From the IMG/VR virus record IMGVR_UViG_3300037042_002125, positions 62,001 through 126,000 of that record: a DNA stretch of 64,000 nucleotides. The stretch is one strand, 5' to 3'. The notes beneath the pieces are model-generated. The model was not told the DNA's origin and did not search any database. It saw only the letters and a list, made by a program, of their open reading frames with translations. Shown here piece after piece: positions 1 through 64,000 of this stretch (positions are counted from its first letter, which is position 1; the number at the start of each line of letters is the position of its first letter). Position numbers and translations under genes: made by a program.

Positions 1-72
1 TATCACCCTCAACTATTAGGTCCCACTGCCAGGCCAAGTAGTCATCAAGTTTGTATCCAGGTAGGCTGCTCA

Positions 73-468
73 TTATGTCAAGGTACTCACGTGGATTACA
101 TTAAATATCGTTTGCTGGTAGTCTATCCGTACCTTATCTAAGTACTCTTGCTCAGAAGGTACAGTGACAACAAACTGTGGAGTCAGCTTGTATTCGTGGG
201 GTGGGTTGAACCATTCGAGCGGGCCACCTTTGCGGAAGCCTTTCCCCCAGCGGTAAGCAGGAATAGGTTCAAGGACAGCCCGACCTGCATTGCGAGCAAC
301 TGAGTCGGTGTAATTAACAATTGCATGGGAGCCTGTGTCAGTGTATAGCTCAACTCGCTCACGGTCGATAAGAGCCTGGAGCTCTTCAACTGAGTCAGCA
401 CGGCACACACGAGTCAATTCCTCTACATGAGAGGACCTCATGTCATTTAAGAATAGGAAGAAAGGCAT
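73..468 (-). CDS. hypothetical protein
   Basis: 131-aa ORF with GGAGA RBS, in a tightly packed minus-strand operon. Confidence 0.7.
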   Translation of the reverse strand: MPFFLFLNDMRSSHVEELTRVCRADSVEELQALIDRERVELYTDTGSHAIVNYTDSVARNAGRAVLEPIPAYRWGKGFRKGGPLEWFNPPHEYKLTPQFVVTVPSEQEYLDKVRIDYQQTIFNVIHVSTLT

Positions 469-511
469 TTTGCTTCTCCAAAATTATTTTTGTTGATGTT
501 GGTAAAAATTT

Positions 512-766
512 TTACCAACTGATAATGAATTTGAGAATAGGGTCAACTCCAATCTGTGTTATGTCGTAGCCTTGGGCAACAAACAACTCAGTCAGATTAA
601 AGTGTTGGAAGGAACTAACCTCCAAAATATCTAGAGACGTCTGATCAAGTTTGACGTACTCTTTAACCTTTGTCATGATGGTGTTGAACGCCAATATGCG
701 GTTGACGTCATAGTCTTGTGTAACGTCCAAGGCAGCTTGCGCTGCGGGGTATTGAATGTAGCCCAT
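512..766 (-). CDS. hypothetical protein
   Basis: 84-aa ORF with GAGGA RBS. Confidence 0.65.
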   Translation of the reverse strand: MGYIQYPAAQAALDVTQDYDVNRILAFNTIMTKVKEYVKLDQTSLDILEVSSFQHFNLTELFVAQGYDITQIGVDPILKFIISW

Positions 767-775
767 TGTGTGTCC

Positions 776-979
776 TCAGTAAACCCCGCCGCCAGAAATG
801 CACATAAGCCGCCTCTCGTTCAGGCCTAAGTCCATTGGAACTCTGCGGGGTGTAGCTGAAATTATTTTGGCCTTGACTTCTTCACAAGCCTTTTCTGAAT
901 TGAACTTTGCAACAGTGGCAGTGGTGTACGGATACGGGCTAATGCTAATCAGCAACCACACAATAATCGTTTGTGTCAT
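776..979 (-). CDS. small hypothetical protein with hydrophobic N-terminus
   Basis: 67 aa; F-x-S-x-x-A-C pattern and C-terminal Cys; AGGA RBS. Confidence 0.6.
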   Translation of the reverse strand: MTQTIIVWLLISISPYPYTTATVAKFNSEKACEEVKAKIISATPRRVPMDLGLNERRLMCISGGGVY

Positions 980-988
980 AAAAGTTCC

Positions 989-2482
989 TTAGTCAAGTAA
1001 GTGGATAAAGCCTTTGAGTTGCTCTGCCATGAACGCTGCGGGCTTGGCTTTGCGATGCTCCAAAGTCTTCTTCTTTGTCATGACCTCTTTCATCTGCTGT
1101 TCAAGGGCTTTGCGCTCAAGTGCCCTAAGTTGGCGTACCTTCAGGTCATAAATGAAGGCGGCCTCAGCTTGCGTGATCTTCAACTTTGCAGCAAGCCACT
1201 TTTCCAACTCGTCTTGGCTAAGTGTTTTGTCCAGCGACTCAATGATGATCTTGCGATTATCCACAGCAAGCATGAGTAGCTCTAGCTTTCGTATTTGCTT
1301 TACCGTCTCTCCAATCCAATACGAGCATGCCTTACGCTCCAAGTCTGTGCGCCACTCGACCCAGTTGGTTAAAGCCTCCGTTACAGATTGCGGTTTCATG
1401 CGGGCTTGGCCTTGCCCCTCTTTGTCCAAGTAACGCTCTGTGAAGTTCAGGATGTAGTTCTCCCGCGAACTAACTTCCTCGTCAATGCGAGTCAATAGCT
1501 TGGCGTAATCTTTTGTTGTGAGGTTGCGCCTAACGTTGACCTTGACCGTGCCGTACTTCTCGCCCTTGGTAGAATTGTCCAAAGCGGACGCTACACCGTT
1601 CATCGCGCCTAAGTTTCCTAGCAACTTCTCTACGTTGACTTTGCTATTGCCGAAGCGAGAGATAGTTATGGTCTTGGCCTTATCATCAAACACAGGGTTG
1701 CCGTACAGAGTAGCTCTGCCTGTCATACCCTTGAACATAGCAAGCCGCTCAAGCTTCTCTTCTTTAGGCGCTTCCTCGAGGCGCTCGACACCACCAAAGA
1801 GTGTGCATAGCTTCAATCCCTTATAGAGCAACTTAGCGGTGATCTCTTCACCATCATAGATTGCCTTGAGAGTCTTCAACACGCTCTTGAATGTGAAGCT
1901 TGGGATGTTGGTCTGCGCGCCAGGTGCAATACCAAAGCGTCCGTTTAGGAAAACAATGGGTAGCAAAGCTGGCAACACTACAGGCTCTTTGCCGCTGCTA
2001 TCGAAGTTAGGCCCCATCTCCACAACAGGCAGATAGAATTTGTTAAACAGCACCTCGTCCGAAAACTTGCTCAATCGGGCCTCTGTGTACCTGTGCGCCG
2101 CGTAGCTCTTGTCTGAGAACGAACCCCAATTGCCTTCACCTTCAAGCAAGCCGCATTGGACATTGTTGATTGTCTGACCCACGTTGGTCATGCCAACCAT
2201 TGCGCCGTAGCAAGAGCTGTCACCGTGAGGATGGAAGCGGCCCAGCGTATCACCAACGATACGAGCTGACTTCACAAACTTGCTGGTGCTATGGACACCT
2301 AACTCATGGGCTGACCACAACACACGGCGGTTAACTGGGTTCATGCCGTCCCGGTAGTCTGGGATAGCACGATCCTCAAGCACAGAGACTCCGTAGTTCT
2401 TGTACTTGCGTATTGCAAATTTATCAAGTGGTACACTGATGTGTTTCTCAGCAACCACCGTCAAACTAATTTTCTTGCTCAT
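989..2482 (-). CDS. gyrA: type IIA DNA topoisomerase subunit A (GyrA/ParC-like, no C-terminal pinwheel domain)
   Basis: RAIPDYRDG, KSARIVG, FHPHGD, EGEGNWGS and catalytic AAHRYTEARL motifs. Confidence 0.95.
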   Translation of the reverse strand: MSKKISLTVVAEKHISVPLDKFAIRKYKNYGVSVLEDRAIPDYRDGMNPVNRRVLWSAHELGVHSTSKFVKSARIVGDTLGRFHPHGDSSCYGAMVGMTNVGQTINNVQCGLLEGEGNWGSFSDKSYAAHRYTEARLSKFSDEVLFNKFYLPVVEMGPNFDSSGKEPVVLPALLPIVFLNGRFGIAPGAQTNIPSFTFKSVLKTLKAIYDGEEITAKLLYKGLKLCTLFGGVERLEEAPKEEKLERLAMFKGMTGRATLYGNPVFDDKAKTITISRFGNSKVNVEKLLGNLGAMNGVASALDNSTKGEKYGTVKVNVRRNLTTKDYAKLLTRIDEEVSSRENYILNFTERYLDKEGQGQARMKPQSVTEALTNWVEWRTDLERKACSYWIGETVKQIRKLELLMLAVDNRKIIIESLDKTLSQDELEKWLAAKLKITQAEAAFIYDLKVRQLRALERKALEQQMKEVMTKKKTLEHRKAKPAAFMAEQLKGFIHLLD

Positions 2483-2489
2483 GTTTTTC

Positions 2490-2831
2490 TCATGTAGGTT
2501 CACCAGCTGCGGTGATAAATTCTTCGAAGGCTAAACTTGGCCTAACTTGATGGTAATGGATATAATGCTTGTAACCATAAGGCCACACCCACACATTGCC
2601 GCCAATATCAAGCTTGTACTCAATTGAGCCATTGGATTTGTCGCACATCCTGCACCAGGAGAAACCTTTGTACTGAACAGATTCAACTCCTGACTCTACT
2701 CTTGATTCTACTCTTGAGAGCAAACGTAAAAAGAGATCCCTGTTCCTCCATGAGGTACCTACAGGAGTAGGGAGATGTGTCTCGTGGTCAGAGGCCCAAA
2801 AGCCCTCTCTGTTTATTAACAACTTAGCCAT
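2490..2831 (-). CDS. hypothetical protein (YKGFSWCRMC...WPYGYKHY)
   Basis: ORF coupled to neighbours; CxxC plus His motif; start moved to ATG with AGGA RBS. Confidence 0.7.
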   Translation of the reverse strand: MAKLLINREGFWASDHETHLPTPVGTSWRNRDLFLRLLSRVESRVESGVESVQYKGFSWCRMCDKSNGSIEYKLDIGGNVWVWPYGYKHYIHYHQVRPSLAFEEFITAAGEPT

Positions 2832-3123
2832 TTTTCTTTCCTTTGAGTTGGATCTTTTGGATCTGATCTTCCGCGTGAGCAAGCCACTCTGCTTTTCGCT
2901 CTGCAGACAGTTCAGACCAAGTTGGAACAAGGTTCAGTTTGTCTAAACTGCGCCAATAATCCCTTCGAACATTGTACAGGACCTCCGCATACTCAAGTGG
3001 AGGTTGTCCAGTGTGTGGCGTTCTCAAAACCTTATACTCTGATATTGCGCTATGGCTGAGTATGTACGCCTCATTCTTATTCATTGCAGTTAGCCTTAGC
3101 CTTTTCAGCTTGTTCTTGATCAT
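2824..3123 (-). CDS. hypothetical protein
   Basis: ORF overlapping both neighbours, AGGTGG RBS. Confidence 0.55.
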   Translation of the reverse strand: MIKNKLKRLRLTAMNKNEAYILSHSAISEYKVLRTPHTGQPPLEYAEVLYNVRRDYWRSLDKLNLVPTWSELSAERKAEWLAHAEDQIQKIQLKGKKNG

Positions 3124-3343
3124 GCCACCTTTGGTCTCTGTAGTCTCGCCGCTCCGTGTGGTACATAAAGTCCTCGTACAAAATAACAAGAACATAGCAC
3201 ACCAAGGAGGTCAAACCTAAGCCGAGGCCTAGTGCAAATAGCATGTCCATAGACTTTGCCATAAGCATTGACATGATAACAGAGGCTATACCTCCTGCGA
3301 AAAGAGATAGGCTGATCCCCTTTATGTTTGATGTATCCATCAT
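3077..3343 (-). CDS. small membrane protein (two TM segments)
   Basis: two hydrophobic stretches; start coupled to topoisomerase B stop. Confidence 0.6.
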   Translation of the reverse strand: MMDTSNIKGISLSLFAGGIASVIMSMLMAKSMDMLFALGLGLGLTSLVCYVLVILYEDFMYHTERRDYRDQRWHDQEQAEKAKANCNE

Positions 3344-5196
3344 GTTACTCCGAATAACACCTTGCGGAACGCTGGGCTCTTGCCCAACAGAAGCTGGAAG
3401 TCTTGCGAGCCTTTCTTATCTGGCGGCATAACTTGATACAGCTTGCGAATTTTAGGATCAAGGGCAATGTCGAGATCACTCTCACTCAACTCACCCCAAC
3501 CTTTGATGTAAGTCACCTCACATTTGGTGGTGCCTGTTTTCTCAAACACCTGCTCTTTGGTCATGCCGAAGTATATGACACCTTTGTACCTCGATTTGTA
3601 CAACGGCGCTTTCACCACAAAGACCTTACCATCCTTGAACAGCGATGGTAAATACTTCCACAGCACACCTAAAAGCAGGACATTGATGTGGTCACCGTCA
3701 ACATCAGGGTCGGCCATGTTAATGATCTTGCCGTAGGGCACGTTCAAGTTAGGTCGCTTGCCACCTAAGTCAATGCCAAGTGCAGCCAGCAGACCAACAA
3801 CCTCAGCGTTGCCATTGATCTTTTCCTTTTTGGCCTCCATAACGTTCAGGGGCTTGCCTCGCAGAGGATAAATCGCCTGCGTGTACTTGTTACGTGCCCG
3901 CTTTGCACCACCACCAGCAGAGTCACCCTCAACAAGGAACAGCTCGCGTTGCTCGACTGGCGCGTTACCTTGGATAGGTGCCAACTTGGTGGCCAGCTTT
4001 TTCTTTGCAGCGTTAACGTTCTTGACAAGCTTCTTGTCCTTGAGGAAGTCAGCGGTCTTGCTGCGTAGTAAGGCCGCTCGCGTTACAACGTCACGCGCCA
4101 TTCCTTTGTGTGCTACCCAAAAATCATGGAAGGCTTTCAGGAACTGTTTATACCCCACCTCGTACACACGGTCATCTATCAGCTTGTCCTTCGGTTGGTT
4201 GTTGAACTGCGGTGCAGCTATCTTGTAGTTGACAAGGCCGATCAAGCCATCCTTCAAGTCAGACGGTGTGTACTTGTTCTTACCTTGGTATGGTACAAGG
4301 GACTTAACCATTGCATCAACAAGGGCCTTCACATGCTCACCACCCTCCTTGTTATGCAGGCCGTTAGTGTAGGCGTCGATCAGGTTGTCACCTTCGCAGT
4401 CAGTGAACGCAATAGCAATGTCCGCCTCCTTGCTGGAGAACACAAACGATTTGCCCATCTGAGTAGCCTTGAGCTCATCAATCTTGTTCACAATATACTC
4501 GGCAGGACCCTTCGTAATAAACGTCTTGGTCTTGCCTTTACTATTTGTGATCTTGACCTCCAAGCCTTTAACCAAGTAGGACGTTAGCTCTGCCCAGCTA
4601 AGTGGGTCCTTAGGGTTCAGCTTTGCTCCTTTGTGGAACAAACTTAGGTCCGGAGAGAAGCACACCACAGTGCCCTTCTTTGCCTTAATCCCATGTGGCA
4701 GCTTAGGCGCTTTGCCCTTGTATACCTGCTTGCTAAGTTTGGCATCCCTGTACTCGATGCACCACCACGCACCATCACGGAACGTCCAGACCTTGAAGAA
4801 TTTGGACATTGCATTGGTGGCCTTGATACCAACACCGTGCGTGCCTCGGCTTATAGTGTCGCCACTAAAGTTGGAGCCACCGTGCGTCAAGCCTGTCACC
4901 ACGTAGAACGTTGACATCTTCTCTTTGCGGCCTTGCTCGTCCAGGAACTCCTTCTTGCCAACTGGGATGCCTTCACCACCATCAACAACCCAGTAAACGT
5001 TAGGCTCTGCATCGAAGATCAAATGCACGAGCTTATTACGGCCTGCAAGCGCCTGATCTACCGCGTTGTCCGCTGGCTCTCGGAACATAGTCCACAAGCC
5101 GTTGCCGTCGGTTGGCCCCAAATAAGGGGTGGGCTTTTTTCTAATTCCCATGAGCCCCGCATGTCTCTCAATATGGGATTCGTCGTACTTTGTCAT
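3340..5196 (-). CDS. gyrB: type IIA DNA topoisomerase subunit B (GyrB/ParE-like)
   Basis: GHKL motifs EPADNAVD, THGGSNF, GTHGVG; Toprim motifs LVEGDSA, PLRGK, DPDVDG, KGWGE. Confidence 0.95.
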   Translation of the reverse strand: MTKYDESHIERHAGLMGIRKKPTPYLGPTDGNGLWTMFREPADNAVDQALAGRNKLVHLIFDAEPNVYWVVDGGEGIPVGKKEFLDEQGRKEKMSTFYVVTGLTHGGSNFSGDTISRGTHGVGIKATNAMSKFFKVWTFRDGAWWCIEYRDAKLSKQVYKGKAPKLPHGIKAKKGTVVCFSPDLSLFHKGAKLNPKDPLSWAELTSYLVKGLEVKITNSKGKTKTFITKGPAEYIVNKIDELKATQMGKSFVFSSKEADIAIAFTDCEGDNLIDAYTNGLHNKEGGEHVKALVDAMVKSLVPYQGKNKYTPSDLKDGLIGLVNYKIAAPQFNNQPKDKLIDDRVYEVGYKQFLKAFHDFWVAHKGMARDVVTRAALLRSKTADFLKDKKLVKNVNAAKKKLATKLAPIQGNAPVEQRELFLVEGDSAGGGAKRARNKYTQAIYPLRGKPLNVMEAKKEKINGNAEVVGLLAALGIDLGGKRPNLNVPYGKIINMADPDVDGDHINVLLLGVLWKYLPSLFKDGKVFVVKAPLYKSRYKGVIYFGMTKEQVFEKTGTTKCEVTYIKGWGELSESDLDIALDPKIRKLYQVMPPDKKGSQDFQLLLGKSPAFRKVLFGVT

Positions 5197-5618
5197 GTTG
5201 ACCCTTTGTATTCACCTACGATCTGACTCGTCGGTTTGTCACTGCCTATGAAATCCGATATGAACCGTTCCGTAGCTACACCTTCATTGTAGTCCGCTGT
5301 GTTCGGTTCATTGAGACTATCGCTAAGTTGGATTGGCTTGATGTTCACCAAGAACAACTTACCATTTACATTTATGCCGGCCTTGTGCTCAACACGGAGG
5401 CCAGCCCGCTTGCCTTCTTTGTACATTGCATCTGCTTTGACCCATGCGTTATCTTCTTTGGCATAGTAGCCGGCGAACTCGTAGTGATCGCCTTGGGTAC
5501 GGTGTGACACACGCCATACATCAATCATACCTTCAGGACACTTAGCCCAACCAGGACGCCGCCGCATACTGGGCATAGTGCTATCTGGTTTGCTGTATGC
5601 TGTGCGAGTAGGTGTCAT
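5193..5618 (-). CDS. hypothetical protein
   Basis: 141-aa ORF with ATGA overlaps at both ends. Confidence 0.7.
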   Translation of the reverse strand: MTPTRTAYSKPDSTMPSMRRRPGWAKCPEGMIDVWRVSHRTQGDHYEFAGYYAKEDNAWVKADAMYKEGKRAGLRVEHKAGINVNGKLFLVNIKPIQLSDSLNEPNTADYNEGVATERFISDFIGSDKPTSQIVGEYKGST

Positions 5619-6043
5619 ACAGCACCCACTTTCTTGAGCACCAACTTATTCTGCTTTGGTGTACGCTTGAGGACTTGCTCGATCTTGATGAAGTGTTTGG
5701 AGTACCACCCAACTATTGCCTTCACCATTGCGTCTGTATCAATTACAGACTTGCGAGGCCAAGAGAAAATCAACTTGTACTCGTCGGCAACTAGCTCATA
5801 CTTCCACTTGCGATTCAGCTTGCCTAACATCTCTTGCTCGAGGACAAAGTAGGTCACCACGTTGATCTTGACTCGCTTCTTTTTGCACAAGGCAACAAGG
5901 AGTATGAAATCATCTAATTGGATTTTGGTTATTGGGATTTTAAGCTCTGATAGAAGCGCATGGTCTTCCTCAGCCTTAGGGTAGTCCACAGAACCGTGGG
6001 CAACCATATTCAAAGTTCTTATTGCAGGTAATTTGGTTTTCAT
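5615..6043 (-). CDS. hypothetical protein
   Basis: 142-aa ORF coupled to next gene. Confidence 0.7.
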   Translation of the reverse strand: MKTKLPAIRTLNMVAHGSVDYPKAEEDHALLSELKIPITKIQLDDFILLVALCKKKRVKINVVTYFVLEQEMLGKLNRKWKYELVADEYKLIFSWPRKSVIDTDAMVKAIVGWYSKHFIKIEQVLKRTPKQNKLVLKKVGAV

Positions 6044-6118
6044 ATTGGCGTTTGATTGGTATTGTGTTTACACGCTATAAACAAGAACGGCCCAGCAAAG
6101 TGGGCCTAGTCCTTTTTC

Positions 6119-6760
6119 TCACTTAGCTTTTCTTTCCGCACGTCGAAGAGTGATCGCTTCTTGGATGCGTTGCTGTTGCCATGCAGGCTTCTCAGCAAGC
6201 TGGGCGTACAGCCTTCCCAGTCTTGAATTGTCACCGATCTGCTCTGCTGTGTGAAATGCGTTGACAATGTTGTCGAGCGGAATGCCGATCAAAATCTGCA
6301 CACTTGAGGCAGGGCACCGGTCATTGCCTTTGCTGAAATGGCAGTTGTTGAACTTCTTGTCCGCATGGGGAACCAAGTGAGTGCAACGTAGGCATTTCTC
6401 GTTGTAGATTTCAAGCACACCGTTATCAACTTCCGCAGCGTCAAGAGTGTCTTCATCAATTTCTACATCAGCATCTGCTTCCTGCCCTTCACCAGCAGTG
6501 TCCTCTAGGCTACTCAAGTCATCATCCTCGTCATAACCAGCAGCAGAAGACTCTTGCTGGATAGCACCGCTAGTATTTGGCTCAGAGTCAGCTTGAGCAT
6601 CTTGCTTGAGCGCCCAAGGCAACGGTTTGCCTGAACTTGTTGTGCTGCAGACTGCCTCTGTTTCTACTTCAGCAGCAGGGGCACTTGATTTCAGGCTAAC
6701 TGTTATGCCGCCTGTTCCACTAACACGAATTGTCTTGGATGGTGTTTTTTGTATTGACAT
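6119..6760 (-). CDS. hypothetical protein with acidic linker and Cys-rich motif
   Basis: CLRC...NC...RCP pattern; AGGA RBS before ATG 6760. Confidence 0.7.
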   Translation of the reverse strand: MSIQKTPSKTIRVSGTGGITVSLKSSAPAAEVETEAVCSTTSSGKPLPWALKQDAQADSEPNTSGAIQQESSAAGYDEDDDLSSLEDTAGEGQEADADVEIDEDTLDAAEVDNGVLEIYNEKCLRCTHLVPHADKKFNNCHFSKGNDRCPASSVQILIGIPLDNIVNAFHTAEQIGDNSRLGRLYAQLAEKPAWQQQRIQEAITLRRAERKAK

Positions 6761-6784
6761 TTTGTTTGTCCTAATTGCAATGTA

Positions 6785-6810
6785 AAGAGGGCCCACGTAG
6801 GGCCCCCTTC
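6785..6810 (-). terminator. probable intrinsic terminator
   Basis: GGGCCC-TACGT-GGGCCC hairpin followed by TCTTT on minus strand. Confidence 0.55.
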
Positions 6811-6829
6811 AACATTTAGCTAACAGGGA

Positions 6830-7630
6830 TTAGTTGAGGTCCCAGTCGTCATCCGACTTTTTGCCTTTGCCTTTTTTGGCGTCTTTCTTGCCCTTGGCAG
6901 CTTTCTTGCCCTTGGCAGCTTTCTTGCCCTTGGCAGCTTTCTTGCCTTTCTTAGCCGGCTTTTCGTCGTCTTCGTCTTCGTCTTCTTCTTCGTCGTCCGA
7001 CTCTTCTTCGTCCGACTCTTCTTCGTCGTCTTCGTCGTCCGACTCTTCTTCATCATCGTCGCCGTCTTCTTCGTCGCCGTCTTCTTCGTCGCCGTCTTCT
7101 TCGTCGTCGCCGTCTTCTTCGTCGTCGCCGTCTTCTTCGTCGTCGCCCTCTTCTTCGTCTTCGTCTTCGAGGTCGCTCAGGTCTTCGTCTTCTTCCTCGT
7201 CGTCTTCTTCGACGTCTTTAGCCTTCTTTGAAGAACCTGCTGTTGCAGCAGAGAAGGTAAAGGCTACATTTGCGCCTTCCAGGTCGAATACTTGCTTGCC
7301 GTCTTCGGTGACAATGGTCAACGTAGTACCATCAATCTTGAGGCTTTCAACTGCATTTGCGCCCTTTGCCTTACGACCGCGTTTTTCTGCTTTCACCTTT
7401 TTGTCCTTCTTGGCAGGCTTAGCAGCCTTTTTGTCCTTCTTGGCGGGCTTAGCCTTTTTGCCAGCCTTCTTCTCAGCCTTTGCGGCTAGGCGAGCGGCCT
7501 TCTTTGCTTCTTTTTCCTTGCGAGCCTTGCGCTCTTCTTTGGATTCTTTTTCGGCCTTGGCAGCTTTCTTGCCTTTCTTCAGGTCTTTGTCTTCGGCTGT
7601 CTTCTTGGATTTCTTGGCAATCTTAGGCAT
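6830..7630 (-). CDS. histone H1-like basic/acidic low-complexity protein
   Basis: K/A-rich N-terminus, short globular core, long D/E tract, KKAAKG repeats. Confidence 0.8.
   Translation of the reverse strand: MPKIAKKSKKTAEDKDLKKGKKAAKAEKESKEERKARKEKEAKKAARLAAKAEKKAGKKAKPAKKDKKAAKPAKKDKKVKAEKRGRKAKGANAVESLKIDGTTLTIVTEDGKQVFDLEGANVAFTFSAATAGSSKKAKDVEEDDEEEDEDLSDLEDEDEEEGDDEEDGDDEEDGDDEEDGDEEDGDEEDGDDDEEESDDEDDEEESDEEESDDEEEDEDEDDEKPAKKGKKAAKGKKAAKGKKAAKGKKDAKKGKGKKSDDDWDLN
6880..7210. repeat. coding tandem repeats (18-nt GKKAAK units; 15-18-nt GD(D)EED/SDEEE units)
   Basis: ctttcttgcccttggcag x3 and gtcgccgtcttcttc arrays visible. Confidence 0.85.
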
Positions 7631-7717
7631 ACGATTTTCCTTATCCCCGTAGGGTTGTTGATGATAAATAAAACACTTCGTTGCAACGAGAAACGTTTAT
7701 CTTGCTTCTCACCTATT

Positions 7718-7725
7718 ATTTACAG
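7718..7725 (-). promoter_or_regulatory. phage promoter-like motif (AA)CTGTAAAT(A); also 8837, 15770, 26848, 28010, 32499, 34690 (-) and 35023, 44712 (+)
   Basis: recurrent exact 8-mer, intergenic or at gene ends, oriented with the downstream unit. Confidence 0.65.
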
Positions 7726-7764
7726 TTTGAAATAAATCAAATTTCCGATTCTTTGAGTCTCCTT

Positions 7765-8010
7765 TTATCTGAAAGTTAGTAGCCCTTTTAGGGCGCCTAT
7801 TACATCTTGCCGCCTAATACACAAAGAGGATGGCAAGGGCTTGTTTAACAGGGAAAGCCCATGGTTAATCAAGTGGGACACAACCAGGCTACGGATAGCT
7901 GTTTGAGTCTTTAACGTCGTAAAGTCAAAGTCAGGCTTACTTTTAACCTCATACAGAATAGCGTCTACTCGCTGATCGACTGTGAGATTGAATTGGACGT
8001 GGATTGGCAT
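7765..8010 (-). CDS. hypothetical protein
   Basis: 81-aa ORF with AGGA RBS. Confidence 0.55.
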   Translation of the reverse strand: MPIHVQFNLTVDQRVDAILYEVKSKPDFDFTTLKTQTAIRSLVVSHLINHGLSLLNKPLPSSLCIRRQDVIGALKGLLTFR

Positions 8011-8019
8011 ATAAAGGTC

Positions 8020-8535
8020 CTAGTTAGAAGTTCTTGGAATAGCCCAGAAGAATTTTTGCTCATTAGAAGGAGTGAGCGCCTTTTGAATCGCAACCCACAA
8101 CAGGTTTTGATATTCTTGGCGTTGTCCGTCTTTTCTGATGTCGTAGTTTAGAGGCAGGTCTGCATTTTCAACATCTTCACCTACAACCTCTCGATGAACC
8201 CACAAAGTCTGTAACTTAGGCGTAGGCTGGGCCTCTCCTTGTACAAGCTCTGTGGTTAACGCCTGGATACGCGCCAACTCAAGAGTTACATTGCGTTTTC
8301 CATCGTCTGTGCAGGTGATGTAGCATGATGCAAGCGTCTGTCCTATTTCAGCAAAGAACGCACATTGCGTGATGTTTTCACGTGGGTTGACGTCGAAAGC
8401 GATCTTAAGCTTTTCACCATCAGGTCCTGCCACGATTATGGCGTTTCCAAACGGAGGCTTTTTGCTTGCATCCCACCCACCTGATTCCCAAACCGCAAAG
8501 CGATTGGTTTTAGTTAGGTCGAGTCTGATTTTCAT
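8020..8535 (-). CDS. hypothetical protein
   Basis: 171-aa ORF. Confidence 0.7.
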   Translation of the reverse strand: MKIRLDLTKTNRFAVWESGGWDASKKPPFGNAIIVAGPDGEKLKIAFDVNPRENITQCAFFAEIGQTLASCYITCTDDGKRNVTLELARIQALTTELVQGEAQPTPKLQTLWVHREVVGEDVENADLPLNYDIRKDGQRQEYQNLLWVAIQKALTPSNEQKFFWAIPRTSN

Positions 8536-8580
8536 AGTGTGTTTTCAAAGTGCCTTTTATTTAGAGTTATCAAAAGGATA

Positions 8581-8778
8581 TCAATCTCTGGTTAAGTTTT
8601 TGGACCGGTTTATGTCCCTCATTGCAGTCTTGTTCATAGGTTCGAAGTGAGATAACCCTCTACTAACCTTATCTGCGTAAGCCTGCGCCTGTTCCATGTT
8701 TCTGTTTGCTTTTCCTCCTAAGCATCCATCAATCTTCACGTAAACACGAGTGCCTTCGGTAACGTAATCAATAATCAT
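8581..8778 (-). CDS. hypothetical protein
   Basis: 65-aa ORF downstream of CTGTAAAT motif. Confidence 0.55.
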   Translation of the reverse strand: MIIDYVTEGTRVYVKIDGCLGGKANRNMEQAQAYADKVSRGLSHFEPMNKTAMRDINRSKNLTRD

Positions 8779-8845
8779 TTGTTGTTCTCACTACCCTAAT
8801 TTGTTGAGCATTAAATTAACAATGCTTTCATCTTCTATTTACAGT

Positions 8846-9169
8846 TCAGAGTTTTGTTCTGATAGCTTTGATAAGATTTGCTATTCGTAATCTCCAAGAG
8901 GACTCTTGGCTATCTATTTTTGTAGACTCAGGAAATTCAGGGAATGGCGGGAAATCAGGCAGCTTATCACCAGGCTTTGCTGCCTCCATCAACTTGGAGC
9001 GGAGTGTGCGTACCTCTGCAATCAGATAGAGCACATCCTCGGCACACTGTGTCTTCGGCTGACTCAGTCCACGCCATATGTTGCTTGCCCTTACTTGCAT
9101 CTCTTGCAGCCGAGGTTCATCGAGCACAGGCCGGCGTGGGCCACCTGGGCGTAGTTTTGTGGTATTCAC
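8846..9169 (-). CDS. hypothetical protein
   Basis: 107-aa ORF, GTG start with AGGA RBS. Confidence 0.6.
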   Translation of the reverse strand: MNTTKLRPGGPRRPVLDEPRLQEMQVRASNIWRGLSQPKTQCAEDVLYLIAEVRTLRSKLMEAAKPGDKLPDFPPFPEFPESTKIDSQESSWRLRIANLIKAIRTKL

Positions 9170-9178
9170 GTAAGTCCT

Positions 9179-9502
9179 TTAGTTTTGAATAGTTCTTATA
9201 CCCCGGAATACGGCAGGGGAAGTAAGTTGATTACGCTCTGTATCAGTAACCATTGGGGTATAGCCAACAAGAGTGTAGACGTTAGCTAAGCCTATTTTAT
9301 CAGCATGAGCTTGAGCATCTACACTAGATGAGAACTCCAAGGTGTTAATCTTGTTGTTCTCAATGGCCCGCAAGGCGTACCACATATAGTTTGTTGAAAC
9401 CTCAATGAGCCAAGCCCCTTTCTCATTGTCATAACGAAACCGGTAGGACCAAACTGGATTTTTGAAGTGTTCTCGCAACCATGTCCAAAGTAAGTTAAGC
9501 AT
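9179..9502 (-). CDS. hypothetical protein
   Basis: ORF in operon. Confidence 0.6.
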   Translation of the reverse strand: MLNLLWTWLREHFKNPVWSYRFRYDNEKGAWLIEVSTNYMWYALRAIENNKINTLEFSSSVDAQAHADKIGLANVYTLVGYTPMVTDTERNQLTSPAVFRGIRTIQN

Positions 9503-9513
9503 AATTTTGCCTT

Positions 9514-10068
9514 TTAGATTTTTGTTCCGCACAGTTCCGCAAACATTTTACGGGCTGTACCTTCATTTACACACCAGAACGCAGGATGCCTAAACTCCTT
9601 CCGCTTTTCGACGCACACAAGCCAGGCAGTTGTATTCTCTCGCTTCCACGTCAAGTGGTCTTGAGACGCTTTACTCATAGAGTAATCTGCAAGTACCTTC
9701 TTTGCCCACGCATCCAGGTGTGTGCTCTCTTTAGTACGGAGTTTCTGCCGTGCTATTAGCCCTAACACGGCGTTGAATTCAACAATGTCCCAGTCTGTTG
9801 GGACAATGCACCAAAACGGAGTATTCCGATAGGTAACAAGGGCAGTAGCCTTCGTCAGCGTAAGTTTTTTCTGGGTACCCAACTCACGCAGTATCCTTAC
9901 TGTGTTGGGCAACGTACCCCACTCGAACTCTGCGCTGCCCATGTAATCAAATGAGAGGATTTTGTCAACACCTTTCTTATCTTCTGAATGATACTTGCGT
10001 TCGAGGCAACGTTGAATCAAATTGAAGTCGTTAGTCAGTGTTGCGTATTTATCTCTGTCAAAAAACAT
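9514..10068 (-). CDS. hypothetical protein (FDYMGSAEFEWG motif)
   Basis: 184-aa ORF with AGGAGG RBS. Confidence 0.75.
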   Translation of the reverse strand: MFFDRDKYATLTNDFNLIQRCLERKYHSEDKKGVDKILSFDYMGSAEFEWGTLPNTVRILRELGTQKKLTLTKATALVTYRNTPFWCIVPTDWDIVEFNAVLGLIARQKLRTKESTHLDAWAKKVLADYSMSKASQDHLTWKRENTTAWLVCVEKRKEFRHPAFWCVNEGTARKMFAELCGTKI

Positions 10069-10080
10069 AAAGTCCTCCTT

Positions 10081-10815
10081 TTACTGTGGAATCGGGCGCA
10101 CAAACATTAAGGGCCGTTGGCTGCTATCAAAATAGGTATGGTGCCACCCTGAAGAGTACCCAGCAAACTTGCCATCGCCATCAACGTAGACAGTGAACGA
10201 CCCGCGACCAACGCCAGTGGCCTTAGGTCGAGACAAGAAGCGGTAGTTCCGAGTGTCCTCAGAGTCATGCAGGCTGTCTGTGGAATCAATCAGCGTAACT
10301 TTCCATTGAGTAGTCCCTGGCACCACAGGACGGTGGCCGACAATTTTCTCAGGCACAGCATCAACAAAGGCTACGTGACCTTGCGCGGGTATGCCGCCAG
10401 CAGTTGCACACTTCTGCTGGCAGGTGAAGACCATGATGTCACCGACCTTAACCTCGCGGATGTCTTGGACCTTTTGGAGAATGTCCTTGTTGACGGCTTC
10501 GACAAAGTTGTTTGTATGGAGGAAGCGAGTCTTCCGAGTGTATGCCTTCAGCATGTCATACGTTGTGTTGTTGGCCTTTTTCAAGACCCCACCCACAAAC
10601 TCAGAGCACATCGTATCAACTTTGTTCTCTGGGTGCCCATCGCTTGCCCAGTGTATTCCCGTGGCAGTTGGTGTGGCGTTGTATAAGTTGTTCTCAGGGC
10701 GGACAGTCTCTACAAGCTCACGCGCCAGCACCATGTGTTTTGGTATGGGTTCAGTTGCTTGGGCAAAGCCTAGTAAGGGCAGGAGTGCCAACAGGCACAC
10801 AGCTAAGTTTTTCAT
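10081..10815 (-). CDS. signal-peptide-bearing NlpC/P60/CHAP-like Cys hydrolase
   Basis: Sec signal MKNLAVCLLALLPLLGFA; MCSEFV ... VGDIMVF ... GHVAFV Cys/His arrangement. Confidence 0.6.
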   Translation of the reverse strand: MKNLAVCLLALLPLLGFAQATEPIPKHMVLARELVETVRPENNLYNATPTATGIHWASDGHPENKVDTMCSEFVGGVLKKANNTTYDMLKAYTRKTRFLHTNNFVEAVNKDILQKVQDIREVKVGDIMVFTCQQKCATAGGIPAQGHVAFVDAVPEKIVGHRPVVPGTTQWKVTLIDSTDSLHDSEDTRNYRFLSRPKATGVGRGSFTVYVDGDGKFAGYSSGWHHTYFDSSQRPLMFVRPIPQ

Positions 10816-10871
10816 AGAAGTTCCTTTTCAAAAGCGGGGAGCACATTGCCCTGCTCCCCAATGGGCGTAAC

Positions 10872-11270
10872 TTACACCTTAACGGGCTTGCCATCGCAAG
10901 TATTGTGGAGACCATGATTACGATCTATCGTCACAGGATAAGCAGGACCATGAAGCGACCAGTATGCTGCAAGGGCATCTGCCTCTGCCTTGTCCTGGGT
11001 ACTTACACGAGCGCCACGCTCATTGTTGACGTTTACTAACCGCCGGCTTGGCAGTATGTAGTATAGGTAATAAGTTGGAGGAGTGGGTTCAGCTACGATG
11101 CGGTATTCTACCCGCAACCACGGGTAGTCCGAAGTATCGTCCTTTTCCCAATCCTGCTTCAACTTGTTGCACTCTGCAAGGGTTAAGTTTTCAGTCCCCT
11201 CACAAAGGCCCCAAGGGGCCTCTGAGAGTTTGTGGTACCGATCTGCTTCGCGTGACTCTATGCAGGGCAT
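10872..11270 (-). CDS. hypothetical protein
   Basis: 132-aa ORF with GGAGG RBS. Confidence 0.6.
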   Translation of the reverse strand: MPCIESREADRYHKLSEAPWGLCEGTENLTLAECNKLKQDWEKDDTSDYPWLRVEYRIVAEPTPPTYYLYYILPSRRLVNVNNERGARVSTQDKAEADALAAYWSLHGPAYPVTIDRNHGLHNTCDGKPVKV

Positions 11271-11518
11271 TTTGCCGCCTCCTCTGCACTCAACTTGGTG
11301 TGCAGTTCCTGCAGGTCCTGCAAGTAGATGCAGGACGGGTTCCAGTCGATCGCCTTAATCACTGTCCTGCGGTCTGCTTTGTCGAGCATATTGAAGGGGT
11401 ACCAGCCTTGCTCTGACATAACGCAAAGGCCGAACACAAGATCCTTAGCAATTGCGACGTGACCATTTGTCCAGGTCACACCAGGCATAGCGCGGGGTTT
11501 GTTTGGATGTGTATCCAT
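11258..11518 (-). CDS. hypothetical protein
   Basis: ATG 11518 with AAGGA RBS; first gene after sigma70-like promoter. Confidence 0.55.
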   Translation of the reverse strand: MDTHPNKPRAMPGVTWTNGHVAIAKDLVFGLCVMSEQGWYPFNMLDKADRRTVIKAIDWNPSCIYLQDLQELHTKLSAEEAAKCPA

Positions 11519-11582
11519 AATTTGCAAATTTCCTTTTTGAAAAGTAATACGGTATAAACCGTTTCTAGCACACGGGTACTTC

Positions 11583-11600
11583 CCGTAGTTCATTGTAACA
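11583..11600 (-). promoter_or_regulatory. sigma70-type extended -10 promoter TGTTACAAT-GAACTACGG (repeated at 19391-19408 and, as a variant, 25819-25836)
   Basis: 18-nt word, two identical copies plus one variant, each heading a block of small genes. Confidence 0.65.
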
Positions 11601-11614
11601 CAGAAACGTGGAAA

Positions 11615-11634
11615 TACTGTATAAAAGCACAGTA
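11615..11634. promoter_or_regulatory. LexA (SOS) box TACTGTATAAAAGCACAGTA
   Basis: matches TACTGT-N8-ACAGTA; overlaps the -35 region of the promoter at 11583. Confidence 0.6.
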
Positions 11635-11764
11635 TTTAGGCTTTCCATAGCTAGAACAGCGATTTATTGCTTAATTTGTAAGCAAAACCAACCAAAGTTA
11701 GGACCAAAGATGCTACCCAGTAGGGGACATAATTGTCCTTGTCAAAAGTGCTTATGAAAGGGGT

Positions 11765-11842
11765 TGGTGGGACGTGTAGGACTTGAACCTACGACCAATG
11801 GATTATGAGTCCACTGCTACTGACCAACTGAGCTAACGTCCC
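11765..11842 (-). tRNA. tRNA with CAT anticodon, probably tRNA-Ile2 (lysidine type) rather than Met
   Basis: GGGACGT/ACGTCCC acceptor, GTGGA-CTCATAA-TCCAT anticodon arm, GGTTCAAGTCC T-arm, encoded CCA. Confidence 0.93.
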
Positions 11843-11853
11843 ACGCTGAAAAC

Positions 11854-12159
11854 TTACTGCAAGGTCGGGCCAGGTTCCGAGGGGCCTTGCTCTTGCTGTT
11901 CGCCAGAAGGTGCTTCACCACCCTCTGCAAGCTCAGCTGGTTGTTCGGCAGCCAACGCGGCGGCCGCAGCTTCCTGTTGATTGAACTCTTCGACGGCCTG
12001 CTGGATCTGTGAGGTAGCTTGGGTCTTGATGCTATCGAACAGGTCCTTGGTCTGACCCAAGGGACGCGGCAGCAAGGAGTCAAGGATGATTTCGGCACCG
12101 CGCACACGGACTTGCAGATTGATAATCAAATCCTTTTGTTGTTCTTCGGTCATTGGCAT
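11854..12159 (-). CDS. hypothetical acidic protein
   Basis: 101-aa ORF with AAGGA RBS. Confidence 0.7.
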   Translation of the reverse strand: MPMTEEQQKDLIINLQVRVRGAEIILDSLLPRPLGQTKDLFDSIKTQATSQIQQAVEEFNQQEAAAAALAAEQPAELAEGGEAPSGEQQEQGPSEPGPTLQ

Positions 12160-12321
12160 TTCAGTTTCCTTTGGGTTGGTTTACTAGCAGGGAATTTTGA
12201 TGTTTGGTTAAGGGTTCCGATTGCATCGCACAGTGTCCGCCAACAGGGCGGCCTGTGCCTACGCAATCAACTCATTCTATTTCGGCGGTTACGCATAATT
12301 CACCCCGAGTTTGTGCGCTTT

Positions 12322-12720
<399 letters not shown>

Positions 12721-12756
12721 CACCACAACCATATGAAGGTCAAGTTAGACTTACCC

Positions 12757-12826
12757 TTCTCAAAGTACGCTAGGAGAGAATGTACCAAATCAAGTATGCA
12801 AGATTTGGCCTAACGTGCTTTGAGAA
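12757..12826 (-). ncRNA. structured ncRNA D (unknown)
   Basis: terminal stem TTCTCAAAGCACGTTAGG/CCTAGCGTACTTTGAGAA plus inner CCAAATC/GATTTGG hairpin. Confidence 0.55.
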
Positions 12827-12829
12827 AGA

Positions 12830-12994
12830 TAGTGCCACAGTTGGAAAACATTCCTAGCCCCGATCATCTGTCTTGCGACAGACGCCTTACTATCAAAAGC
12901 CTAAATTTCTCACGTCTAGACAATGATCTCTCTTAATGTAGGCTCACCGACCTGAGACAGGCCGACTCTCAAACGCTCTCCAACTGTGGCACTA
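12830..12994 (-). ncRNA. structured ncRNA C (unknown)
   Basis: perfect 16-bp closing stem TAGTGCCACAGTTGGA/TCCAACTGTGGCACTA; TCTGTC-GCAA-GACAGA GNRA hairpin. Confidence 0.65.
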
Positions 12995-13004
12995 GCACTA
13001 ACCC

Positions 13005-13158
13005 TTCTTTGACCGCACTAACCTTCGGCACATTTATTCAATCGCCTTTCGGCGCAACGTGCAGCAACAAGACTAGCATTTCAGTTAGACGCCGCGGCGT
13101 TTATATACCTACCAACTTCTAGATTAAATAGGCATACCCAAATAGTGCGTTCAAAGAA
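13005..13158 (-). ncRNA. structured ncRNA B (unknown)
   Basis: closing stem TTCTTTGAACGCACTA/TAGTGCGGTCAAAGAA (15/16); CGCC-GAAA-GGCG GNRA hairpin. Confidence 0.62.
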
Positions 13159-13185
13159 AGGTCCTACTACCCATGATATAATTTA

Positions 13186-13371
13186 GGGTGCTGGCCGGCT
13201 AAGTAGGACCTCAATCCAGTTTTCGTGTCTTCAGATTTGTGGGGGCCTAACCCTCTCCGAATAACGATGCAGCCACTTAAGGCTAGTATGACCACCCACA
13301 CATTTTTCACTGGAAGCCCTATGTAGGTTTTTACTGACTGCAGGCGACGAACTTAACCTTCACCAGTATTT
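13186..13371 (-). ncRNA. structured ncRNA A (unknown)
   Basis: closing stem ATACTGG/CCAGCAC; nested TCCAGT/ACTGGA and TGTGGG/CCCACA stems; no ORF. Confidence 0.5.
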
Positions 13372-13375
13372 CTAT

Positions 13376-13624
13376 TTACAATTTGAGCTCATTGCAGATT
13401 GCACTGACAAGGTCTGTCCATGTTTCAATTTTGGCACAAACTTTATCGCTCAGTTCAATGTTGAATCTCTCTTCGAACTCCATAACAAGCACAATCAAAT
13501 CCAGAGAGTCTGCACCACTCTCTGAGATATTCTTATCAATCCGAATTTGATCTTTAGCCACACCTAAGTGTTCTGCTATGGTAGTATGGACACCCATTAC
13601 AATGTCCGACTTGGTAAGTATCAT
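13376..13624 (-). CDS. acpP: acyl carrier protein
   Basis: 82 aa with GADSLD phosphopantetheine site and MEFEERFNIEL helix. Confidence 0.9.
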   Translation of the reverse strand: MILTKSDIVMGVHTTIAEHLGVAKDQIRIDKNISESGADSLDLIVLVMEFEERFNIELSDKVCAKIETWTDLVSAICNELKL

Positions 13625-13807
13625 CTACTTCTCCATATCTACACACATCAACAGTGATGTAAACAAACGTTCTACTTTTTTACGATCACGTTTCCACAGC
13701 TTACGGGCCTTTCCTGGTGGCGGTGCACAGCAATTACACTTCCACCCACCTGGGCCAATAGACTTGTGGTTCATAACCTTCCGGTAGAACGCCTTTTCAG
13801 TTTGCAT
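13625..13807 (-). CDS. small basic Cys-containing phage protein
   Basis: IGPGGWKCNCC motif; AGGAG RBS. Confidence 0.65.
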   Translation of the reverse strand: MQTEKAFYRKVMNHKSIGPGGWKCNCCAPPPGKARKLWKRDRKKVERLFTSLLMCVDMEK

Positions 13808-13986
13808 GAAATCTCCTTGAAGTTAATCATCGCTTCATGGGATTCTCCTTAAGTTGGATTGGATTGAAATGCAGGAACACTAAAAATAGTGTTTACATAA
13901 AGAAAAATGCAGTTTACGCTACTGCAAAACGTAGTCAAAAGTTGACGTTAAACGTCAACAAAGTAGGAGAACTATAACTTTTACTA

Positions 13987-14568
13987 TTAGGCCTTTGGCA
14001 AGGTCACACCGACCTGACCTTGGTACTTACCACCGCGGCTGGCGTAAGTCGTTTCGCACTGCTCGTCGCTTTGGAAGAACAACATTTGGGCGCAGCCTTC
14101 GTTGGCGTAAATCTTTGCTGGCAGCGGCGTTGTGTTCGAGAACTCAAGCGTAACGTATCCTTCCCACTCTGGCTCAAGAGGAGTGACGTTGACAACAATG
14201 CCGCACCTGGCGTAAGTGCTCTTGCCCAAACAAATAACAAGTACGTCACTAGGGATAATGAAATACTCCAAGGTACGGGCCAGCGCAAAGCTGTTAGGTG
14301 GGATGATACAATATCCCTTGCCGCTAACGTCAACAAAGCAACCTTCGTCAAAATCCTTTGGATCAACAATGGTGCTGTTGATGTTGGTGAAGACCTTAAA
14401 CTCGTCTGCACACCGTACGTCGTAGCCATAAGATGATGTCCCATAGCTAATAACCTTTTTGCCTTTGTTGGCGGATCGCACTTGCCCTGGCTCAAAAGGT
14501 GCAATCATAGGTCTGAATTTTAAGCCTAGGCACTGCTCTCGAATCCATTTGTCGCTTTTGATACTCAT
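13987..14568 (-). CDS. dcd: dCTP deaminase
   Basis: [32 protein letters not shown] motifs; proteobacterial type. Confidence 0.97.
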
Positions 14569-14588
14569 GATGTTTTGTTCCTATCTGT

Positions 14589-14849
14589 TTAAATTCTTGC
14601 ATTATGACCAATTGCCCAAACAATAACAAGCCCAGAGCAAATAAACAATGCAAGGGTTATTAACGACACAATAGGAACAGCGGCTTCAAACGCGGGGCTA
14701 GGAGCAAGCCAGCCAAAGTACCAAGCAATTGGTCCTGATAGACCAAAGCTTGCCGATACGTATGCCATTACTTTAGCAAAAGGTATTACCCACCATAGTG
14801 GTGTATTAAAGTCTCCGTGGTATGGAATTTTTGTGTTCATGAGTTTCAT
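14589..14849 (-). CDS. membrane protein
   Basis: two hydrophobic segments. Confidence 0.6.
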   Translation of the reverse strand: MKLMNTKIPYHGDFNTPLWWVIPFAKVMAYVSASFGLSGPIAWYFGWLAPSPAFEAAVPIVSLITLALFICSGLVIVWAIGHNARI

Positions 14850-14850
14850 G

Positions 14851-15123
14851 TCAGCCGCCTATGTAAAAGTCAGAAGGTTTCCGATCAGGTTGGAACAACG
14901 TCTCTGCCGCAAGGGCGACGTTGCATTGCATGTCCGAGAACGATGCGTCAGCGTTCTGCGTACCGCGCAGGAACCCAACGACCTTGTGCATTGTGTCATG
15001 CAGGTACGCCTCAAAGCTCACGCCGCTGGTTGGCTGGTTGGTGTCTGCAAAGTATTTATGGACGGCGCCTGTGACGAACCAGAGCAAATGCGTGTGATCG
15101 TATTGGGGACTAGGTTGTTTCAT
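14851..15123 (-). CDS. hypothetical protein
   Basis: ATG 15123 with AGGA RBS. Confidence 0.6.
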   Translation of the reverse strand: MKQPSPQYDHTHLLWFVTGAVHKYFADTNQPTSGVSFEAYLHDTMHKVVGFLRGTQNADASFSDMQCNVALAAETLFQPDRKPSDFYIGG

Positions 15124-15150
15124 AAAAAGTTCCTGGTTAAAGTTCAGTAA

Positions 15151-15762
15151 GAGAAAACAAAAGAGAGAACATAGACGCTTTTCGTACCACTTCATCTTTC
15201 GAAGCCCACCTTAGTGGTTCGTGGTCTGGACTATGCCTTAACCAATCATGCCGCACAGCTAATGCGGTTAGGCTTTTCTGATAAAGAAATCCCTACATGA
15301 CTTGAGGTCCGCGCCGTCTAGTCTCTACACCTTCCCAAAATTTTAGCTTTGGGCTTGGCTCGGCGTTATCATATATCAGTACGTCACATTCTCTGCTCCA
15401 TAAGGAGACTGGCTAGTTACGGTTTTTGATGTGGCCGCCCAGCGGATGCCAACAACCGGTGACTGTGGAAACTGTTATTACCACCTGACTTAGAGTTCGC
15501 CGAATTTGACGCGATTCACCTTCCCCCTAATTTACCTACCTACTATTTTTCAAGTAGCTGCAGGTTTTTCGAAGGGACATTTTATACGCCTTTCGGTTGC
15601 GTTCTTCAATCCTAGGAAATCAACGGCTGGTGAGTTACACACCAGCGGTTAGGCCCTGTCGTGACTTCTGCGGATTTAACCCAAACGCATTTTTCGTAGA
15701 TGCACAATTATCTCCTTGAGGAGTCTATCAATGTACGCCTATGTTCTCACTTTTGTTTTCTC
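15151..15762. repeat. 27-nt inverted repeat arms (15151-15177 and 15736-15762)
   Basis: GAGAAAACAAAAGTGAGAACATAGGCG vs CGTCTATGTTCTCTCTTTTGTTTTCTC: 25 WC pairs, 1 G:U, 1 mismatch. Confidence 0.9.
15183..15585 (-). ncRNA. group I intron ribozyme core, IC3 Azoarcus/tRNA type; no host gene seen; 5' boundary uncertain (15585 or 15734)
   Basis: CGCGTC-AAATTCGGCGAA (P3/P4), AACGCCGAGCCAAGC (P4/P6), GAAGGTGTAGAGACTAGACGGCGCG (P7/P3), AAGGCATAGTCC (P7), P9 ACCAC/GTGGT, candidate terminal G at 15183. Confidence 0.9.
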
Positions 15763-15788
15763 ACTATCTATTTACAGTTTGAGCAAAA

Positions 15789-16172
15789 CTAGCTCTTTGG
15801 CTCAAGCCCTTCTATGTTAAGGACCTGACCTCGTAATAATCTAGCTCTCATTTCAAAATCCTCGCACTCACGTTGCTCTGTGTTCGTGCGATGTTGCAGT
15901 TTGCGAATACGTGCCGCGATCTGCTCAAAATCTTCAGCAGTGCCAGTCAATACCTTTACCGCCGCGTCTAAGCCTGCTTGGTATTGATCCTTGCGATTAT
16001 CAGAAAGTATCTTGATAATAGCTTTGATAAAGGAGCGCAAGCCTTTAGGGCTGAACCCATGAGTGGTGTACCCGCTAGCATCAACTTTGCCATAGCCAAA
16101 GTCCTCATGCTTAACTGCCAAGGCCTCAATTTGCTTAACAGTGATTATGCGAATCGGATAAATGGTTTTCAC
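15789..16172 (-). CDS. hypothetical protein
   Basis: 127-aa ORF with GGAG RBS. Confidence 0.65.
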   Translation of the reverse strand: MKTIYPIRIITVKQIEALAVKHEDFGYGKVDASGYTTHGFSPKGLRSFIKAIIKILSDNRKDQYQAGLDAAVKVLTGTAEDFEQIAARIRKLQHRTNTEQRECEDFEMRARLLRGQVLNIEGLEPKS

Positions 16173-16375
16173 GTTTCGTCTCCTCTTGAGTTAATCTCCT
16201 CAGCCTTACGCAGGCGCTTGTTATCATTTTCAAGGTCAGTGATCAGAGTCTTCAACGCTTGTATAGCGGCGTTGTAGGCATCAACCTTTTCTTTGGTCGG
16301 CCTTGTGTATGCCAGTCCACTTACGCAGCCGTCGAGGTCATCTATAAGCTTGGCGCCATCCTTACTGAGTAACAT
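16169..16375 (-). CDS. hypothetical protein
   Basis: 68-aa ORF with GGAG RBS. Confidence 0.55.
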   Translation of the reverse strand: MLLSKDGAKLIDDLDGCVSGLAYTRPTKEKVDAYNAAIQALKTLITDLENDNKRLRKAEEINSRGDET

Positions 16376-16390
16376 AATTTACTCCAAGTC

Positions 16391-16645
16391 TTAGCAGCTA
16401 ATTATAGAAATGGGCCTTCTCGACTCTCGCCGCATCCTACGCAAGATCGCCGCATCCTTGTCAAGGCTCGTCAAGGTCTTACGCATCTTGTCCAAAGCCT
16501 CTTCATACTCTTTTTTAGCATGATCCACCGAAGGTCCGGAACCTTGGTCCTCAAACCACCCCCAGTGCTTTGTTGCACTAACAAATTCTGCCAATAGAGT
16601 TTCAAGCCTCTTAGGCAGGACTTGGGTCTTTGATTTTGTGTTCAT
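16391..16645 (-). CDS. hypothetical protein
   Basis: 84-aa ORF with GGAG RBS. Confidence 0.6.
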   Translation of the reverse strand: MNTKSKTQVLPKRLETLLAEFVSATKHWGWFEDQGSGPSVDHAKKEYEEALDKMRKTLTSLDKDAAILRRMRRESRRPISIISC

Positions 16646-16648
16646 AAC

Positions 16649-17032
16649 TTATCTCCGCATTTTGGAAATATCCTTTATCTCCTCGTCAGAGAAGACAGGG
16701 ATGCCGTTGCTCTTGTGGAGTACAGACACGCCGAGCATTTTTGTGCCTGTGTACTTTGGGCTCGCCTTAAACGTGCCTCTGTATTCTTGGTCGCCAAGAG
16801 CCTCGCTTGCATTCAAGCTCTTGAGGTGCTTTGTGTTCGTCCTGCCTGGTGGAGTTTCTAACTTAGGCATCATCCGCAAGCTCATGCCCTTAGGCCTAGG
16901 CGTGCGAGCAAACTTAGGCAAAGCGTCTAGGCGAGCCTGCATCTGCACAAAGGCCTGCTCTGCATCCAGGTCGGACTTAGTGGCTTTGCGAGGTTTACGC
17001 CGTGGCGCCTTGTCAATAATTCGGAGGAGCAT
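16649..17032 (-). CDS. phage hypothetical protein (YTGT...HKSNxxPVF...ISKMRR)
   Basis: C-terminal motif I recall from large myoviruses. Confidence 0.7.
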   Translation of the reverse strand: MLLRIIDKAPRRKPRKATKSDLDAEQAFVQMQARLDALPKFARTPRPKGMSLRMMPKLETPPGRTNTKHLKSLNASEALGDQEYRGTFKASPKYTGTKMLGVSVLHKSNGIPVFSDEEIKDISKMRR

Positions 17033-17474
17033 AGTCTTTGAGAAACAACTTAGCTGAGTAATGGAGATCGAATTCTTCACCTATTACAAAGACATTGGTG
17101 GCCCCAGGCGTTGTGTCATACCAGAAGTAGGCATCCACTTCATCTGTTAGCATAAAGGCGCTAGGTGCCCAAATCTTCCAAAGGTCAACTGGGTAGTACC
17201 AGAGGATCTTTGCTCCTTTGCGGGTCGCCTGCTTGATCAAGTTGAAACGATGTGAGCTCCAGCGCACTTTGGTTTCCTCGTACAGCTCACGAGATACTGC
17301 TTCGAGCCACCCTTCGCCTGAATCTACGTGGCCACCGAACAGACCCCAGGTGCCAGGATTGTTGCACTGTGCTGAGCGTTTGCCTAACAAAATCTTTTGA
17401 GGATCTGTTGGGTGTGTAATAACTACCCATACGCGAGTATCTTTATCAGATTCTTTTTCATTTGGCTGCCCCAT
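17013..17474 (-). CDS. Nudix hydrolase
   Basis: Nudix box GGHVDSGEGWLEAVSRELYEET. Confidence 0.9.
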   Translation of the reverse strand: MGQPNEKESDKDTRVWVVITHPTDPQKILLGKRSAQCNNPGTWGLFGGHVDSGEGWLEAVSRELYEETKVRWSSHRFNLIKQATRKGAKILWYYPVDLWKIWAPSAFMLTDEVDAYFWYDTTPGATNVFVIGEEFDLHYSAKLFLKDYAPPNY

Positions 17475-17478
17475 GTTA

Positions 17479-17841
17479 TTAACCTTTTGTGTTAAGTTGG
17501 ATTGCTTCAAACCGCAGAGAAGAGAGGCAAGGGCAGAGCTCCTGCTCTTCCCTGCAATAGTCGTTGGCTATGTTAGCCTTCGTCTCGGCGTAGTCTCTTG
17601 TAACATCCTGCAGGATGCCTACCGCAACATGCGGTATGACAATAATTCTAGCCACCGCTTTGGCTTCCCTGCGTTTGTAATGAAATACTTCACGCAGGCA
17701 GCGTACCAGCAAGTTATCACAAAAGTGTCCATGGTGACCAACAACCACTAGCCACTTAAGTGGTTCCTTGCTGCTATCCTTAATAGATATGTCAGGTTCC
17801 CTTGGGCGAACCCAAGGGGGATCCTTAACTATTTCAGACAT
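17479..17841 (-). CDS. ClpS-like protease adaptor (divergent)
   Basis: LREVF...EA...TRDYAETKANIANDYCREE aligns by eye to the ClpS core; NDDxT pocket replaced by HHGHF. Confidence 0.65.
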   Translation of the reverse strand: MSEIVKDPPWVRPREPDISIKDSSKEPLKWLVVVGHHGHFCDNLLVRCLREVFHYKRREAKAVARIIVIPHVAVGILQDVTRDYAETKANIANDYCREEQELCPCLSSLRFEAIQLNTKG

Positions 17842-17847
17842 AGGAAC

Positions 17848-18117
17848 TTACTCCTTGTATAGGCCCAAAGCCTTCTCAATAAACAGAACGTCCTCAGGCC
17901 TGCTCTCGACTTTTAAGCCTATGGACTTATCGAACACTTGGACTTCAGTTTTCATGTTAATGAAAAAGAAGCCTGCGCCTATTATGGTGTCAGGTGTAAA
18001 CACTTTGGCAATGTCAGCGTGGCCAACGTGTTCAGGAAACACGACAGCACTAATAGTGCCAAGACCTGTTAGGGGGTTTGCAATATCCCCAACGATGTAC
18101 TTGCCTTTTTGCCACAT
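17848..18117 (-). CDS. hypothetical protein
   Basis: 89-aa ORF with AGGA RBS. Confidence 0.65.
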   Translation of the reverse strand: MWQKGKYIVGDIANPLTGLGTISAVVFPEHVGHADIAKVFTPDTIIGAGFFFINMKTEVQVFDKSIGLKVESRPEDVLFIEKALGLYKE

Positions 18118-18120
18118 AAG

Positions 18121-18306
18121 TTATTCCTTCGGTGGTTTGATTTCTGGGATGCAGATGGCTCGTTTGGATTTCTTGTCACCTTGCTTGTATGGGTAATGCT
18201 TGGCTACCATAGCCTCGCAGACCCTCAAGTTAGGCAGGACAACCGCAGATTCTGGTCGCCACCCACTCATATGGATGTGGATCATCACGATCAAAATTGT
18301 ACCCAT
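18121..18306 (-). CDS. small hypothetical protein
   Basis: 61 aa, hydrophobic N-terminus and two Cys, similar architecture to 776-979; AGGAG RBS. Confidence 0.55.
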   Translation of the reverse strand: MGTILIVMIHIHMSGWRPESAVVLPNLRVCEAMVAKHYPYKQGDKKSKRAICIPEIKPPKE

Positions 18307-18366
18307 ATCTTTCTCCTAAAATGGAAAGAGGGCCGAGGTCCCCTTGCGGGGTTGCCTCAGCCTTAT

Positions 18367-19014
18367 TTACAGGGCAGCGTTCTTGAGACCTGTCAACGGA
18401 CGCACCTTCACGCGGACAAAAGCCGCCTTCGCCTTCTGCTTGACCATCTCGCCGGTAAAGCGGTTCATCACCATCTTGCCACCCTTGCGAGCAGGAATCT
18501 TCTTGGTGACGATACGCAACATACCAGGCAGCACAAACTGACCAACGCCGCGCGGCGCAATGGAGCCAAGCATAAGCTCGTTAAGGCCAGACAACATCTC
18601 ACGCACCGTCGCCTTGTCAGTGTCGGCGCGATCTGCAAGATGCTCGATCAGGCCGGCCTTGGTGAATTTGGTCTTCACTGGTTTGATTGCTTCGACAACC
18701 TTCTTGGCGCGCGGCTTGCGTACAGCGGCCACCTTCGCTTTCGTAGGCTTGCCGGTTTTGGCAACAGTCTTGGCGGCTCGGGCCCTTACTATGCTGGTTG
18801 CTTCGGCCTTCTTGGCCGGAACTTTCTTTGCCGGTGCCTTCTTCGCTGCAGGCTTTGCCGCCGCCGCCGCCGCCGCCGCCGCCGCTTTGGCTTTGGCCAC
18901 AGGCCTGGCCTTCTTGCCGTTCACCTCACCGAAGATGTCCTTCATCACAGATGCCGGAACAGACTTCGAGATACGCGACGTGGTTTTGGATTTGGATTTT
19001 ACGATCTTAGGCAT
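18367..19014 (-). CDS. HU/IHF-family DNA-binding protein with H1-like K/A/P-rich extension
   Basis: C-terminal TKAGLIEHLA...LPG...PARKG...NRFTGE...KVRP HU fold. Confidence 0.88.
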   Translation of the reverse strand: MPKIVKSKSKTTSRISKSVPASVMKDIFGEVNGKKARPVAKAKAAAAAAAAAAKPAAKKAPAKKVPAKKAEATSIVRARAAKTVAKTGKPTKAKVAAVRKPRAKKVVEAIKPVKTKFTKAGLIEHLADRADTDKATVREMLSGLNELMLGSIAPRGVGQFVLPGMLRIVTKKIPARKGGKMVMNRFTGEMVKQKAKAAFVRVKVRPLTGLKNAAL

Positions 19015-19069
19015 AGAGCCTCCTATTTAAAGACAAGTTAAAAGACAAGTTAAAGTGTGGGCGCCCAAA

Positions 19070-19318
19070 TTAGTTGGCCCATATTTCCTTAGCAGCCAGC
19101 GCGAACGCCTTGTCGGCCGTCTTTGCTGTAACCTTACCGGTGCGGTTGCCTGCAACAAACTTGCCGCTGTCTTCGTTGAAGCGAACACGGATCGGAGTTT
19201 GGTTGCGAGTCCTGGCGCTAAACACGCCGCGAGCCTTGCTCGCAAAGCGAACAGATTGAACAGCTTCACCAACGCGAACGTTTTTGACGGTGATTTGGTT
19301 GGATGTGATTTTCGACAT
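19070..19318 (-). CDS. small basic protein
   Basis: 82 aa; first gene after promoter 19391. Confidence 0.65.
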   Translation of the reverse strand: MSKITSNQITVKNVRVGEAVQSVRFASKARGVFSARTRNQTPIRVRFNEDSGKFVAGNRTGKVTAKTADKAFALAAKEIWAN

Positions 19319-19569
19319 ATAAAGCCTCTTGAAAAGTTAAAGTTAAAAACAATATTACCGTTTACGGTCTGCGAAAGGAGTCCGCAGTGTCCGTAGTTCA
19401 TTGTAACATGAAAACGCGCATTTTGCTACCTTTTAGCTGACAAAACACGCAAAATACGCTGGAAATAGCGTTTTCTACAACAAAAGACAGCTTAGACAGC
19501 GTGTTTTCTGCGTTCCTGCACAGTTACAGCGCCACAGCTAGACTAGGTGTAGAACAGGTTAGCTGGCTG

Positions 19570-19806
19570 TTATTGTCTGTTATGTGGGCGTAGTTGCCAG
19601 CCTACCAGCCTAGGGCCGTATTCGATGAACGTCCCAATGGGAGATAGGATCACGTTATACGCTGGCACAGCCTCCATGCTATGACCAAGTCTATGCTTGA
19701 CGCGCATGGTTAAGTCATCTTCTTGTGAAAGGGATTCGTCACGTGGGACAAATCCAGATCGTATTGCAGGCTCAGGGTGTAGGAACAAACTTGTTGAGCT
19801 AATCAT
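19570..19806 (-). CDS. hypothetical protein
   Basis: coupled ORF. Confidence 0.5.
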   Translation of the reverse strand: MISSTSLFLHPEPAIRSGFVPRDESLSQEDDLTMRVKHRLGHSMEAVPAYNVILSPIGTFIEYGPRLVGWQLRPHNRQ

Positions 19807-20138
19807 GCTATCACCTCGTCGAGTATCACTCTCTCAAGCTCGTACTCAAAAGTGTGAGATCTCCCATCATTAGCCCTGTCAACATGCACCAACACAGGGA
19901 AGCAGCCACCGTTGTAAAAACAACCACTAGACAAGTTAGGGCCAATAACTGTCCCAACATATGGCGTGTGGTGGATCCTGCACCGCTTGCCCTGCATTGC
20001 TTCGACTTTAGTAATAGTCTCAGCATCGGGTCCTTGTGAATCAGACTTAAGCTCCTTGACCACATCATGTACAGCGTTCGCTTTATCTGGATTGTTGTTC
20101 AAAGTCTGTAGAAAAATGCCTGCAGTAAATTCGTCCAT
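19803..20138 (-). CDS. hypothetical protein
   Basis: 111-aa ORF with GGAG RBS. Confidence 0.6.
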   Translation of the reverse strand: MDEFTAGIFLQTLNNNPDKANAVHDVVKELKSDSQGPDAETITKVEAMQGKRCRIHHTPYVGTVIGPNLSSGCFYNGGCFPVLVHVDRANDGRSHTFEYELERVILDEVIA

Positions 20139-20139
20139 G

Positions 20140-20814
20140 TCAATCTCCTATGATCTGTTTGGGCATGTGCTTGCAGTAGAAGCACTCATCACCTGCGTAC
20201 TCTGCGCCATTTTGTGAATGATGGTAGGTGGTCCCATCATCGCGTTTTCCCTGCTTGTGGCACATCTTGAGCTGAGTATTAGGGAACAAGTTGTTCACGT
20301 AATCAACAATCCCTTGTCTGTGTGACACAGCCCATCTGCCAAGGCAATTATCTAAACGCCAGTTAATGTAGTGCCCATCGAACTCAGATCGAGGTATCAA
20401 CCAGTTGTTGATGCTCTTGTCCTCTCCCAAGGTATAGTGAGTACCTTCTATGAACTCACGATGCCAATTGTTGTATGGGTTCATTGAACAATCATCGAAG
20501 CGATCCCATTGGCAAGTGTAGAACCAACCGTCGCTACCTTTAGCGCGGTAACCAAAGTGATTATTCTTTGGCTGGTAGTCACCATGAACAAGGCGCTGTT
20601 CCAAGATCGTAAGCTCAACAAAGTATAGGCCAGAGAGCACATTTTTAATAGAAGCACCATCTGGATAGCGTTGGCTAGTAAATATGTCCTTCTCGGCGCA
20701 CAAGATAATGCGCTTGTCACGTAGGAACACTTCGTGTTGGCTTCGGTTGTATGCCTCAATGTCTGCTTCACCGGGTTCCCATGCGTCCCATTGGTACACA
20801 ACTTGATCATTCAT
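20140..20814 (-). CDS. hypothetical protein
   Basis: 224-aa ORF with C-terminal CxxC. Confidence 0.7.
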   Translation of the reverse strand: MNDQVVYQWDAWEPGEADIEAYNRSQHEVFLRDKRIILCAEKDIFTSQRYPDGASIKNVLSGLYFVELTILEQRLVHGDYQPKNNHFGYRAKGSDGWFYTCQWDRFDDCSMNPYNNWHREFIEGTHYTLGEDKSINNWLIPRSEFDGHYINWRLDNCLGRWAVSHRQGIVDYVNNLFPNTQLKMCHKQGKRDDGTTYHHSQNGAEYAGDECFYCKHMPKQIIGD

Positions 20815-21224
20815 AATAACTCCTTTGATTGGTCAATAAAACGTTCCGCGTCATCTGCTGTGACAAACGGCCCATGTGCGACCGCAGTTGGTTTCCAGCC
20901 ATCTGCAGCGAGTACGCCATCGCGTTGACCTTGTAGGTCAAGTTGATGCACTGTTCCATCTGCTTCAACTTCGGCAAGACAATATTTATCTGGTACAGAT
21001 GTATCTGCAAGAAGGTAAAAGCCTCTCTTGCCTAGCATGTCTCGTATGCTTTCGTTCACTGCCGCTTTATGATTAGAGATCCAGAAACGTGCAATCTCGG
21101 CAGCGGAACGCAACTTGCCACGGTGCTTGTCACATAGGGCGTTCTTCTCTTCCTGCGTGTGAGCGTTCCACCAGTGCATTGCCGCATGTAGCTGCTCAAG
21201 ATAAGGCATGTTGTAGATTTTCAT
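20811..21224 (-). CDS. hypothetical protein
   Basis: coupled ORF. Confidence 0.65.
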   Translation of the reverse strand: MKIYNMPYLEQLHAAMHWWNAHTQEEKNALCDKHRGKLRSAAEIARFWISNHKAAVNESIRDMLGKRGFYLLADTSVPDKYCLAEVEADGTVHQLDLQGQRDGVLAADGWKPTAVAHGPFVTADDAERFIDQSKELL

Positions 21225-21787
21225 GTCAGTTTCTCCACTTGAGGACGAATGTAGTCTGTTTCCATGTCCATGCGGCTGAGGTCTACATAGAACTGCTGGC
21301 CGCTGCGACGGTTTACCAAGGTCATTGACCGCAATGCTCGTTCGTTGTCTTTACTGTCGTATCCGTCGTGCATGATGATCCATCCACGCACAAGAGACGT
21401 ACCCATTGAAGATGCGTCATAGTGGAACGGGTTTGCGTATTGAGGCAACAGCGGTAATTCGGTAATGCTGGCCATCACAAACTCGTCACCACGGTTAGTT
21501 GGGTCATCCCAATCTGGTATTGGCTTAGGAGTAACTTGCCCAAGCACCGTAGTTCCATTTGTATCGAAATCGCCGTCGTCACTGTCTTCATGAACGAAGG
21601 TAGCAGCTGTCAACACGCAAAGGGATACGCTGGTGACCGTGACCTGGTTAGGGATGGTGTACTGATATGTAGCTTGTAGGCTAAGCGCCGTTACATCAAG
21701 GTCGCCACAGACCACGTGTAGTGGTACGTCCTTATGGAAGCGAGAGAGAGCGGCGCTCAAATCGCCAACTGTAATAAGAGGATTCAT
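21221..21787 (-). CDS. hypothetical protein
   Basis: coupled ORF. Confidence 0.65.
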   Translation of the reverse strand: MNPLITVGDLSAALSRFHKDVPLHVVCGDLDVTALSLQATYQYTIPNQVTVTSVSLCVLTAATFVHEDSDDGDFDTNGTTVLGQVTPKPIPDWDDPTNRGDEFVMASITELPLLPQYANPFHYDASSMGTSLVRGWIIMHDGYDSKDNERALRSMTLVNRRSGQQFYVDLSRMDMETDYIRPQVEKLT

Positions 21788-22005
21788 GATTCATTTTCCT
21801 TTGGTTGATTATAGGCCTTACGCTCGATGCGCTCACAGAGAAAGTTGACATCGGACTCAGTAATGTTCTCGCCAGGTCCACGTAGCAAGTGTATCGTGCG
21901 GTCGCCGAACCCTGCGTTCGCTGTGCCTCTACGCCAGCGCAAATCAAGTTCGATCAAGGCCGCTACCACAATCCGAACTTCTTTTTCGTTTAGCTTCAGA
22001 ATCAT
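21784..22005 (-). CDS. hypothetical protein
   Basis: ORF with AGGA RBS. Confidence 0.55.
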   Translation of the reverse strand: MILKLNEKEVRIVVAALIELDLRWRRGTANAGFGDRTIHLLRGPGENITESDVNFLCERIERKAYNQPKENES

Positions 22006-22015
22006 GGTCGTCCTT

Positions 22016-22426
22016 TCAGGCGATAACGCCAATGTCAATTGTGAGGCCGTTAGTGGTTAGCCGGATGCGGCCTGTGGCCTTGCTAATGTCAACTGTCAAG
22101 TCTGCCACGCTTGTTGCAGCGTTCATCTTTGATATGCGTGTTTTGCGAATGGGCTTGGTGGATCCTTGGTTATCTGCTCCACCCCCAATAGGGTCCCAGT
22201 CAAAGTCATTGTTGGCGTAACGTACACCCTCGTCTGTCTTGCGTTGAGTGATAAGTCCATTCTTGACCATGCGATGGATCAGAGACTCGAAACCCTTGCG
22301 ACCTGCAGTTTCGACTTTAATAGCCGTCACCAGGCTTGCCATAGACAGAGCGCAGTTATGGGATGCGTTCAGAAAACTTACAACACGGGCGCGCTGTTCG
22401 GCGGCTTGTACAAGATTGCGTGACAT
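22016..22426 (-). CDS. hypothetical protein, possible winged helix
   Basis: LIHRMVKNGLI...Y pattern. Confidence 0.55.
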   Translation of the reverse strand: MSRNLVQAAEQRARVVSFLNASHNCALSMASLVTAIKVETAGRKGFESLIHRMVKNGLITQRKTDEGVRYANNDFDWDPIGGGADNQGSTKPIRKTRISKMNAATSVADLTVDISKATGRIRLTTNGLTIDIGVIA

Positions 22427-22435
22427 AAAGGTTCC

Positions 22436-22858
22436 TTATTGAAGTGTGGTAGATGCTGTGTGCTCGACTGGTGCTACTGTATAACGTGGCACAGGGGTGA
22501 TTAGCTTAGGGCCAAATGTCTTGGACTTAGCTAGAGACGACAGGATTGGGACTTGATCCAGAATAAGTTTACGTGCGGCGTTGTGCGCCGGACTTGCTTT
22601 GGAGTAGCCGTCGATCTTGGCGCGGTACAAGATGTTGATCACCTTAATGCCCCATTTGATGACTGCGTAGAGATTGCCAGTATCACCGCTGTAGACTTCG
22701 GCGTGGGTCGCATCGTACTCGTTGGTCTGCATGTGACGGATTGCATTGCAGACAGCGTTATTGGGATAGGCTGAGTGCGTCACCTTGACCACCACCTCGC
22801 CGCGATAGTAAACACTCATCACAGGACGTGTGGTGTAGATTGTTTGTGCTTTTGCCAT
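22436..22858 (-). CDS. hypothetical protein
   Basis: ATG 22858 with GGAG RBS. Confidence 0.65.
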   Translation of the reverse strand: MAKAQTIYTTRPVMSVYYRGEVVVKVTHSAYPNNAVCNAIRHMQTNEYDATHAEVYSGDTGNLYAVIKWGIKVINILYRAKIDGYSKASPAHNAARKLILDQVPILSSLAKSKTFGPKLITPVPRYTVAPVEHTASTTLQ

Positions 22859-22874
22859 TACGTTTCTCCGATCA

Positions 22875-23381
22875 TTAAGGTGTGAAAATAAACAAGCAAG
22901 AACGGTCCTTGTACCGATACATGCTAACGCGGAACTTAAAGGACTTTCCTGCATAGCCCCATTGAGCAATGTGCGAATAGCTCATGTCCTTCATATGAGC
23001 CAACTCTTTGCGAACTTCAAGGCCACCCATTGCCCTAAGCACTTGCTTCATGGTCAAGTCTAGGAATCGAGCTTCAATCTTCAACACACGAGGCGTCCTT
23101 GTAAAGGGATCTGGCTCTTCTGAACGCATGACCTTGATGGGGTTGGCCTCGATGCGTTGGATAAACACGTCGTACACTCGACGAAGTGTAACAGGCATTT
23201 TTACTTTGGACGTAATCAAACTCTTGTTAGTGCTGTTACCACGTAACAAGTCCAACCGCTTAATACGATCTTGCTCGTCTTCACGCGCAGCTCTGTACTC
23301 ACGTTGTGTTTCTAAGTCTCCTAAAACAACGTGTGCATGGGAACGAGTAGCAACTTTGCGTTTTTTGTTTTGCTGTGCCAT
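22875..23381 (-). CDS. hypothetical protein
   Basis: 168-aa ORF. Confidence 0.65.
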   Translation of the reverse strand: MAQQNKKRKVATRSHAHVVLGDLETQREYRAAREDEQDRIKRLDLLRGNSTNKSLITSKVKMPVTLRRVYDVFIQRIEANPIKVMRSEEPDPFTRTPRVLKIEARFLDLTMKQVLRAMGGLEVRKELAHMKDMSYSHIAQWGYAGKSFKFRVSMYRYKDRSCLFIFTP

Positions 23382-23389
23382 GATAGTTC

Positions 23390-23920
23390 CTAAGCATGTG
23401 ATGAACGGTTGTCGAACTCTCGGGTACTCTCATACCCTTGTGCATTGTTGCGAATCAATGCAAGCGGAATGCCCCCGCCTTTAGATAAAAGGCTCTGTCG
23501 TCTGTACTTATCCCAATCAATGATAGACCATATGTCACCAAAGAGTAAGTAGTTAGAGGCCTCCATGCCTATCATTGATACCAACACACGGCGTTCATCT
23601 TCTGGCAACGAAGATTGAAACTTGTCGTTGTGGTCAGACGACGTCAAGTGGTTTCGGATCTTCAAAGCCTCTATTTCCGCAATTGCTTCTGGCCGCCGTG
23701 TTGTGCCAGTTTGGTCTCGGGTAAGCCAGCCGTTGACCGGTGTAATGTTGACTTCAACCATGCCGTGGGGCTCACCACCCCACACTGGCTTCAACACACG
23801 GTTCCAAGTGTGCCAGTAACCGTCCCACTTGTAAGGACGAGCAATTAAAAGCTGCTCAAACTTTGTAAGAGGACGGTCCGCAAGCTTGGACCAATACTCT
23901 ATTTGATCATGAATTGACAT
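23390..23920 (-). CDS. hypothetical protein
   Basis: 176-aa ORF with GGAG RBS. Confidence 0.7.
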   Translation of the reverse strand: MSIHDQIEYWSKLADRPLTKFEQLLIARPYKWDGYWHTWNRVLKPVWGGEPHGMVEVNITPVNGWLTRDQTGTTRRPEAIAEIEALKIRNHLTSSDHNDKFQSSLPEDERRVLVSMIGMEASNYLLFGDIWSIIDWDKYRRQSLLSKGGGIPLALIRNNAQGYESTREFDNRSSHA

Positions 23921-23937
23921 AACGTATCTCCGGTTGG

Positions 23938-24291
23938 TTAAAAAATAGGCAATGTGCCCAGGAACGAAAAGCCGATGTTGTTAACGGCCAGAACAGAAAA
24001 CTTGTCTGGACCAAAGTCGTTAGCCTTTACCAGAAACAAATCACCTACGCTGGTACTGCGTTGACCCTCCGCCCAGGGCTTGTCGATGTTCTGCGTATTG
24101 CGGAACGCATCTTCAAGAGAGCGGTCAATATCACGCGGCCCCATTGCGTAGACTATTTCGGCAACAGGACTGTATGCCCCTTTGATCTGCGCTTCTGTAG
24201 GCAGTGTAGTGCAGCCACTAAGCATGTCAGAGATCATAGGCTTCTTGTAATGCCACACATGGACTTCGATTCTGTTCAACTTACTCATCAT
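23938..24291 (-). CDS. YodL-like domain protein
   Basis: LEDAF...N...RSTSVGD...GF motif. Confidence 0.55.
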   Translation of the reverse strand: MMSKLNRIEVHVWHYKKPMISDMLSGCTTLPTEAQIKGAYSPVAEIVYAMGPRDIDRSLEDAFRNTQNIDKPWAEGQRSTSVGDLFLVKANDFGPDKFSVLAVNNIGFSFLGTLPIF

Positions 24292-24520
24292 CTTCCTCCT
24301 CGTCTTCGTCTTGATCTGCAAACACAATGTCAAAGCAAACGCCGCACATATTGCTGATGGCGAACTCCTTGACCTCCTCTTCCGTACGCACGTTCTGATC
24401 GTTCGGAACGTTCTTGCAGATGACGCATACAATGCGCTCACGTGCCTCCGTTAATGAGATTCCATGGACTGGCTTGATCAACTCATCAAGCAGTCTTACT
24501 ATCGCAGGGGATTGCGACAT
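24281..24520 (-). CDS. small zinc-binding protein
   Basis: CVIC ... EFAISNMCGVC. Confidence 0.6.
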   Translation of the reverse strand: MSQSPAIVRLLDELIKPVHGISLTEARERIVCVICKNVPNDQNVRTEEEVKEFAISNMCGVCFDIVFADQDEDEEEDDE

Positions 24521-24536
24521 AACGTTTCTCCTTAAG

Positions 24537-24806
24537 TTAGATGCCGAGAACAAAGTGACAGAACTTACCGGTGGTGCGCGAGCGCAACATCTGCTTAAGT
24601 TTTTTCTGGTTCAGGTGGGTGCGGCGTTTCCACATGCGCCAAAACTCAACGCTCTCACGTTCCTGAGAACGCGAAACAAGATCATGGCACTCGCTGGGTG
24701 CATTGAACGCATCAACGTCCTCATGCTGCTCGTGCTCTGCGCGGTGCTTGCTGTAGATTGCACTGGCCAGAGTGCTGGCCGTGTCAGGCTGTAGACGTGT
24801 TGCCAT
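24537..24806 (-). CDS. hypothetical protein
   Basis: ATG with GGAG RBS. Confidence 0.55.
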   Translation of the reverse strand: MATRLQPDTASTLASAIYSKHRAEHEQHEDVDAFNAPSECHDLVSRSQERESVEFWRMWKRRTHLNQKKLKQMLRSRTTGKFCHFVLGI

Positions 24807-24807
24807 G

Positions 24808-25209
24808 TTAGCGGTCTCCTGCAATGTAGCGGTTAAAGTATTCAACCGACTGTTCGTCGAAACCTTCTAGCCGGCCATGCTCGCCATCTTCAAAGTGCTC
24901 GAAGGCCTTACGATCTGCTTCGTCGAATACTTCCTCGCAATATCGAGTAGTAGAACTGGGAACGACCGCATTGTTCCACGAAGAACCAAACATTGGGTCG
25001 TCGTACCTTGGCAGCCAAATCCAGCGACTGTTGTCAGCGTCCCATGCAATGCTTGCCATAAGCAAGTTGAACTGATTCAGCACAAGCCCGATTCCGAGCC
25101 ACGTTTCTTTGTCAACACACAAGGGCATACCTTGGTGTATTACTCGGCACTTGCCGGTGCTGCGAGTAAAAGACATGTAGGTCTCAGGGGTTTTTACTTG
25201 GTACTTCAT
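24808..25209 (-). CDS. hypothetical protein
   Basis: 133-aa ORF with GGAG RBS. Confidence 0.65.
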   Translation of the reverse strand: MKYQVKTPETYMSFTRSTGKCRVIHQGMPLCVDKETWLGIGLVLNQFNLLMASIAWDADNSRWIWLPRYDDPMFGSSWNNAVVPSSTTRYCEEVFDEADRKAFEHFEDGEHGRLEGFDEQSVEYFNRYIAGDR

Positions 25210-25410
25210 AACGTCTCTCCTAAAGTTGAAAACTTAGACCTAGCACCACGCCCAAAAGGCGCGAACGATTTTGCCGATGCGCTGAGTAAACGGCCTGTAC
25301 CAAGGGCTGGACAGGTTAGGCAGGTCGTCGTTGAAATAAGCGCAGGGCTTGAATTGCATTGTGGGGAGTTTGGAGGGTTTCATGATGTGTAAGTTCCTTG
25401 TTTAAGTTGA

Positions 25411-25800
25411 TTACTCGCCGCCACCTGGCGTGAGGTCTAAGTCTGCGCCGTCTGTTGAGCTGGGCATACGCAGGCCTGTCAGCAGGTCAAGGTCACCAGG
25501 TTGCAAGGGCGGAAGCTTTCTAAGTATGTCTGCAATCTTGTCCAATGCCTCTTGTGTTAACAACAGGCCGCTAAGAAGCTGCTCGGCAACTTCGATCGTC
25601 TCAATGCCTGCCAAGGCGTGTTGCAGCTCTCGTATCTGCTTGGCTGCGTTGATTGCAGATACATGCCGCTGCGACGCAGTAAGTATGTCAAACGGAACGT
25701 CTCGTCCCATAACAGGTTCTGCTTTAGGCGCTTTTCTAACTACCATAACATCTCTCCAGTTAGTTAAGTGTATAAACCGTTTATACACTTTTACGGTCAC
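25411..25800 (-). CDS. hypothetical protein
   Basis: ORF after promoter 25819; true start may be the internal ATG following GGAG. Confidence 0.55.
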   Translation of the reverse strand: MTVKVYKRFIHLTNWRDVMVVRKAPKAEPVMGRDVPFDILTASQRHVSAINAAKQIRELQHALAGIETIEVAEQLLSGLLLTQEALDKIADILRKLPPLQPGDLDLLTGLRMPSSTDGADLDLTPGGGE

Positions 25801-26130
25801 TGTTTCTACTCAGCGTGTCCGTAGTTTATTTTAGCAGGAAATCGCGCTTTCTACTGGAGAAATCACCGATTTTAGCAAAAAAGACGCAGAAAAAGCACAT
25901 TTTTGCAGTAGAAAAGCGCAGAAAAGCCCCTGAAATGTTGCTTATTTTAACAGCAGATTTAGGGGCTTTTCAGTGGAGGTCTTGATCATAACGTGGGTCC
26001 GTGTAGGTCGTACCTACTGAGATTACTGGTCCTTATTGTGGTCCAGTAGATTGGTTTGTTCTACGGCGTACATACGGATAAGGGCTGGGAAAGTAAAACA
26101 ATCCCAACCCTTCATCAACTACCAAAAGGT

Positions 26131-26799
26131 TTATTCCCCTTGGCTATCAATAGCAACGGCTTGTATAAGCGGAGCATCTGCCGCAGGGGTTGCAGTCGGT
26201 GCAGGTGCAGTCTCAGGCATAGTCACTGTCGTAACCTCTTCTACTTGCATTGATGGGAAAGCCTGCAAGCTGTCAAGGATAGCCACAACTTGCAGTTGGA
26301 TCGGCACGGCGCCGAACAGCTTCGGATTCTCGCCCTTGCCCGCACGGTCCATGTAGTCAGCTTGGGCTGCGTCGGCTTGCTCCAAGAAGTCAGCGCCTTG
26401 GTCGCTTATGATCACAAAGCCTGTGAACAGAGACGGTGGGAAAATCGTCTTTACTTCAACTACTGGATCAGGCAGTTGAATTTGTTGGCTACCTGCGTCA
26501 AGCTCAGCAAATACGTCTTCTGACTCTGTGTAGGTAACAACAGATTCTTTGGGGATGCAGAAGATGCGGTTCTTCTCACCCTCACCTGGTAGCTTGTACT
26601 CGATGATGTCGATGCGGTCATCTGCGAACAGCTGAGTAACAATGCCTCGGAGGTTAGCGAATTTGACGTCGTCTTCCTCCAAGCCTTCAATCTCACCGAC
26701 CTTGGTCGCGAGGTATGTAGAGATGTCAACAAGCTTGACACCCTTTTTCTTTTCGATGATTTTGACAATAAGTTTGCCAAGTTTTGCTGCGTCTGCCAT
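26131..26799 (-). CDS. hypothetical protein
   Basis: 222-aa ORF downstream of CTGTAAAT motif. Confidence 0.75.
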   Translation of the reverse strand: MADAAKLGKLIVKIIEKKKGVKLVDISTYLATKVGEIEGLEEDDVKFANLRGIVTQLFADDRIDIIEYKLPGEGEKNRIFCIPKESVVTYTESEDVFAELDAGSQQIQLPDPVVEVKTIFPPSLFTGFVIISDQGADFLEQADAAQADYMDRAGKGENPKLFGAVPIQLQVVAILDSLQAFPSMQVEEVTTVTMPETAPAPTATPAADAPLIQAVAIDSQGE

Positions 26800-26870
26800 T
26801 TTGATTTCCTTCGAGTTAAAAATTATTGGTTGGTGGGTACTTAACGAATTTACAGTTTATGAGAAGTGAT

Positions 26871-27293
26871 CTACGATACAAAATCCTCCACGGAGTCTAC
26901 GCCGTCAACTGTACTGATTATCTCTACGTTCTCAAACCTGTCTGGGGGAAAGCCAACGTAGAATCCACTCTTGATATCCAGGAATGCAAAAGCAATCTTG
27001 ACGGGAGGTTTTTCTGCGGCTTCCTTGCCAAATAACGCCAGCGTCATAGCAGGCATTCTCAAGCCTACTTTGCCGCGAAGTCGTTTAGCCTTTGGCACAT
27101 CATCCCAGTGTGGGAACTCTCGATCTGCAGAACCTTTGTCTGGCCCACCATCCTTTTCAAGTGTTTGCTGGGTGACGTTGATAATCACTTGAGCAGCAAA
27201 ATGAACAGGCGCAGGCAATTCATAGTTATTGGAAAAGCAGGTAGCCCAATGTCCTTGTCTTGATTGTATTAGAAATACAGTTGGGGTAGTCAT
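26871..27293 (-). CDS. hypothetical protein
   Basis: 140-aa ORF. Confidence 0.6.
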   Translation of the reverse strand: MTTPTVFLIQSRQGHWATCFSNNYELPAPVHFAAQVIINVTQQTLEKDGGPDKGSADREFPHWDDVPKAKRLRGKVGLRMPAMTLALFGKEAAEKPPVKIAFAFLDIKSGFYVGFPPDRFENVEIISTVDGVDSVEDFVS

Positions 27294-27320
27294 CTTGTAG
27301 ATCCGGAGTTTAGATTGCGA

Positions 27321-27968
27321 TCACTCTGCCTCTTTTGCTTTCAGCAAGGCTTTGAGGTCTGCTGCAGATGGAAAATCTTTGATCTTCGTAAACGCCGCTG
27401 CCATGAATTTCACTGGCTTGCGAATTGCGCGATACATCGGATCTTTCTTTTCCAAGAGTTTGGCCTTCTTTTCGTTTACCTTTACCTTCACTTCCTTTAG
27501 GCCGACCTTGATAGCGCCTGTGTCCCTGCTAATTGCAATGCGGAACAGAGCCTGTACCATTGTCCCACCAGGTAGGCGTTTGGCTTCATTGCGAACGAAA
27601 GATGCGCCAGCAAAACGAATGGCCATCTTACGATGCGTATCTGGGTCCCACATAGCGAGATCAACAGTCTTTGCATCTGGGTTCTTAGCGTTGCCCTTGA
27701 TGCGGACTGCCTTCATATCGGTGAACAGGCCATCTTTTCCGTATGCAAGCAAAGTGCGAACAAAGAATGGCTTCGTACCTTCTGGAGCCTTGAAAACGTG
27801 CCCAGGTTTCTTAACCTTCTTTTTGGATTTCTTGCCGCTGGCTTTATTTGCCGCGCGAGCAAGTTGAGCTTTCTGGATCGGGGTCAATTCCTTGCCAGCT
27901 TTCTTTCCTGTTGCTTTCACTTCTTTGCTAGTCTTGGCTTTCGGCGCAGACTTTTTTGCTTTCTTCAT
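27321..27968 (-). CDS. highly basic Lys-rich protein, probably nucleic-acid binding
   Basis: K-rich throughout; CTGTAAAT motif upstream. Confidence 0.75.
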   Translation of the reverse strand: MKKAKKSAPKAKTSKEVKATGKKAGKELTPIQKAQLARAANKASGKKSKKKVKKPGHVFKAPEGTKPFFVRTLLAYGKDGLFTDMKAVRIKGNAKNPDAKTVDLAMWDPDTHRKMAIRFAGASFVRNEAKRLPGGTMVQALFRIAISRDTGAIKVGLKEVKVKVNEKKAKLLEKKDPMYRAIRKPVKFMAAAFTKIKDFPSAADLKALLKAKEAE

Positions 27969-28018
27969 CTTGTTTCCTTTGGTTAAGATTAAGGGGTTTT
28001 GCACTGTTTATTTACAGT

Positions 28019-28918
28019 TTAAACAGAAGTTAGGTTCGTGCTAATTCTTTCGAATAGAGTCAACTTCAATCTCAAATCATCTATCGAATCCGTCACAGCT
28101 TCTTGGAAAGCTTGCTCGGCTTTAGCTTCACTTACTTGTTTAGCTTTGAGCATCTGGGATAAGAACGACTTGTCAAACTCTGCAGCCTCCTGCTTGACCT
28201 TAAGCAATGCCTCTTTGGCCTTTTTCTTCTTTCCCCTAAGTCTCTCAAGTATGTTCCTCTTAGGGTGCCCGGACTTGTACTCCTCAGCCCTTTTGATCAT
28301 GTCAATAAGAACGTTGATATCACCTATCTCATACGCAAGCTTGCCTGCGTAAAATATCTCAGCTAAATAATCGTCGTTGCCATTCTTGTCAGGGTGGCAC
28401 AGAGACGACAGCTTCTTGTACAGCTTCTTAATTTTGGTTGCTGACCTCTTCTCTCTTAGCTGGGCTTTCTCGCGTTCTTTGTCATGTTCTCGTGTATTGT
28501 TTATGTGTAGCTTGATCTCCTCGTCTAAGTCACGCTCACCAGTAGGGTCCTTTATTGGGTCCATCTTTAACTGGCTGTCGTGCTTACGCCTAGCTTCCAT
28601 CAGTTGGTTTTGTAGGTCAACCAACACAGATACTTGGTCCTTGTACTTTAGTTCAAGTCCACGTATAAGAGTCATTGCCTGTGTCTGCTTTGTGTTTAGA
28701 TCATGATTTAGCTTCTGTACATCACGGGCCACCATTTCATAGCTTACAGTTTCCAAATCAATCTCGTAATCAAACACGTAGATGACGGAGGGCAAGTATG
28801 ATCCTGTGTAAGGTGATTTAGGCTTAAGTTGGTTGGTCCAGCCTTTGTGTATGAAAGACTCGTTGAGTAAGATGTTTGTGGAGAAAGGACTTGTAGATGT
28901 GCTGTAGAAAATTCCCAT
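28019..28918 (-). CDS. J-domain (DnaJ-like) coiled-coil protein
   Basis: IKKLYKKLSSLCHPDKN...AY helix-HPD-helix motif. Confidence 0.8.
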   Translation of the reverse strand: MGIFYSTSTSPFSTNILLNESFIHKGWTNQLKPKSPYTGSYLPSVIYVFDYEIDLETVSYEMVARDVQKLNHDLNTKQTQAMTLIRGLELKYKDQVSVLVDLQNQLMEARRKHDSQLKMDPIKDPTGERDLDEEIKLHINNTREHDKEREKAQLREKRSATKIKKLYKKLSSLCHPDKNGNDDYLAEIFYAGKLAYEIGDINVLIDMIKRAEEYKSGHPKRNILERLRGKKKKAKEALLKVKQEAAEFDKSFLSQMLKAKQVSEAKAEQAFQEAVTDSIDDLRLKLTLFERISTNLTSV

Positions 28919-28933
28919 AGGCTAACCTGTAGG

Positions 28934-29272
28934 TCATCGCTTTCGCCACTTGAAACCAAAGCAAAGCTCTTGCATCTTGCGGTGGAACCAGTTGGGTTCG
29001 TTGTCCTTGTCTGGGTGAAGCATGAAGTTGGTGGTTATGTAAACTACCCACTCGCTCTTTTCAGGCACTCTCAGAGTAGATGTGTAAAACCCGCCCTCGA
29101 TCCGGTTGACCTGATCTAAGATAGACTTACGCAAGCGCCGCCTATCTCGCCACGACCACAGAAGACGAAGCAAGATGATTGCCCACAGGACGGTCATGCC
29201 AACAGCCCATACCATAAACTTGGTTTCGGTCGCGAAGCACAGTGGGCCAACCGTTGCGTAGCACTCGTTCAT
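28934..29272 (-). CDS. membrane-anchored hypothetical protein
   Basis: one TM segment; PNWFHRKMQELCFGFKW motif. Confidence 0.6.
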   Translation of the reverse strand: MNECYATVGPLCFATETKFMVWAVGMTVLWAIILLRLLWSWRDRRRLRKSILDQVNRIEGGFYTSTLRVPEKSEWVVYITTNFMLHPDKDNEPNWFHRKMQELCFGFKWRKR

Positions 29273-29844
29273 TATTTTCCCCTCAAGGCGCTGACGACTT
29301 CCTGCCAATCCTTGTACGCTTCACCACCGTCGGTAATGCGTTGGCCCTTGTACGTCATGCCAGTGTCGTCTAGGATAAGAATCCCTTGTGGGAAGTCCTT
29401 AGTTGGGTACAGACAGAATTTCCCACGTACTAAGTGACTACCTTTGACAGTGTAACCAGTTAGTGGCGGCGCGGCCATAGGAACTTCTGGGAGGCTCGCG
29501 TCTCTTGGCTTCGTCGTCTCAAGACCTGCAAGCCATACGCGGGCGCACTCCCAACCGGCCTCGAATTCCTCACGGAGATCTGGGTCAATATCTATCCACC
29601 ACTTCTGAGTACGAGTATGAGCTGCGTTCTCCATTGCTTCTTTACTCTGTGCATAGGTGACAAACGGCCACTTGCTCCTGGGATTTACAACAGGTTTTGG
29701 TATATGCTCTATAGCCACAGGTACAAGGGTTTCCATTACATACGTGACCATGTCCTTGGTGGCTTGGGAGGATTGGTCGATGTCATTCTTTAACAAGCCT
29801 TGAACGTATTGGCGTATAAGGGCGTCAGGTGATTTATCTCTCAT
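29272..29844 (-). CDS. hypothetical protein
   Basis: 190-aa coupled ORF. Confidence 0.65.
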   Translation of the reverse strand: MRDKSPDALIRQYVQGLLKNDIDQSSQATKDMVTYVMETLVPVAIEHIPKPVVNPRSKWPFVTYAQSKEAMENAAHTRTQKWWIDIDPDLREEFEAGWECARVWLAGLETTKPRDASLPEVPMAAPPLTGYTVKGSHLVRGKFCLYPTKDFPQGILILDDTGMTYKGQRITDGGEAYKDWQEVVSALRGK

Positions 29845-30095
29845 TTCTTTTCCTTCTTGTTGCGCTTTTCCAATTCAACTGCGTTTTCATCAATGGCTTG
29901 AAATTCAATTTTGAGGCGCTTGACGAATCCAACAACCTTGTCCTCTGGGATTGTAATGCCTTGCTTTGCGGGTAGCCAGGCCTCGCTACCTTTTGTTTTG
30001 TAAAACTTGCGGATGTTGATATGTTTTTCACCCCCGCTGGTTTTGAAAGAGCTTATCTCAAGCTTGGTACTGTCTGTTAATTTGAGGTCTGCCAT
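29841..30095 (-). CDS. PC4/YdbC-family ssDNA-binding protein
   Basis: INIRKFY...W.PAKQGITI motif. Confidence 0.82.
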   Translation of the reverse strand: MADLKLTDSTKLEISSFKTSGGEKHINIRKFYKTKGSEAWLPAKQGITIPEDKVVGFVKRLKIEFQAIDENAVELEKRNKKEKK

Positions 30096-30108
30096 AAAAG
30101 TCCTGTGG

Positions 30109-31242
30109 TTAAATTTTACCTTGTTTCAAGAACATACGATGTAACCAGTTATAGTCGTTTATGTAAACCGACTCTACTGATGTCTCGGCGCCTATTGCGC
30201 CTAACTGCGCCCCAACCCTTGTGAGATTGAAGTATTCAGTGTGCTTGTTGAGTGTGGGTTCTACCCACTCTATAAGACGATGCCTAGCTATCTCAACTTC
30301 GTTTATTGGCACCCTTTCGTCTAGTGTGATACGACGTAGTTTGTACCCTTCACGGAAGCCTGTGCGCCATGCGCTCTCTGCGGACCAGTTGTAGGCGTGA
30401 GTGCCTACGCATGTGTCATGTATTGATAAACCATCTCCAATAGATGTTGTCATATCCAAAGGAGTTATTGGGGTATCAAAAGCTGACTTGTTGATCAGTT
30501 TGGGTCCACCATTGCCGTAGACGTTTGCATTGCACACACTCTGCACGTACCATAGGTGAACATACTTCTCTTCTGTGATAAAGACCTCAGGTAAACTTTG
30601 TGGAAAGTTTGTGTTGGGGCAGAAATCAGAATCTATGAACAGTACAGACTGTTCTGTCTTAAGGCTCTGCACAACCTTCTTGTGGGTATCGTATATGCTA
30701 AGGTCCGTCATGAAGACCTTAACATCTGCGTTGCCTTTGAATTCACTCTCAATCAAAGTCTTTAGAGACAAGGCGTTATCAGTACGTTCATAGTTAACTG
30801 CAGATAGTATCCGTATTGGATACGGGTAGCGGCGTGTTGTTGCATCAACGTCGCTGAATCCAGTTTCGCTTAACAACAAAGGTTCGCCACTCTGCAACTT
30901 TGCCTTTAGGGTATCGCCTATGTAATACAGGCCACCATGCCGAGAGTGAACGTCACGAGCGTTGGTTGTTACTGGACTTGACGTAGTGTCCCAAAAAGGT
31001 TTGCGTACAGTGAACAGCGTGACAGCGTCAGTAGATAGATTCGGTACCCTGGAGGTAAACGTGTAGTCAATCTTGTACCTAGTATCCAAAACCCAATTTT
31101 TGTCTGCTTGTGCCGCATATTTGAGAGCCTCTGAAAGAGTGCATGTGCTGTCTATGCTAACATCAGAGTCAAGGCCTGATAGGCTATCCCTAAAGTAGAA
31201 ACTTGACCTGCGAGTGAACGGCACAGGAGTGGTGTAACTCAT
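30109..31242 (-). CDS. glycosyltransferase-like protein (GT-A fold, paralog of next gene)
   Basis: FIDSD (DxD), YGNGGPKL, AWRTGFREGYK. Confidence 0.6.
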   Translation of the reverse strand: MSYTTPVPFTRRSSFYFRDSLSGLDSDVSIDSTCTLSEALKYAAQADKNWVLDTRYKIDYTFTSRVPNLSTDAVTLFTVRKPFWDTTSSPVTTNARDVHSRHGGLYYIGDTLKAKLQSGEPLLLSETGFSDVDATTRRYPYPIRILSAVNYERTDNALSLKTLIESEFKGNADVKVFMTDLSIYDTHKKVVQSLKTEQSVLFIDSDFCPNTNFPQSLPEVFITEEKYVHLWYVQSVCNANVYGNGGPKLINKSAFDTPITPLDMTTSIGDGLSIHDTCVGTHAYNWSAESAWRTGFREGYKLRRITLDERVPINEVEIARHRLIEWVEPTLNKHTEYFNLTRVGAQLGAIGAETSVESVYINDYNWLHRMFLKQGKI

Positions 31243-32177
31243 TTTAATCTATCCCACTTTTCTTTTTCATATACAGAAGTTTTCTTGTGCGCCATGTTGA
31301 TCATCATCTTGATGCTTTTGCTTTGGTTAGGGCCAAAGCGAGGTATCTGAAACCCTAACCGGCCGCTGACCTTAGAACGTAGGTCAAGTATTTCTCTATC
31401 CAAATCTCTCTTAGGGGCATCATCAAAAAATTTCTTAAGCACATCGTAATCGAGAACTAGATCAGTTGCATTACCTTGCACATGAACATAATCGAACCCG
31501 CTTAACGTTCCATGGATAGCGTACAAACCAAATTTGTTGTCCTCACCTACAGAGGACCATTGGACTAGGCGCTGTAGGTTCAAATCAGTATCAATATTTA
31601 TGTACTGCTTATGCTTAGGAGTAACAGTTCCTCCGTTGAGCATCATCTTAACACCTTCACGGAAGCCTGCGCGCCAAGCCTGGTAAGCAGAGCCATCAAT
31701 GCAAGTAACGCCTGTGATAGCACTCATCTGCATATAGTGATCGTTCCAACAGAAGTCAACGCCCTTATCCTCTGAGGCTTCATGCGTCTGCATGTTCTGA
31801 ACAAACTCAACAGACCACAACTTCAACCCACCGTTGCCATAGGCAAGCCCATTGAGGTTATTTATGGAGCGCCAGCTAAAGGTGGTCTTGTTAAACTGAC
31901 CAGGCGAGCCTAAATAATCTTGGCATAGGTTTTCTATATTAGAGTCCCACACCCAACGGAAGATCTGCGTATCTGCATCCACGGTAAAGAAGTGGGTCGT
32001 CTCTGGCATAACTTGCAGAGCCAAGGCACACGCTGCCTTGTGCGCCGCGTCGAAGCCCTTAACACCATGCGAGCGCAAAGGGAAAATCATATGTTGTCCC
32101 TTCAAGTGTTCCCAGTTTGCGTCAGCGTTGGGTTCATCATACGATAGGAACACTACAGGTATTTCTGCAAACTTCAT
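31239..32177 (-). CDS. glycosyltransferase-like protein (GT-A fold)
   Basis: FLSYDEPNA, TVDAD (DxD), YGNGGLKLW, AWRAGFREGVK. Confidence 0.65.
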   Translation of the reverse strand: MKFAEIPVVFLSYDEPNADANWEHLKGQHMIFPLRSHGVKGFDAAHKAACALALQVMPETTHFFTVDADTQIFRWVWDSNIENLCQDYLGSPGQFNKTTFSWRSINNLNGLAYGNGGLKLWSVEFVQNMQTHEASEDKGVDFCWNDHYMQMSAITGVTCIDGSAYQAWRAGFREGVKMMLNGGTVTPKHKQYINIDTDLNLQRLVQWSSVGEDNKFGLYAIHGTLSGFDYVHVQGNATDLVLDYDVLKKFFDDAPKRDLDREILDLRSKVSGRLGFQIPRFGPNQSKSIKMMINMAHKKTSVYEKEKWDRLK

Positions 32178-32180
32178 ACT

Positions 32181-32492
32181 TCAAATTCCTTTTTTGTTTG
32201 GGTGCCTTGGCCCAGTTTTTGATCTGGATCTGGGTGCAGCCTTTTTGCTCCCAAACCTAACATTACCAGTGGTCAAGTTAATGCCATTTTTGAGATCAAA
32301 GAGTTTTGCGTTCATTCCCTTGAAAGCAAGGATGCCGCCTTCTATATCTTCGGGATCTTCCTCTTCCTTTGGCCTCATCTTTCCACCAACAACGTCCTTC
32401 CAATCGATCTGCGATTGGTAATTGCCCGCGAAAATCGCAAACGGGTGATCATTAGGGTAGACTTTTCCTTTGGGTTTAGCTTGTGCTTTCAT
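32181..32492 (-). CDS. hypothetical protein
   Basis: 103-aa ORF. Confidence 0.6.
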   Translation of the reverse strand: MKAQAKPKGKVYPNDHPFAIFAGNYQSQIDWKDVVGGKMRPKEEEDPEDIEGGILAFKGMNAKLFDLKNGINLTTGNVRFGSKKAAPRSRSKTGPRHPNKKGI

Positions 32493-32589
32493 ACTCTTAT
32501 TTACAGTTTTGCATCTTTGTAATAACCTATAGTTAAGTCAAGTAGATCTATTTTATGGGAAAGTTGGCGCTTATCTTTACCTTTGAGTG

Positions 32590-34596
32590 TCAATAATTGT
32601 TTTTGTATCTTGATTTTAAGGCTCTAGCTGAGGCTAACTTCCGGTTACCTTCGCGCCATTTCTTTGCTCTGGCTTCTGATGCCAAAGCCCTTTCTTCAGG
32701 AGTAGTCTTTTTTCTCTTGAGGATAGCTTGTATGTCAGTATCAATAGCCTCGATCGTAGAAGCACTGCTTTTATTAGTAGGGTCTAGTTTTGATAGTCTA
32801 GCATAGTAACTGCGACGACTCCTAAGCCTAGCTAGCTCAATGTTTTCCTTTCTCCATTTTATATGTTTCTCTTTATCTGCGAGGGACCTATCTTTTTCTG
32901 ACGCAAATGTGGTCCTAGGAGTAGCATTTTCCCTAGTAGGATTCAGATTGTTGAAAGCTACCATTTTATAGGAGTTAGCAACCTCCATGTTTATGCTAGG
33001 CTCATCTTTCAACTTCTGACGAAGCAAGTTGGCCATCTTTAAGTCTGGGACTATGATGTAGTTCCGTTGGGTTGACTTTGTGTCTCTAATAGACAATCGA
33101 GTTGCGCTCTGGACGCAAGCATCTGCAACATGATCCAAAGCGTAGTCATAGTTAGGAAGTAGGGCCTTGTACAGGTGACGGCTCTCGCGATCAGGGTTCA
33201 AAGCCGCAGAGAAGAACATACAGTTATGCTTTTGATAAATGTTCATACCCTGGTTTGACATAGGTATTACTTCAAATTGGGGGTAGTTTGTCTTTATGTG
33301 CATGTCCCAACCACCTTTAACGTTTGCAACCGCCAAAGGTTTCTTACGCAGCTTTCCGTTCTTAGCCAAATTGGCTACTACCTTAGATGCTATCTTGCAA
33401 TACCAATCAAAAGCATCTTTCTGAGCTCCGTAGGTATCAAGTAGATCAAAAACTCGTTTGAGTTTTTTGGTCATCACTATGTGGTCGCGATTTTGCATCA
33501 AGTGCAATATATCTTTTGTATCTGTGTACCCTTCTTTTTCTAAAGCTAGCTTGAGAAGAAATTCGGCGTGCTCTGGAACCAAGATACCGTTGTCGTACCT
33601 AGTAAGGCTTGCCAAGTTATTCTGCCTAGTAAGGGGTATGATAGTGACTAAAGTCAACTTGGTTTTTATCTGTTCTGATCTTTTGAACAGAGATCTGTTA
33701 AGTGCCCAAATGTAAGGGCCTTCTACTTTGAGGTCGATTAATTCGACATTTGGATTCAGCGCCAAGAAGTGCCACATTTGGCTATCCTTTAAAAACGCAG
33801 ACATCAGAATGACTTCTCTAAATCCAACAAAGATGTTGCTAGGGATGACAACTTGGTGGAACCTGAATTTGGTACGTCCCCATTTTTTCTCATTGGTGGA
33901 AACATACAAGTCAATATCAGGACTTGTGATCACGTTGGTTATTGCGGTTATCTCTTTGAATTGAAGACGCGCGTCAGTAGAGTTGAGTTTCTTGTTGAGT
34001 ACTTTTGGCACTCTAGACCTAACAACCTTGTTGAACTCAGTTGGCTTTCCGTCCGAATAGAATAAAGGCTCAGACCCATCTTTCATAAGCTTTGTAAACC
34101 ACTTTTCTTCTTCGGCACTTTTAAGCATTATTTGTTCTGGGCGCGTAACAAATTTGCGAGCCTCATCAAACATGACGCACACATTGGTTTTATCTATTTT
34201 GGGTCGTTTAAGGAACGCTTCGTGTGTAAGAAAAATGATGGTGCCTAAAGGGGCCTTTGGTTTAGGTTTAGTGTTCTTAGTGGCGAGAAAAGGAATTCCA
34301 CCCTCTAATGCCAGTTGTAATTTCTCAGATACTGATACCCAGCAGCCATACTCTGCAGACTGGGGATCTGATTCAATCAGCCTAATCAGCTTCTTTGGAG
34401 ACTTCATCTGAGTTTCCGCAAGATTCAAAAGGTCTTGTTTCACCTGTTTTAAGAGGGCAAGAGTAGGTGCGACATAGAGAGTTATCTCTTCTTTTGCCAC
34501 CATTCTTTGGCACATTTCGTCAACTGCCCAGGTGGTTTTTCCAACACCTGGCAACAAATCTAGGTAATAAATTAGTGTTTTTGACATAGAATTCAC
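32590..34596 (-). CDS. SF2 helicase-like / putative origin-binding replication protein
   Basis: Walker A LPGVGKT, YVAPT (Ia), MFDEA (II), LMSA (III), QSATRLSIRD (VI-like); basic C-terminal tail. Confidence 0.72.
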   Translation of the reverse strand: MNSMSKTLIYYLDLLPGVGKTTWAVDEMCQRMVAKEEITLYVAPTLALLKQVKQDLLNLAETQMKSPKKLIRLIESDPQSAEYGCWVSVSEKLQLALEGGIPFLATKNTKPKPKAPLGTIIFLTHEAFLKRPKIDKTNVCVMFDEARKFVTRPEQIMLKSAEEEKWFTKLMKDGSEPLFYSDGKPTEFNKVVRSRVPKVLNKKLNSTDARLQFKEITAITNVITSPDIDLYVSTNEKKWGRTKFRFHQVVIPSNIFVGFREVILMSAFLKDSQMWHFLALNPNVELIDLKVEGPYIWALNRSLFKRSEQIKTKLTLVTIIPLTRQNNLASLTRYDNGILVPEHAEFLLKLALEKEGYTDTKDILHLMQNRDHIVMTKKLKRVFDLLDTYGAQKDAFDWYCKIASKVVANLAKNGKLRKKPLAVANVKGGWDMHIKTNYPQFEVIPMSNQGMNIYQKHNCMFFSAALNPDRESRHLYKALLPNYDYALDHVADACVQSATRLSIRDTKSTQRNYIIVPDLKMANLLRQKLKDEPSINMEVANSYKMVAFNNLNPTRENATPRTTFASEKDRSLADKEKHIKWRKENIELARLRSRRSYYARLSKLDPTNKSSASTIEAIDTDIQAILKRKKTTPEERALASEARAKKWREGNRKLASARALKSRYKNNY

Positions 34597-34699
34597 ATCA
34601 AAGTTAAAAAGGGGGCCTTCAGGATTTACACAACTGGGTATACTGTCTATAATAAGTACGTCACGTTGTGTAATATCTTTCTACCTTATATTTACAGTT

Positions 34700-35000
34700 C
34701 AAAAGAAAGAATAAAAAGAGTAAAAAGCTGAAAGGGCGCGAAGCGCATCTTTCGCTATCGCTTTCGATCTACGTAGCGAAGCGGAGTAGATCAAGACATA
34801 CTTAGGACCGCGACTTCACCTTTCTACTGGTTAAGGTGATTCTAATCAAACTCGATCTAATCGACTAATCTGATGCTCGGGTCACGTCGCGTACTAAGGT
34901 TACTCTGAGCACCGCTTCGCTTCGCTACGCCGGCGCTCGACTAGTCTAAAGATTCGCTATCGCTCATCTTTATTTTTACTTACCCTTACTCTTTTTTTAA
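34700..35000. other. candidate replication origin (palindromic multi-hairpin region at the strand switch)
   Basis: GCGAAGCG/CGCTTCGC and TTCGCTATCGCT repeats in hairpins, A-rich left and T-rich right flanks, next to helicase-like gene. Confidence 0.5.
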
Positions 35001-35066
35001 TAGACTGAAAAGACATAACACACTGTAAATTCAAGTAACAAAATCAAGTCAGTAAGGCCCCCTAGA

Positions 35067-35546
35067 ATGTCCTACCCTAAATTAGCTTTAACCGAGATTG
35101 ATTTCTCGATCATCTTACCGATCTGGGAGACCCAGCTTTGGCTTGGTCGACAGACGAAAATAGAAAGTCATAGTGCGACTTTGTTAGGTAGAGATCCTTC
35201 TATGACTAATTTCAGTCTGCCAGCTTGGTACTATGGAATGTACTCTATTCCAAGTATTGCTAATCAAACAAAGTTAGTCGGAGTAAACTCAGTCCACCTT
35301 TGTGCTGACGGTTCAGCCCGTATCAGGGGATTCTGGGTCGACGAGGATTACCGTCGAAAAGGGATTGGGTTGTCCTTGTTGACAAGCACCTTGGACAGAG
35401 CAAAGGAAAGTAAGGCCGGCTGGGTATGGGCTTACCCTAGAAAAACATCTTGGCCTCTGTTTGAGAAGTTAGGTTTCAGGCTGGTCACACCTTGGTCTGA
35501 ATCAGAAACTAGTCCAGCTAATGCTTACTGCATTTTGCAATTTTAG
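35067..35546 (+). CDS. GNAT acetyltransferase
   Basis: WVDEDYRRKGIG motif A; FEKLGF. Confidence 0.88.
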   Translation: MSYPKLALTEIDFSIILPIWETQLWLGRQTKIESHSATLLGRDPSMTNFSLPAWYYGMYSIPSIANQTKLVGVNSVHLCADGSARIRGFWVDEDYRRKGIGLSLLTSTLDRAKESKAGWVWAYPRKTSWPLFEKLGFRLVTPWSESETSPANAYCILQF

Positions 35547-35560
35547 AAATAGGAATAACA

Positions 35561-36580
35561 ATGATAGTCAAAGGCACTTTTAGTAGGTTGAACAGGTTCA
35601 ACGTCCAGTGGCAGATAGGAAACTTCTGCAACTACAAATGTTCATACTGCGAGCCTAAATTCAGAGATGGGACCAACCCATTCCTTCCAATCGAACTAGC
35701 CAAGACAGTGATACGTAATGTTGTATCCAAGGTACCAGAACGAAACGCAATCTTCAATTACCAAGGCGGTGAGCCAACTGCTTACAGGGATTTTGAAGAG
35801 CTACTTAGCTTCACGTTCGATATAGGTGCTGGTTCCCTTATGGTGTCCAACGCATCTCGTTCTGTGGCGTACCTACGGCGCATTGCTCCTTATCTGAGCT
35901 ACTCTTACTTGACCTTCCATTCGGACATGGTGGATATAGACAGGTTCTTAGAACGCCTCCACGTATTCCACCCATCCCGAGTCCTTGTGTACTTGCCAAT
36001 GAATCCCAAATTATGGGACAAGTGTGTTGATGCCCATAGGCGCATTACAGATGCAAACTACCGTGTGGTGGCGAAAGTTATCTTCGATGACTATGGTGGA
36101 GGTAACTTGAACAATAGCATAGCCTACACCAAAGAGCAAAAAGCATTTATCGATGATGGGAATAAGAACTTGCTTGTACCCAAACCTGCTAATGACAAAC
36201 AAGGGCCAATGCCTTTCCAACTTAATCCAAAAGGCGAAATGGACTTTAGCGTTGATGTCAGGGCTATCCAAATCTTCGACCAAGGCCAAGTCAAGCTAAC
36301 CACGTCCCAGAACCTGGTCGTGACAAAACAGAACAACTACGTTGGCTTCGAGTGCTTCGGTGGGCTGGAAGAACTGTGCATCACTTCTAAAGGCAAGGTC
36401 TACACCACCGTGTGTATGCAGGACAAAGCAATAGCAGACATTTTCAAGGACCCTAACTTTGACCTGCCAACCAAACCCATGATCTGCAGACGCACCAACT
36501 GCTGGTGTGAAGCAGACTTGCTGCTAACAAAAATTTCCCCAGACGAGCCACAATTCTCTACACCTACACTTGCCAAATAA
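35561..36580 (+). CDS. radical SAM protein with SPASM/twitch-like C-terminus
   Basis: CNYKCSYC, GGEPT, C-terminal ECFGG...C...C.CWC. Confidence 0.92.
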   Translation: MIVKGTFSRLNRFNVQWQIGNFCNYKCSYCEPKFRDGTNPFLPIELAKTVIRNVVSKVPERNAIFNYQGGEPTAYRDFEELLSFTFDIGAGSLMVSNASRSVAYLRRIAPYLSYSYLTFHSDMVDIDRFLERLHVFHPSRVLVYLPMNPKLWDKCVDAHRRITDANYRVVAKVIFDDYGGGNLNNSIAYTKEQKAFIDDGNKNLLVPKPANDKQGPMPFQLNPKGEMDFSVDVRAIQIFDQGQVKLTTSQNLVVTKQNNYVGFECFGGLEELCITSKGKVYTTVCMQDKAIADIFKDPNFDLPTKPMICRRTNCWCEADLLLTKISPDEPQFSTPTLAK

Positions 36581-36584
36581 TCAT

Positions 36585-38144
36585 ATGCAACAATTCGATG
36601 TAAACGTTTTGATATTCACAGACTGCTCTGGGACCATATTTTCTAGAGCAGCAGGAGCCTACCGAATAGCAACAGAGCTCCGCAACAATGGGTACACTGT
36701 TCAAGTGGTCGACCACTTTTTGCTTGCAGGGTTACAAACCACTTTAGACCTTGTAGACAAATTTGTTGGGCCCTCGACTTTGTTTGTTGGGTTCTCAACC
36801 ACGTTTATGAACCCTGGGGAAATGCACCTCAAAGAGGCGGTTAAAGACACTAGCACAGTGTTCAAAGTAAACGGAGTTAAGACGAATCAGATCACAGCAC
36901 CAGCTATGATCTCCGTGAACCTACCTCTGACACGAAGCGACCTGCAGGTAATTCGCGATCGCATCTTGTCCAAATCTCCTAACGCCAAGTTGGTAATGGG
37001 TGGGGCAAAGACAGAGTACCGGGCAAAAGATCAAGTCCAGATAGATACATACCTATCTGGGTATGCGGATACCTCAGTAGTTGAGTACGTTAAGTACCTT
37101 GATGGCAAGAACCCGTTCTTTCAATTCAAGACAACACCCGATGGTCGAATGTTGATCGACCACGATGTAATGGCTGCCAATTTTGATTTCAAACACTCAA
37201 CCATCGAGTACCAAGAATCAGATTTCATATCGCCCGGCGAAGTGCTGCCTATAGAGATATCTCGGGGTTGCATTTTCAAATGCAAATTTTGCGCGTTTGT
37301 CTTGACCGGCAAAAAGAGAACAGACCACCTTAAGGATAGGGAGGTTCTGTACTCTGAGCTAATGCGTAATTACGAAAAGTTTGGTACCACCAAGTACCTA
37401 TTCTCTGATGACACTTACAACGACAGCGTAGCCAAGCTTGAGTACTTTGCAGAGACCTTCCGCAAGCTACCATTCAAGATTGAGTACGCGGCTTACTTGC
37501 GGCATGACCTAATAGCTACGTTCCCAGAAATGGCTGACCTGCTAATGGAAAGTGGAATCAAGTCTGCTATCTTCGGCCTTGAGACATTGAACCACACTGC
37601 AGGAAAGATTGTTGGCAAAGGCATGGACCCCAAAAAGATAAAGGAGATGCTACTGTGGTTGCGTAACGAAAAAGGTTGGGCCAAGAATATCCTTATGACC
37701 TCTGGTTTCATGGTCGGGTTGCCAACAGAGTCCCAAGAGACTGTTATGTCCTGGGCAGAAGAACTCTGGGACCCAACCTACCCCCTAGATTCATTCATCT
37801 TCTCTCCACTGACAATTTACCCTGACACAAACCGAATAGGCAAATCAGAGTTTGAGAAGGAGTACGAGAAGTACGGGTACTGGTTCGACCTTGCTGTATC
37901 ATCTGGTTGGATCAACGAGCACTGGGACTACGACAAGGCAAAGGTCTTCGCAAACTGGCTTACCACTGAGACAAATCGGAAAGGGAGAAGCCGAATGTTA
38001 GGCTTCCCTGCCATGATGGCTCATAACTACGGAGCAACGTGGGAGCAGATACATACTATGAGAGCCAGAAAATTTCTCCCCAACATATTTGCAAGGACAC
38101 AGGTGATGGCAAATAATTACCACTCAAAACTCCTTGCCTTATGA
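36585..38144 (+). CDS. B12-binding-domain radical SAM protein
   Basis: EISRGCIFKCKFC, SDDTYN, FGLET, FMVGLP; N-terminal VGFSTTF/MGG B12-like domain. Confidence 0.9.
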   Translation: MQQFDVNVLIFTDCSGTIFSRAAGAYRIATELRNNGYTVQVVDHFLLAGLQTTLDLVDKFVGPSTLFVGFSTTFMNPGEMHLKEAVKDTSTVFKVNGVKTNQITAPAMISVNLPLTRSDLQVIRDRILSKSPNAKLVMGGAKTEYRAKDQVQIDTYLSGYADTSVVEYVKYLDGKNPFFQFKTTPDGRMLIDHDVMAANFDFKHSTIEYQESDFISPGEVLPIEISRGCIFKCKFCAFVLTGKKRTDHLKDREVLYSELMRNYEKFGTTKYLFSDDTYNDSVAKLEYFAETFRKLPFKIEYAAYLRHDLIATFPEMADLLMESGIKSAIFGLETLNHTAGKIVGKGMDPKKIKEMLLWLRNEKGWAKNILMTSGFMVGLPTESQETVMSWAEELWDPTYPLDSFIFSPLTIYPDTNRIGKSEFEKEYEKYGYWFDLAVSSGWINEHWDYDKAKVFANWLTTETNRKGRSRMLGFPAMMAHNYGATWEQIHTMRARKFLPNIFARTQVMANNYHSKLLAL

Positions 38145-38974
38145 ATATCAACTTCACTCCGTTCACAGTTGAGTACCCTAGGTTCTCTACGCCCATAAAG
38201 TCCTTTCGAGAAGAGGCTGTGCAGGCTGTTGACTTGGCGGTAAGCAAGAACAAAGAAAACTTGCCGGTGGTGATTATGATGAGCGGCGGCGTTGATAGCG
38301 AGATAGTTGCCCAAGCATTCCTAGATGCCCACAGCCCTTTCTTGGCAGTCATTGGCCGTTTGGTAATCAACACACCCAACCATGTTCAGTATCTAAATAC
38401 TCATGATATAAAGTACGCAGAGGCTTGGTGTCAAACAAATATGATTTCGGTTTTATACTGTGATATTGATGTTTACCAAGATGCAAACAAGCTCTGTAAA
38501 TATGCGTTGGATGCCCAAGGGTTTAGTCCTCAGTATGCTTGCCATATGATGATTATGAAGTGGTGCTCTGACAACAGAATGTTCTTTGTTGCTGGTAACG
38601 GCGAGATGGATTTTGTACTCTACGAGAACGAATACCATATGCTGGACGAGCAACGTGAGCATACGTTGGGAAATTTTTGCAATGCTTATACCCTAAGAGG
38701 AGTATGGCAGTTTTGGAAACAAGATGCGAGGTGCGCTGCTGCTTTCCTTGAGCTACCAACAGTAAAACATTTGATGAGGCAAAGAGCAGCAAGGCTCCTT
38801 ACTCACAAGTACGCCTGCTTCTCTGATGTGTATAAGATAGAAGCAAGACCTAAGTACACTGGCTTTGAGTACATTCAAGAATGGGATAGCATATTGAGGA
38901 CCCGTCTAAAGCTCGACCATGACAAATTCGATGAAAAAGTTTACACACCACTTAATATTTTTAGGAGCCGTTAG
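38141..38974 (+). CDS. PP-loop (adenine nucleotide alpha-hydrolase) family protein
   Basis: MSGGVDSE motif. Confidence 0.7.
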   Translation: MNINFTPFTVEYPRFSTPIKSFREEAVQAVDLAVSKNKENLPVVIMMSGGVDSEIVAQAFLDAHSPFLAVIGRLVINTPNHVQYLNTHDIKYAEAWCQTNMISVLYCDIDVYQDANKLCKYALDAQGFSPQYACHMMIMKWCSDNRMFFVAGNGEMDFVLYENEYHMLDEQREHTLGNFCNAYTLRGVWQFWKQDARCAAAFLELPTVKHLMRQRAARLLTHKYACFSDVYKIEARPKYTGFEYIQEWDSILRTRLKLDHDKFDEKVYTPLNIFRSR

Positions 38975-38976
38975 CA

Positions 38977-39855
38977 ATGTATTGGAATAACACCAACACC
39001 AACACGCTTGACATTTCCCAGGTTGGGGCGTATAAACATTTTCCCCATATGAGTCCAACAAACCTCGACGGGTACAACTGTGATCCACTTGGACCCACAC
39101 CTATCTTGTTCTTAGGTTCCTGTGACCTAGATGGGCCAATAAAAGATACAAACCAAAGCTGGGCACGTTTGCTTCATGCTGACCTTTCCTTAGATGCGAA
39201 GAAGGGGCAACCCTTACCGTACATCGCTATGGGAAAAATGACAGCCGGGTTCATGGCCTTTCCTAGGAGATTAAATACCTTCTGTGAGAAATTTGGACCA
39301 CCTAACAAATTGTTTGCAGTCATACCTAGGCCAGCCGCAGTAGAGATCCCACTTAGCACGGGGGAACTAGTCAGCGTATCAAACAGACATTCTTTTGCAG
39401 ATTTCCTCAAAAAGCACGGACGCATCTCTGATATAGACTACAACTCTCTTGCTAACGCGTCTAAGTTCTTCCAGACGCAACTTCATAATGAGACTTACCA
39501 GCTGTACCAATTTGAACAAAGTGCTTCTTTCTTGGCTTTGATATGCAAGCATTACAAGATTGATTTTCGTTGGACTATGAACCTTAGTGCATCTGCGATT
39601 GCCTACTACCAAATCTATTTTACTTTGTTCATGGCAAACTGTCCTTTCATGCTTGAAAATTTTATTGGTACAGCCATAGCATCTGATTTCAGTTTTGATG
39701 GGAGCATGGGAGATAAGAGTCAGCATCAAATAGCTGACCTATTTATTCAGACAAAAAATTCCCGAGGGTTTGACATGGAGGAGACAATCTCTCTGTTGAA
39801 CATAAACCTTAACCTTGCTAATAGCATCACACCCAAAGTTCACAGGGCTTTATAA
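38977..39855 (+). CDS. hypothetical protein, possible SGNH-like fold
   Basis: ILFLGSC near N-terminus; weak. Confidence 0.55.
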   Translation: MYWNNTNTNTLDISQVGAYKHFPHMSPTNLDGYNCDPLGPTPILFLGSCDLDGPIKDTNQSWARLLHADLSLDAKKGQPLPYIAMGKMTAGFMAFPRRLNTFCEKFGPPNKLFAVIPRPAAVEIPLSTGELVSVSNRHSFADFLKKHGRISDIDYNSLANASKFFQTQLHNETYQLYQFEQSASFLALICKHYKIDFRWTMNLSASAIAYYQIYFTLFMANCPFMLENFIGTAIASDFSFDGSMGDKSQHQIADLFIQTKNSRGFDMEETISLLNINLNLANSITPKVHRAL

Positions 39856-39856
39856 C

Positions 39857-40522
39857 ATGAACCTCACTAAATCATATCTTTTCCCGCCAGTCCAAAGCTT
39901 GTTGTTGAAGAATTTGAACAACCGGCCTTACCTGCACGGGACTGCCATCGTCAAAGGTGTACTTGACGCATTGTGGAGCCAAGTAAGCTATGACATTTGC
40001 GATTTTGAGATCAGCTTGAAGAAGAAGCTAATGTCAAATGCAACCCTGTTCATTAACCGCGCAGGAGAGCGCCACGGGTATGAACCTGAGAAAGAAGACA
40101 TAGTCGTATCTGGCACCTTCTCTTGCGAAGGTATACCTTACGAGTTCCAACTGACTCCTACTTTGATACCTTGTACTGACATACTGGTCGTTGATGAAAA
40201 GGCCTTGGCTGCCCGCATGTATGAAACTGATTCATCTTGGAGTATGGATGTCACTCCCGATGATGATATTCATATCTGCATCAACGAAGTGTCAAAGACA
40301 TCTAACCAATTGATGTTTGCTGTACAACCTGGTATTGTTATGTCACCAGATAAGCAAACATGGTTTGTTGGGTACAAACTTCCCTCTCTTAATTTCCTAT
40401 CTGAACCAGCAACTCAAGTAGGCGTATCAAAAGGGTACAGGATGTTGAGCCCTAACCGAATGATGCGTTGGATTTCTGTTAACCGCCAAATTGTTGGTGA
40501 GCGTATTTGCGTTTATGCCTAG
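39857..40522 (+). CDS. hypothetical protein, possible hotdog-fold enzyme
   Basis: NRPYLHGT motif; weak. Confidence 0.5.
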   Translation: MNLTKSYLFPPVQSLLLKNLNNRPYLHGTAIVKGVLDALWSQVSYDICDFEISLKKKLMSNATLFINRAGERHGYEPEKEDIVVSGTFSCEGIPYEFQLTPTLIPCTDILVVDEKALAARMYETDSSWSMDVTPDDDIHICINEVSKTSNQLMFAVQPGIVMSPDKQTWFVGYKLPSLNFLSEPATQVGVSKGYRMLSPNRMMRWISVNRQIVGERICVYA

Positions 40523-40530
40523 GATCAAAA

Positions 40531-41484
40531 ATGGTTCATGATAACTATTACCGGTGTTACTACAACAGCGACCCCAAACACGTTGTTAGGAAAGATATCC
40601 ATGATAGATGGGAGCAGCACTTTTCAAAGGACATCTTGGATGGTCGTCATGTGCTTACCTTCCAGCATGAGACTCACATAGCCTGTGGTTTCATTTTTGA
40701 CAAATTTAGGAAGTACACTAAGAAAGTAAACCTGTTCTTTAGTGGTGGCATGGACTCTGAATGTCTTTTACGAAGTTTTTGCTATCTCAAGATTCCAGTT
40801 AACCCAATTGTACTCGTACACGTTCATGAACCAAAGTCAAACGAGACACTTAACGCCTTTGCAGTATGTAAAGAGTTAGGCATAGTCCCTACTATATTCA
40901 AAGTTGACCTACCCACGTTGTACAACTCTGGCGTACTACATGATTTGGGACGAAAATATCAGACAGCAAGACTCGGTCAGCTTGAGCTTATCTACGTAAT
41001 GACTAAGCTGGCAATACCTTGCATCCTTGCCGACGATATTCAGATGGTGTACCAAAGCACAGGCGAAGACTTGTTGCACACAGACGCGCATGAAACAAAA
41101 TATCAGCAATGGTTGTATGAGGTGCGTGAGGACGAAGATGGTCTGTACAATCGCTACGAGTCTCTTACTGGCATACCAACGATAGCTGATTCTTTTAGGT
41201 ACACACCCCACCTATGGGCTGCCATGATTCTAGCTAAAGATATTAGATACCTTGTTACACATTCTGCAGGACGAGTATCTAGCTACTCAACGAAAAATAT
41301 AATGATGAGCAAAGAGTTTTCTGTACCAAACAGAGAAAAGACGAACGTGTTTTCTTTTGGTCCACACTTTGCTACAGCTAAAGCTCTCAGAGAAGACTTG
41401 GAGCAAGAACTATTCCCGTTCACAATAGCCAGGTTGCCCTATAAACAGTTACTAACAACATTGGGGATTAAATATGAAATGTAA
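40531..41484 (+). CDS. PP-loop family protein (paralog of 38141)
   Basis: FSGGMDSE motif. Confidence 0.7.
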   Translation: MVHDNYYRCYYNSDPKHVVRKDIHDRWEQHFSKDILDGRHVLTFQHETHIACGFIFDKFRKYTKKVNLFFSGGMDSECLLRSFCYLKIPVNPIVLVHVHEPKSNETLNAFAVCKELGIVPTIFKVDLPTLYNSGVLHDLGRKYQTARLGQLELIYVMTKLAIPCILADDIQMVYQSTGEDLLHTDAHETKYQQWLYEVREDEDGLYNRYESLTGIPTIADSFRYTPHLWAAMILAKDIRYLVTHSAGRVSSYSTKNIMMSKEFSVPNREKTNVFSFGPHFATAKALREDLEQELFPFTIARLPYKQLLTTLGIKYEM

Positions 41485-42034
41485 GGAACTATCTGGCGCT
41501 AATTATTTCGAGTACGACAGACTCGTAGCAGCAGCCAATATAAAAAACAATGGATACCCAAGACCTTCCCTACTGGCGTTAGAGAACTTTTATTTCAACG
41601 ATGAGGAGAAGATGCACAAGGTCTTTGGTGTCTATGATGACAACAACGTCTTGAACGCTTGCATCTTCATCCACTTCTCTGCTAATGCCCGCTACTGGAA
41701 ACTGGCGTATGTGGTCAAGCAACCGTTTGCGCCTTTCAACTGTCTTGCATTTGCATTTGATGAAGCTTTCAAATATGCGGAGAGTATAAAATATTATCAC
41801 GGATACGTTAAGCTCTTTGCTGGGGTTGATGCCCGTTGGGAGAACTGGCTAAGCAGACGATCTGAGATGTTCAGACGATACACTGTTGCAACAGAAGAAG
41901 TTATACCACCAAATAAGAAGTCCTCTTTCGGTATGTACTGGAATGAAATACAACTTGGTATCACGTACGCCCGCCCTGTGCTCGTAAAAATTTATAGCCT
42001 ACCTGATAACCTAAGGATATTTAGTTATGAGTGA
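41474..42034 (+). CDS. hypothetical protein, possible GNAT fold
   Basis: VFGVYDD...ACIFI strand pattern; weak. Confidence 0.55.
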   Translation: MKCKELSGANYFEYDRLVAAANIKNNGYPRPSLLALENFYFNDEEKMHKVFGVYDDNNVLNACIFIHFSANARYWKLAYVVKQPFAPFNCLAFAFDEAFKYAESIKYYHGYVKLFAGVDARWENWLSRRSEMFRRYTVATEEVIPPNKKSSFGMYWNEIQLGITYARPVLVKIYSLPDNLRIFSYE

Positions 42035-42485
42035 CACTCTCTTATCTACCGTAAAGGGGACAGGCGGTGCTCAGGATATGCAAGTAAGATATGCTAGCAG
42101 CATAAACGGGTGCCCTGCAATTGTCCTTTTTCTATCTGCCTACTCCGCGTTAATTGAAGCGAACAACACTCAACCCCTTCTTCTTACTACAAACAAGAGT
42201 GAAGTTATTTATGCGATAGTAAACAAGACTGTAGTTGGTGTGTTAATGTTTGTAGTTTACGCAGATACTTATAAAACAGTATTAGTCCAATTTGTTCACG
42301 TTACTCCTGACCATAGGGGAGCCAGAATTTTCCAACATATGTTCACTGCTCTAGAACAACGTGTTAAGGCTTTTGGGTGCAAAAAGATAACAGGTAACAT
42401 ACACATCAAGAACAAAGATATGCTAACGGCTATGACTAGGATTGGAGCATTTGCAACTTTTTATAAAGTAGAGAAGAACTTATGA
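42027..42485 (+). CDS. GNAT acetyltransferase
   Basis: HVTPDHRGARIF motif A; IHIKN. Confidence 0.8.
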   Translation: MSDTLLSTVKGTGGAQDMQVRYASSINGCPAIVLFLSAYSALIEANNTQPLLLTTNKSEVIYAIVNKTVVGVLMFVVYADTYKTVLVQFVHVTPDHRGARIFQHMFTALEQRVKAFGCKKITGNIHIKNKDMLTAMTRIGAFATFYKVEKNL

Positions 42486-42916
42486 CCAAAAGAAGGTCTA
42501 GTGTTCCGCCCAGTCCTTACTATGCGGCTATCCTAAAGTCTCTTGAGTATGTTGGTCCAATGACTATCAAAGAGATAGCAAGGTACTTAGACGTTCAGTT
42601 CCAAATGGTTTCACACCACTTGAGGGTCATGCGTAGTGAAGGAAAACCCATATACAAGGTTGATTGGGAGCTCAAAGAAATTAAAGGGCGTCGCAGCCCA
42701 ATTTATGGTTTAGGAACTAAAGATATTTGTGATGATGTTCCTGAGCCACCTCCCATATCGCGCCAAGAGCAGAAGCGGCGTTACTACGAGAAGACTAAAC
42801 TTCTAATCAATCTTAAGGCGTACGGTGAACGTTCTGGAATGAATAGGGTAAACAATATATTTGGCCTAACATCGAACACTGTAAATACAGATAGCAACAC
42901 AGAAAGCAAACTATGA
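42482..42916 (+). CDS. winged-helix DNA-binding protein
   Basis: GPMTIKEIARYL...VSHHLRVM. Confidence 0.75.
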   Translation: MTKRRSSVPPSPYYAAILKSLEYVGPMTIKEIARYLDVQFQMVSHHLRVMRSEGKPIYKVDWELKEIKGRRSPIYGLGTKDICDDVPEPPPISRQEQKRRYYEKTKLLINLKAYGERSGMNRVNNIFGLTSNTVNTDSNTESKL

Positions 42917-43307
42917 GCACACCACCTTTTACGCTTAAACCGCTTGTAAGTGAGATCCGATATATTTGTCATTACTGGAAGGAGTTTGGAGACTATGGCA
43001 CTACCTTGTGACAAACCTAATGAGTGTAGGCTGCAAGAAGAAATGCGGACCAAGATAGAACAACTCAACTCTATATTCACAAGCAAACACTGTGAGATGG
43101 AGGTTGGTACCTTTAGGGGGTATGCGTATCATCAGGTCTCCTGACGGTTATAAGTCTGGGTTAATTCCTGACATTACGCCACTATTAACGACCTTGCAAG
43201 AAGATTTGAAGGCTGACAAAGTTAGGTTCAAGCAACAAGAACACAAGCAACTCTCAAAAATAGCCCTGGGGCCCAAACGCGGTCGTTGGGCATAACGAAA
43301 GACAACA

Positions 43308-43526
43308 ATGGCAAAAATAACAAAACTCTCCTTGACGTTGGTACGCAAGCTCAGTGATGGCAACTACGGAACGTACGGCGCAGAGGTCACAGTCGAAGCT
43401 CAACTCGAAGATGGCGACGATGTCAAGGACGTTAAATCGAACCTTCGTAAATCAGCATTGAAGGATTTGGAGCGCGCCATCGAAGTGATAGCCCCAGAAG
43501 AGCCGAAGGCCAAGAAAAAGAAATGA
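43308..43526 (+). CDS. hypothetical protein
   Basis: 72-aa ORF. Confidence 0.65.
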   Translation: MAKITKLSLTLVRKLSDGNYGTYGAEVTVEAQLEDGDDVKDVKSNLRKSALKDLERAIEVIAPEEPKAKKKK

Positions 43527-43798
43527 AGTACACAACCAAGCCTTCTATTGTTGAAGCTACTCAGTGGTTCAAGGATGGAGACCATCCCCTTGTACAAGGT
43601 GCTAATCCAAAGGCTTTATGCGGTTGCATCATGTTAGGTGGTCCAGGTAGTAGCCCTCATGTTCACGATAAAGGTACACAAATCGGAAGCACATTAGTTT
43701 TTGCTGGGGACTGGATAGTCACTGAAGGGGATATTGTATGTGTAATGTCGAACCAAAAATTTAGAGAAACGTACACAGAGCTAAAGGATCAGCCATGA
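43523..43798 (+). CDS. phage hypothetical protein (KP..VEA.QW...GDWIV...F.ETY)
   Basis: recognisable small phage protein pattern. Confidence 0.7.
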   Translation: MKYTTKPSIVEATQWFKDGDHPLVQGANPKALCGCIMLGGPGSSPHVHDKGTQIGSTLVFAGDWIVTEGDIVCVMSNQKFRETYTELKDQP

Positions 43799-44691
43799 AG
43801 ATTGCAATTACTGGGGCGTCAGGTTTCATTGGTCGTAACTGTCTCGATCACTGGCCTGACGCCTTATCATTTGATAAACGTATAACAACGCACCATATAA
43901 CTCACTGTCAAGATATGCTGTGGGGTGAAAATCAGATATACGACTTTGCTGGCGTTGACGCCGTTGTTCACTTGGCTAGTGAGACCTCTGTTCGTAGCGG
44001 ACTAAGTTGCAAAGAGCTCCTACGCATCAACGTAGGGTTGGCAATGAATGTATATGAATCCTGCGTAGAGCACAAAGTACCTTTGATGATAAACGCATCT
44101 TCTAGTTCTGTGTACGGCAATATCCCGCCACCGTTTAGTGAGGAGCAAGTTCCTCACCCTATGTCTAACTATTCTGTGTCTAAGCTTGCTGCCGAACATT
44201 GGTTAAATCTTGCAGCAGACCAGACAGAAGGTTCAGGTCCTTCGATAGTAAACCTTCGTCTGTTTAATGCCCTTGGATCTTACCAAAGGGAGAATATGTT
44301 TCCCTACATCATCTTGGATTGCTTACGCCTAGGTGTACCTGTGCCTCTCTTTAGTGAGATGTACAGGGCATGGACTCCTGTTGACTACATAGTGAAGTGC
44401 ATTGACATGTTGATCACAGAAGGTAATTATGCCAAGGGAGCGAGCTATACGTTCAACTATGGTAATAACACTCCTCTTACGCAGGTGCAATTTATTGCAA
44501 TTATGGCAGATAAACTAAACATAGATATTCCAACAGAAAAGGTTGCTGGGGGATCTAGGCTAGAGATGGCCATAACTTTACCCGATGTGCTGGCAATACG
44601 CAGGTTTATAGATCCGCCTTTACCTGGTGCAAAACAGATCGGAGATGCTATTGCTGATGTGTTTGCCTACTACAATTCAGATCGAGTGTGA
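43795..44691 (+). CDS. NAD-dependent epimerase/dehydratase (extended SDR)
   Basis: TGASGFIG, HLAS, ASSSSVYG, YSVSK. Confidence 0.92.
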   Translation: MKIAITGASGFIGRNCLDHWPDALSFDKRITTHHITHCQDMLWGENQIYDFAGVDAVVHLASETSVRSGLSCKELLRINVGLAMNVYESCVEHKVPLMINASSSSVYGNIPPPFSEEQVPHPMSNYSVSKLAAEHWLNLAADQTEGSGPSIVNLRLFNALGSYQRENMFPYIILDCLRLGVPVPLFSEMYRAWTPVDYIVKCIDMLITEGNYAKGASYTFNYGNNTPLTQVQFIAIMADKLNIDIPTEKVAGGSRLEMAITLPDVLAIRRFIDPPLPGAKQIGDAIADVFAYYNSDRV

Positions 44692-44756
44692 TCAAACCAC
44701 ACTACACCATACTGTAAATTAGAAGTGTTCGAACATGAACAATTTTAAGGAACAGT

Positions 44757-45650
44757 ATGAAACACATGGACCCGAATCCTAAATCGGCCCATAAGAAGAT
44801 TGCCTTTACTGGAACCAATTCCAGCGGCAAGACTACTATGGCTATGGAAGTATGCTCAAGACTTAAACGTGATCACCACGTCCTAGCTGAGCTTGTATCT
44901 TCTCAAGACCGAAAGATCACTTGGAAGGACGATCACTTCCCTGTCGACCCACGTGCCCACTACGGCATGATCACAAATCTCATCCACGCAGAGGTCCAAG
45001 CAGAGCTCAAAGGTGATGCTGATGTTGTCATCACTGATCTCTCTGTTCTGGACCTTTATGCGATCGCCCTTACTGACCACCCCGATAGCCAAATGATAAA
45101 GGCGTTGGGTGTTGCAGTTGATGCTTGGGCCAAAACCTACACTCGAATCTTTTACCTGTCGCCTTTGGCATATCAAGAAGACGGCAAGCGGCCACTTGAC
45201 GAGTTCCGCATGATGACTCACGCTACTCTCATGCAACTGATCGGCACAGGCAATTACCCAAACGTTATCACAATTGACCGGCCAGAAATCTTCAAGACGA
45301 TTCTGGGTTTGTTGCGTATATCTGTAAAGAACGATGTGTTTGCTGAGTACGAGAAGTGGCAACTCCTTGCCGACACTTTCAAGATAACTTTGATAGTTAA
45401 GGAGAGGAATAGCAGCACATCTGATCAAGACGTTTGGTACAGCTACGAAAATAATAATCGTGGCACCCTCTCTGCGTATATTTCAGAAGCAAGCAACATT
45501 AAAGCTTTTGCGAAGCTTCTGTTTGGCGATCAATTTAAGATCGACCTCATGTTCGCCCCACCTGTGCCTTGGCATAAGGTTCCATTTGTTGCTGTAAAGT
45601 ACATGCCTACTGGACCTGACACTGCATTGACACATGAGGACGCACAATGA
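44757..45650 (+). CDS. P-loop nucleotide kinase (AAA_28/NadR-like) with extra C-terminal domain
   Basis: GTNSSGKTT, TDLSVLD, EDGKR. Confidence 0.8.
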   Translation: MKHMDPNPKSAHKKIAFTGTNSSGKTTMAMEVCSRLKRDHHVLAELVSSQDRKITWKDDHFPVDPRAHYGMITNLIHAEVQAELKGDADVVITDLSVLDLYAIALTDHPDSQMIKALGVAVDAWAKTYTRIFYLSPLAYQEDGKRPLDEFRMMTHATLMQLIGTGNYPNVITIDRPEIFKTILGLLRISVKNDVFAEYEKWQLLADTFKITLIVKERNSSTSDQDVWYSYENNNRGTLSAYISEASNIKAFAKLLFGDQFKIDLMFAPPVPWHKVPFVAVKYMPTGPDTALTHEDAQ

Positions 45651-46234
45651 TAACACCACGACAAGAAGCTACTGTCAAGGCGCAAAAGCTTAGCCTGTTC
45701 GAACTATCGTGTGCCGCGTTCAAGATCGACATGCTTGAACGCGTAGCCTTAGAACGCCTTGCAACACTACCTAACGAGATATTGCCTATTGGTGGGCTGT
45801 ACGTTGGCACAAGTGGCGGAAAAGATTCTGTAGCAGTTCATCATTTGATGAGTAAGACTGATCTGACTTGGTCAGTTCTCCATACAAACAAACCAGAGGA
45901 TGTTCATCCTTTAACAAAAGACTTCCTGTACCGCAGGCAGTATCCTATTCTGTATGTACCTAAGGGTGCGGCCATGCCTGCACATTTGCGAACTCAGTTC
46001 GATGGGTCAAGGGCATCTGAGTACAATAGGGCAGATGGCCGTTCCACTGATTTCATTGTAGGCGGAGTATCTGTGTCAAGGGATAAGATGCCTCTGTATG
46101 TTACCAACGGGTTGTTTGGCCTAAACTTTGTGTTTCCTATGTACGACTGGTCAGATGAAGAAGTGTGGGCGTATATATTCGGGAACGACATTGAGTACAG
46201 CGACGAATATCTCATTCCAAAGGATGCAGCATGA
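45647..46234 (+). CDS. PAPS reductase-family (PP-loop) protein
   Basis: SGGKDS, GSRASE, PMYDWSDEEVWAYI. Confidence 0.85.
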   Translation: MITPRQEATVKAQKLSLFELSCAAFKIDMLERVALERLATLPNEILPIGGLYVGTSGGKDSVAVHHLMSKTDLTWSVLHTNKPEDVHPLTKDFLYRRQYPILYVPKGAAMPAHLRTQFDGSRASEYNRADGRSTDFIVGGVSVSRDKMPLYVTNGLFGLNFVFPMYDWSDEEVWAYIFGNDIEYSDEYLIPKDAA

Positions 46235-46902
46235 AGACACTGATCCTTGCACCGCACGTTGATGACGAACTTATTGGCTGTTATCAAGTTCTTGAAGATT
46301 ACAGGCATGGTCCAAAAGAAAATGATTTGGATGTCATATGGCTCTACGAGACAACTGAGGAACGACTAACAGAAGGTCATCGCCTTGCAGAGTACTTTGG
46401 GTTTACTGGTGCTGCTGTGTTTAGTGCCCAGGTTCCTGAGCTTATATACCGAGGTAAGTACGACAAGATCTACGTACCAGCACGTCAGGATTGGCACATA
46501 GATCACAAGATGACCAACCAGCTGTTCAGAGAATTCGCTACTAACTTCTACTCTGTAGATATGGTTATGGGCGTTCCCTTGTCTGAGAAGGCTAGCAATA
46601 ACAAGAGAGTGCTGTTAGACACATTCTACCCAAGTCAAGCAAAGCTATGGGAGTACGATGCAAAGTATTACCTGTTTACTGCCGTCTACGAGACAGATAT
46701 CCACAGCTACGTCCGGAGACGCTACGGGTTCTTCTCAATAACCGCACCAGCCAACTACGTTGAAGAAATCAATTCGATCGTCTTACAAAACATGGACGAC
46801 TTCAACAAGTGCCAAGTCAAAGCGTTCAACAAATTGGTTAGCGTATGCCTATCTGGTGAGCTACGGTTTGATCACATCAACGGTTGCATTTTTAAGATCT
46901 AA
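46231..46902 (+). CDS. PIG-L/LmbE-family deacetylase
   Basis: APHVDDE and HIDH motifs. Confidence 0.85.
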   Translation: MKTLILAPHVDDELIGCYQVLEDYRHGPKENDLDVIWLYETTEERLTEGHRLAEYFGFTGAAVFSAQVPELIYRGKYDKIYVPARQDWHIDHKMTNQLFREFATNFYSVDMVMGVPLSEKASNNKRVLLDTFYPSQAKLWEYDAKYYLFTAVYETDIHSYVRRRYGFFSITAPANYVEEINSIVLQNMDDFNKCQVKAFNKLVSVCLSGELRFDHINGCIFKI

Positions 46903-46916
46903 AAGAGGAACACATC

Positions 46917-47432
46917 ATGAAACTTGGATTTGAAGTAGAAGGTCGTTTGTCAGGCCTATACACTCTGTTTATGGACGCCAAAGAGGCTATGGAATTTTTC
47001 AACTACAAGTCTCTAAAGGATAGGTCGACTCCGAAAAGCGCAGTAGCAAGTGTTGAACGGGTTCAACAAATCTACGTAAGTGACCACGCCAACGACATAC
47101 AACCTTATGCCGACTGCCTAAAAAAGTGGTACGAATTAGGTCTACCTGTAACACTAGAGAGAACTGAGATATATAACAGAGACAGTTACTCCAAAAATGT
47201 AACCATCATGTTAACTATAACAGACACTGGTTCGCTTTTCAACGATAGTTTCTGGAATTTGTACGATACAGACCAAGTAAAGTTTAGCAGAACTACGTTT
47301 GACGGTAGTAACACAGTGCGGTGTATTACTGTTGGTAACATGATGCTAACGCAACCACAAGCCTTTGCTGACGATATAACGTTAAAAGTATCAACTGATA
47401 AGAAGTTCCTACTGCCAGGGTTACAAAAATGA
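46917..47432 (+). CDS. hypothetical protein
   Basis: 171-aa ORF with GAGG RBS. Confidence 0.7.
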   Translation: MKLGFEVEGRLSGLYTLFMDAKEAMEFFNYKSLKDRSTPKSAVASVERVQQIYVSDHANDIQPYADCLKKWYELGLPVTLERTEIYNRDSYSKNVTIMLTITDTGSLFNDSFWNLYDTDQVKFSRTTFDGSNTVRCITVGNMMLTQPQAFADDITLKVSTDKKFLLPGLQK

Positions 47433-48544
47433 ATACCAAAAAACAATTAGTGCTAGTCCCTCTTGAGCCGTTGTTTGAGCGGTACACAGAGTCCTGGTAC
47501 AGGAATATACCGCCTCTGTTTACCAAGCACGGCTTCGATGTGACGGTCATAGACGGTGTGACGTTGGAAGATGAAGTGAAGGTCGGAACCTTCTTGGACA
47601 TCAACAGCACAACCCATTACAAGTTTACTCAGCTACAAAAGATCAGCAAGATGTTTCATCAGCGGCAGATCAAAGATGGGTGCGTATTCTTTTTCTCCGA
47701 CACAGAGTTTTGGGGACTTGAGAGCGTACGGCTGTTGGCGCAAATGAATAACGTCAAGGTGTTCATAACTTCGTTCCTGCACGCCGCGTCCTACACAAAA
47801 GAAGACGCGTTCAGCGTTGCAGCCTATTACCAAAAATATACAGAGGTTGGTTGGATAGCCTGCAGTGATCTAGTATTTGTCGGTAGCCAGTACCACAAGC
47901 AGCAGGTCATAAGAGAACGTCTGCGTCCGTACGGGGCAAAGAACTTGGAAAGCAACTTGTATGTCAGTAAGAACCCTCTGTTCCTATCCGACTACCCAAG
48001 GGCCAATAACACAAATCTGTTGGCAGGCAAACAGAAAAAAGTTTTACTTACCAACAGGTTCGATACTGAAAAGCGGCCCAACGAAACCCTTGAGATGTTT
48101 GCCATACTTAAGCTAAGGTATCCAGATTGGGAGTTCGTTGTGACCACTGGCAGGTCAACCTTCCGAGGAACTGAGAGCGTGGTGTATGCCCGTAAGCTCG
48201 AGGCTGAGGGTGTGATCACTATAAAGGCAGGCTTGACAAAAGATCAGTACCACAAAGAGCTTGAAGAAGCAGCGATCATGGTAACTCATAGTATTGAGGA
48301 AAACTACGGTTATTGTCTTGCAGAAGCTTTGATCCACAAATGCCATGTGGTTGCCCGTAAAGGCTTATCTCACGATGAGTTCTTGCCCATGCAATTCTTG
48401 TTTGATAATGAGAAGGTTAGGGACTTTGACGTAACGTCCGATCTCATGGCTACGTTCAATACCTCTGACTGGCCTACTGTAAATGAAGTAGACACTAACG
48501 GAGCAGAGAACATTGCTCGAAGTCTAGAGAGGTTGGTTTTATGA
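47429..48544 (+). CDS. GT-B (GT4-like) glycosyltransferase
   Basis: RFDTEKR and EENYGYCLAEA (E-x7-E). Confidence 0.85.
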   Translation: MNTKKQLVLVPLEPLFERYTESWYRNIPPLFTKHGFDVTVIDGVTLEDEVKVGTFLDINSTTHYKFTQLQKISKMFHQRQIKDGCVFFFSDTEFWGLESVRLLAQMNNVKVFITSFLHAASYTKEDAFSVAAYYQKYTEVGWIACSDLVFVGSQYHKQQVIRERLRPYGAKNLESNLYVSKNPLFLSDYPRANNTNLLAGKQKKVLLTNRFDTEKRPNETLEMFAILKLRYPDWEFVVTTGRSTFRGTESVVYARKLEAEGVITIKAGLTKDQYHKELEEAAIMVTHSIEENYGYCLAEALIHKCHVVARKGLSHDEFLPMQFLFDNEKVRDFDVTSDLMATFNTSDWPTVNEVDTNGAENIARSLERLVL

Positions 48545-49848
48545 GCGTTCACCTAGTCCCTGCCGGGTGCGAGAGCTATTCTCAAAATAGCGCCCAAATT
48601 TTGGTTACAAGGGAACACAACAAGAAAGAATCAACAGAGTTTGGCGCAAAGTACAAACAGTGGTACACCCACGATAAGACTGTTAGCTTTGTATCTCGGT
48701 CGCAAGTCAACGGCGTGAACATTAAGCACACTGCTGACATCGCTGTTCCAATATCCAACGCCCTGTTTGTCCACGCCTGTGGGCTGACCAAGGTTTTGGC
48801 AAATCCAATCCATGGCGATTATGTCAAGAGCACCTTTGAAGACAAGGGCATAGAATCCATCATTGATAGTGGTGGGTTCCAGATGCTAACTGGCGCAGTA
48901 GACTTTGTCCACCCTGACGATGTGGTACGCAGGTACAACAAGTTGGCAAACATTGGGATGCCAATTGACTTGCCAGTCCGATCAAAGTTTGAAAAAGAGT
49001 ATTTCGATCCTGTTTCGAGAATGATCAAAGCCAACGATGATTATCTAATCCAGCGGCTTGACCCAAATATACACTTAGCTTTGATTAGCCACGGGACGTC
49101 TTTAGAAAGGAGAAAACGTCGTTTGGACGTTCTCGATCGCAAAGCTGAGGTAGTGGCAATAGCAGGTCTGAACATCAAACCGGAACCTGGCGTTGACCAT
49201 TACTTGAACATAATTGAGAATTTAATGTATGTGATACACAGGTACAGAAAGACTACTAGGTACTTTCACGTCCTGGGTGTAACAGCCAAATTCTGGATGT
49301 TCATGTATGCGCTGATTGAGGCAGAAGGTTACGTCAGAGAAATCGGCGCTGACTCAGTTAGCCACCGAATGGGTTCTCTGATTGGCATGGTTGACCGTTC
49401 AGACTTCACTGTCGTTGACATTCCAAAGAATCAAGTCTTCAAGCAGGCTATTCCTTGTGGGTGTCCTGTTTGCGTGGCGATTGATGACATCCGCATCCTT
49501 AACGCTGCGGCAATTCTCGAAGCTCACAACCTATGGGTAAAGGCTAAACAGACTGAGTTGATTGTAGACCTGGCAAGGCACTTCATAAAGAACGAGGTTA
49601 CGCTGGCAGAGATATCGAAGGTAATGAACCTGCGCATTGACCTGACGAAGTTTCAATACATGGTCAACTACACTCGCGAGATCATCGCCAGCGACAAGTT
49701 CAAGAGTATCAAACCGGCTCGCAGTACCAACAGCTTGTTCTCAGACATCATCTCAGAAGAGAACATAGATGAAGCGAACGTAGGCAAGGACAAGTACAAC
49801 GAGATTCTTATCAAGTACGAGAAATTTCACAAAAGAAAGTTTAGGTGA
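48541..49848 (+). CDS. tRNA-guanine transglycosylase-like protein (DpdA-like DNA base exchange)
   Basis: DSGGFQ, PIDLP, HVLG, ADS, zinc site CGCPVC...HN. Confidence 0.82.
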   Translation: MSVHLVPAGCESYSQNSAQILVTREHNKKESTEFGAKYKQWYTHDKTVSFVSRSQVNGVNIKHTADIAVPISNALFVHACGLTKVLANPIHGDYVKSTFEDKGIESIIDSGGFQMLTGAVDFVHPDDVVRRYNKLANIGMPIDLPVRSKFEKEYFDPVSRMIKANDDYLIQRLDPNIHLALISHGTSLERRKRRLDVLDRKAEVVAIAGLNIKPEPGVDHYLNIIENLMYVIHRYRKTTRYFHVLGVTAKFWMFMYALIEAEGYVREIGADSVSHRMGSLIGMVDRSDFTVVDIPKNQVFKQAIPCGCPVCVAIDDIRILNAAAILEAHNLWVKAKQTELIVDLARHFIKNEVTLAEISKVMNLRIDLTKFQYMVNYTREIIASDKFKSIKPARSTNSLFSDIISEENIDEANVGKDKYNEILIKYEKFHKRKFR

Positions 49849-49852
49849 CAGT

Positions 49853-50221
49853 ATGGCTACCGCACCTGTTAAAGCAAAACCTGCTGTAAAGACTGTTGGT
49901 GGGTTGATTTTTTGGCCAGTCAAGAAACCAGAACGATTCTACGCATCAGTTCGCTCTTGGGTAGAAGCTGGGTTGCCTGACGAAGCTTGGGTTTATGACT
50001 CAGCTGATACGTTGTCCAGCTGTCGTATTAAGATCGTTGATGCAACCTACTACAGAGGAATTTTCAACCGCATCCCACGGCTGTTGAAGCCAAAGGAAAA
50101 TAAGCTAATCTTCCCTAGCATCTTGTTGGTACCTATTACGCCAGCCCTCGCCAAGGACAAAGCAAAAGGCATCAAAGGTGCTAACACCAAAGAGCATCAC
50201 AGACTAAATTACGGAGCGTAA
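49853..50221 (+). CDS. hypothetical protein
   Basis: 122-aa ORF. Confidence 0.6.
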   Translation: MATAPVKAKPAVKTVGGLIFWPVKKPERFYASVRSWVEAGLPDEAWVYDSADTLSSCRIKIVDATYYRGIFNRIPRLLKPKENKLIFPSILLVPITPALAKDKAKGIKGANTKEHHRLNYGA

Positions 50222-50224
50222 ACC

Positions 50225-50653
50225 ATGACAACCATTAACACAGACAAAGAAACTCTAGTGATCTCTACACCTAGGCTTAGTAGGCTCAGCAGTCAAAAGA
50301 CAACCATATGGGTAAAGTTTACTCGACCTGGTATTCACTGCTACCTTAAGGCTCCAGATGAAGTGAAGTATCTTAGAGATCCTCACCGTCACAGTTTCCA
50401 TTTCAAAGTTGGCATCCAGGTTCATCACGATGACCGTGAAATCGAATTCCATATGTTCTTGAATTGGGTTACCGGCCTGTACGACAAGTCTATGCTCATG
50501 TTGGATTACAAATCTTGCGAAATGATTGCCGCAGAATTAGTTGGAGCAATTGCTTCTAAATACGATTGCAGTAATCGTTCAATCGAAGTAGAAGTTTCTG
50601 AGGATGGAGAATGTGGAGCCTGTGTCTACGACAATCCAGTTGGTATCTACTAA
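50225..50653 (+). CDS. QueD/PTPS-like T-fold protein
   Basis: GIHCY, HRHSFHF, SCEMIA, VEVSEDGE. Confidence 0.78.
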   Translation: MTTINTDKETLVISTPRLSRLSSQKTTIWVKFTRPGIHCYLKAPDEVKYLRDPHRHSFHFKVGIQVHHDDREIEFHMFLNWVTGLYDKSMLMLDYKSCEMIAAELVGAIASKYDCSNRSIEVEVSEDGECGACVYDNPVGIY

Positions 50654-50691
50654 CTATTCGACAGTAGAAAATATTTCAAAGAAATAAAATC

Positions 50692-50730
50692 GGCCGTTGC
50701 CTGGTAATTCTGGGCAACGGCCTTTCCTTT
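50692..50730 (+). terminator. intrinsic terminator
   Basis: GGCCGTTGCC/GGCAACGGCC stem then TTTCCTTT. Confidence 0.7.
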
Positions 50731-50829
50731 GCCTGCGTCATTTCAAAGATTTGCTGCACATTGTATTTTAATATATCACTGGACCAGCCTAACAGTGATT
50801 TAAGTTCAAAAACCCTACGTGGAGAATAC

Positions 50830-52443
50830 ATGCACAAACCAAATCTTAAGAGAGCTTCTCGGTTCGCCGAGATCGCTCGTAAGACTGGTGGTGTGTTTGT
50901 TTTCGCTACCCGGGACGCTACGTTGCCAAATGCGAAGGACGTAAGTGCAGAGATTGCAAAGCATAGTTTCGTACAATGCTCCTGCAAGAAATGCACCGCA
51001 GAATTTGCGTTTCCCAAAGTCGAAGGCGCACAGCCATTCTGTGTTGTCTGCGGCGATGGAAATGTAGAAGTCAAGGGAGAAGTGAAAGCGAGCATTGCCC
51101 CCGACGAAGAACTCTCGTATCTGACTTGCGCTGGTTGCGGAACGATTAACGCGTTTCATGCTGCCCTTGCAGGTGTAGGCAAACACATCCACTGCTCTGC
51201 ATGTGGTACTGATATGCTTGAAAAAGCTGCCGATGGAAGCGATGAGGGTGACGGTGAAGACATCGATTTCGATGAGGACACTGAAGAAGCTGCTGACGAT
51301 GCGCCAGAAGTTGACGATATGGAACTCCTCGATCTTGAGGACGACATTGAAGACACTGATGATGCTGTCGCAACTACGACCAATGAAGATCAAGTTGGCG
51401 TAAAACCCAATACGACTACATTGCCTGATGACGCTGGCGCAGACAGAGGCCCTGGTGCTCCTGACTCAGCCCTTGTTGATGGCAAGCCTGCTAACCCTGG
51501 TATCGAGCCAACCACTCAGAACCCAGGCGCCGTGGAGCCCAAAGTCACAAAGGCGGGTGCAGTCAAAGCTGATGCAGATGAAATGCCTGAAAATGACTAC
51601 GGAGATGAAACGATTGACATGGACCTAGTTGACGTCGAAGACGAAGACGAAACCCCAATTGAATCCGTATCGTTCTTCTACGGTGACAAGAAGGTGTTGC
51701 TGTCTGCCAAGGACCAAATCATTGCCACACTGGCCGAAGCGGATGCAGGTGCTTACAAGGATATGCTGCAAACTGAGCAGTTCCGTATGAGCGTCGCGCA
51801 CACCATCGAAACAGAAGGCTTGAAGAAGGCTCTGGCAACGTACAAGTTCAAACCCAGCAAGGTCACTGTCAAAGTTTCCAAGGTTGTGCAGGCGAAAGTC
51901 GATGCAGCTACTGAGAAACAACGGAAGACGGCCACTGCAGGTGCTGACACGTATGCCGAACAGTTCCAACACAGTCTGGATATTGCAGCCGCAGGTTACG
52001 CAGGTAATTTCTGGCGCAACAAACATGATCCGTTGAAGACTGCCTTGATTGCAGAGTTGGCGAGCCTAAACATTCGCAAACCTGAAAAGATCATTGACAA
52101 GATTTTCGCACAATACAGTGTCGCCCAATTCCGGGAAGTCATTGATGTTGCGCGCGAACTTGCCAAGAAGCCTGTCGTGGCTCTAAACGCATTGGCTGAG
52201 ACGATTGATTTGGTGAAGTACACCCCGACCGCGAACTTGAAAAAGCCCGTGACCGCTGGTGATGACGCCGATGAAGACGAATCAGTTGATGACGATGACG
52301 TTGATGACGATGAGACAGAAGATGAAGGCGAAGAGTTTGCTACCGCTACTCCCGTCGAAGTCGTAACGTCTTCGTTGAAAGACAGTTCGTTCAAGACTCC
52401 GGAATTGCGTCGCATTCTGGGTAATTCCTCTTCCTTCTTTTAA
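50830..52443 (+). CDS. prohead core/scaffold-like protein with N-terminal zinc ribbons
   Basis: four CxxC motifs, long acidic tracts, two genes upstream of the putative MCP. Confidence 0.55.
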   Translation: MHKPNLKRASRFAEIARKTGGVFVFATRDATLPNAKDVSAEIAKHSFVQCSCKKCTAEFAFPKVEGAQPFCVVCGDGNVEVKGEVKASIAPDEELSYLTCAGCGTINAFHAALAGVGKHIHCSACGTDMLEKAADGSDEGDGEDIDFDEDTEEAADDAPEVDDMELLDLEDDIEDTDDAVATTTNEDQVGVKPNTTTLPDDAGADRGPGAPDSALVDGKPANPGIEPTTQNPGAVEPKVTKAGAVKADADEMPENDYGDETIDMDLVDVEDEDETPIESVSFFYGDKKVLLSAKDQIIATLAEADAGAYKDMLQTEQFRMSVAHTIETEGLKKALATYKFKPSKVTVKVSKVVQAKVDAATEKQRKTATAGADTYAEQFQHSLDIAAAGYAGNFWRNKHDPLKTALIAELASLNIRKPEKIIDKIFAQYSVAQFREVIDVARELAKKPVVALNALAETIDLVKYTPTANLKKPVTAGDDADEDESVDDDDVDDDETEDEGEEFATATPVEVVTSSLKDSSFKTPELRRILGNSSSFF

Positions 52444-52457
52444 TCCAGGAGAAATAC

Positions 52458-53135
52458 ATGCTTTACTTTCCCCAAGGTCGTACCTACATCAGCCAGGAAT
52501 TCCCTGTTGCTCTGGGCGCTACCGTCCCCGCAGAAGGCTTGGCCCTTGTTGCAAACACGTCCAACGGTTCTTTCGGTGTTCAGCCTTCTAATGCTGCCGC
52601 TGGCGAGAAGTTTGTTGGTATCTCGATCTCCATGCAAATGACGATCACAAGCCTGGCTCGCGTTGAGACGCAAGTCGTTCCTGCCAGCAACACGCTGACT
52701 CTGGAACGCGCTCCGTCCGCTGGTACCACGTCAGTTTATGACGTGACTGCTGGCGCCGTTGTGCCGTCTGCTGGTCCCGGCGCATGGTCTCTGATTGGCG
52801 ATACGCTGACTTTGACTGCTGCTGAAACTGGCCATGAAGTTAACGTGTCCTACAAGTTTGCTGTGACGGCGCAAGAGTCGATGCAAATCCAAGGCGACAT
52901 CTATCCGGGCGGCGCTGCTGGTCTGGTTGTTGGCCAAGTCGGTGTGCTCAAGAACGGTACGGTCTTCACGTCCGAGTTTGACACCACGCAAAATTGGAAC
53001 GTTGCCAATCCGGTCGTAACGACTGGCTTGGACGGCCAATTCACTATCGGCGGTGCTGGTGATACGGTCCAAGGTTTTGTGGTGAATGTGCCTTCGGCAA
53101 CTTCCCCTTACCTTGGTCTGAACCTGACCAACTAA
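52458..53135 (+). CDS. virion structural protein (head decoration-like)
   Basis: beta-rich G/A/T/V composition, biased codon usage, precedes putative MCP. Confidence 0.6.
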   Translation: MLYFPQGRTYISQEFPVALGATVPAEGLALVANTSNGSFGVQPSNAAAGEKFVGISISMQMTITSLARVETQVVPASNTLTLERAPSAGTTSVYDVTAGAVVPSAGPGAWSLIGDTLTLTAAETGHEVNVSYKFAVTAQESMQIQGDIYPGGAAGLVVGQVGVLKNGTVFTSEFDTTQNWNVANPVVTTGLDGQFTIGGAGDTVQGFVVNVPSATSPYLGLNLTN

Positions 53136-53166
53136 GCTATCACCAACACTTAACTTAAAAGGAAAC

Positions 53167-54219
53167 ATGATGCGAATCAAAACTCCCGTGCTCGCTACCG
53201 AGTATCGCTTCCAGGGCTCCAACGAGCGTGCTGTCGGTGCAAATGGTGACTTGAATGCCGGCTCCAAACGCGAACTGCTTCAACGTCAATTGATGCTGGT
53301 CCAGGCTACGGCCAACGGCGAAGTGACCACTGCTGGTAAATTGGAACGCGCTCGTAAGAGCCGCGAACTGATCGAAGCAATGTTCAACAACGACGCTGTC
53401 CACAAGGAACTCGGCGAAACGATGGGCAAGGACTTGTACCTGACTGCCAATCGCCGCGGTTTTGCTCGTAAGTTTATGAGCCGTCAAGACCTGCTGCCTG
53501 GTCAATTCCCGGTTGTCAAGCTGCGCCGGAAAGACGTTACGGTTGTGTACGCAACTTCGCCTACCAAGACGGAATCGCAAATCACCCGTGACAAGATCTT
53601 CACGCCGCCGGAAGTCATCCTGGAAGCTCGTCCGTTCATCGAACTGCGCGAAATCAACACGTCGACCTCCGACGTGTTGGACGAGAAGTTTGGTGAAGCT
53701 CTGGAAGCTATCATGGTCGGTGAAGACCGTCTGTGGAAGCGCCAAGCTGACAGCACCATTGGCCTGGACAACGACCTGAGCATCATCTCTGGTACGCTGA
53801 CCCCGCTGACTTTGATGGAAGTGCGTCAGAACGTTGCACGTTGGAACCTGCCGGTCCCGTCGCTGCTGATGGCATCTGATCTGTACACTGACATCGTCGG
53901 TGACACCACGTTCATCCAAGCGATTGAACCGGTTGCACGTCATGAGCTGATTATGACTGGCGAACTGGCTATCCTGTACGGCATGGCAATCACTAGCGAT
54001 GCATATCGCCATCCGGAACACCGCGTTCTGAATCAAGGCGAGTTCTATGCAATCAGCGACCCGATCACCCATGGTCAGTACACTGATCGTGGCGGCGTTG
54101 ATACGGAAGCAATCTCCGGCGCAACTGAGAAGATTCCTGGCAAGGGCTGGTGGGTCTATGAGTCTTACTCCTCAGTGATTGGTAATACTCGTTCTGTTGC
54201 TAAGGGCATCCGCCAGTAA
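53167..54219 (+). CDS. major capsid protein
   Basis: 350 aa, strong high-expression codon bias, head-module position, followed by a hairpin. Confidence 0.75.
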   Translation: MMRIKTPVLATEYRFQGSNERAVGANGDLNAGSKRELLQRQLMLVQATANGEVTTAGKLERARKSRELIEAMFNNDAVHKELGETMGKDLYLTANRRGFARKFMSRQDLLPGQFPVVKLRRKDVTVVYATSPTKTESQITRDKIFTPPEVILEARPFIELREINTSTSDVLDEKFGEALEAIMVGEDRLWKRQADSTIGLDNDLSIISGTLTPLTLMEVRQNVARWNLPVPSLLMASDLYTDIVGDTTFIQAIEPVARHELIMTGELAILYGMAITSDAYRHPEHRVLNQGEFYAISDPITHGQYTDRGGVDTEAISGATEKIPGKGWWVYESYSSVIGNTRSVAKGIRQ

Positions 54220-54304
54220 CACTTCGAGCTAAGTAATAGTGTGCCTGCCCTTATTCACGTGAAGGTGGGCCCTACTCTTAAATACCAATCAACTGGAGAA
54301 GATC

Positions 54305-55291
54305 ATGCGATATTCAAAATCCCTTGATTTGCTTATTGCTGCGGTGACCTTTGGTCGCCAAGGTGATACAAACAAGGCCGCGATTTGCTTCGACAAGGCA
54401 TTGGCAATGAAGGATCTCGGTCCTACTATTGCCGCGCTGGAAAGAAGCCAAGCTAAGGCTCACGTTGAGCTGACGGCTTCATTGACCAAGAAAAAGAAGA
54501 CTACTGCCCAGTTGATGGCTGAGTTGGCTGCAAAACGCCGCAAAGCTCAAACGGCTGCCGGTAAGCTTCCTTTCCCTGGCGCTGCTCCTCCGTTCAAGAA
54601 GAAATCTGAATCCGAAGCTGCTGACGATGAAGGTGATTCTTTTGACGATATTGCTGATGACATGACCGTTGGTAACGGCCCTGCTGGCAATTCTCGTCCG
54701 GTTAACGGACCCTTTGGCGGCGGATCAACCGCAGCTTTCGGTGAAGACGAAGCCGAGGATGACGAAGAGCTAGACACAGACGACCTCGACGAAGAAGATG
54801 CTGACCTCGAAGACATTGACGAAGGCTTCAACGACGTCATGGAGAACCTTGACCCTAGCATCCCCTCTGTAGACGGCGAAGGCCAACCAGGTGATGACAA
54901 CTCAGAAGTGTCGGAAGCTGATGACGAGGAAGATGACGAAGATGAAGATGACGAAGATGAAGATGACAAAGACGGCGAAGAAGATGCTGGCTTTGACAAC
55001 TACTCCAAGGACAAACAAGCTAAATACTTGTTGAATCATCCAGGTTCCAAGCATCACAAGAAGCCAAAGAAGGCGGCTCCGAAGCCTGCGGCAAAGCCTG
55101 CTCCTAAACCGAAAAAGAAAGCTAAAGCTGACTTTGACGGCGACATGGATGAAGATGACGGCTTTGAGGGTGTAGAAGACCTTGACGAGGATATGGAAGA
55201 ATCGCGAGCTATTGCATCTCGCGTGAAACGTGTCCAAGCCAACCTCAAAGCTTTGGCCAGGCTTTCTAGCACCAGCAAGACTAGTAAGTAA
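54305..55291 (+). CDS. acidic low-complexity head-associated protein
   Basis: D/E tracts with KPAPK segments; follows MCP. Confidence 0.65.
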   Translation: MRYSKSLDLLIAAVTFGRQGDTNKAAICFDKALAMKDLGPTIAALERSQAKAHVELTASLTKKKKTTAQLMAELAAKRRKAQTAAGKLPFPGAAPPFKKKSESEAADDEGDSFDDIADDMTVGNGPAGNSRPVNGPFGGGSTAAFGEDEAEDDEELDTDDLDEEDADLEDIDEGFNDVMENLDPSIPSVDGEGQPGDDNSEVSEADDEEDDEDEDDEDEDDKDGEEDAGFDNYSKDKQAKYLLNHPGSKHHKKPKKAAPKPAAKPAPKPKKKAKADFDGDMDEDDGFEGVEDLDEDMEESRAIASRVKRVQANLKALARLSSTSKTSK

Positions 55292-55338
55292 GTTTGCGCT
55301 GAACTAAATAGGGCGAACACAGTCCGTTGCAACAAAGT

Positions 55339-55387
55339 GGGCAGGCCTAGATCTAAGCACGTTTTAGGTTTAGCCTGCCCCTTTTTC
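55339..55387 (+). terminator. intrinsic terminator
   Basis: GGGCAGGC/GCCTGCCC stem then CTTTTT. Confidence 0.7.
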
Positions 55388-55399
55388 ATTTAGGCCCCT

Positions 55400-56158
55400 A
55401 TGTCAGTCCCCCTTCCCAATCCCAACCAGCTAGACCAACGGATCAATCCGATTGAGGCCTTTATTTACAAAGGGCTGGCCGATCGTTTTTACCAGGTGTT
55501 CGGCGCGGTACTTACATATACGACTTCACAAGATAAGAAAGCTGCGCGAGCCAAGATGCTTGGCAACAAGGATACTGGTTATCCTATGGCGTTCGCTGTT
55601 TTGAAAACAATTGCTGTTGATGAGACTAGGTACTCTCCTAAGTCTCTGCTCTTGCGCGGCGTAACTTCTGGCGCATCTTCAGACAGCAAGCTAACCTACA
55701 AGGCTCAATTTGTGCCTGTAGTGATCTCATTTGAAATAACCTTTCTCAGTCAAGACATAAAAGAAGTGACAGCCTTGGCTAAAGAATGGATATTTGCCTC
55801 AATTGGTGGGTACCTGAAATTCTCTGTTAGTTACGGAGTAGTTGACCTTGACATAGGCAATGATCTTGATAGAGAAGTACAGATACCAGAAAAGAAAGCT
55901 GGTCTCTCCGATGTCAATGAATACGAAATGATTACTAACATGCGTGTTCTAGGATATCTCAGCCCAGATAATTTGTCTAAGGTACAGGCAGTCACCGACC
56001 TTAAAATCCAAGGTCTGATGGGTCCCCAAGCAGATTATGAAGCATTGAAAAATGCTACCCAAGGACATAACGGACAGATCTTCATGTTTAATAGGCAATG
56101 GAATTCTATCCCTGGTCCAGAAGGTTCTTACCAAGATCCAAAAACACCCGGTGCTTAA
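55400..56158 (+). CDS. neck/tail-completion-like structural protein
   Basis: position between head genes and sheath. Confidence 0.5.
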   Translation: MSVPLPNPNQLDQRINPIEAFIYKGLADRFYQVFGAVLTYTTSQDKKAARAKMLGNKDTGYPMAFAVLKTIAVDETRYSPKSLLLRGVTSGASSDSKLTYKAQFVPVVISFEITFLSQDIKEVTALAKEWIFASIGGYLKFSVSYGVVDLDIGNDLDREVQIPEKKAGLSDVNEYEMITNMRVLGYLSPDNLSKVQAVTDLKIQGLMGPQADYEALKNATQGHNGQIFMFNRQWNSIPGPEGSYQDPKTPGA

Positions 56159-56193
56159 TTTAATACGCACTTCATCTACACTGGAAACAGAAC

Positions 56194-56550
56194 ATGCCAA
56201 GTACAAATAATCAGGCTCTGCTATTAGACCTACAAGTCTTTCTTGCTACCAACAATATACGGCGAGGCGTCTTAAGTGTAGCAATCAACGCAGCAACCGA
56301 GAGCAATAATTTTGTTGAACAGACAATTGACGTTGCTGCATCTGGTACTAAAACCTACACATGCCTAACAGGAAATGTGTGTACGGTTATTCGCACTTCA
56401 ATACCTATTAACGTAGTGGTTACGAAAGGTATTGCAACTTTTTCTTTCACCATAAATTCTTTGTTCGTGTTTACGGATTCTATTTATCAACTGCTCTTTA
56501 CGAATCCAGATGCAACAAACATAGCAACGTTACGACTTGTCCAAATCTAG
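56194..56550 (+). CDS. hypothetical structural protein
   Basis: 118-aa beta-rich ORF. Confidence 0.6.
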   Translation: MPSTNNQALLLDLQVFLATNNIRRGVLSVAINAATESNNFVEQTIDVAASGTKTYTCLTGNVCTVIRTSIPINVVVTKGIATFSFTINSLFVFTDSIYQLLFTNPDATNIATLRLVQI

Positions 56551-56585
56551 TCATAACAAATTCAAAACCTCAACCGGAGATCACA

Positions 56586-56768
56586 ATGCCTCTAATCAAT
56601 ACGCTTAAGAGTGGCGTTACGCTCAAGATAGTTAACGCTGAAGGTAAAAAGGATTCAGTCAACATCCAACCTAAAGGTAAAATTCATTTACCTCAAGGCT
56701 GGCGCATTGACCCGGCTTTTGCACGAGAGTACGAAAGCTTTGTGATGAACACCGCTAAACCAAAGTAA
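56586..56768 (+). CDS. small hypothetical protein
   Basis: GGAG RBS; directly before sheath. Confidence 0.65.
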   Translation: MPLINTLKSGVTLKIVNAEGKKDSVNIQPKGKIHLPQGWRIDPAFAREYESFVMNTAKPK

Positions 56769-56857
56769 ATCTAACGTCCCTATTGTAATTTAATACAGTA
56801 GGATAACCCAACTGCGTCTGCTGAGACGTTTCCCAATTTCTCGAAGGAGAGAATTCA

Positions 56858-58792
56858 ATGCCAAATTTACAGCAACAAAGTGCAGACGTTAGATTTAATG
56901 AGATAGACCTATCGCAGGTTATCGCATCGAACACTAGCGCCAATGCTGCTATGGTTCTCGTGAGTAAACAAGGACGGCTTTCACCATTCAAAGTGACTGC
57001 TGTTACCGATTTCAATGATGAGTACGGCAAACCAGATGCTGCTGTCTCTTTTGGACATTACTGTGCTTTGGACTTCTTTCAAGAAGGTAGTTCGTTGCAA
57101 GTGTTGCGTGTCGCTGGCGCAGGTTATGCCTACTCTGCTGCACTTCTGAAAGACAACGGCTCAGGTGTTAGTTCTATATACCAAATCACAGCAGGCATTC
57201 CAGACCCAGCTAACATTGATTGGAACACGTACACCTTCGGCGCAGAAATTCCGCTGTTGATGTTCTATCCCAAGTCAGGCCCTGGGTCCTACGCTGACAA
57301 CATTGCAATCAAGATCACTTCGCAAAATATCACCTCTCCTGATGCTCCTGATCTTACTTCTGGTACTGCAGGTATTCTTGCTGATCAGACGTACTCGTAT
57401 CAAGTGTCCGCAATTTCTGCAATTGGTGAGACGTTGGCATCCACTATATCTACAATTGTAGTTAGCGGCGGTAGTGACCAAGCTGATGTAACTATCACTT
57501 GGCCGGCTGTGCCTAACGCTCGTGGATATTATGTGTATGGTCGGGATGGTGGTGGCATGTACCGCATTGCTACTCTAGGTGCGTCAACTTTCACCTTTGT
57601 TGACACTGGCGTGGTGACACCCGATACTGCCAATCCCCCGATCACTAACCCTGCTCTGTTGCCTACACCGGATCCTACGTTCACTGTTCAGATTTATGAC
57701 ATGAGCGTTAACACGTCAGTTCCGCAAGAGACATTTGTTTGCACACTGACAGACTACACAGATGCAAGCGGCGTTCAGTTGGAAGCAACTCAGCTTCTGA
57801 ATCCGTATTCCAACTACGTCAGTGTCGAGTCGTATGTGCCGTACATTGTAGGCGCAGTTCCTGTTGTGCTTGCCTGTCCGCAAACGAAGTTGACAGGTGG
57901 TAACTCTGGTGCAGCCGTTACTAACGGTCAAATCAGCCAAGCTTGGACAGACAACTTCAGCGATACAGAAAAGATCAACGTCAACATATTGATCAATGCA
58001 GGCTACACTGACGTGGGTGTCCAGCAAGCAATGATTAACGTTGCTGAAACTCGTGGCGACGCGTTTGCTATTCTTGATACGCCTAGCACAATGCAAAGCT
58101 CACAAGATGCAATTACATTCCGTCAATTGCAACTGAATGCCAATACGAGCTATGCCGCGATCTACACCTCAGACGTTCTGGAAAGCGATAATTATTCCGG
58201 CAAGAAATTGTACATTCCAGTCTCTGGTTGGATGGGTGCAGTGTTTGCCCGTACTGATCGAGTTGCAGGTCCGCAGTTTGCGCCAGCAGGTTTGAACCGT
58301 GGTCTTATTGATGTGCTGGCTCTTAGGTACAAATACAATGGTCAAGAACGTACTGACTTGTTTAACGCCCAGGTTAACTACATCCGCAATTTTGTGGGTG
58401 CAGGCAACGCAGTGTTTGAACAAGTGACGCTCTATAACAAACACTCTGCTCTGTCTTGGGTTAACGTGCGCCGCATGGTTAACGTTATCAAGGCGTCGGT
58501 GCGTGACTTCCTGATGTACAGCATCCATGAACCGAATGATGACTTCACACGCAAGATGATTGTGCGGTCTACCAGTGACTATCTGCAATACTGGAAAAAC
58601 GCTCGCGGTATTCAGGACTACAGTGTCATCTCTGATGATAGCAACAACCCAAGTTCGCAATACAACCTGGGAATTTTGACAGTCACAGTGTTTATCACCC
58701 CAGTGATTGCTGTGCATGAGATTCAAGTTGACATGGTTATTACCAAGTCTGGCTTGGCCTTCTCTGAAATCAACCTGTCCAATTTAGGGTAA
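56858..58792 (+). CDS. tail sheath protein
   Basis: RGDAFAILD, FAPAGLNRG, VNYI, VNVRR, EPND, ISDDSNN motifs. Confidence 0.93.
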   Translation: MPNLQQQSADVRFNEIDLSQVIASNTSANAAMVLVSKQGRLSPFKVTAVTDFNDEYGKPDAAVSFGHYCALDFFQEGSSLQVLRVAGAGYAYSAALLKDNGSGVSSIYQITAGIPDPANIDWNTYTFGAEIPLLMFYPKSGPGSYADNIAIKITSQNITSPDAPDLTSGTAGILADQTYSYQVSAISAIGETLASTISTIVVSGGSDQADVTITWPAVPNARGYYVYGRDGGGMYRIATLGASTFTFVDTGVVTPDTANPPITNPALLPTPDPTFTVQIYDMSVNTSVPQETFVCTLTDYTDASGVQLEATQLLNPYSNYVSVESYVPYIVGAVPVVLACPQTKLTGGNSGAAVTNGQISQAWTDNFSDTEKINVNILINAGYTDVGVQQAMINVAETRGDAFAILDTPSTMQSSQDAITFRQLQLNANTSYAAIYTSDVLESDNYSGKKLYIPVSGWMGAVFARTDRVAGPQFAPAGLNRGLIDVLALRYKYNGQERTDLFNAQVNYIRNFVGAGNAVFEQVTLYNKHSALSWVNVRRMVNVIKASVRDFLMYSIHEPNDDFTRKMIVRSTSDYLQYWKNARGIQDYSVISDDSNNPSSQYNLGILTVTVFITPVIAVHEIQVDMVITKSGLAFSEINLSNLG

Positions 58793-58842
58793 CTAGAGTA
58801 GACGGGACTGAAATGTCCCTCTTCCAATTTTAAGGAAAAGAC

Positions 58843-59346
58843 ATGCCAAAGACAAGCCTACAAGACGCAAGATCGCTTCCCGATCCGTTGTACACGTATC
58901 AGTGGGACGTGTTTATTGCGATGTTGCCTGGTACCCCAAATAGCCGCAGCTTGACATACAAAGCAACGTCTACTTCAATCCCAGGTTCAATGCTCGAATC
59001 TGTTCCGGTGAATCTTGCTGGCGTTGAACTACGCTATGCAGGCCGCCAGAACTATTCCCATAGCTTTACGCTGACGCTGCATGAAACTCGAGACACTGGG
59101 TCGATCGAGATGCTGCGCCGCTGGCAGCGGATCGCCCGTGACAATAACCTGAACACTGGCACCTACAAGGACATTTACGCAACAGCCGTTGAGCTTGTCT
59201 TGTACGATGACACAAACCAGGTGACGCGGACTATCACCCTCATGGGTTGCTGGCCTGAGACGATTGACGACTCTGCACTTGATCGTGCTAGCGCCGCCGT
59301 GTCGATCAACGCCACTCTTTCATATGACTTCTTTACAGAGACTTGA
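58843..59346 (+). CDS. tail tube protein
   Basis: follows sheath; YAGR, TLHET, LMGCWP, TLSYD (T4 gp19-like). Confidence 0.85.
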   Translation: MPKTSLQDARSLPDPLYTYQWDVFIAMLPGTPNSRSLTYKATSTSIPGSMLESVPVNLAGVELRYAGRQNYSHSFTLTLHETRDTGSIEMLRRWQRIARDNNLNTGTYKDIYATAVELVLYDDTNQVTRTITLMGCWPETIDDSALDRASAAVSINATLSYDFFTET

Positions 59347-59354
59347 GGACCAGC

Positions 59355-59732
59355 ATGGCAATTAAACAAGCAACTCGCCTTAAAACCGTAGCCCTATCGA
59401 CTGAGACGACTCCTCCGTGGGAAGCTAAAGCTCACGGTCTTGTTCTCAAATGTTTGGAATCAAAGAAGGCTCATCTAGTCGATAGCCTTTACCTCGCAGC
59501 CGACCCAGAAGATGATAATCCAGAAGAAGCCTGGGCAGCCTATGAAGTAACAAATGGTTCTGTTATTCTAACTGCGGGTCAAAGCCTAGTCTACAATGAC
59601 AATCGAATGGCTCTGTTGGCAGCTTTTTGCAAAGAGCATCAGCTTGACATGGAATTTATGTGCATACGAAATAAGATGTACATTGCGTTCACGTCAGACT
59701 GTGAGTTGCACGACCTGGCAGATTTGATGTAG
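59355..59732 (+). CDS. hypothetical protein
   Basis: ORF with GAGG RBS. Confidence 0.6.
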   Translation: MAIKQATRLKTVALSTETTPPWEAKAHGLVLKCLESKKAHLVDSLYLAADPEDDNPEEAWAAYEVTNGSVILTAGQSLVYNDNRMALLAAFCKEHQLDMEFMCIRNKMYIAFTSDCELHDLADLM

Positions 59733-59736
59733 ACAT

Positions 59737-60528
59737 ATGTCACTACTCGACACGCTAAAGACGGCGAGTGTAGGTTTTGGGAGCTCTCGGCTAACTGGTA
59801 ATTCCAGAAACGCTGCCGAGCTCCTTATGAACCTGTACAATCGCGGACAGTCAAAACCTGGCGATTTCCAGCCCAAAGGAAATACAGGCAGAGTTGATCC
59901 CCTTCAAATGGCTCAAGGCCGTTCAGATCCTTTGCTTGGCATAGATTGGTATTGTGAGATGCCATTTCTCAGTGGCGCTTCTGGTGAACCAACTACACTT
60001 GGTTGGGAAATGGTAGAAGAAGCGACGCTGCCGATGTTCGAGTTTGAGCCCCAGTCAAACTATAGAGCAGGTAAGATGTACCATTATCCAGCACATCAGA
60101 ATCTGGGTAACTTGACCGTAAAGCTTTATGAGGACTCAGAAGGACACTCTAGTGCATACATAAAGAATTGGCAGTCTCTTATCTTTGACAAGAAAACAGG
60201 TCTGTACAATCCGCCAAGCAAGCATAAGCTGTCAATTGGCTTTACTTTGTTTGATGTAGGCAAGCTTGAGGTCATCTTGATAACCTACTCTGGTTGCTGG
60301 CCATTGAATGTAGATGCGTTTAACCTTGTTGGTGGTTCATCTGATCGTATTGTCCCTGGCGTCACGTTCAGCGTTGATGACATTGACATGAGCTTTGCAA
60401 AGCTAACACCCGCGCAAGCTTCTTCATCGTTACTTAATTCAGGAAAGGAGTATCCGGATTTCACAGGTGTTACGCCTGTAATGGAATTTGTTGACTATGA
60501 GCCTCAGCCCATGCCAGCTTATTTCTAA
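59737..60528 (+). CDS. tail-tube-like protein (tube initiator/baseplate)
   Basis: LYED...W...YSGCWP...TFSVD tube-fold pattern. Confidence 0.7.
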   Translation: MSLLDTLKTASVGFGSSRLTGNSRNAAELLMNLYNRGQSKPGDFQPKGNTGRVDPLQMAQGRSDPLLGIDWYCEMPFLSGASGEPTTLGWEMVEEATLPMFEFEPQSNYRAGKMYHYPAHQNLGNLTVKLYEDSEGHSSAYIKNWQSLIFDKKTGLYNPPSKHKLSIGFTLFDVGKLEVILITYSGCWPLNVDAFNLVGGSSDRIVPGVTFSVDDIDMSFAKLTPAQASSSLLNSGKEYPDFTGVTPVMEFVDYEPQPMPAYF

Positions 60529-60593
60529 CATTATGCCCTACGTCAAGTAGCGGTACTGTATTTCAAAAACATTAACCCATTTGAGGTCATACA

Positions 60594-61565
60594 ATGCAAA
60601 ACAACTCTCCTCCTAGTAGAGAAAAAGGGCAGGGCCCTAAGGTTACTGAAGTAATCTCTACTCAGTCAATACCATTGCGTCGTCAAGGTCAACCACAACC
60701 TGCTCCGATCGCAACAGCAGTACCTACACCTGAACTAAAGAAAACTCTGCAACCCTTAGGCCAAGCGCCGTCTATTCCTTCTGAGGACGGTAAGAAGACT
60801 TACGCTGAAGAGAATTCAGAGTTTACGTCGATTGATCTACCAAGCAAGTTTCAGTTCTACTCGTTCAAAACCTTGAGTGTTCGTACACTCAAAGGCAGCC
60901 ACCAGGCTAAGCTAAACAGGGCTTATACGCAGAACCGTCTACGTTATGTTGTTGAGGCAATGGGTGCTACTCTAGAACCCAGTGTGTCTGCTTTTGACCT
61001 TACTCCAGGAGACTTCTATTTCCTGATGTACTGGCAGCGTGTTAATAGCTTTACCAAGAGCCCGCAGATCATTACCACACAATGCTCTGATGAGACACAC
61101 GTTGCTCGTGTTCAAGCTCGGGAACTTACACCTGAGAGTTTGAAGATTGAGCAATTTTTGAACTCCACTACGCTTGATACAAAGTACTCTGAACCTTTGG
61201 ACCTACCTACACTTATGGCAAGTCTGCCAGACTTCGAGCTTGGCGTAGAGACAATGCGTGACGTAGTGGACATGACAGAGCGTATGGTTGATATTGCAGA
61301 AGACGAAGAGTCTGAAGACGACATCACAGAATACGGATGGTTGGCAAGTAAGGCTGCGTTCTTGCGTACGCCTACCTCACTGGCCGAACGCTGCAAGGTC
61401 GTAGGTGATATGAGTGTCGAGGATACAACACTCCTTGACAAGTACATGGAAGCTGTGACTAACTACGGTGTGGAAGAATTTGCAACAATTAAATGTAAGG
61501 AGTGTGGTGCGTCAAAGCGAGTTAAAATCTCGTTCGATGCACTGACGTTTCTTCCAGGCGGTTGA
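60594..61565 (+). CDS. tail/baseplate assembly chaperone (T4 gp26/gp51-like)
   Basis: LPS, LTPGDFYFL...RVNS, C-terminal CKECG...TFLP. Confidence 0.65.
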   Translation: MQNNSPPSREKGQGPKVTEVISTQSIPLRRQGQPQPAPIATAVPTPELKKTLQPLGQAPSIPSEDGKKTYAEENSEFTSIDLPSKFQFYSFKTLSVRTLKGSHQAKLNRAYTQNRLRYVVEAMGATLEPSVSAFDLTPGDFYFLMYWQRVNSFTKSPQIITTQCSDETHVARVQARELTPESLKIEQFLNSTTLDTKYSEPLDLPTLMASLPDFELGVETMRDVVDMTERMVDIAEDEESEDDITEYGWLASKAAFLRTPTSLAERCKVVGDMSVEDTTLLDKYMEAVTNYGVEEFATIKCKECGASKRVKISFDALTFLPGG

Positions 61566-61740
61566 TGAGGAAAACCTACTCAACCGAATAGACAATGTGA
61601 TGACTGAAACTGGCGTTTTGCTGACCTACGATATGGACTTGAGAACTATTATGTACCTGTCGGACAAGGTTGAAAGTAGAAAACAAAAACGATTAAACGC
61701 AAAGCAGAACACTCCCAGTTTCAGTGGCGGACCTCGATAA
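61546..61740 (+). CDS. small ORF in +1 frame overlapping the chaperone end (possible frameshift extension)
   Basis: open frame RFFQAVDEENLLNRID...GPR*; not in the supplied track. Confidence 0.5.
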   Translation, partial: RFFQAVDEENLLNRIDNVMTETGVLLTYDMDLRTIMYLSDKVESRKQKRLNAKQNTPSFSGGPR

Positions 61741-61754
61741 CCTAGGACCTACTT

Positions 61755-63863
61755 ATGGCAACCAAAGGGAAAGCACCCCACTCGGGTTCAGGCAAAAAGA
61801 AGACAGGTGAAGCTTTTGACCCACTAAACAAATGGAGTAATGATCCAAAAGATGTGGCTCAAGAGAGTGTAGACGCGGCTGCTGCTTTCCAGAAAGAAAT
61901 TGTTGTCATAAGCCGCCAAATGGCTAGCCCAGGTCTTAACTTGGCAACTCGCCGTGCTTTGTATGCTGCCCTTGCAGAAGCTAAGAAGGGCCTTAAGGAC
62001 GCTAAAGAAGACACAGCCAAGATGATGGCTTTGTTTAAGCAAAAGGGAAACCTGCATGAAGAAGCTTCGATGAAGCTTAAGGATGTGCAGTCTCTCCTAA
62101 AAGGAAATAAGGACCCGTATGTTGCCCAGTATGCTAAGGTAACTCAAGACCTGTTGAAACAACTGATTGAAAGTTCAAAGAATCTTGGTAAGTCAGAGAT
62201 TGAGACTGCTGGCGTAATGAGCGACCTTGAGAAGGTCAAAGCTTCTATGGAGAATCTCCCTGAGGAATTCTCTAAGAGGCTTGAAGAAACCACTGAGCTA
62301 TTCAACACTCTAAACAAACAACAAGAGCAGCAACGTGCTAAGTGGTCAGCAGATAACAAACGCGCTCAGGACCTTCTTGACGATAGGGCAAAAGAGCTAA
62401 AGGAATGGCGTCATAACCTCGGCATGGGTATTGCTGACAAAATTGGTATAGGCGGGTTCAACGTAGGCAACGCAATACGTGGGTACAAGAGCGTAAAGGG
62501 CTTTGTCAACAAGCATCGCGAGCTTAGTGCGGCCAAGAAATTGGTCAGGATGACTAACCCTAAGCTTGCTGGTGTTGGCGAAGGGATGAAAGAAGACAAC
62601 AAAGCTGAAAACGAAAAAGAGCTTGTTGAGCTAGTAAAAGAATACGTCAACGACAATAAGAAATTCAACCACAAAGTTGTTGATGGTATAGGCAAGAAAA
62701 AATCCGGAGGCGGAGATAGCGGTCTTGGCGGCCTTGCTGCGGCTATTACAGCAGGATTGGGAACATTCTTTTCTGGGTCAGGACTTACTAGCTTACTTGG
62801 TAGTATAGCTGGTAAAATTCCTCTTGGGCAAGTTGCTTCCTCGTTAGCTAGAGTTGCTGGCCCTGCTGCCCTGGTAGCAGGTGCTGGGTATGCTGGTTGG
62901 CAAGTAGGAACAAAGATTTATGAAAAGTACGGCGACGAGATACAAACAGGCATAGGCAAAATAGATGACTTTGTATCTCACCTGTTTGGTCGACAATCCG
63001 TAAACGACATAAATAGGGCAGCAACTGCACCAATGCCGTTTACACCTAAGAGCGGGACAACTCGCGGACTAGGTGGAGGAGGTGGGCGAGGCTCAGTTAA
63101 TCCGCCAATGGTTACCCCAGATGACTCTCCCTCTGTAGTAAGCACAGGAGGACAGGTATCTGGATCTACTGGCACAGGAACATCAATGCCAGACACTGGC
63201 GTAGGTGGAGGTCGTGGTCGTATCAATCCAGCCAACGTAGATCCAAATTCTGTGCAGCTTAATAGTGGCGCAAACGTAAAAGGCTTGAACCCAAGTGTTA
63301 AAGCCAACCTCATGGGTATGGCTACAGAGTACCAACAACTGACAGGGAAGAAACTCCCGATCAACAGTGCTTTCCGCTCTATTGATGAACAGGCTAAGCT
63401 ATACAAGACGAAGCCTAAGGGAATGGCGGCTGCCCCTGGTAGCTCACTCCACAATTTTGGCTTTGCTGTTGATACAAATTCAGGCGTTGGTGGTGAGTTG
63501 CAGAAGAATGGCTTGCTTGCCAAGTATGGGTTTGAAAGACCTCTAAGCAAGGAACCTTGGCACATGCAACCTGCGGGCATGACTTTGGCGGCTGCCCGTA
63601 GTGGTTTGTACTCTGGAGATGCTCCAGCAGATCAAGGTGGACCTGGCGAATCTGCTGCAAGGGCAGCGCCTGCTGCTCAGGCTGTAACGGCTGCTGTATC
63701 GCCAGGAGATACTGGAAACGTATCTGGCCCAGGCGGGGGTGGTGCAGGTGGTGGATCTGGTAAAGGCTCAATGGGCGTCCCTTCACAAAGTAGCGTTAAG
63801 GATATTCCTACGTTTGACCAGTCAGACGGGATGTTCTTGGCTATGAATCTTGGAGTATGCTAA
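61755..63863 (+). CDS. tape-measure-like tail protein with peptidase M15 domain
   Basis: coiled-coil N-terminus, Gly/Ala hydrophobic middle, SAFRS...Q...SLHNFGFAVD...EPWH. Confidence 0.75.
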   Translation: MATKGKAPHSGSGKKKTGEAFDPLNKWSNDPKDVAQESVDAAAAFQKEIVVISRQMASPGLNLATRRALYAALAEAKKGLKDAKEDTAKMMALFKQKGNLHEEASMKLKDVQSLLKGNKDPYVAQYAKVTQDLLKQLIESSKNLGKSEIETAGVMSDLEKVKASMENLPEEFSKRLEETTELFNTLNKQQEQQRAKWSADNKRAQDLLDDRAKELKEWRHNLGMGIADKIGIGGFNVGNAIRGYKSVKGFVNKHRELSAAKKLVRMTNPKLAGVGEGMKEDNKAENEKELVELVKEYVNDNKKFNHKVVDGIGKKKSGGGDSGLGGLAAAITAGLGTFFSGSGLTSLLGSIAGKIPLGQVASSLARVAGPAALVAGAGYAGWQVGTKIYEKYGDEIQTGIGKIDDFVSHLFGRQSVNDINRAATAPMPFTPKSGTTRGLGGGGGRGSVNPPMVTPDDSPSVVSTGGQVSGSTGTGTSMPDTGVGGGRGRINPANVDPNSVQLNSGANVKGLNPSVKANLMGMATEYQQLTGKKLPINSAFRSIDEQAKLYKTKPKGMAAAPGSSLHNFGFAVDTNSGVGGELQKNGLLAKYGFERPLSKEPWHMQPAGMTLAAARSGLYSGDAPADQGGPGESAARAAPAAQAVTAAVSPGDTGNVSGPGGGGAGGGSGKGSMGVPSQSSVKDIPTFDQSDGMFLAMNLGVC

Positions 63864-64000
63864 ATGTTAGTCTCTACGGCTGCTGCCTTGATAAGCATAA
63901 TGCACAGAGACAAAAAGGCAATAAGACTAGCTGTTCATAAAGGAATAGGCAATAAGGACGATGATAAGTCTTCCTTTTCCTGGATGGGGTCTATGCTTGC
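63863..64000 (+). CDS. partial ORF, tail module
   Basis: ATG overlapping previous stop; open to the window end. Confidence 0.5.

What the first reader, a model, noticed from the sequence alone, without database searches (positions are those of the whole stretch)
17479..17841. ClpS-like adaptor with a rewired substrate pocket
Seen: the ClpA-docking helix motif (DYAETK) is retained, but the NDDxT/H N-degron residues are replaced by GHHGHFC, with extra Cys (CPC). Known: ClpS delivers N-end-rule substrates and inhibits ClpAP degradation of ssrA-tagged proteins. Inference: a ClpAP inhibitor or re-targeting adaptor. With the altered tmRNA tag and the J-domain protein it suggests a proteostasis-hijacking toolkit.
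Basis: partly seen in the sequence, partly recalled or inferred. Interest (0 to 1): 0.6.

Follow-up and report, generated by a model that had tools for sequence, protein, structure and literature searches.

The report
Phage ClpS-like protein, N-degron pocket replaced
A freshwater jumbo phage carries a small protein that descends from the bacterial protease adaptor ClpS. It keeps the face that docks on ClpA, but the residues that read protein N-termini are replaced by a conserved cysteine/histidine cluster, so it probably blocks or redirects the host ClpAP protease rather than acting as a normal ClpS.

Summary
Window 17479-17841 (-) is a real 120-aa gene with a Shine-Dalgarno site, in a 222-kb uncultured freshwater jumbo phage.

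**Homology to ClpS**
- Curated models miss it: Pfam ClpS scores 16 bits against a cut-off of 23.
- A profile of its nine-member family hits only ClpS chains in the PDB (best E 1e-6).
- The AlphaFold model (pLDDT 82.6) superposes on E. coli and Caulobacter ClpS at Z 12-13, rmsd 1.7 A over about 82 residues. Ribosomal L7/L12 reaches only Z 7-9.

**Kept**
- A disordered N-terminal extension with an invariant junction proline.
- The helix-3 ClpA-contact residues: E79, E82, K84 of E. coli ClpS correspond to D83, E86, K88 here.

**Lost and gained**
- None of the N-degron contacts N34, D36, H66 is retained.
- In their place are H36, C41, C103 and C105 and an EQxxCxCxSS loop insertion beside the pocket.

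**Reading.** It is most likely a ClpS-derived protein that docks on host ClpA and cannot read N-degrons, acting as a ClpAP blocker or a re-aimed adaptor. Binding and metal content are untested.

**Novelty.** Phage ClpS genes are already known from genome surveys, so this is a new variant of a known kind. A NUDIX gene directly downstream, and a phage tmRNA with an unusual conserved tag nearby, recur in relatives.

The parts
17479..17841 (-). ClpS-like gene, 120 aa plus stop
   Evidence: ORF. Family profile against PDB returns only ClpS chains, best E 1e-6. hhalign against E. coli ClpS gives probability 93%, E 2.8e-7. AlphaFold model has pLDDT 82.6. Foldseek top 30 hits are all ClpS. VIA-align gives Z 12-13.
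17851..17856 (-). Shine-Dalgarno AAGGAG, 9 nt before the ATG and just before the upstream gene's stop codon (17848-17850)
   Evidence: Read from the sequence.
17758..17841 (-). Residues 1-28: N-terminal extension predicted to be disordered, ending in the invariant junction proline P27
   Evidence: pLDDT 56-68 over residues 1-30 and no secondary structure. P27 is invariant and aligns with E. coli P25. The role of the extension and junction prolines is described in PMC9663308.
17719..17739 (-). Residues 35-41, GHHGHFC: the strand 1 - helix 1 loop that in ClpS carries the N-degron contacts N34, D35, D36, T38
   Evidence: Alignment register. In the family H36 is 8/9, G38 is 8/9 and C41 is 9/9.
17578..17595 (-). 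Residues 83-88, DYAETK: start of helix 3, equivalent to E. coli ClpS E79-K84, which contacts the ClpA N-domain
   Evidence: D83 9/9, A85 9/9, E86 8/9, T87 9/9, K88 4/9. Contact roles come from PMC12493166.
17518..17547 (-). Residues 99-108, EQELCPCLSS: end of helix 3 and an enlarged helix 3 - strand 3 loop with the invariant CxC
   Evidence: E99, Q100, C103, C105, S107 are invariant. The model has helix 82-100 and strand 110-115. About 82 residues align within model span 28-116, so about 7 residues are insertions. The helix 3 - strand 3 loop bounds the ClpS pocket (bioRxiv 10.1101/2024.06.12.598358).
17013..17474 (-). NUDIX hydrolase gene. Its ATG lies 4 nt after the ClpS-like stop, and the pairing is conserved in relatives.
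   Evidence: Pfam NUDIX E 1.9e-11. Start read from the sequence. The same adjacency is found in L002-L005, L008-L011 and L014.

Best explanation
The gene encodes a highly diverged ClpS homologue confined to one lineage of uncultured freshwater jumbo myophages. Three things are shown. [quoted passage not shown] The helix-3 residues that contact the ClpA N-domain in E. coli ClpS are the best conserved part of the family. The polar residues that hold an N-degron are all replaced. The rest is inferred. During infection the protein docks on the N-domain of the host's ClpA and feeds its extension into the ClpA pore as ClpS does. Because it cannot bind Leu/Phe/Tyr/Trp N-termini, it acts as a competitive, non-delivering ClpS. 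It would displace host ClpS, which shuts the N-degron pathway. Like ClpS, it would also restrain ClpAP action on ssrA-tagged and other directly recognised substrates. The invariant C41, C103 and C105 and the near-invariant H36 sit on the two loops that border the old pocket. They most likely hold a metal ion, probably zinc, that fills or clamps that site. This could stabilise the core against unfolding by ClpA.
For: Homology: all 10 PDB hits of the family profile are ClpS, best E 1e-6. hhalign against E. coli ClpS gives probability 93%. All five best NCBIfam hits are ClpS models. In the ESM Atlas, 29 of 30 feature neighbours are ClpS clusters, and the top one is a viral ClpS cluster. [quoted passage not shown] Foldseek TM 0.76-0.88 by target. 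Z 12-13 at rmsd 1.7 A over the whole ClpS core, against Z 7-9 for L7/L12. Docking face: E79 corresponds to D83 (9/9), E82 to E86 (8/9 E, 1 D), and K84 to K88 (K in 4, Q in 1, L in 4). These E. coli residues bond with ClpA E28/T81, R86 and E23, and a Leptospira ClpS1 with Val at the K84 position still binds ClpA at 0.44 uM (PMC12493166). Extension: low pLDDT and invariant P27. Lost pocket: N34 becomes H/Y, D36 becomes G/S, H66 is variable, D35, M40 and M62 are variable, and T38 becomes hydrophobic. Five ClpS proteins of isolated phages keep N34 (4/5) and T38 (5/5). ClpS inhibits degradation of ssrA-tagged substrates, and ClpS isoforms inhibit ClpA ATPase and autodegradation only when the N-domain is present (PMC9663308; PMC12493166). 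The phage has no Clp_N, AAA_2 or ClpP gene, so any Clp partner must be the host's.
Against: No binding evidence exists. Half of the family has Leu or Gln at the K84-equivalent position. The host is unknown. It is guessed to be a betaproteobacterium only from sheath similarity to Ralstonia, Burkholderia and Achromobacter phages, so the presence of ClpA/ClpS in it is assumed. The strong conservation of the new motif (E99, Q100, C103, C105, S107) exceeds what a plain loss-of-function decoy needs. This suggests a positive function at that site. Metal binding rests on a residue pattern and loop topology only, and one member has Tyr in place of H36. The tight, conserved coupling to a NUDIX gene is not explained by this model.
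Confidence: 0.5

Rival explanations
1. Re-aimed adaptor. The protein still docks on host ClpA, but the new Cys/His/EQ...SS site is a cargo-binding site. It would deliver one specific host or phage protein to ClpAP for destruction, or hold it away from ClpAP.
For: The new motif is as invariant as the docking helix, which suggests selection for a function at that site. The hydrophobic pocket-lining positions are kept as hydrophobic residues: V34, L45, I67, and L109 by the structural register. A cavity may therefore persist. Iyer et al. proposed that phage ClpS brings targets to host ClpAP (PMC7824862). Metal ions bridging a ClpS pocket histidine and the ligand were seen in M. smegmatis ClpS crystals.
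Against: No candidate cargo is known and no coordinates were available to check for a cavity. A Cys3His cluster is more typical of a structural metal site than of a peptide-binding site.
Confidence: 0.22
2. Clp-independent use of the ClpS fold. The protein would work with the NUDIX hydrolase encoded directly downstream, or with another partner, for example as a regulatory or metal-sensing subunit. Conservation of helix 3 would then be structural only.
For: The ClpS-like then NUDIX gene order, with spacing of -17 to +12 nt, is kept in 7 of 9 family branches, down to about 31% identity, while the upstream neighbour changes. The phage itself has no Clp genes.
Against: The conserved helix-3 residues are exactly the surface residues that contact ClpA in solved complexes, not buried core positions. 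Branch P0007 has no NUDIX gene nearby. Synteny within one phage lineage is weak evidence of interaction.
Confidence: 0.15
3. Ordinary N-recognin ClpS that delivers Leu/Phe/Tyr/Trp N-degron substrates.
For: It has the ClpS fold, the N-terminal extension and the docking residues.
Against: None of N34, D36 and H66, the residues that hold the N-terminal amine, is retained in the family. The gatekeeper position M40 is variable (roles). Pfam and NCBIfam scores are far below the cut-offs.
Confidence: 0.03

Closest known systems
Bacterial ClpS (E. coli ClpS, PDB 1MBU/3O2B; Caulobacter ClpS 3DNJ; A. tumefaciens ClpS2 4YJM)
   Same: Same fold (Z 12-13, rmsd 1.7 A over the whole core). It has a disordered N-terminal extension with a junction proline. 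It has the helix-3 acidic pair and the AETK motif that contact the ClpA N-domain. The best sequence-profile match is ClpS2 of A. tumefaciens, which has RDIAETKAK opposite the family's RDxAETKA.
   Different: N34, D35, D36, T38, M40 and H66 are all replaced. Three invariant cysteines and a histidine are new. There is a two-residue insertion before strand 2 and an insertion of about 5-6 residues in the helix 3 - strand 3 loop. It is not next to clpA. It scores below the Pfam and NCBIfam thresholds.
ClpS genes of isolated jumbo phages (PA5oct, Atu_ph07 gp708, Phosso, GAP32, RaK2, Vibrio phage 2.275.O)
   Same: These are phage-borne ClpS-fold proteins, mostly in jumbo phages. Genome surveys have proposed that they exploit host ClpAP (PMC7824862, PMC6102473). 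They are the nearest viral structural neighbours.
   Different: Those proteins are found with E. coli ClpS by plain tblastn (27 phage records). They mostly keep N34, D35 and T38. This family is invisible to tblastn in the phage collection and has a different motif set. None of these proteins has been studied experimentally, as far as the searched literature shows.
Phage-encoded inhibitors of host AAA+ proteases (T4 PinA and T7 Gp4.5 against Lon)
   Same: The proposed outcome is the same: a small early phage protein that disarms a host ATP-dependent protease. This comparison is from my own knowledge and was not tested here.
   Different: The protease targeted and the fold are different. Here the inhibitor would be a degenerate copy of the protease's own adaptor.
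Ribosomal protein bL12 C-terminal domain
   Same: It shares the ClpS-like alpha/beta fold class.
   Different: The structural match is clearly weaker (Z 7-8.8; Foldseek E 1e-2). No sequence signal was found.

Membership tests
ClpS (PF02617, N-degron adaptor of ClpAP/ClpCP) | [quoted passage not shown] | tested here: met
   The AlphaFold model has E30-35, H42-52, H57-66, E74-80, H82-100, E110-115. Foldseek's top 30 hits are all ClpS. VIA-align gives Z 12-13.
ClpS (PF02617, N-degron adaptor of ClpAP/ClpCP) | Score above curated family thresholds | tested here: not met
   Pfam gives 16 bits against a cut-off of 23. NCBIfam ClpS equivalogs give 14-20 bits against cut-offs of 112-159. Homology is nevertheless supported at profile level, E 1e-6 and hhalign probability 93%.
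ClpS (PF02617, N-degron adaptor of ClpAP/ClpCP) | N-degron contact residues (E. coli N34, D36, H66, plus D35, T38 and gatekeeper M40) | tested here: not met
   They correspond to H36, G38, V68, H37, F40 and D42. Family-wide, none is retained. Roles come from PMC12493166.
ClpS (PF02617, N-degron adaptor of ClpAP/ClpCP) | ClpA N-domain contact residues on helix 3 (E79, E82, K84) | tested here: met
   D83 is 9/9, E86 is 8/9 with one Asp, and K88 is K in 4, Q in 1 and L in 4 of 9. This is a sequence-level test only.
ClpS (PF02617, N-degron adaptor of ClpAP/ClpCP) | Disordered N-terminal extension with junction proline(s) | tested here: met
   Residues 1-28 have pLDDT 56-68 and no secondary structure. 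P27 is invariant and aligns with E. coli P25.
ClpS (PF02617, N-degron adaptor of ClpAP/ClpCP) | Physical binding to a ClpA/ClpC N-domain | not testable with these tools
   The single complex prediction returned no verdict. It needs a pull-down or ITC.
ClpS (PF02617, N-degron adaptor of ClpAP/ClpCP) | Genomic linkage to clpA | tested here: not met
   The 222-kb phage record has no Clp_N, AAA_2 or ClpP match. The neighbours are a NUDIX gene and an 89-aa ORF.
Structural zinc site (Cys3His) | Four ligands close in space, and bound metal | not testable with these tools
   C41, C103 and C105 are 9/9 and H36 is 8/9. They lie on the strand 1 - helix 1 loop and the helix 3 - strand 3 loop, both of which bound the ClpS pocket. 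No model coordinates were available to measure distances.
Ribosomal bL12 C-terminal domain | Best structural and sequence match to bL12 | tested here: not met
   Z 7-8.8 against 12-13 for ClpS. No bL12 hit in Pfam or in the PDB sequence searches.

The most novel reading that the evidence does not exclude
The phage runs a private tagging and adaptor pair. Its own permuted tmRNA adds a lineage-specific tag ending F-R-(M/Q)-V-A. The rewired pocket of the ClpS-like protein has co-evolved to recognise, or to shield, proteins carrying that tag at host ClpA. Trans-translation products made during infection would then be handled differently from host ssrA-tagged proteins. The only support is co-occurrence within about 5 kb in three diverged members of the lineage (window, L002, L010) and the invariance of the new site.
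Probability: 0.06. Interest if true: 0.85.

Novelty: new variant of a known kind. Interest (0 to 1): 0.48.

Why it matters
Phage ClpS genes have been listed in genome surveys, but none has been characterised. This family offers a clean natural separation of function. The docking face and the N-terminal extension are kept, and N-degron reading is lost. That is the design expected of a viral blocker or re-aimer of ClpAP. If confirmed, it would be the first phage-encoded modulator of ClpAP built from the protease's own adaptor. It would extend the short list of phage anti-protease proteins, which so far target Lon. It would also provide a small tool to switch ClpAP specificity. The conserved partnership with a NUDIX gene and a phage tmRNA with its own tag gives concrete hypotheses about how jumbo phages manage host protein turnover.

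Tried and rejected
**Complex prediction.** I ran E. coli ClpA residues 1-143 with the ClpS-like core (residues 20-120, with alignment A2) and zinc riding along. The score was 0.19 against a mark of 0.32, and the tool's verdict was 'no answer'. It is not used as evidence either way.

**Searches for more relatives that found none.**
- megablast and tblastn against 50,697 phage records
- PHROGs
- IMG/VR pattern scans with the window protein, P0007 and P0005
- 185,579 species genomes
- the four closest isolated phages, phiRSL1, BcepSauron, Motura and BCSR5, searched with both the family profile and PF02617

**Other steps that led nowhere.**
- No RNA run holds the region, so expression could not be checked.
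- Literature searches for the E79A/K84A mutants and for named residues found nothing useful in the open library.

**Corrected registers.**
- My first mental register of the pocket loop was off by one. The script corrected it.
- The sequence-based pairing of C103 with E. coli L99 is probably wrong. The structural alignment ends at model 116 = E. coli 106. That places L109 opposite L99 and makes the CxC segment an insertion.

**Rejected idea.** A chance ORF or the overlapping plus-strand ORF (17473-17751) cannot be the real gene, because the minus-strand protein is the one conserved in relatives.

Full report
**1. What is at the coordinates**

Window 17479-17841 on the minus strand is an ATG-started ORF of 120 codons plus stop. 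An AAGGAG site lies 9 nt upstream of the ATG, just before the stop codon of the preceding 89-codon ORF. The next gene, a NUDIX hydrolase, starts 4 nt after the ORF's stop.

The window is bases 62001-126000 of a 222,078-bp IMG/VR virus record that CheckV rates 93% complete. Its tail sheath is 42-46% identical to those of the jumbo myophages Ralstonia phiRSL1, Burkholderia BcepSauron/BcepSaruman/BCSR5 and Achromobacter Motura. A betaproteobacterial host is therefore a reasonable guess, but no more than that. Near-identical DNA occurs in lake-water and sediment metagenomes from about a dozen studies. No RNA run holds it.

**2. Is it a real gene and a real family?**

The word-index search found three relatives. 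The exhaustive search of 1.84 billion cluster representatives found seven, at 31-98% identity. The family is therefore small.

Aligned, the nine distinct sequences share 15 invariant columns: M1, P27, V32, C41, F53, D83, A85, T87, A92, E99, Q100, C103, C105, S107 and F111. H36, G38, E86 and S108 are kept in 8 of 9.

Every member comes from metagenomic contigs with phage-like content and the same wider synteny. This includes type II topoisomerase subunits, DnaJ-like genes, dCTP deaminase, an acyl-carrier protein, tRNAs and tmRNA.

Contigs from four independent runs cover the gene. They carry 9 substitutions, 4 synonymous and 5 conservative (L31I, N43S, H54N, A64S, L106I). None is at an invariant position.

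**3. Homology and fold**

- **Single-sequence evidence is marginal.** Pfam ClpS gives 16 bits against a gathering score of 23. NCBIfam ClpS equivalogs give 14-20 bits against cut-offs above 110. phmmer against the PDB gives E about 0.01 to E. coli ClpS.
- **With the family profile the signal becomes clear.** All ten PDB hits are ClpS. The best is A. tumefaciens ClpS2 (4YJM, E 1e-6), followed by E. coli and Caulobacter ClpS at about 1e-5. hhalign against E. coli ClpS gives 93% probability and E 2.8e-7 over 82 columns.
- **The AlphaFold model matches the ClpS topology.** It was built with nine rows and has mean pLDDT 82.6, above 89 over residues 31-100. The order is strand 30-35, helices 42-52 and 57-66, strand 74-80, helix 82-100, strand 110-115, behind a low-confidence N-terminus.
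- **Structural searches agree.** Foldseek's top 30 PDB hits are all ClpS, with TM 0.76-0.88 by target. VIA-align gives Z 12-13 and rmsd 1.7 A over 81-83 residues, spanning the whole ClpS core (model 27/28-116 = E. coli 25/26-106). The bL12 C-terminal domain reaches Z 7-8.8.
- **Viral and language-model neighbours are ClpS too.** The nearest viral models are annotated phage ClpS proteins, including those of Atu_ph07 and RaK2. In the ESM Atlas, 29 of 30 feature neighbours are ClpS clusters, and the first is a viral ClpS cluster.

**4. What is kept and what is changed**

All three aligners use the same register. A script tabulated it.

| E. coli ClpS | Role | Window protein | In the family |
|---|---|---|---|
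| P25 | junction proline | P27 | 9/9 |
| E79 | H-bonds ClpA E28/T81 | D83 | 9/9 |
| E82 | salt bridge with ClpA R86 | E86 | 8 Glu, 1 Asp |
| K84 | salt bridge with ClpA E23 | K88 | K in 4, Q in 1, L in 4 |
| N34 | N-degron contact | H36 | H 8/9, Y once |
| D35 | pocket | H37 | variable |
| D36 | N-degron contact | G38 | G 8/9, S once |
| T38 | pocket | F40 | F/L/Y/V |
| M40 | gatekeeper | D42 | variable |
| M62 | pocket | A64 | variable |
| H66 | N-degron contact | V68 | variable |

The ClpA contact roles and the peptide-contact roles (Caulobacter N47, D49, H79 = E. coli N34, D36, H66) come from PMC12493166. That paper also reports that Leptospira ClpS1, which has Val at the K84 position, still binds ClpA at 0.44 uM. 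The junction-proline role comes from PMC9663308.

New features:
- C41 is invariant and lies opposite E. coli P39.
- The EQxxCxCxSS segment (residues 99-108) is new and largely invariant.
- By the structural alignment this segment is an insertion of about 5-6 residues in the helix 3 - strand 3 loop, and L109 takes the place of pocket residue L99.
- The sequence aligners instead pair C103 with L99.
- Either way the two cysteines sit in the loop that, with strand 1 and helices 1 and 2, bounds the ClpS pocket (bioRxiv 10.1101/2024.06.12.598358).

Five ClpS proteins of isolated phages (PA5oct, Atu_ph07, Phosso, GAP32 and Vibrio 2.275.O), fetched for comparison, keep N34 in 4 of 5 and T38 in 5 of 5. 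None has the cysteines.

**5. Mechanism**

Shown:
- ClpS ancestry and fold.
- A retained extension and docking residues.
- A destroyed N-degron site.
- A new conserved Cys/His-containing motif at the former pocket.
- No Clp_N, AAA_2 or ClpP gene in the phage.

Established for ClpS in the literature:
- It docks on the ClpA N-domain.
- Its extension enters the ClpA pore as a degron mimic.
- It inhibits degradation of ssrA-tagged substrates (PMC9663308).
- ClpS isoforms inhibit ClpA ATPase and autodegradation only when the N-domain is present (PMC12493166).

Inference: the phage protein occupies host ClpA like ClpS but cannot hand over N-degron substrates. It would therefore act as a dominant-negative ClpS and ClpAP damper. 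The Cys3His cluster is most simply read as a zinc site that clamps the two pocket loops.

From my own knowledge, two plausible benefits are protecting phage proteins with destabilising N-termini, and preventing ClpAP-dependent turnover of antitoxins or other abortive-infection triggers. This would parallel the Lon inhibitors of T4 and T7. I put about 0.5 on this reading.

Rival readings:
- About 0.2 on a re-aimed adaptor in which the new site binds a specific cargo. The strong conservation of E99, Q100, S107 and S108 around the cysteines favours some positive function there.
- About 0.15 on a Clp-independent role linked to the NUDIX gene.
- A few per cent on an ordinary N-recognin.

**6. Context: the 'toolkit'**

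- A permuted tmRNA lies at 12330-12737 on the minus strand (Rfam RF04321, 85 bits). It encodes the tag ANDENFRMVA.
- Related contigs carry a permuted tmRNA with the same tag (L002) or with ANESSFRQVA (L010). The ClpS-like protein of L010 is only 37% identical to the window's. The F-R-x-V-A ending is therefore conserved in the lineage.
- The 299-aa ORF at 28019-28918 on the minus strand has a J-domain with an HPD motif. Branch P0007 has two DnaJ-type genes nearby.
- These co-occurrences are real, but they sit inside a broadly syntenic early or DNA-metabolism block: topoisomerase II subunits, dCTP deaminase, an HU-like protein and a helicase. Linkage alone therefore says little.
- The most consistent neighbour is the NUDIX gene directly downstream. 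It is present in 7 of 9 family branches with spacing of -17 to +12 nt. It is absent in the P0007 branch and unresolved in the P0009 branch.

**7. Comparison with the known, and novelty**

Phage-encoded ClpS has been noted before. Iyer et al. 2021 propose that it brings targets to host ClpAP (PMC7824862). The Atu_ph07 genome paper lists ClpS gp708 (PMC6102473). E. coli ClpS finds 27 phage records by tblastn. I found no experimental study of any phage ClpS in the open library.

This family differs in four ways. It lies below curated thresholds. It lacks every N-degron contact. It has a new invariant Cys/His motif and two insertions. It is restricted to one uncultured phage lineage. I rate it a new variant of a known kind, of moderate interest. 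The function remains a hypothesis that simple biochemistry could settle.

Noticed in passing
window 12330-12737 (-); L002 6116-6516; L010 13624-13963: The phage encodes a permuted (two-piece) tmRNA with tag ANDENFRMVA. Related phage contigs carry the same tag or ANESSFRQVA, so the F-R-x-V-A ending is conserved over considerable divergence. The front half, ANDENF, resembles the E. coli-type tag ANDENY. From my own knowledge, artificial tags ending LVA are still degraded quickly, so the altered ending need not make the tag inert.
   Followed up: partly
window 17013-17474 (-): A NUDIX hydrolase gene starts 4 nt after the ClpS-like stop. This tight pairing is conserved in 7 of 9 branches of the family, while the upstream neighbour varies. 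No explanation was found.
   Followed up: partly
window 28019-28918 (-): A 299-aa protein has a central J-domain with an HPD motif (DnaJ 27.5-30.4 bits). It has no DnaJ_C domain and long charged flanks. A related contig (L012) carries two full DnaJ + DnaJ_C genes.
   Followed up: partly
window 18367-19014 (-): A 215-aa protein has an HU/IHF-like C-terminal domain (Bac_DNA_binding, 22 bits, just under the cut-off of 22.4). An Ala/Lys-rich, histone-H1-like N-terminal half precedes it, including a run of nine alanines.
   Followed up: no
window 989-2503 (-) and 3340-5196 (-): These are phage type II topoisomerase subunits (a topo IV/gyrase A-like and a gyrase B-like protein). The A subunit is closest (38% identity) to Rhizobium jumbo phages, whereas the sheath is closest to Ralstonia, Burkholderia and Achromobacter jumbo phages. 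The modules therefore have different nearest relatives.
   Followed up: no
L002 926-1432 (protein P0003): The 168-aa gene call for this relative is probably extended at its N-terminus. Met49 aligns with Met1 of all other family members, and the following 26 residues are almost identical to the window protein.
   Followed up: partly
window 11765-11842 (-), 13987-14568 (-), 36570-38144 (+): A tRNA-Met, a dCTP deaminase-like gene (110 bits) and a 524-aa radical SAM protein lie in the same window. Related contigs also carry an acyl-carrier-protein gene between the NUDIX and dCTP deaminase genes.
   Followed up: no

What the first reader, a model, noticed from the sequence alone, without database searches (positions are those of the whole stretch)
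35067..42485. Biosynthetic-looking island: two radical SAMs, two PP-loop paralogs, two to three GNATs
Seen: nine contiguous genes behind one promoter motif: GNAT, SPASM-like rSAM, B12-rSAM, SGGxDSE protein, SGNH-like, hotdog-like, second SGGxDSE protein, GNAT-like, GNAT. Known: these families methylate, adenylate/amidate and acylate peptides, nucleosides and lipids. No precursor peptide is evident. Inference: an uncharacterised pathway decorating virion proteins, glycans, DNA or tRNA, or making a small molecule.
Basis: partly seen in the sequence, partly recalled or inferred. Interest (0 to 1): 0.65.

Follow-up and report, generated by a model that had tools for sequence, protein, structure and literature searches.

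The report
Jumbo-phage deazaguanine DNA tailoring island
Nine co-transcribed enzyme genes in a freshwater jumbo phage look like an undescribed tailoring module, most likely decorating a 7-deazaguanine base that the phage puts into its own DNA, though the substrate has not been shown.

Summary
Nine tightly packed + strand genes lie at 35067-42485: a GNAT, a small radical SAM enzyme, a cobalamin-type radical SAM enzyme, two PP-loop paralogs, an SGNH-fold protein, an unclassified 221-235 aa protein, a GNAT-fold protein and a second GNAT. The catalytic motifs are intact.

A core (GNAT, B12-rSAM, PPa, SGNH-like protein with partner, PPb, GNAT-fold protein) is co-conserved in at least four other viral lineages.

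The island is not self-contained. One strong promoter (34625-34653) and one strong terminator (50692-50722) bracket it together with a second block: SDR, P-loop protein, PAPS-reductase-like protein, PIG-L, GT1, a TGT/DpdA-superfamily protein and a conserved unknown. Elsewhere the phage encodes FolE, QueD and QueE, but no QueC. It can therefore make 7-carboxy-7-deazaguanine (CDG).

PPa folds like the asparagine synthetase/beta-lactam synthetase adenylating domain. PPa homologs, B12-rSAMs and SGNH-like DUF6071 proteins sit inside 7-deazaguanine clusters of several other jumbo-phage lineages.

Best reading (about 0.5): a tailoring module of a new 7-deazaguanine DNA hypermodification, with the CDG carboxylate as the amide handle.

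The substrate is inferred, not shown. Sugar or virion glycan, peptide and lipid readings remain open.

The parts
34625..34653 (+). Sigma-70-like promoter, TTTACA-17-TATAAT, in the divergent intergenic region
   Evidence: Best promoter match in 34.4-51 kb, 11 of 12 positions. This is a consensus match only.
35067..35546 (+). g01, a GNAT N-acyltransferase with the RRKGIG CoA-binding motif
   Evidence: PF00583 2.5e-10. Co-conserved at 47-53% identity at the head of the module in L003/L004, L005/L006, L007 and L114.
35561..36580 (+). g02, a small radical SAM enzyme (CNYKCSYC) with a Cys-rich C-terminus
   Evidence: PF04055 2.4e-8; viperin-like N-terminus 3e-9; STM4011-family C-terminus. It is not part of the conserved core, but relatives occur in 5 of 42 B12-rSAM locus groups.
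36570..38144 (+). g03, a cobalamin-type (class B) radical SAM enzyme and presumed C-methylase (CIFKCKFC). The start is probably ATG 36585.
   Evidence: PF04055 1.9e-13. The best NCBIfam hits are all B12-rSAM families. There are 322 relatives in IMG/VR. It is present in 1-2 copies in the conserved module.
38141..38974 (+). g04 (PPa), a stand-alone Asn-synthetase-like PP-loop adenylating enzyme (SGGVDSE)
   Evidence: AF2 pLDDT 94. Foldseek best hits are AsnS, beta-lactam synthetase and carbapenam synthetase. 44 homologs, all unnamed. A homolog sits inside 7-deazaguanine clusters (hhalign 97.7%).
38977..39855 (+). g05, an SGNH/GDSL-fold protein with an invariant G-S-C49-D50 block I
   Evidence: AF2 pLDDT 91. 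Foldseek hits are Est2A, CgnD, PatB and TesA. The nearest named Atlas cluster is DUF6071.
39815..40522 (+). g06, an unclassified protein that is always paired with g05-family genes in relatives. The start is probably ATG 39857.
   Evidence: BLAST family with the 193-aa genes of L003 (two copies) and L007. No Pfam, PHROG or NCBIfam hit.
40507..41484 (+). g07 (PPb), a second PP-loop paralog (SGGMDSE). The start is probably ATG 40531.
   Evidence: Same BLAST family as PPa. 44-48% identical orthologs in L003, L005 and L007. hhalign to the PPa profile spans 213 columns.
41474..42034 (+). g08, a GNAT-fold protein without the canonical CoA loop, possibly an aminoacyl or acyl transferase
   Evidence: Atlas structure search finds GNAT clusters at TM 0.61-0.67. 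By features, the nearest clusters are the MprF C-terminal LPG_synthase_C family at 0.91. It always follows PPb in relatives.
42027..42485 (+). g09, a GNAT N-acyltransferase
   Evidence: PF00583 1.2e-6. Not in the conserved core; weak relatives occur in 4 locus groups.
42482..42916 (+). g10, an ArsR-type winged-helix protein
   Evidence: PF01022 6.2e-7. Conserved only in the near-identical relative L108.
43795..44691 (+). g13, an SDR nucleotide-sugar epimerase/dehydratase
   Evidence: PF01370 2.1e-25; phrog_540.
44757..45650 (+). g14, a P-loop AAA_28 / nucleotide-kinase-like protein
   Evidence: PF13521 2.7e-7; phrog_2107.
45647..46234 (+). g15, a PAPS-reductase-like PP-loop protein (SGGKDS)
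   Evidence: PF01507 1.2e-8. Conserved with the DpdA-like block in L109.
46231..46902 (+). g16, a PIG-L/LmbE-type de-N-acetylase
   Evidence: PF02585 5.1e-5, below the gathering score. Conserved in L109.
47429..48544 (+). g18, a GT1-family glycosyltransferase
   Evidence: PF00534 2.8e-7. GT1 genes recur beside DpdA-like genes in G004, L129, L137, L145, L169, L173 and L174.
48541..49848 (+). g19, a TGT/DpdA-superfamily transglycosylase (DSGGFQ; CGCPVC...H)
   Evidence: phrog_887 5e-4. Atlas features point to TGT and DpdA clusters. The top ~40 PDB hits of profile A6 are all TGT, aligned in register. hhalign to phage Motura's annotated TGT gives 97.9%, E 6e-13.
50225..50653 (+). g21, a phrog_17812 family protein and conserved partner of DpdA-like genes. 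It is not QueD.
   Evidence: phrog_17812 7e-25. It lies next to a DpdA-like gene in more than 10 loci. A genuine PTPS/QueD exists elsewhere in the genome.
50692..50722 (+). Intrinsic-terminator-like hairpin (13-bp stem, 9 G-C pairs)
   Evidence: The only strong + strand terminator-like site in 34.4-51 kb.

Best explanation
The nine genes are the tailoring half of a roughly 15.6-kb late-type operon (35067-50653). Through this operon a freshwater jumbo myovirus hypermodifies guanine positions of its own DNA.

Shown:
- The phage encodes FolE, QueD (PTPS) and QueE. This is the complete route from GTP to 7-carboxy-7-deazaguanine (CDG).
- It has no QueC.
- It has a TGT/DpdA-superfamily base-exchange enzyme in the same transcription unit as the island.

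Inferred:
- The DpdA-like enzyme puts CDG, or a derivative of it, into DNA.
- The two stand-alone Asn-synthetase-like PP-loop enzymes (PPa, PPb) adenylate a carboxylate. The candidates are the C7 carboxylate of CDG and then the carboxylate of whatever was added. Each is joined to an amine to form an amide. CmoY does this on 5-carboxymethylcytosine DNA, and QueC-family enzymes do it on CDG.
- The GNAT-fold g08 and the GNATs g01 and g09 add aminoacyl or acyl groups to free amines.
- The cobalamin radical SAM enzyme C-methylates an unactivated carbon of the appendage.
- The SGNH-fold Cys variant g05, with its partner g06, transfers or removes an ester or thioester-linked group.
- The downstream SDR, PIG-L and GT1 enzymes may supply or attach an amino sugar whose free amine is another amide acceptor.

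The expected result is a bulky major-groove adduct that shields the DNA from restriction and other DNA-targeting defences.
For: 1. One unit. The best promoter match lies at 34625-34653, and the only strong + strand terminator lies at 50692-50722. All genes between them are co-oriented and mostly overlapping.

2. CDG pathway. FolE scores 3e-63 and 5e-86. QueE scores 1e-18 against QueE families. PTPS scores 8e-24. Nothing was found for QueC, CmoA or a C5-methyltransferase.

3. g19 belongs to the TGT/DpdA superfamily.

4. PPa has the AsnS/beta-lactam synthetase adenylating fold.

5. Core module co-conservation. GNAT, B12-rSAM, PPa, g06/g05, PPb and g08 occur together in G001, G002/G003, G004 and L114. 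These phages are otherwise very different: only 43 of 269 of the window phage's genes hit G004.

6. The genomes that hold the core module and are large enough to judge also hold the CDG genes. G004 has FolE, QueE at 57% identity and a DSGGF protein. G002 has FolE and QueE at 60% identity.

7. A QueC-like 200-aa gene abuts the module in G002, lies near it in G001 and G004, and occurs in 7 of 42 B12-rSAM locus groups.

8. At least six other jumbo-phage lineages share a single cluster. It reads DpdA-like, phrog_17812, GT1, SDR, DegT, FolE, PPa-homolog, QueD, B12-rSAM, methyltransferase, QueE, DUF6071. The PP-loop gene of that cluster is homologous to PPa (97.7%, E 2.5e-12). The nearest named structural cluster of g05 is DUF6071.

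9. Precedents from the literature. CmoY is a 271-aa Asn-synthetase-like phage enzyme that ligates glycine to a carboxylated DNA base (PMC12783734). QueC-family enzymes conjugate CDG to amines (PMC13279940 abstract). A GNAT and a radical SAM enzyme act on DNA-borne appendages (PMC8989533). Every phage known to carry 7-deazaguanine DNA encodes a DpdA (PMC10516641). Phage Motura has the operon QueC, AsnB, TGT, QueE, FolE.
Against: - No enzyme of the island has been tied to DNA directly, and no DNA-binding domain was detected.
- PPa and PPb resemble CmoY only at the PP-loop.
- In G004 the module lies 140 kb from the DpdA-like cluster, so adjacency is not conserved.
- G014 is 94% complete and holds a B12-rSAM and a distant PP-loop gene, but no QueE or phrog_17812 gene.
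- More distant B12-rSAM islands are dominated by fatty-acid desaturase- and hydroxylase-like genes. The best NCBIfam neighbour of g03 is a lipid B12-rSAM. The nearest feature clusters of g08 are lipid aminoacyl transferases. All three point towards lipid-like substrates.
- The B12-rSAM of the L129-type clusters is only 21% identical to g03.
- Co-occurrence rests on few independent complete genomes.
- The island sits at the head of the structural-gene strand, which would also suit virion decoration.
Confidence: 0.5

Rival explanations
1. The island, together with the SDR, PIG-L and GT1 genes, builds an unusual acylated, amidated and C-methylated amino sugar. The sugar is used to glycosylate virion proteins, or to glycosylate DNA independently of 7-deazaguanine. 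In this reading the PP-loop enzymes act as sugar amidotransferases or uronate amidases, and the GNATs as sugar N-acetyltransferases.
For: SDR, PIG-L and GT1 lie in the same unit. In L129-type clusters, SDR plus a DegT aminotransferase plus GT1 accompany the PP-loop and B12-rSAM genes. The block immediately precedes the structural genes, with the tail sheath at 56858. From my own knowledge: PP-loop sugar amidotransferases (WbpG/PseA type), GNAT sugar acetyltransferases and B12-rSAM sugar C-methylases (GenK type) are known.
Against: The core module travels without any sugar gene in G001, G002 and G004. In G004 the GT1 and SDR genes cluster with the DpdA-like gene and QueE, not with the module. 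The sugar genes themselves are embedded in 7-deazaguanine clusters, so this rival may be part of the main explanation rather than an alternative to it.
Confidence: 0.17
2. This is a RiPP-like or protein-modifying pathway. The Asn-synthetase-like enzymes would form lactam or isopeptide bonds, as lasso cyclases do. The B12-rSAM would methylate side chains, as in polytheonamide or bottromycin biosynthesis. The GNATs would cap an N-terminus. The target would be a phage peptide or a structural protein.
For: The enzyme set is typical of RiPP clusters. CgnD, a crocagin RiPP protein, is among the fold matches of g05. An Asp/Asn-hydroxylase-like gene occurs in 8 of 42 related locus groups and near the module in G001.
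Against: There is no precursor-sized ORF or free gap inside the island. No small ORF family is conserved across the homologous modules and the window. No RiPP recognition element, leader peptidase or transporter was found. PPa, at 277 aa, lacks the N-terminal domain of lasso cyclases.
Confidence: 0.1
3. The island makes or remodels a lipid or another small molecule, for example an amino-acylated or methylated lipid or a 7-deazapurine natural product. Such a product would change the host envelope or metabolism during infection.
For: The best NCBIfam neighbour of g03 is a lipid-biosynthesis B12-rSAM, followed by the hopanoid enzyme HpnJ. Fatty-acid desaturase-like genes are the commonest neighbours of the B12-rSAM family in viral contigs, in 19 of 42 groups. 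Fatty-acid hydroxylase and LpxO-type hydroxylase families are also frequent. The feature neighbours of g08 are MprF C-terminal domains.
Against: None of those lipid-type genes is in the window's island or in its close relatives L003-L007. All scores to lipid families lie far below their cut-offs. The presence of a TGT-superfamily enzyme argues for base exchange in a nucleic acid rather than a free metabolite.
Confidence: 0.1
4. The target is RNA. The TGT-like enzyme and the PP-loop enzymes would hypermodify host or phage tRNA, giving a queuosine- or archaeosine-like modification.
For: TGT, QueC-type PP-loop enzymes and radical SAM enzymes are classical tRNA-modification families. MnmA, TilS and TtuA are among the weaker fold and sequence matches of PPa.
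Against: The phage encodes only one tRNA (Met) and a tmRNA. All phage-encoded FolE, QueD, QueE and DpdA sets studied so far modify DNA (PMC6884629, PMC10516641). PPa is structurally closer to AsnS and beta-lactam synthetase than to tRNA thiolases.
Confidence: 0.05

Closest known systems
Phage 7-deazaguanine DNA modification systems (FolE, QueD, QueE, QueC or Gat-QueC, DpdA; tailoring by DpdL, DpdM, DpdN; Hutinet 2019, Cui 2023)
   Same: The phage has FolE, QueD and QueE plus a TGT/DpdA-superfamily gene. As in the Campylobacter and Cellulophaga phage cases, its pathway stops at CDG for lack of a QueC. The related phage Motura has the operon QueC, AsnB, TGT, QueE, FolE.
   Different: There is no QueC, QueF, ArcS, DpdL, DpdM or DpdN. 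Instead there are two Asn-synthetase-like PP-loop enzymes, a B12-rSAM, a second rSAM, three GNAT-fold proteins, an SGNH-fold protein and sugar enzymes. The DpdA-like protein gets no hit from the Pfam TGT model (genome search at E<=10) or from any Pfam-A model (protein scan at E<=1). It belongs to a large unnamed viral family of 1431 clusters.
CmoA/CmoX/CmoY system of Synechococcus phage S-B43 (5-carboxymethylcytosine as a handle, with glycine ligated by an Asn-synthetase-like enzyme)
   Same: Both involve a stand-alone phage protein of about 270-280 aa with an Asn-synthetase-type PP-loop. Both follow the logic of a carboxyl handle on a DNA base, then adenylation, then an amide.
   Different: The genome has no CmoA or CmoX. 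Sequence similarity to CmoY is confined to the PP-loop. The handle proposed here is the C7 carboxylate of CDG, which is untested.
Thymidine hypermodification pathways (5-HMUDK, aGPT-Pplase, rSAM isomerase, PLP decarboxylase, GNAT; Lee 2018/2021)
   Same: Both are post-replicative, combinatorial tailoring of a DNA-borne appendage by a radical SAM enzyme and a GNAT. Both show mix-and-match gene sets across viral metagenomes.
   Different: The base, the handle and the enzyme families differ. The rSAM of that pathway is SPL-like, not cobalamin-dependent, and no aGPT-Pplase was found here.
Carbapenem/thienamycin-type and RiPP tailoring sets (beta-lactam synthetase or lasso cyclase, B12-rSAM methylases, GNAT)
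   Same: The enzyme classes are the same. The best solved-structure matches of PPa include beta-lactam and carbapenam synthetases.
   Different: There is no scaffold-forming enzyme, no precursor peptide and no transporter. The context is a phage DNA-modification operon.

Membership tests
Radical SAM superfamily (g02, g03) | CX3CX2C cluster motif and a Pfam PF04055 match above the gathering score | tested here: met
   g02 has CNYKCSYC and scores 34.7 bits against a cut-off of 29.5. g03 has CIFKCKFC and scores 51.4 bits.
Cobalamin-dependent (class B) radical SAM enzymes (g03) | An N-terminal B12-binding Rossmann domain ahead of the rSAM core | tested here: inconclusive
   All the best NCBIfam hits are class B families, with alignments that start at residues 92-153, but all are far below their cut-offs. 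PF02310 is not detected in g03 itself. It appears only as 'faint' in a 56% identical ortholog. The protein was not folded.
SPASM/twitch radical SAM enzymes (g02) | The C-terminal CX9-15GX4C...CX2CX5CX3C...C motif | tested here: not met
   The last 75 residues hold six Cys arranged as CX8C, C and CX4CXC. This is not the canonical spacing. The only C-terminal family match is STM4011 at 2.4e-5.
PP-loop ATP pyrophosphatases, Asn-synthetase-like branch (PPa, PPb) | An SGGxDS loop and the AsnS C-domain fold | tested here: met
   The loops are SGGVDSE and SGGMDSE. The best solved matches of the PPa model are AsnS, beta-lactam synthetase and carbapenam synthetase (probability 1.0, TMq about 0.5). PPb was tested only by homology to PPa.
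CmoY amide ligases | Sequence homology beyond the PP-loop, and association with CmoA and CmoX | tested here: not met
   hhalign aligns 35 columns at 41% probability. The genome has no CmoA or C5-methyltransferase.
QueC (PF06508) | A Pfam match and the C-terminal Cys4 zinc site | tested here: not met
   PF06508 has no match in the genome at E<=10. PPa and PPb lack the CxxCxxC tail that the 200-aa QueC-like genes of relatives carry.
DpdA / TGT superfamily (g19) | The catalytic DSGGFQ Asp, a CxCxxC...H zinc site, and homology to known TGT or DpdA proteins | tested here: met
   Both motifs are present. Profile A6 aligns in register to TGT structures; these are its top ~40 PDB hits, each individually at E about 0.2-0.4. 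hhalign to Motura's annotated TGT gives 97.9%, E 6e-13. Activity on DNA was not tested, and the fold was not predicted.
SGNH/GDSL hydrolases (g05) | The fold, plus the block I GDS Ser nucleophile and the block V DxxH motif | tested here: inconclusive
   The fold is met. Block I reads G47-S-C49-D50 with C49 and D50 invariant, so the nucleophile may be Cys. Block V could not be assigned.
GNAT acyltransferases (g01, g09, g08) | The GNAT fold and the Q/RxxGxG/A CoA-pyrophosphate loop | tested here: met
   This holds for g01 and g09. g08 is inconclusive: it has the GNAT fold by Atlas structure search (TM 0.61-0.67) but no recognisable CoA loop. Its MprF-like feature hits share only 159 of 256 features.
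Hotdog fold (g06) | A five-stranded sheet wrapping a long helix | not tested
Only four family members were aligned.

The most novel reading that the evidence does not exclude
Jumbo phages use 7-carboxy-7-deazaguanine in DNA as a carboxyl handle and build an oligo-amide appendage on it. The appendage would be aminoacyl and/or aminoglycosyl, N-acylated and C-methylated. It would be made by iterating stand-alone Asn-synthetase-like ligases, with two paralogs here and up to seven in a relative. A cobalamin radical SAM enzyme would methylate it. That would be the first B12-rSAM acting on a DNA modification and the largest known family of guanine hypermodifications.
Probability: 0.3. Interest if true: 0.9.

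Novelty: new variant of a known kind. Interest (0 to 1): 0.72.

Why it matters
Phage DNA hypermodifications decide the outcome of restriction, CRISPR and glycosylase-based defences. They have also supplied enzymes for DNA labelling and sequencing.

Known 7-deazaguanine derivatives in phage DNA are small: cyano, amido, aminomethyl, formyl, methyl and carboxy. This locus and its many metagenomic relatives suggest a much richer chemistry on the same scaffold, made by enzyme families that currently have no name. The PPa family, the roughly 520-aa DpdA-like family with 1431 clusters, phrog_17812 and DUF6071 are all unannotated.

The hypothesis can be tested directly with five to fifteen genes in E. 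coli and LC-MS/MS. If the substrate turns out not to be DNA, the widely conserved viral module of B12-rSAM, PP-loop and GNAT genes is still an uncharacterised pathway carried by hundreds of environmental jumbo phages.

Tried and rejected
- DNA and protein BLAST of the island, the B12-rSAM and PPa against 50,697 GenBank phage records found nothing. No isolated phage in that collection carries this module.
- Pfam TGT and QueC models found nothing in the genome.
- The 5-carboxymethylcytosine handle was rejected, because the genome has no CmoA and no C5-methyltransferase.
- I first took g21 (phrog_17812) for QueD. This is rejected. A bona fide PTPS lies at genome position 187106-187648, and L129-type clusters carry both genes. 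The g21-family profile finds nothing in the PDB.
- A narrow DpdA-like profile (A2) also failed against the PDB. Only the 58-sequence profile A6 reached TGT.
- The big representative search and a cluster look-up returned no names for the DpdA-like family.
- hhalign found no sequence relation between g05 and the DUF6071 protein of L129. The link between them is structural only.
- A riboswitch or other known RNA in the 470-nt leader was rejected, because Rfam gave no hit.
- A group I intron in the QueD region was rejected, because only a sub-threshold tRNA-like hit appeared.
- No RNA-seq run holds the locus.

Full report
**What the window is.** The 64-kb window is bases 62001-126000 of a 222-kb IMG/VR viral record that is about 93% complete. 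It is a jumbo myovirus. Its tail sheath is 44-46% identical to those of Ralstonia phage phiRSL1, Burkholderia phage BcepSauron and Achromobacter phage Motura. It also encodes type II topoisomerase subunits, one tRNA-Met and a tmRNA. Near-identical DNA occurs in lake-water and sediment metagenomes from at least seven studies, so it is a real and recurrent freshwater phage.

**The observation.** Nine co-oriented ORFs fill 35067-42485 with overlaps or gaps of no more than 15 nt.
- g01 and g09 are GNATs.
- g02 and g03 are radical SAM enzymes with intact CX3CX2C motifs.
- The nearest curated families of g03 are all cobalamin-dependent class B enzymes, though far below their cut-offs.
- g02 has a viperin/MoaA-like N-terminus. 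Its Cys-rich tail does not fit the SPASM spacing.
- g04 (PPa) and g07 (PPb) carry SGGVDSE and SGGMDSE loops and are paralogs.
- A high-confidence model of PPa (pLDDT 94) best matches the adenylating C-domains of asparagine synthetase, beta-lactam synthetase and carbapenam synthetase. NAD synthetase, MnmA, TtuA and LarE rank below these.
- g05 folds with pLDDT 91 as an SGNH/GDSL-type protein. Its block I reads G-S-C-D with Cys49 and Asp50 invariant.
- g08 has a GNAT fold without a recognisable CoA loop. A language-model search puts it nearest the aminoacyl-tRNA-dependent MprF C-terminal domain, which is a lead only.
- g06 stays unclassified. The 'hotdog' idea was not testable.

**Co-conservation.** The B12-rSAM has 322 relatives in IMG/VR. 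In four other lineages the order is GNAT, B12-rSAM (one or two copies), PPa, g06-like plus g05-like, PPb, g08, at 30-56% identity. These lineages are G001/L004, G002/G003, the complete 365-kb G004, and L114 in part. G004 shares only 43 of the window phage's 269 predicted genes, so the module moves as a unit between very different phages. One relative carries seven PP-loop paralogs. g02, g09 and the ArsR-type g10 are not part of the core.

**The boundary is wider than reported.**
- The best promoter match lies at 34625-34653, and the only strong + strand terminator-like hairpin lies at 50692-50722.
- Between them, after the island, come an SDR sugar epimerase/dehydratase, a P-loop protein, a PAPS-reductase-like PP-loop protein, a PIG-L deacetylase, an unknown, a GT1 glycosyltransferase, g19, an unknown and g21.
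- This second block is conserved in a diverged relative at 42-80% identity (L109).
- g19 carries DSGGFQ and CGCPVC...H motifs. It gets a weak PHROG hit to queuine tRNA-ribosyltransferase. Its language-model neighbours are TGT and DpdA clusters.
- A 58-sequence profile of the g19 family finds only tRNA-guanine transglycosylases as its top ~40 PDB hits. These align in register at the catalytic and substrate motifs, although each is individually non-significant.
- That profile matches the annotated TGT of phage Motura at 97.9% probability (E 6e-13, 245 columns). The Motura gene sits in the operon QueC, AsnB, TGT, QueE, FolE.
- I therefore treat g19 as a DpdA-like base-exchange enzyme. DNA as its substrate is inferred from what is known of phage DpdA proteins (PMC6884629, PMC10516641).

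**The base it could insert.**
- Outside the window the genome encodes FolE, QueE, a dUTPase and a genuine PTPS/QueD in a row.
- No QueC, CmoA or C5-methyltransferase is detectable.
- The phage can thus make 7-carboxy-7-deazaguanine but has no canonical way to go further.
- CDG bears a carboxylate, which is the chemical group that Asn-synthetase-like enzymes adenylate.

**Links between the island and the 7-deazaguanine genes.**
- (a) They share one transcription unit here.
- (b) G004 and G002, the module-bearing records large enough to judge, also have FolE and QueE at 57-60% identity and a phrog_17812 gene. G004 has a DSGGF protein next to GT1, SDR and QueE.
- (c) A 200-aa QueC-like gene, with a PP-loop and a Cys4 tail, abuts the module in G002. 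It lies near the module in G001 and G004 and recurs in 7 of 42 B12-rSAM locus groups.
- (d) A profile search with PPa retrieved at least six further jumbo-phage lineages with a single operon. It reads DpdA-like, phrog_17812, GT1, SDR, DegT, FolE, a 278-aa PPa homolog (hhalign 97.7%, E 2.5e-12), QueD, a 660-aa B12-rSAM, a methyltransferase, QueE and a DUF6071 protein.
- (e) The nearest named structural cluster of g05 is DUF6071.
- (f) None of these records has a full-length canonical QueC.

**Mechanistic model.** The shown parts are the gene content, the folds of PPa and g05, co-conservation, and the completeness of the CDG pathway. The inferred parts are these:
- DpdA-like exchange of G for CDG in DNA.
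- Adenylation of the C7 carboxylate by PPa, or by PPb, and capture by an amine.
- A second ligation by the paralog.
- Acyl or aminoacyl transfer by g08, g01 and g09.
- C-methylation by g03.
- Ester or thioester chemistry by g05 and g06.
- An amino sugar, made by SDR, PIG-L and GT1, as a possible further building block.

Precedents:
- CmoY, a 271-aa Asn-synthetase-like phage enzyme, ligates glycine to 5-carboxymethylcytosine in DNA (PMC12783734).
- QueC-family enzymes conjugate CDG to amines in CBASS (PMC13279940 abstract).
- A GNAT and a radical SAM enzyme act on thymidine appendages (PMC8989533).

**Membership.** PPa and PPb resemble CmoY only at the PP-loop, and they are not QueC.

**Reasons for caution.**
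- No island protein is tied to DNA directly.
- Adjacency to the DpdA-like block is not conserved in G004.
- One near-complete genome with a distant B12-rSAM and PP-loop pair lacks QueE.
- The more distant B12-rSAM islands are packed with fatty-acid desaturase- and hydroxylase-like, Asp/Asn-hydroxylase-like and extra radical SAM genes. That pattern, together with the lipid-type nearest families of g03 and g08, keeps a lipid or small-molecule reading alive.
- A sugar or virion-glycan reading and a RiPP or protein reading also fit parts of the data. The RiPP reading suffers from the absence of any precursor-sized gene.
- A tRNA target is unlikely.

**Novelty.** The literature searches found no paper that describes this module, the PPa family or the roughly 520-aa DpdA-like family. 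All homologs are unnamed metagenomic proteins. I rate it a new variant of a known kind, namely phage 7-deazaguanine DNA modification. My confidence in the DNA reading is about 0.5, and about 0.3 for the specific reading of an oligo-amide built on a CDG handle.

Noticed in passing
window 34605-35068: The 464-nt intergenic region between the divergent helicase gene and the island is a rod-like imperfect palindrome with five nested inverted repeats. As RNA it folds at -138.5 kcal/mol (z = -6.6). It has no Rfam match. The best promoter match sits in its 5' arm.
   Followed up: partly
window 50225-50653 (g21); also L129:4498-4950, L097:9849-10247 and others: The phrog_17812 family has invariant H..H-x-H, S-C-E and E-D-G-E motifs and lies next to DpdA-like genes in more than 10 jumbo-phage loci. 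It is not QueD. Its function is unknown.
   Followed up: partly
L129, L131, L137-L139, L145, L155, L157, L169, L173-L175, L177; G004 163-175 kb: A widespread jumbo-phage supercluster joins 7-deazaguanine genes to GT1, an SDR 4,6-dehydratase type enzyme, a DegT aminotransferase, a HIT-like protein, a PPa-like PP-loop enzyme, a B12-rSAM, a SAM methyltransferase and DUF6071. This hints at glycosylated or amino-sugar-linked deazaguanine.
   Followed up: partly
L020, L009, L048, L043, L046, L008, L012, L063, L072: More distant B12-rSAM islands in viral contigs hold 2-4 fatty-acid desaturase-like genes, fatty-acid hydroxylase and Asp/Asn-hydroxylase-like genes, 3-6 further radical SAM genes, QueC-like genes and PP-loop genes. 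They form very enzyme-rich islands of unknown purpose.
   Followed up: partly
L005 / L186 (G002 lineage): The homologous module carries seven PP-loop paralogs. It also has a pair of about 296-aa NMT1/TctC-like (periplasmic-binding-fold-like) proteins in place of the g05/g06 pair.
   Followed up: no
G000 genome 187711-188884 (locus L190:1712-2885): A 66-aa remnant of a QueD N-terminus (…CAFRQWRADSHCNLLHG, then a stop) lies beside a 326-aa DUF7487 ORF on the opposite strand. An intact PTPS/QueD lies 1 kb away.
   Followed up: partly
window 11765-11842 and 12330-12737: The phage encodes a tRNA-Met (CAT) and a tmRNA with the tag peptide ANDENFRMVA.
   Followed up: no
L191 (Achromobacter phage Motura, 17431-23200 of MN094788.1): An isolated relative has the compact operon QueC, asparagine synthetase B, TGT, hypothetical, QueE, hypothetical, GTP cyclohydrolase. 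This looks like a split version of Gat-QueC, and its DNA modification appears untested.
   Followed up: no
window 42916-43798: Small conserved ORFs lie between the ArsR-like gene and the SDR gene. One is a 72-aa Lys/Glu-rich protein and one a 91-aa phrog_419 protein. The near-identical relative L108 has about 1.2 kb extra at this point.
   Followed up: no

Follow-up and report, generated by a model that had tools for sequence, protein, structure and literature searches.

DNA modification with 7-deazaguanines is known from phages, and one of the closest known systems to the locus studied here is that of Cellulophaga phage phiST, which carries plain dDG by mass spectrometry (Cui et al. 2023, PMC10516641). 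Like the genome analyzed here, phiST encodes FolE, QueD and QueE without QueC, a DpdL with the LxxxHRHxF motif, a dUTPase_2/MazG-type gene and a TGT-superfamily DNA transglycosylase. DpdL is a QueD paralog that accompanies QueC-less deazaguanine pathways and has been proposed to act as a 7-carboxy-7-deazaguanine (CDG) decarboxylase, although this activity has never been shown experimentally, even for the phiST and ACP17 proteins. Two further types of cassette, those of PA5oct-type phages (Wroclawvirus) and of ACP17, combine a DpdA, DpdL and a glycosyltransferase (GT) with FolE and QueE, and PA5oct DNA contains a modified G, detected by restriction digests, whose chemistry is unidentified (PMC12191111). 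Outside phages, glycosylated and amidated deazapurines are known as free secondary metabolites. Specifically, in the huimycin/dapiramicin and peptidyl-deazapurine pathways a free 7-deazaguanine base is tailored, either by a GT that uses UDP-GlcNAc (HuiG, acting on N2) or through an amide bond formed from adenylated CDG. These clusters are bacterial, start from preQ0 or CDG and lack any nucleic-acid insertion enzyme.

Here, we examined a 64,000-nt window (positions 62,001 to 126,000 of IMG/VR record IMGVR_UViG_3300037042_002125) of a ~222-kb freshwater jumbo phage, in which a conserved, operon-like gene cassette links a predicted DpdA and DpdL to a dedicated GT and putative amino-sugar tailoring enzymes. 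The cassette predicts a sugar-bearing 7-deazaguanine in phage DNA that has not been described chemically, and no paper in the literature searched describes a glycosylated deazaguanine in DNA.

Gene content of the locus

The original prediction had recognized epimerase, kinase, PAPS-reductase-like, PIG-L deacetylase, GT4 glycosyltransferase, TGT/DpdA-like and QueD-like genes, and our analysis confirmed that all of these are present (Table 1). Two further open reading frames of the module, unk171 and unk122, had not been listed. The ATGA overlap between the GT and TGT-like genes, which had been noted previously, is real and is one of five such overlaps in the run, which is closed by a terminator-like hairpin (a pattern match only) with a 13-bp stem containing 9 G-C pairs and a T-rich tail, 39 nt after the DpdL stop codon. 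The statement that no folE, queE or queC lies in the window was also correct. However, the genome does carry FolE, a QueE-like radical SAM enzyme, dUTPase_2 and a true QueD at genome positions 184.3-187.6 kb (QueD at 187106-187648), about 60 kb outside the window, and it has no QueC candidate.

Table 1. Features of the cassette, with positions in the 64,000-nt window.
Position	Strand	Feature	Length	Assignment
43795-44691	+	Epimerase	298 aa	Extended-SDR NDP-sugar epimerase/dehydratase, likely supplying the sugar donor; lineage-specific accessory
44757-45650	+	Kinase-like	297 aa	AAA_28 (NadR/KTI12-type) P-loop kinase-like protein; variable accessory
45647-46234	+	PP-loop	195 aa	PP-loop ATPase of the PAPS-reductase family, predicted to carry out an ATP-dependent adenylation or ligation step
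46231-46902	+	PIG-L	223 aa	Putative PIG-L/LmbE-type metal-dependent de-N-acetylase
46917-47432	+	unk171		Small acidic protein, possibly a QueE-like half-barrel that has lost the Fe-S cluster
47429-48544	+	GT	371 aa	GT4-type (GT-B) glycosyltransferase
48541-49848	+	DpdA	435 aa	Predicted DpdA-family guanine transglycosylase (pI 8.8)
49853-50221	+	unk122		Small, very basic protein (pI 10.0), candidate DpdA/DNA-binding partner
50225-50653	+	DpdL	142 aa	T-fold QueD paralog, proposed CDG decarboxylase giving 7-deazaguanine
50692-50722	+	Hairpin		Terminator-like

The TGT-like protein itself had no Pfam hit, but its fold assignment was unambiguous: the AF2 model had a pLDDT of 90, the listed top 50 Foldseek hits in the PDB were all TGT (probability 1.00, best E 8.4e-11), and the family profile matched archaeosine TGT at 1.2e-5. 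Further, D109-S-G-G-F-Q114, D271 and the zinc-site residues C306, C308, C311 and H329 (CxCxxC...H) were invariant in 30 sequences, with the DSGGxQ and zinc-site residues aligning to the corresponding motifs of archaeosine TGT 1iq8. The clade is distinct from DpdA3 (phiST, Campylobacter phages) and from the nt-1/KVP40/ACP17 type. Specifically, hhalign of the clade profile against the phiST DpdA3 (CGPG_00065) gave a probability of 1% (E 0.049), tblastn gave no hit to the X1 or ACP17 DpdA genes at E<=0.01, and only remote profile similarity to these (77-89% probability) was seen; the nearest named relatives are BCSR5 (54%) and Motura (23%). One alternative is that this enzyme modifies phage or host tRNA rather than DNA, in line with its TGT fold and catalytic signature and with the tRNA-Met and tmRNA encoded in the window. 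Although the evidence for action on DNA is indirect, we consider this alternative unlikely, given that phage TGT homologs that sit with FolE, QueD and QueE are the DNA-modifying DpdA enzymes in every case tested (PMC10516641), that PA5oct, with its related cassette, has modified G in its DNA, and that a dUTPase_2/MazG-type gene accompanies the que genes here, as it does in phiST.

The gene described as QueD-like in the original prediction is the already named DpdL. It lacks a Pfam PTPS hit, and the CxxxHGH motif of QueD is replaced by L50-R-D-P-H54-R-H56-S-F58, which matches LxxxHRHxF as defined in PMC10516641, such that the catalytic Cys is lost (Leu replaces it) and the Zn-binding His residues are kept. 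L50, H54, H56, F58 and H38 were at least 90% conserved in 19 homologs, and E74 and E99 were also conserved. The protein is 52% identical to its ACP17 homolog and is related to the founding member, phiST CGPG_00067 (BLASTP 27% identity, E 4e-8; hit by our DpdL HMM at 2e-24).

Among the putative tailoring enzymes, the GT matched Glycos_transf_1 (PF00534, 2.8e-7; 30.7 bits, above the cut-off of 26.4), as did 13 of 14 family members (best 8e-12). Its EX7E motif is conserved, with E299 invariant and E291 at least 90% conserved, and the nearest PDB sequences are GT4 enzymes. The PP-loop protein matched PAPS_reduct (PF01507, 1.2e-8; 35.7 bits, above the cut-off of 22.5), not QueC, and its S56-G-G-K-D-S61 motif was at least 90% conserved in 12 homologs. 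The PIG-L assignment is less secure, as the Pfam score (PF02585, 5.1e-5; 24.2) is below the gathering cut-off of 28.2 and only the N-terminal 40 residues match, although P8-H9-x-D11-D12-E13 and H89-x-x-H92 were at least 90% conserved in 12 homologs and one homolog carries a precomputed PIG-L hit. The epimerase (Pfam Epimerase, 2.1e-25) has readable GxxGxxG and YxxxK motifs and is present only in the closest relatives (loci L006 and L007), although a homolog sits directly beside the GT in 5 IMG/VR loci of the separate PA5oct-type lineage. The kinase-like protein (AAA_28, 2.7e-7) has Atlas feature and structure neighbours that are all AAA_28, and it is present in 6 of 10 clade loci, in one of which it lies between unk122 and FolE.

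For unk171 (AF2 pLDDT 81), QueE took three of the top four places among 48,161 chains in VIA-align (Z 6.8, 6.4 and 5.5), and Foldseek gave QueE a probability of 0.82-0.90. However, this similarity is within the noise range (Z<8), hhalign to phage QueE gave only E 0.014, and unk171 homologs have no conserved Cys, while the phage QueE family keeps C49, C53 and C56 of the 4Fe-4S motif; only a resemblance of fold is seen, and the fold assignment remains uncertain. The protein unk122 (family pI 9.3-10.2) is immediately downstream of DpdA in all 11 loci of this DpdA clade, including one that lacks the GT, and is absent from X1, which has another DpdA type, but a complex prediction gave no verdict.

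Association of the glycosyltransferase with deazaguanine genes

The original prediction had left open whether the locus encodes one pathway, for a glycosylated or otherwise tailored deazaguanine, or two adjacent pathways, and our results support the former. The block PP-loop-PIG-L-unk171-GT-DpdA-unk122 is collinear in 10 loci with 34-80% DpdA identity, where it sits between or next to DpdL, QueD, QueE, FolE and dUTPase_2, and the PP-loop gene always occurs together with PIG-L and unk171. Further, among 50,697 GenBank phage records, 18 have the GT; all 18 are among the 24 records with DpdL, and the two genes lie within 0-2 genes of each other. At least 432 IMG/VR contigs carry a GT relative, and of 80 loci chosen by the GT alone, 72 have DpdL, 64 FolE, 61 a DpdA of one of three types, and 78 at least one deazaguanine gene. 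These counts include related phages, with only 6 GT clusters at 40% identity and 25 at 60%. The distribution of the genes is nested, from DpdL, to the GT, to PIG-L, PP-loop and unk171, and finally to the kinase and epimerase. Phage genes are densely packed whatever their function, and the epimerase, GT and deacetylase families are generic, such that the sugar genes could in principle serve host-surface, virion-protein or other glycosylation and merely neighbor DpdA and DpdL. However, this reading is contradicted by the co-occurrence data and by the collinearity and interleaving of the tailoring genes with que genes at 34-62% identity, and we consider it very unlikely.

As a negative control, phiST had no GT hit at E<=10 in its whole genome, and it also lacks PIG-L, PP-loop, unk171, the kinase and the epimerase. 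PA5oct carries the DpdA-GT-DpdL-QueE core, and Cui et al. obtained no dDG from ACP17 dpdA plus dpdL without further genes, with the GT lying between those two genes in ACP17. The PA5oct and ACP17 cassettes share the GT family and DpdL as adjacent genes next to que genes, but use other DpdA types (the 540-aa PA5oct type and the nt-1/KVP40 type) and lack the PP-loop-PIG-L-unk171 sub-module, the kinase and unk122. No ThyA-family or hmC/hmU enzyme in the genome offers another acceptor, nor was a TET/JBP enzyme found, albeit in a search without an informative control.

Predicted pathway of the modification

Taken as one pathway, the homologies indicate that FolE, QueD and QueE can make CDG and, as there is no QueC, that the pathway does not go on to preQ0. 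The remaining steps are inferred. First, DpdL would convert CDG to 7-deazaguanine, as proposed by Cui et al. Second, the GT would attach an N-acetylhexosamine to the deazaguanine, its donor here probably being adjusted by the epimerase; the HexNAc is inferred only from the obligate pairing with the PIG-L-type gene in the extended cassette. Third, the PIG-L protein would deacetylate the sugar to expose its amine. Fourth, the PP-loop ATPase, perhaps with unk171, would perform an ATP-dependent ligation, and the AAA_28 kinase would phosphorylate. Finally, DpdA, possibly with unk122, would exchange genomic guanine for the base. This scheme follows the logic attributed to mycothiol, bacillithiol and GPI-anchor synthesis, in which a GT4 enzyme (MshA/BshA/PIG-A) is followed by a PIG-L-family deacetylase (MshB/BshB/PIG-L) and an ATP-dependent ligase (MshC/BshC), implying transfer of GlcNAc, deacetylation to GlcN and acylation of the freed amine. 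It would differ in its acceptor, a deazapurine rather than inositol phosphate, malate or PI, and in its ATP enzyme, a PAPS-reductase-type PP-loop protein rather than a CysRS homolog, and only a weak sequence match of the GT to MshA was seen (7qsg, E 0.44).

We place the probability of this reading at roughly 0.6, as the chemistry is unproven and there are no chemical data for this phage or for any GT-bearing relative. In particular, 7-deazaguanine has no obvious hydroxyl acceptor, in contrast to glycosylated queuosine (manQ/galQ) in animal tRNA and glucosyl-hmC in T-even phage DNA, in which the sugar goes onto the cyclopentenediol of Q or the hydroxymethyl of hmC. Glycosylation would have to occur at C7 (a C-glycoside), N2 or the carboxyl of CDG, each of which is unprecedented in DNA. 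In addition, the CDG genes are 60 kb from the cassette in this genome.

The order of the steps is similarly uncertain. The GT, PIG-L, PP-loop, unk171 and kinase families are acidic (median pI 5.1-6.3), while DpdA and unk122 are basic (9.3-9.8), and Cui et al. predicted that DpdL acts on the free base. On these grounds, neither of which is strong, we slightly favor tailoring of the free base before insertion. It remains possible, if less likely, that DpdA inserts plain DG or CDG and that the GT, PIG-L, PP-loop enzyme and kinase then act on the DNA polymer, as T4 glucosyltransferases do on hmC and as appears usual for phage DNA glycosylation and thymidine hypermodification. The pairing of the same DpdL and GT with three very different DpdA types would be easier to explain if DpdA only had to accept a small base.

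Alternatively, the DNA may carry only plain dDG or dCDG, with the GT and tailoring enzymes making something ancillary from the same precursor, such as a soluble huimycin-like metabolite or a transient sugar handle removed at or before insertion. The existence of such free metabolites, the acidic tailoring enzymes (as expected for small-molecule enzymes) and the lack of an obvious acceptor group in DG are in line with this idea. We nevertheless find it doubtful, given that the metabolite clusters described so far lack insertion enzymes, while here the GT is translationally coupled to DpdA and travels with DpdA genes of three types, and that a lytic phage has no evident use for a secreted nucleoside antibiotic. 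PA5oct DNA is demonstrably G-modified, although that would also fit plain dDG. If the cassette does produce a hypermodified 7-deazaguanine in the DNA of this jumbo phage, its purpose would be protection from restriction, as for other phage deazaguanines.

Organization of the gene run and its deazaguanine genes

The region lies on a 222,078-bp IMG/VR viral contig that is 93% complete by CheckV, and close relatives recur in sediment and lake-water metagenomes of many studies. A megablast search of the region against GenBank phages found no match. Nine ORFs are packed together with five ATGA start/stop overlaps and gaps of 3-65 nt, and a strong terminator-like hairpin follows the run. Every gene named in the original prediction is present: an SDR epimerase (Pfam 2.1e-25), an AAA_28 P-loop protein (2.7e-7), a PAPS-reductase-type PP-loop protein (1.2e-8, with SGGKDS), a PIG-L-like protein (5e-5, below the cut-off), a glycosyltransferase (GT) with a Glycos_transf_1 domain (2.8e-7), a 435-aa TGT-like protein and a 142-aa QueD-like protein. 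We identified two further ORFs that belong to the run, termed unk171 and unk122. NCBIfam gave nothing specific for the module proteins, apart from generic SDR and PAPS-reductase hits.

Coordinates of the cassette and of neighboring or comparative features (window positions unless a locus or genome is named)
Location	Strand	Feature
43795-50653	+	Nine-ORF run
46917-47432	+	unk171
49853-50221	+	unk122
50692-50722		Terminator-like hairpin
50761-52443	+	560-aa acidic protein
35561-43798	+	Tightly packed run immediately upstream of the cassette
42027-42485	+	GNAT acetyltransferase, within the upstream run
42482-42916	+	ArsR-type HTH, within the upstream run
12321-12751 and 11765-11842	-	Permuted (two-piece) tmRNA, with a tRNA-Met(CAT) beside it
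989-5196 (-); 28019-28918 (-); 53167-54219, 56858-58792, 61755-63863 (+)		Topoisomerase IV/gyrase A- and B-like subunits, a DnaJ-domain protein, the major head protein, the tail sheath and an endolysin-like protein
Genome positions 184.3-187.6 kb		FolE, QueE-like radical SAM enzyme, dUTPase_2 and true QueD
G000:C1:59811-60440 (the phage genome; L023), just outside the window	-	ThyX (Thy1) domain
L016:6010-7305; L012:9352-10695 and L012:7435-7896		Second GT of the same family (L016 and Synechococcus phage BUCT-ZZ01); xanthine-guanine phosphoribosyltransferase (BUCT-ZZ01)
L018:13199-13657; L013:12402-13226; L011:11400-11933		Other genes flanking DpdL in relatives: HAD_PNKP-type phosphatase (L018), macro-domain protein (RHph_I1_18), 'glycosylase' (Phosso)
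L002 (Achromobacter phage Motura) 6857-12626		QueC - asparagine-synthetase-like - DpdA - x - QueE - x - FolE cassette

Single-sequence phmmer searches of the proteins of the two deazaguanine genes against PDB sequences found nothing, and profiles and fold searches were needed. The 435-aa protein, DpdA, has no Pfam hit itself, but it heads a family of 84 protein clusters, most of which lie on contigs of about 200 kb and several of which reach Pfam TGT. In a 30-sequence alignment, DSGGFQ (109-114), D271, C306, C308, C311 and H329 are invariant, and an AlphaFold model (pLDDT 90) matches only tRNA-guanine transglycosylases at the top of the PDB (probability 1.00, E down to 8.4e-11). Further, the family profile aligns its DSGGFQ and CxCxxC...HN motifs to archaeosine TGT. 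The 142-aa protein carries L-RDP-H-R-H-S-F, which is exactly the LxxxHRHxF signature by which Cui et al. 2023 (PMC10516641) separate DpdL from QueD (CxxxHGH); those authors propose DpdL to be a CDG decarboxylase giving 7-deazaguanine, and find it in phages with DpdA, FolE, QueD and QueE but no QueC. It is 52% identical to the ACP17 homolog and matches the founding member, phiST CGPG_00067 (BLASTP 4e-8; family HMM 2e-24). The genome fits this pattern, as it carries FolE, a QueE-like radical SAM enzyme, dUTPase_2 and a true QueD, while no QueC was found. Hence, the original prediction was right that folE, queE and queC are not recognizable in the window, but the precursor pathway to CDG is present in the genome.

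Immediately upstream of the cassette, a run of two radical SAM proteins (339 and 524 aa; Pfam 2.4e-8 and 1.9e-13), five ORFs of 186-325 aa with no family hit, a GNAT acetyltransferase, an ArsR-type HTH and several small ORFs is shared only with the nearest relative (locus L006), not with Burkholderia jumbo phage BCSR5 or the metagenomic clade members, and could represent lineage-specific extra tailoring or a separate system. Just after the terminator lies an extremely acidic protein (pI 4.4) with a weak phage 'ATPase' match (phrog_20988, 1e-16), which is conserved next to the cassette only in close relatives (L006, L007 and L015). The cassette sits directly upstream of the structural genes. 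Elsewhere in the window, the tmRNA scores 85.3 bits with Rfam tmRNA_permuted against a gathering score of 47 (E 3.4e-16), while the betaproteobacterial tmRNA model scores 70.6 bits, below its gathering score of 84; ARAGORN gives the tag ANDENFRMVA*. This hints at a betaproteobacterial host, in line with relatives that infect Burkholderia, Achromobacter and Acidovorax.

Linkage of the glycosyltransferase to deazaguanine genes

We next considered whether the sugar-tailoring and deazaguanine genes represent one pathway or two adjacent ones, both of which the original prediction had allowed. A locus search with the single DpdA sequence returned only two close relatives. In BCSR5, the nearest annotated relative (54% DpdA identity), the order is QueD - DpdL - P-loop - PP-loop - PIG-L - unk171 - GT - DpdA - unk122 - QueE ... 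FolE, such that the tailoring genes sit between deazaguanine genes. Of eight metagenomic members of the DpdA clade that we sampled, seven, at 34-62% identity, keep PP-loop-PIG-L-unk171-GT-DpdA-unk122 strictly collinear, while DpdL, QueD, QueE, FolE, dUTPase_2 and the AAA_28 kinase shuffle around that block; in one of these loci (L018), the kinase lies between unk122 and FolE. The most distant member (L019, 30%) has DpdL, DpdA and unk122 but none of the tailoring genes.

Iterated HMM searches over all ORFs of 19 loci gave a nested distribution. DpdL occurs alone in RHph_I1_18 and Ahp1, and with the GT in ACP17, PA5oct, Phosso and BUCT-ZZ01. PIG-L, the PP-loop protein and unk171, which always occur together, accompany DpdL and the GT in X1, BCSR5 and this clade; the kinase is additionally present in 6 of 10 loci of this clade, and the epimerase only in the closest relatives. 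A second GT of the same family in some cassettes suggests a disaccharide, and BUCT-ZZ01 has an annotated xanthine-guanine phosphoribosyltransferase between QueE and QueD, which hints at a nucleotide-level route in that phage. A HAD_PNKP-type phosphatase after FolE (L018), a macro-domain (Appr-1-p processing) protein after DpdL in the GT-less Rhizobium phage RHph_I1_18, and a 'glycosylase' before DpdL in Phosso may be further variable parts of deazaguanine pathways. The nearest annotated DpdA outgroup, in Achromobacter phage Motura (23% identity), sits in a different cassette with QueC and an asparagine-synthetase-like gene but no DpdL or GT, so that within one DpdA lineage the chemistry appears to have switched between a QueC/amidotransferase branch and the DpdL/GT branch.

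Among 50,697 annotated phage records, 24 have DpdL and 18 have the GT; all 18 GT records are DpdL-positive, and the GT lies 0-2 genes from DpdL. In a test starting from the GT alone, of the 80 IMG/VR loci fetched, 72 have DpdL, 64 FolE, 43 QueE and 61 a DpdA, and 78 have at least one deazaguanine gene, with the exceptions being mostly short contigs. The commonest architecture is DpdA - DpdL - GT - FolE - QueE. These loci are not all independent, given that the 81 GT proteins form 6 clusters at 40% identity, 25 at 60% and 67 at 80%, but they do span three DpdA types: that of this window, the nt-1/KVP40/ACP17 type, and the 540-aa PA5oct type, which we verified to be TGT-like (hhalign 94.7%, DSGGFQ aligned). 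Further, X1 shares GT (50%), DpdL (55%), PP-loop (43%) and PIG-L (34%) with this window, yet has a DpdA of another type. In five PA5oct-type loci, an SDR epimerase homolog sits beside the GT, which independently ties the epimerase named in the original prediction to the pathway. From these results, we conclude that the two-pathways reading is effectively excluded, and we place the probability that the cassette is one deazaguanine pathway at about 0.85-0.9.

No alternative acceptor for the GT was apparent. The genome has no ThyA-family enzyme that could make hydroxymethyl-pyrimidines, only a ThyX, whose domain lies in an unusually long 482-aa open frame; a relative (L021) has a similar 475-aa Thy1 protein next to its cassette. 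We therefore rejected a thymidine-hypermodification reading, in which the P-loop kinase would be a 5-hmdU kinase, as the kinase also co-varies with the deazaguanine genes. A search for TET/JBP enzymes found no match, but its control was also without signal, making this result uninformative.

The DNA of phiST contains plain dDG by mass spectrometry (PMC10516641), and its whole 79-kb genome has DpdL, QueD, QueE and FolE but no hit to the GT profiles even at E<=10, nor any of the other accessory genes. Cui et al. co-expressed dpdA and dpdL of ACP17 in Escherichia coli, saw no dDG, and remarked that other enzymes may be needed; in ACP17, the GT gene lies between those two genes, and its omission may explain why no product was obtained. 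PA5oct has the DpdA-GT-DpdL-QueE core and is targeted by nucleases specific for modified G, although its chemistry was not determined (PMC12191111).

Accessory proteins and an inferred tailoring route

The GT is a GT4-type GT-B enzyme. Specifically, 13 of 14 members hit Glycos_transf_1 (best 8e-12), EX7E (E291/E299), R210 and K215 are conserved, and the nearest PDB sequences are GT4 enzymes. Its N-terminal (acceptor) half is unusually conserved across members of about 25% identity (E13, R18, Y19, Q68, D91, D126, E139 and others), which argues for one common acceptor. The PIG-L-like protein keeps PHxDDE and HxxH, and the PP-loop protein keeps SGGKDS and the C-terminal PAPS-reductase motif. A reading of the latter as a divergent QueC is not supported, as it has no QueC match and is absent from many GT plus DpdL cassettes that also lack QueC. 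The kinase is an AAA_28 protein by sequence, features and structure.

The predicted fold of unk171 is confident (pLDDT 81), but Pfam found nothing for its family, an Atlas look-up scored at noise level (0.80, with LAGLIDADG-like leads that were disregarded), and Foldseek against PDB and AFDB gave no significant match. Nevertheless, two aligners rank QueE first: VIA-align gives Z 6.8, 6.4 and 5.5 for three QueE structures among 48,161 chains, and Foldseek gives probability 0.82-0.90. Its invariant ExEG...G...LF lines up with the QGEG...G...LF of QueE, but it has none of the cluster cysteines, and hhalign against QueE gave E 0.014, the best of ten families but not significant; a cluster-less QueE-like ligand binder is thus only a lead. 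An Atlas look-up for unk122 gave no usable hit. This protein follows the DpdA clade of this window, being present in GT-less L019 and absent from X1, and like DpdA it is very basic (family pI 9.3-10.2 against 8.8-9.4), while all the tailoring enzymes are acidic, with median pI 5.1-6.3. A complex prediction for DpdA plus unk122 gave no verdict (score 0.00, partner pLDDT about 29) and is evidence neither for nor against binding.

Homology supports a capacity for CDG synthesis, a DpdA transglycosylase, DpdL, a GT4 enzyme, a PP-loop ATPase and an SDR epimerase. From these, we infer a route in which DpdL turns CDG into 7-deazaguanine, the GT adds an N-acetylhexosamine, PIG-L frees the amine, the PP-loop enzyme, perhaps with unk171, ligates a further group, the kinase phosphorylates, and DpdA, perhaps with unk122, swaps the base into DNA. 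The donor is inferred only from the obligate pairing of the GT with a PIG-L-type deacetylase in the extended cassette, a GT4 -> PIG-L -> ATP-dependent ligase logic that is generally that of mycothiol, bacillithiol and GPI synthesis. There are precedents for tailoring a free deazapurine: HuiG uses UDP-GlcNAc on the 2-amino group in huimycin biosynthesis (PMC7439116), and amide synthetases use adenylated CDG (bioRxiv 10.64898/2026.04.15.718813). The latter study notes that such clusters lack insertion enzymes, which is exactly what differs here. The pI split mildly favors tailoring before insertion, whereas the use of three DpdA types mildly favors insertion of a small base followed by tailoring on DNA.

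A candidate sugar-bearing purine in phage DNA

The interpretation of a tailored, probably glycosylated, deazaguanine is supported at the genomic level but not yet chemically, and we place the probability that the DNA base carries a sugar at about 0.5-0.6. DpdA and DpdL belong to known kinds, although this DpdA clade is neither DpdA3 nor the nt-1/ACP17 type, while the GT-linked branch and its amino-sugar extension appear to be undescribed. Eight 7-deazaguanine derivatives are known in phage DNA, none of which carries a sugar, and no natural DNA purine is known to be glycosylated. We found no paper describing a sugar-bearing deazaguanine in DNA in the literature searched, which did not include Hutinet et al. 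2019, and the text of Cui et al. never mentions a glycosyltransferase.

One reading, which we regard as about as likely as not, is that a large, undescribed family of phage GT4 glycosyltransferases (at least 432 viral contigs, including the PA5oct group of jumbo phages) glycosylates 7-deazaguanine, which would give the first sugar-bearing purine analogue in natural DNA. Because 7-deazaguanine lacks a hydroxyl, the linkage would be a C7 C-glycoside or an N- or acyl-glycoside. C7 is the position of all known DNA deazaguanine substituents and faces the major groove, but a bond there would require a C-glycoside, or an acyl-glycoside if CDG is the acceptor. In the extended cassette seen here, the sugar would be deacetylated to a hexosamine and then decorated further by a PP-loop ligase, a cluster-less QueE-like protein and a kinase.

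The cassette is widespread, occurring in freshwater, soil and marine jumbo and T4-like phages, and in cultured phages of Pseudomonas, Burkholderia, Xanthomonas, Acidovorax, Sinorhizobium and Synechococcus. It offers a concrete candidate for the chemically unidentified modified G of PA5oct. A new bulky G modification would matter for restriction and CRISPR evasion, for type IV and END-nuclease or glycosylase defenses, for sequencing of such phages, and as a source of enzymes for DNA labeling.
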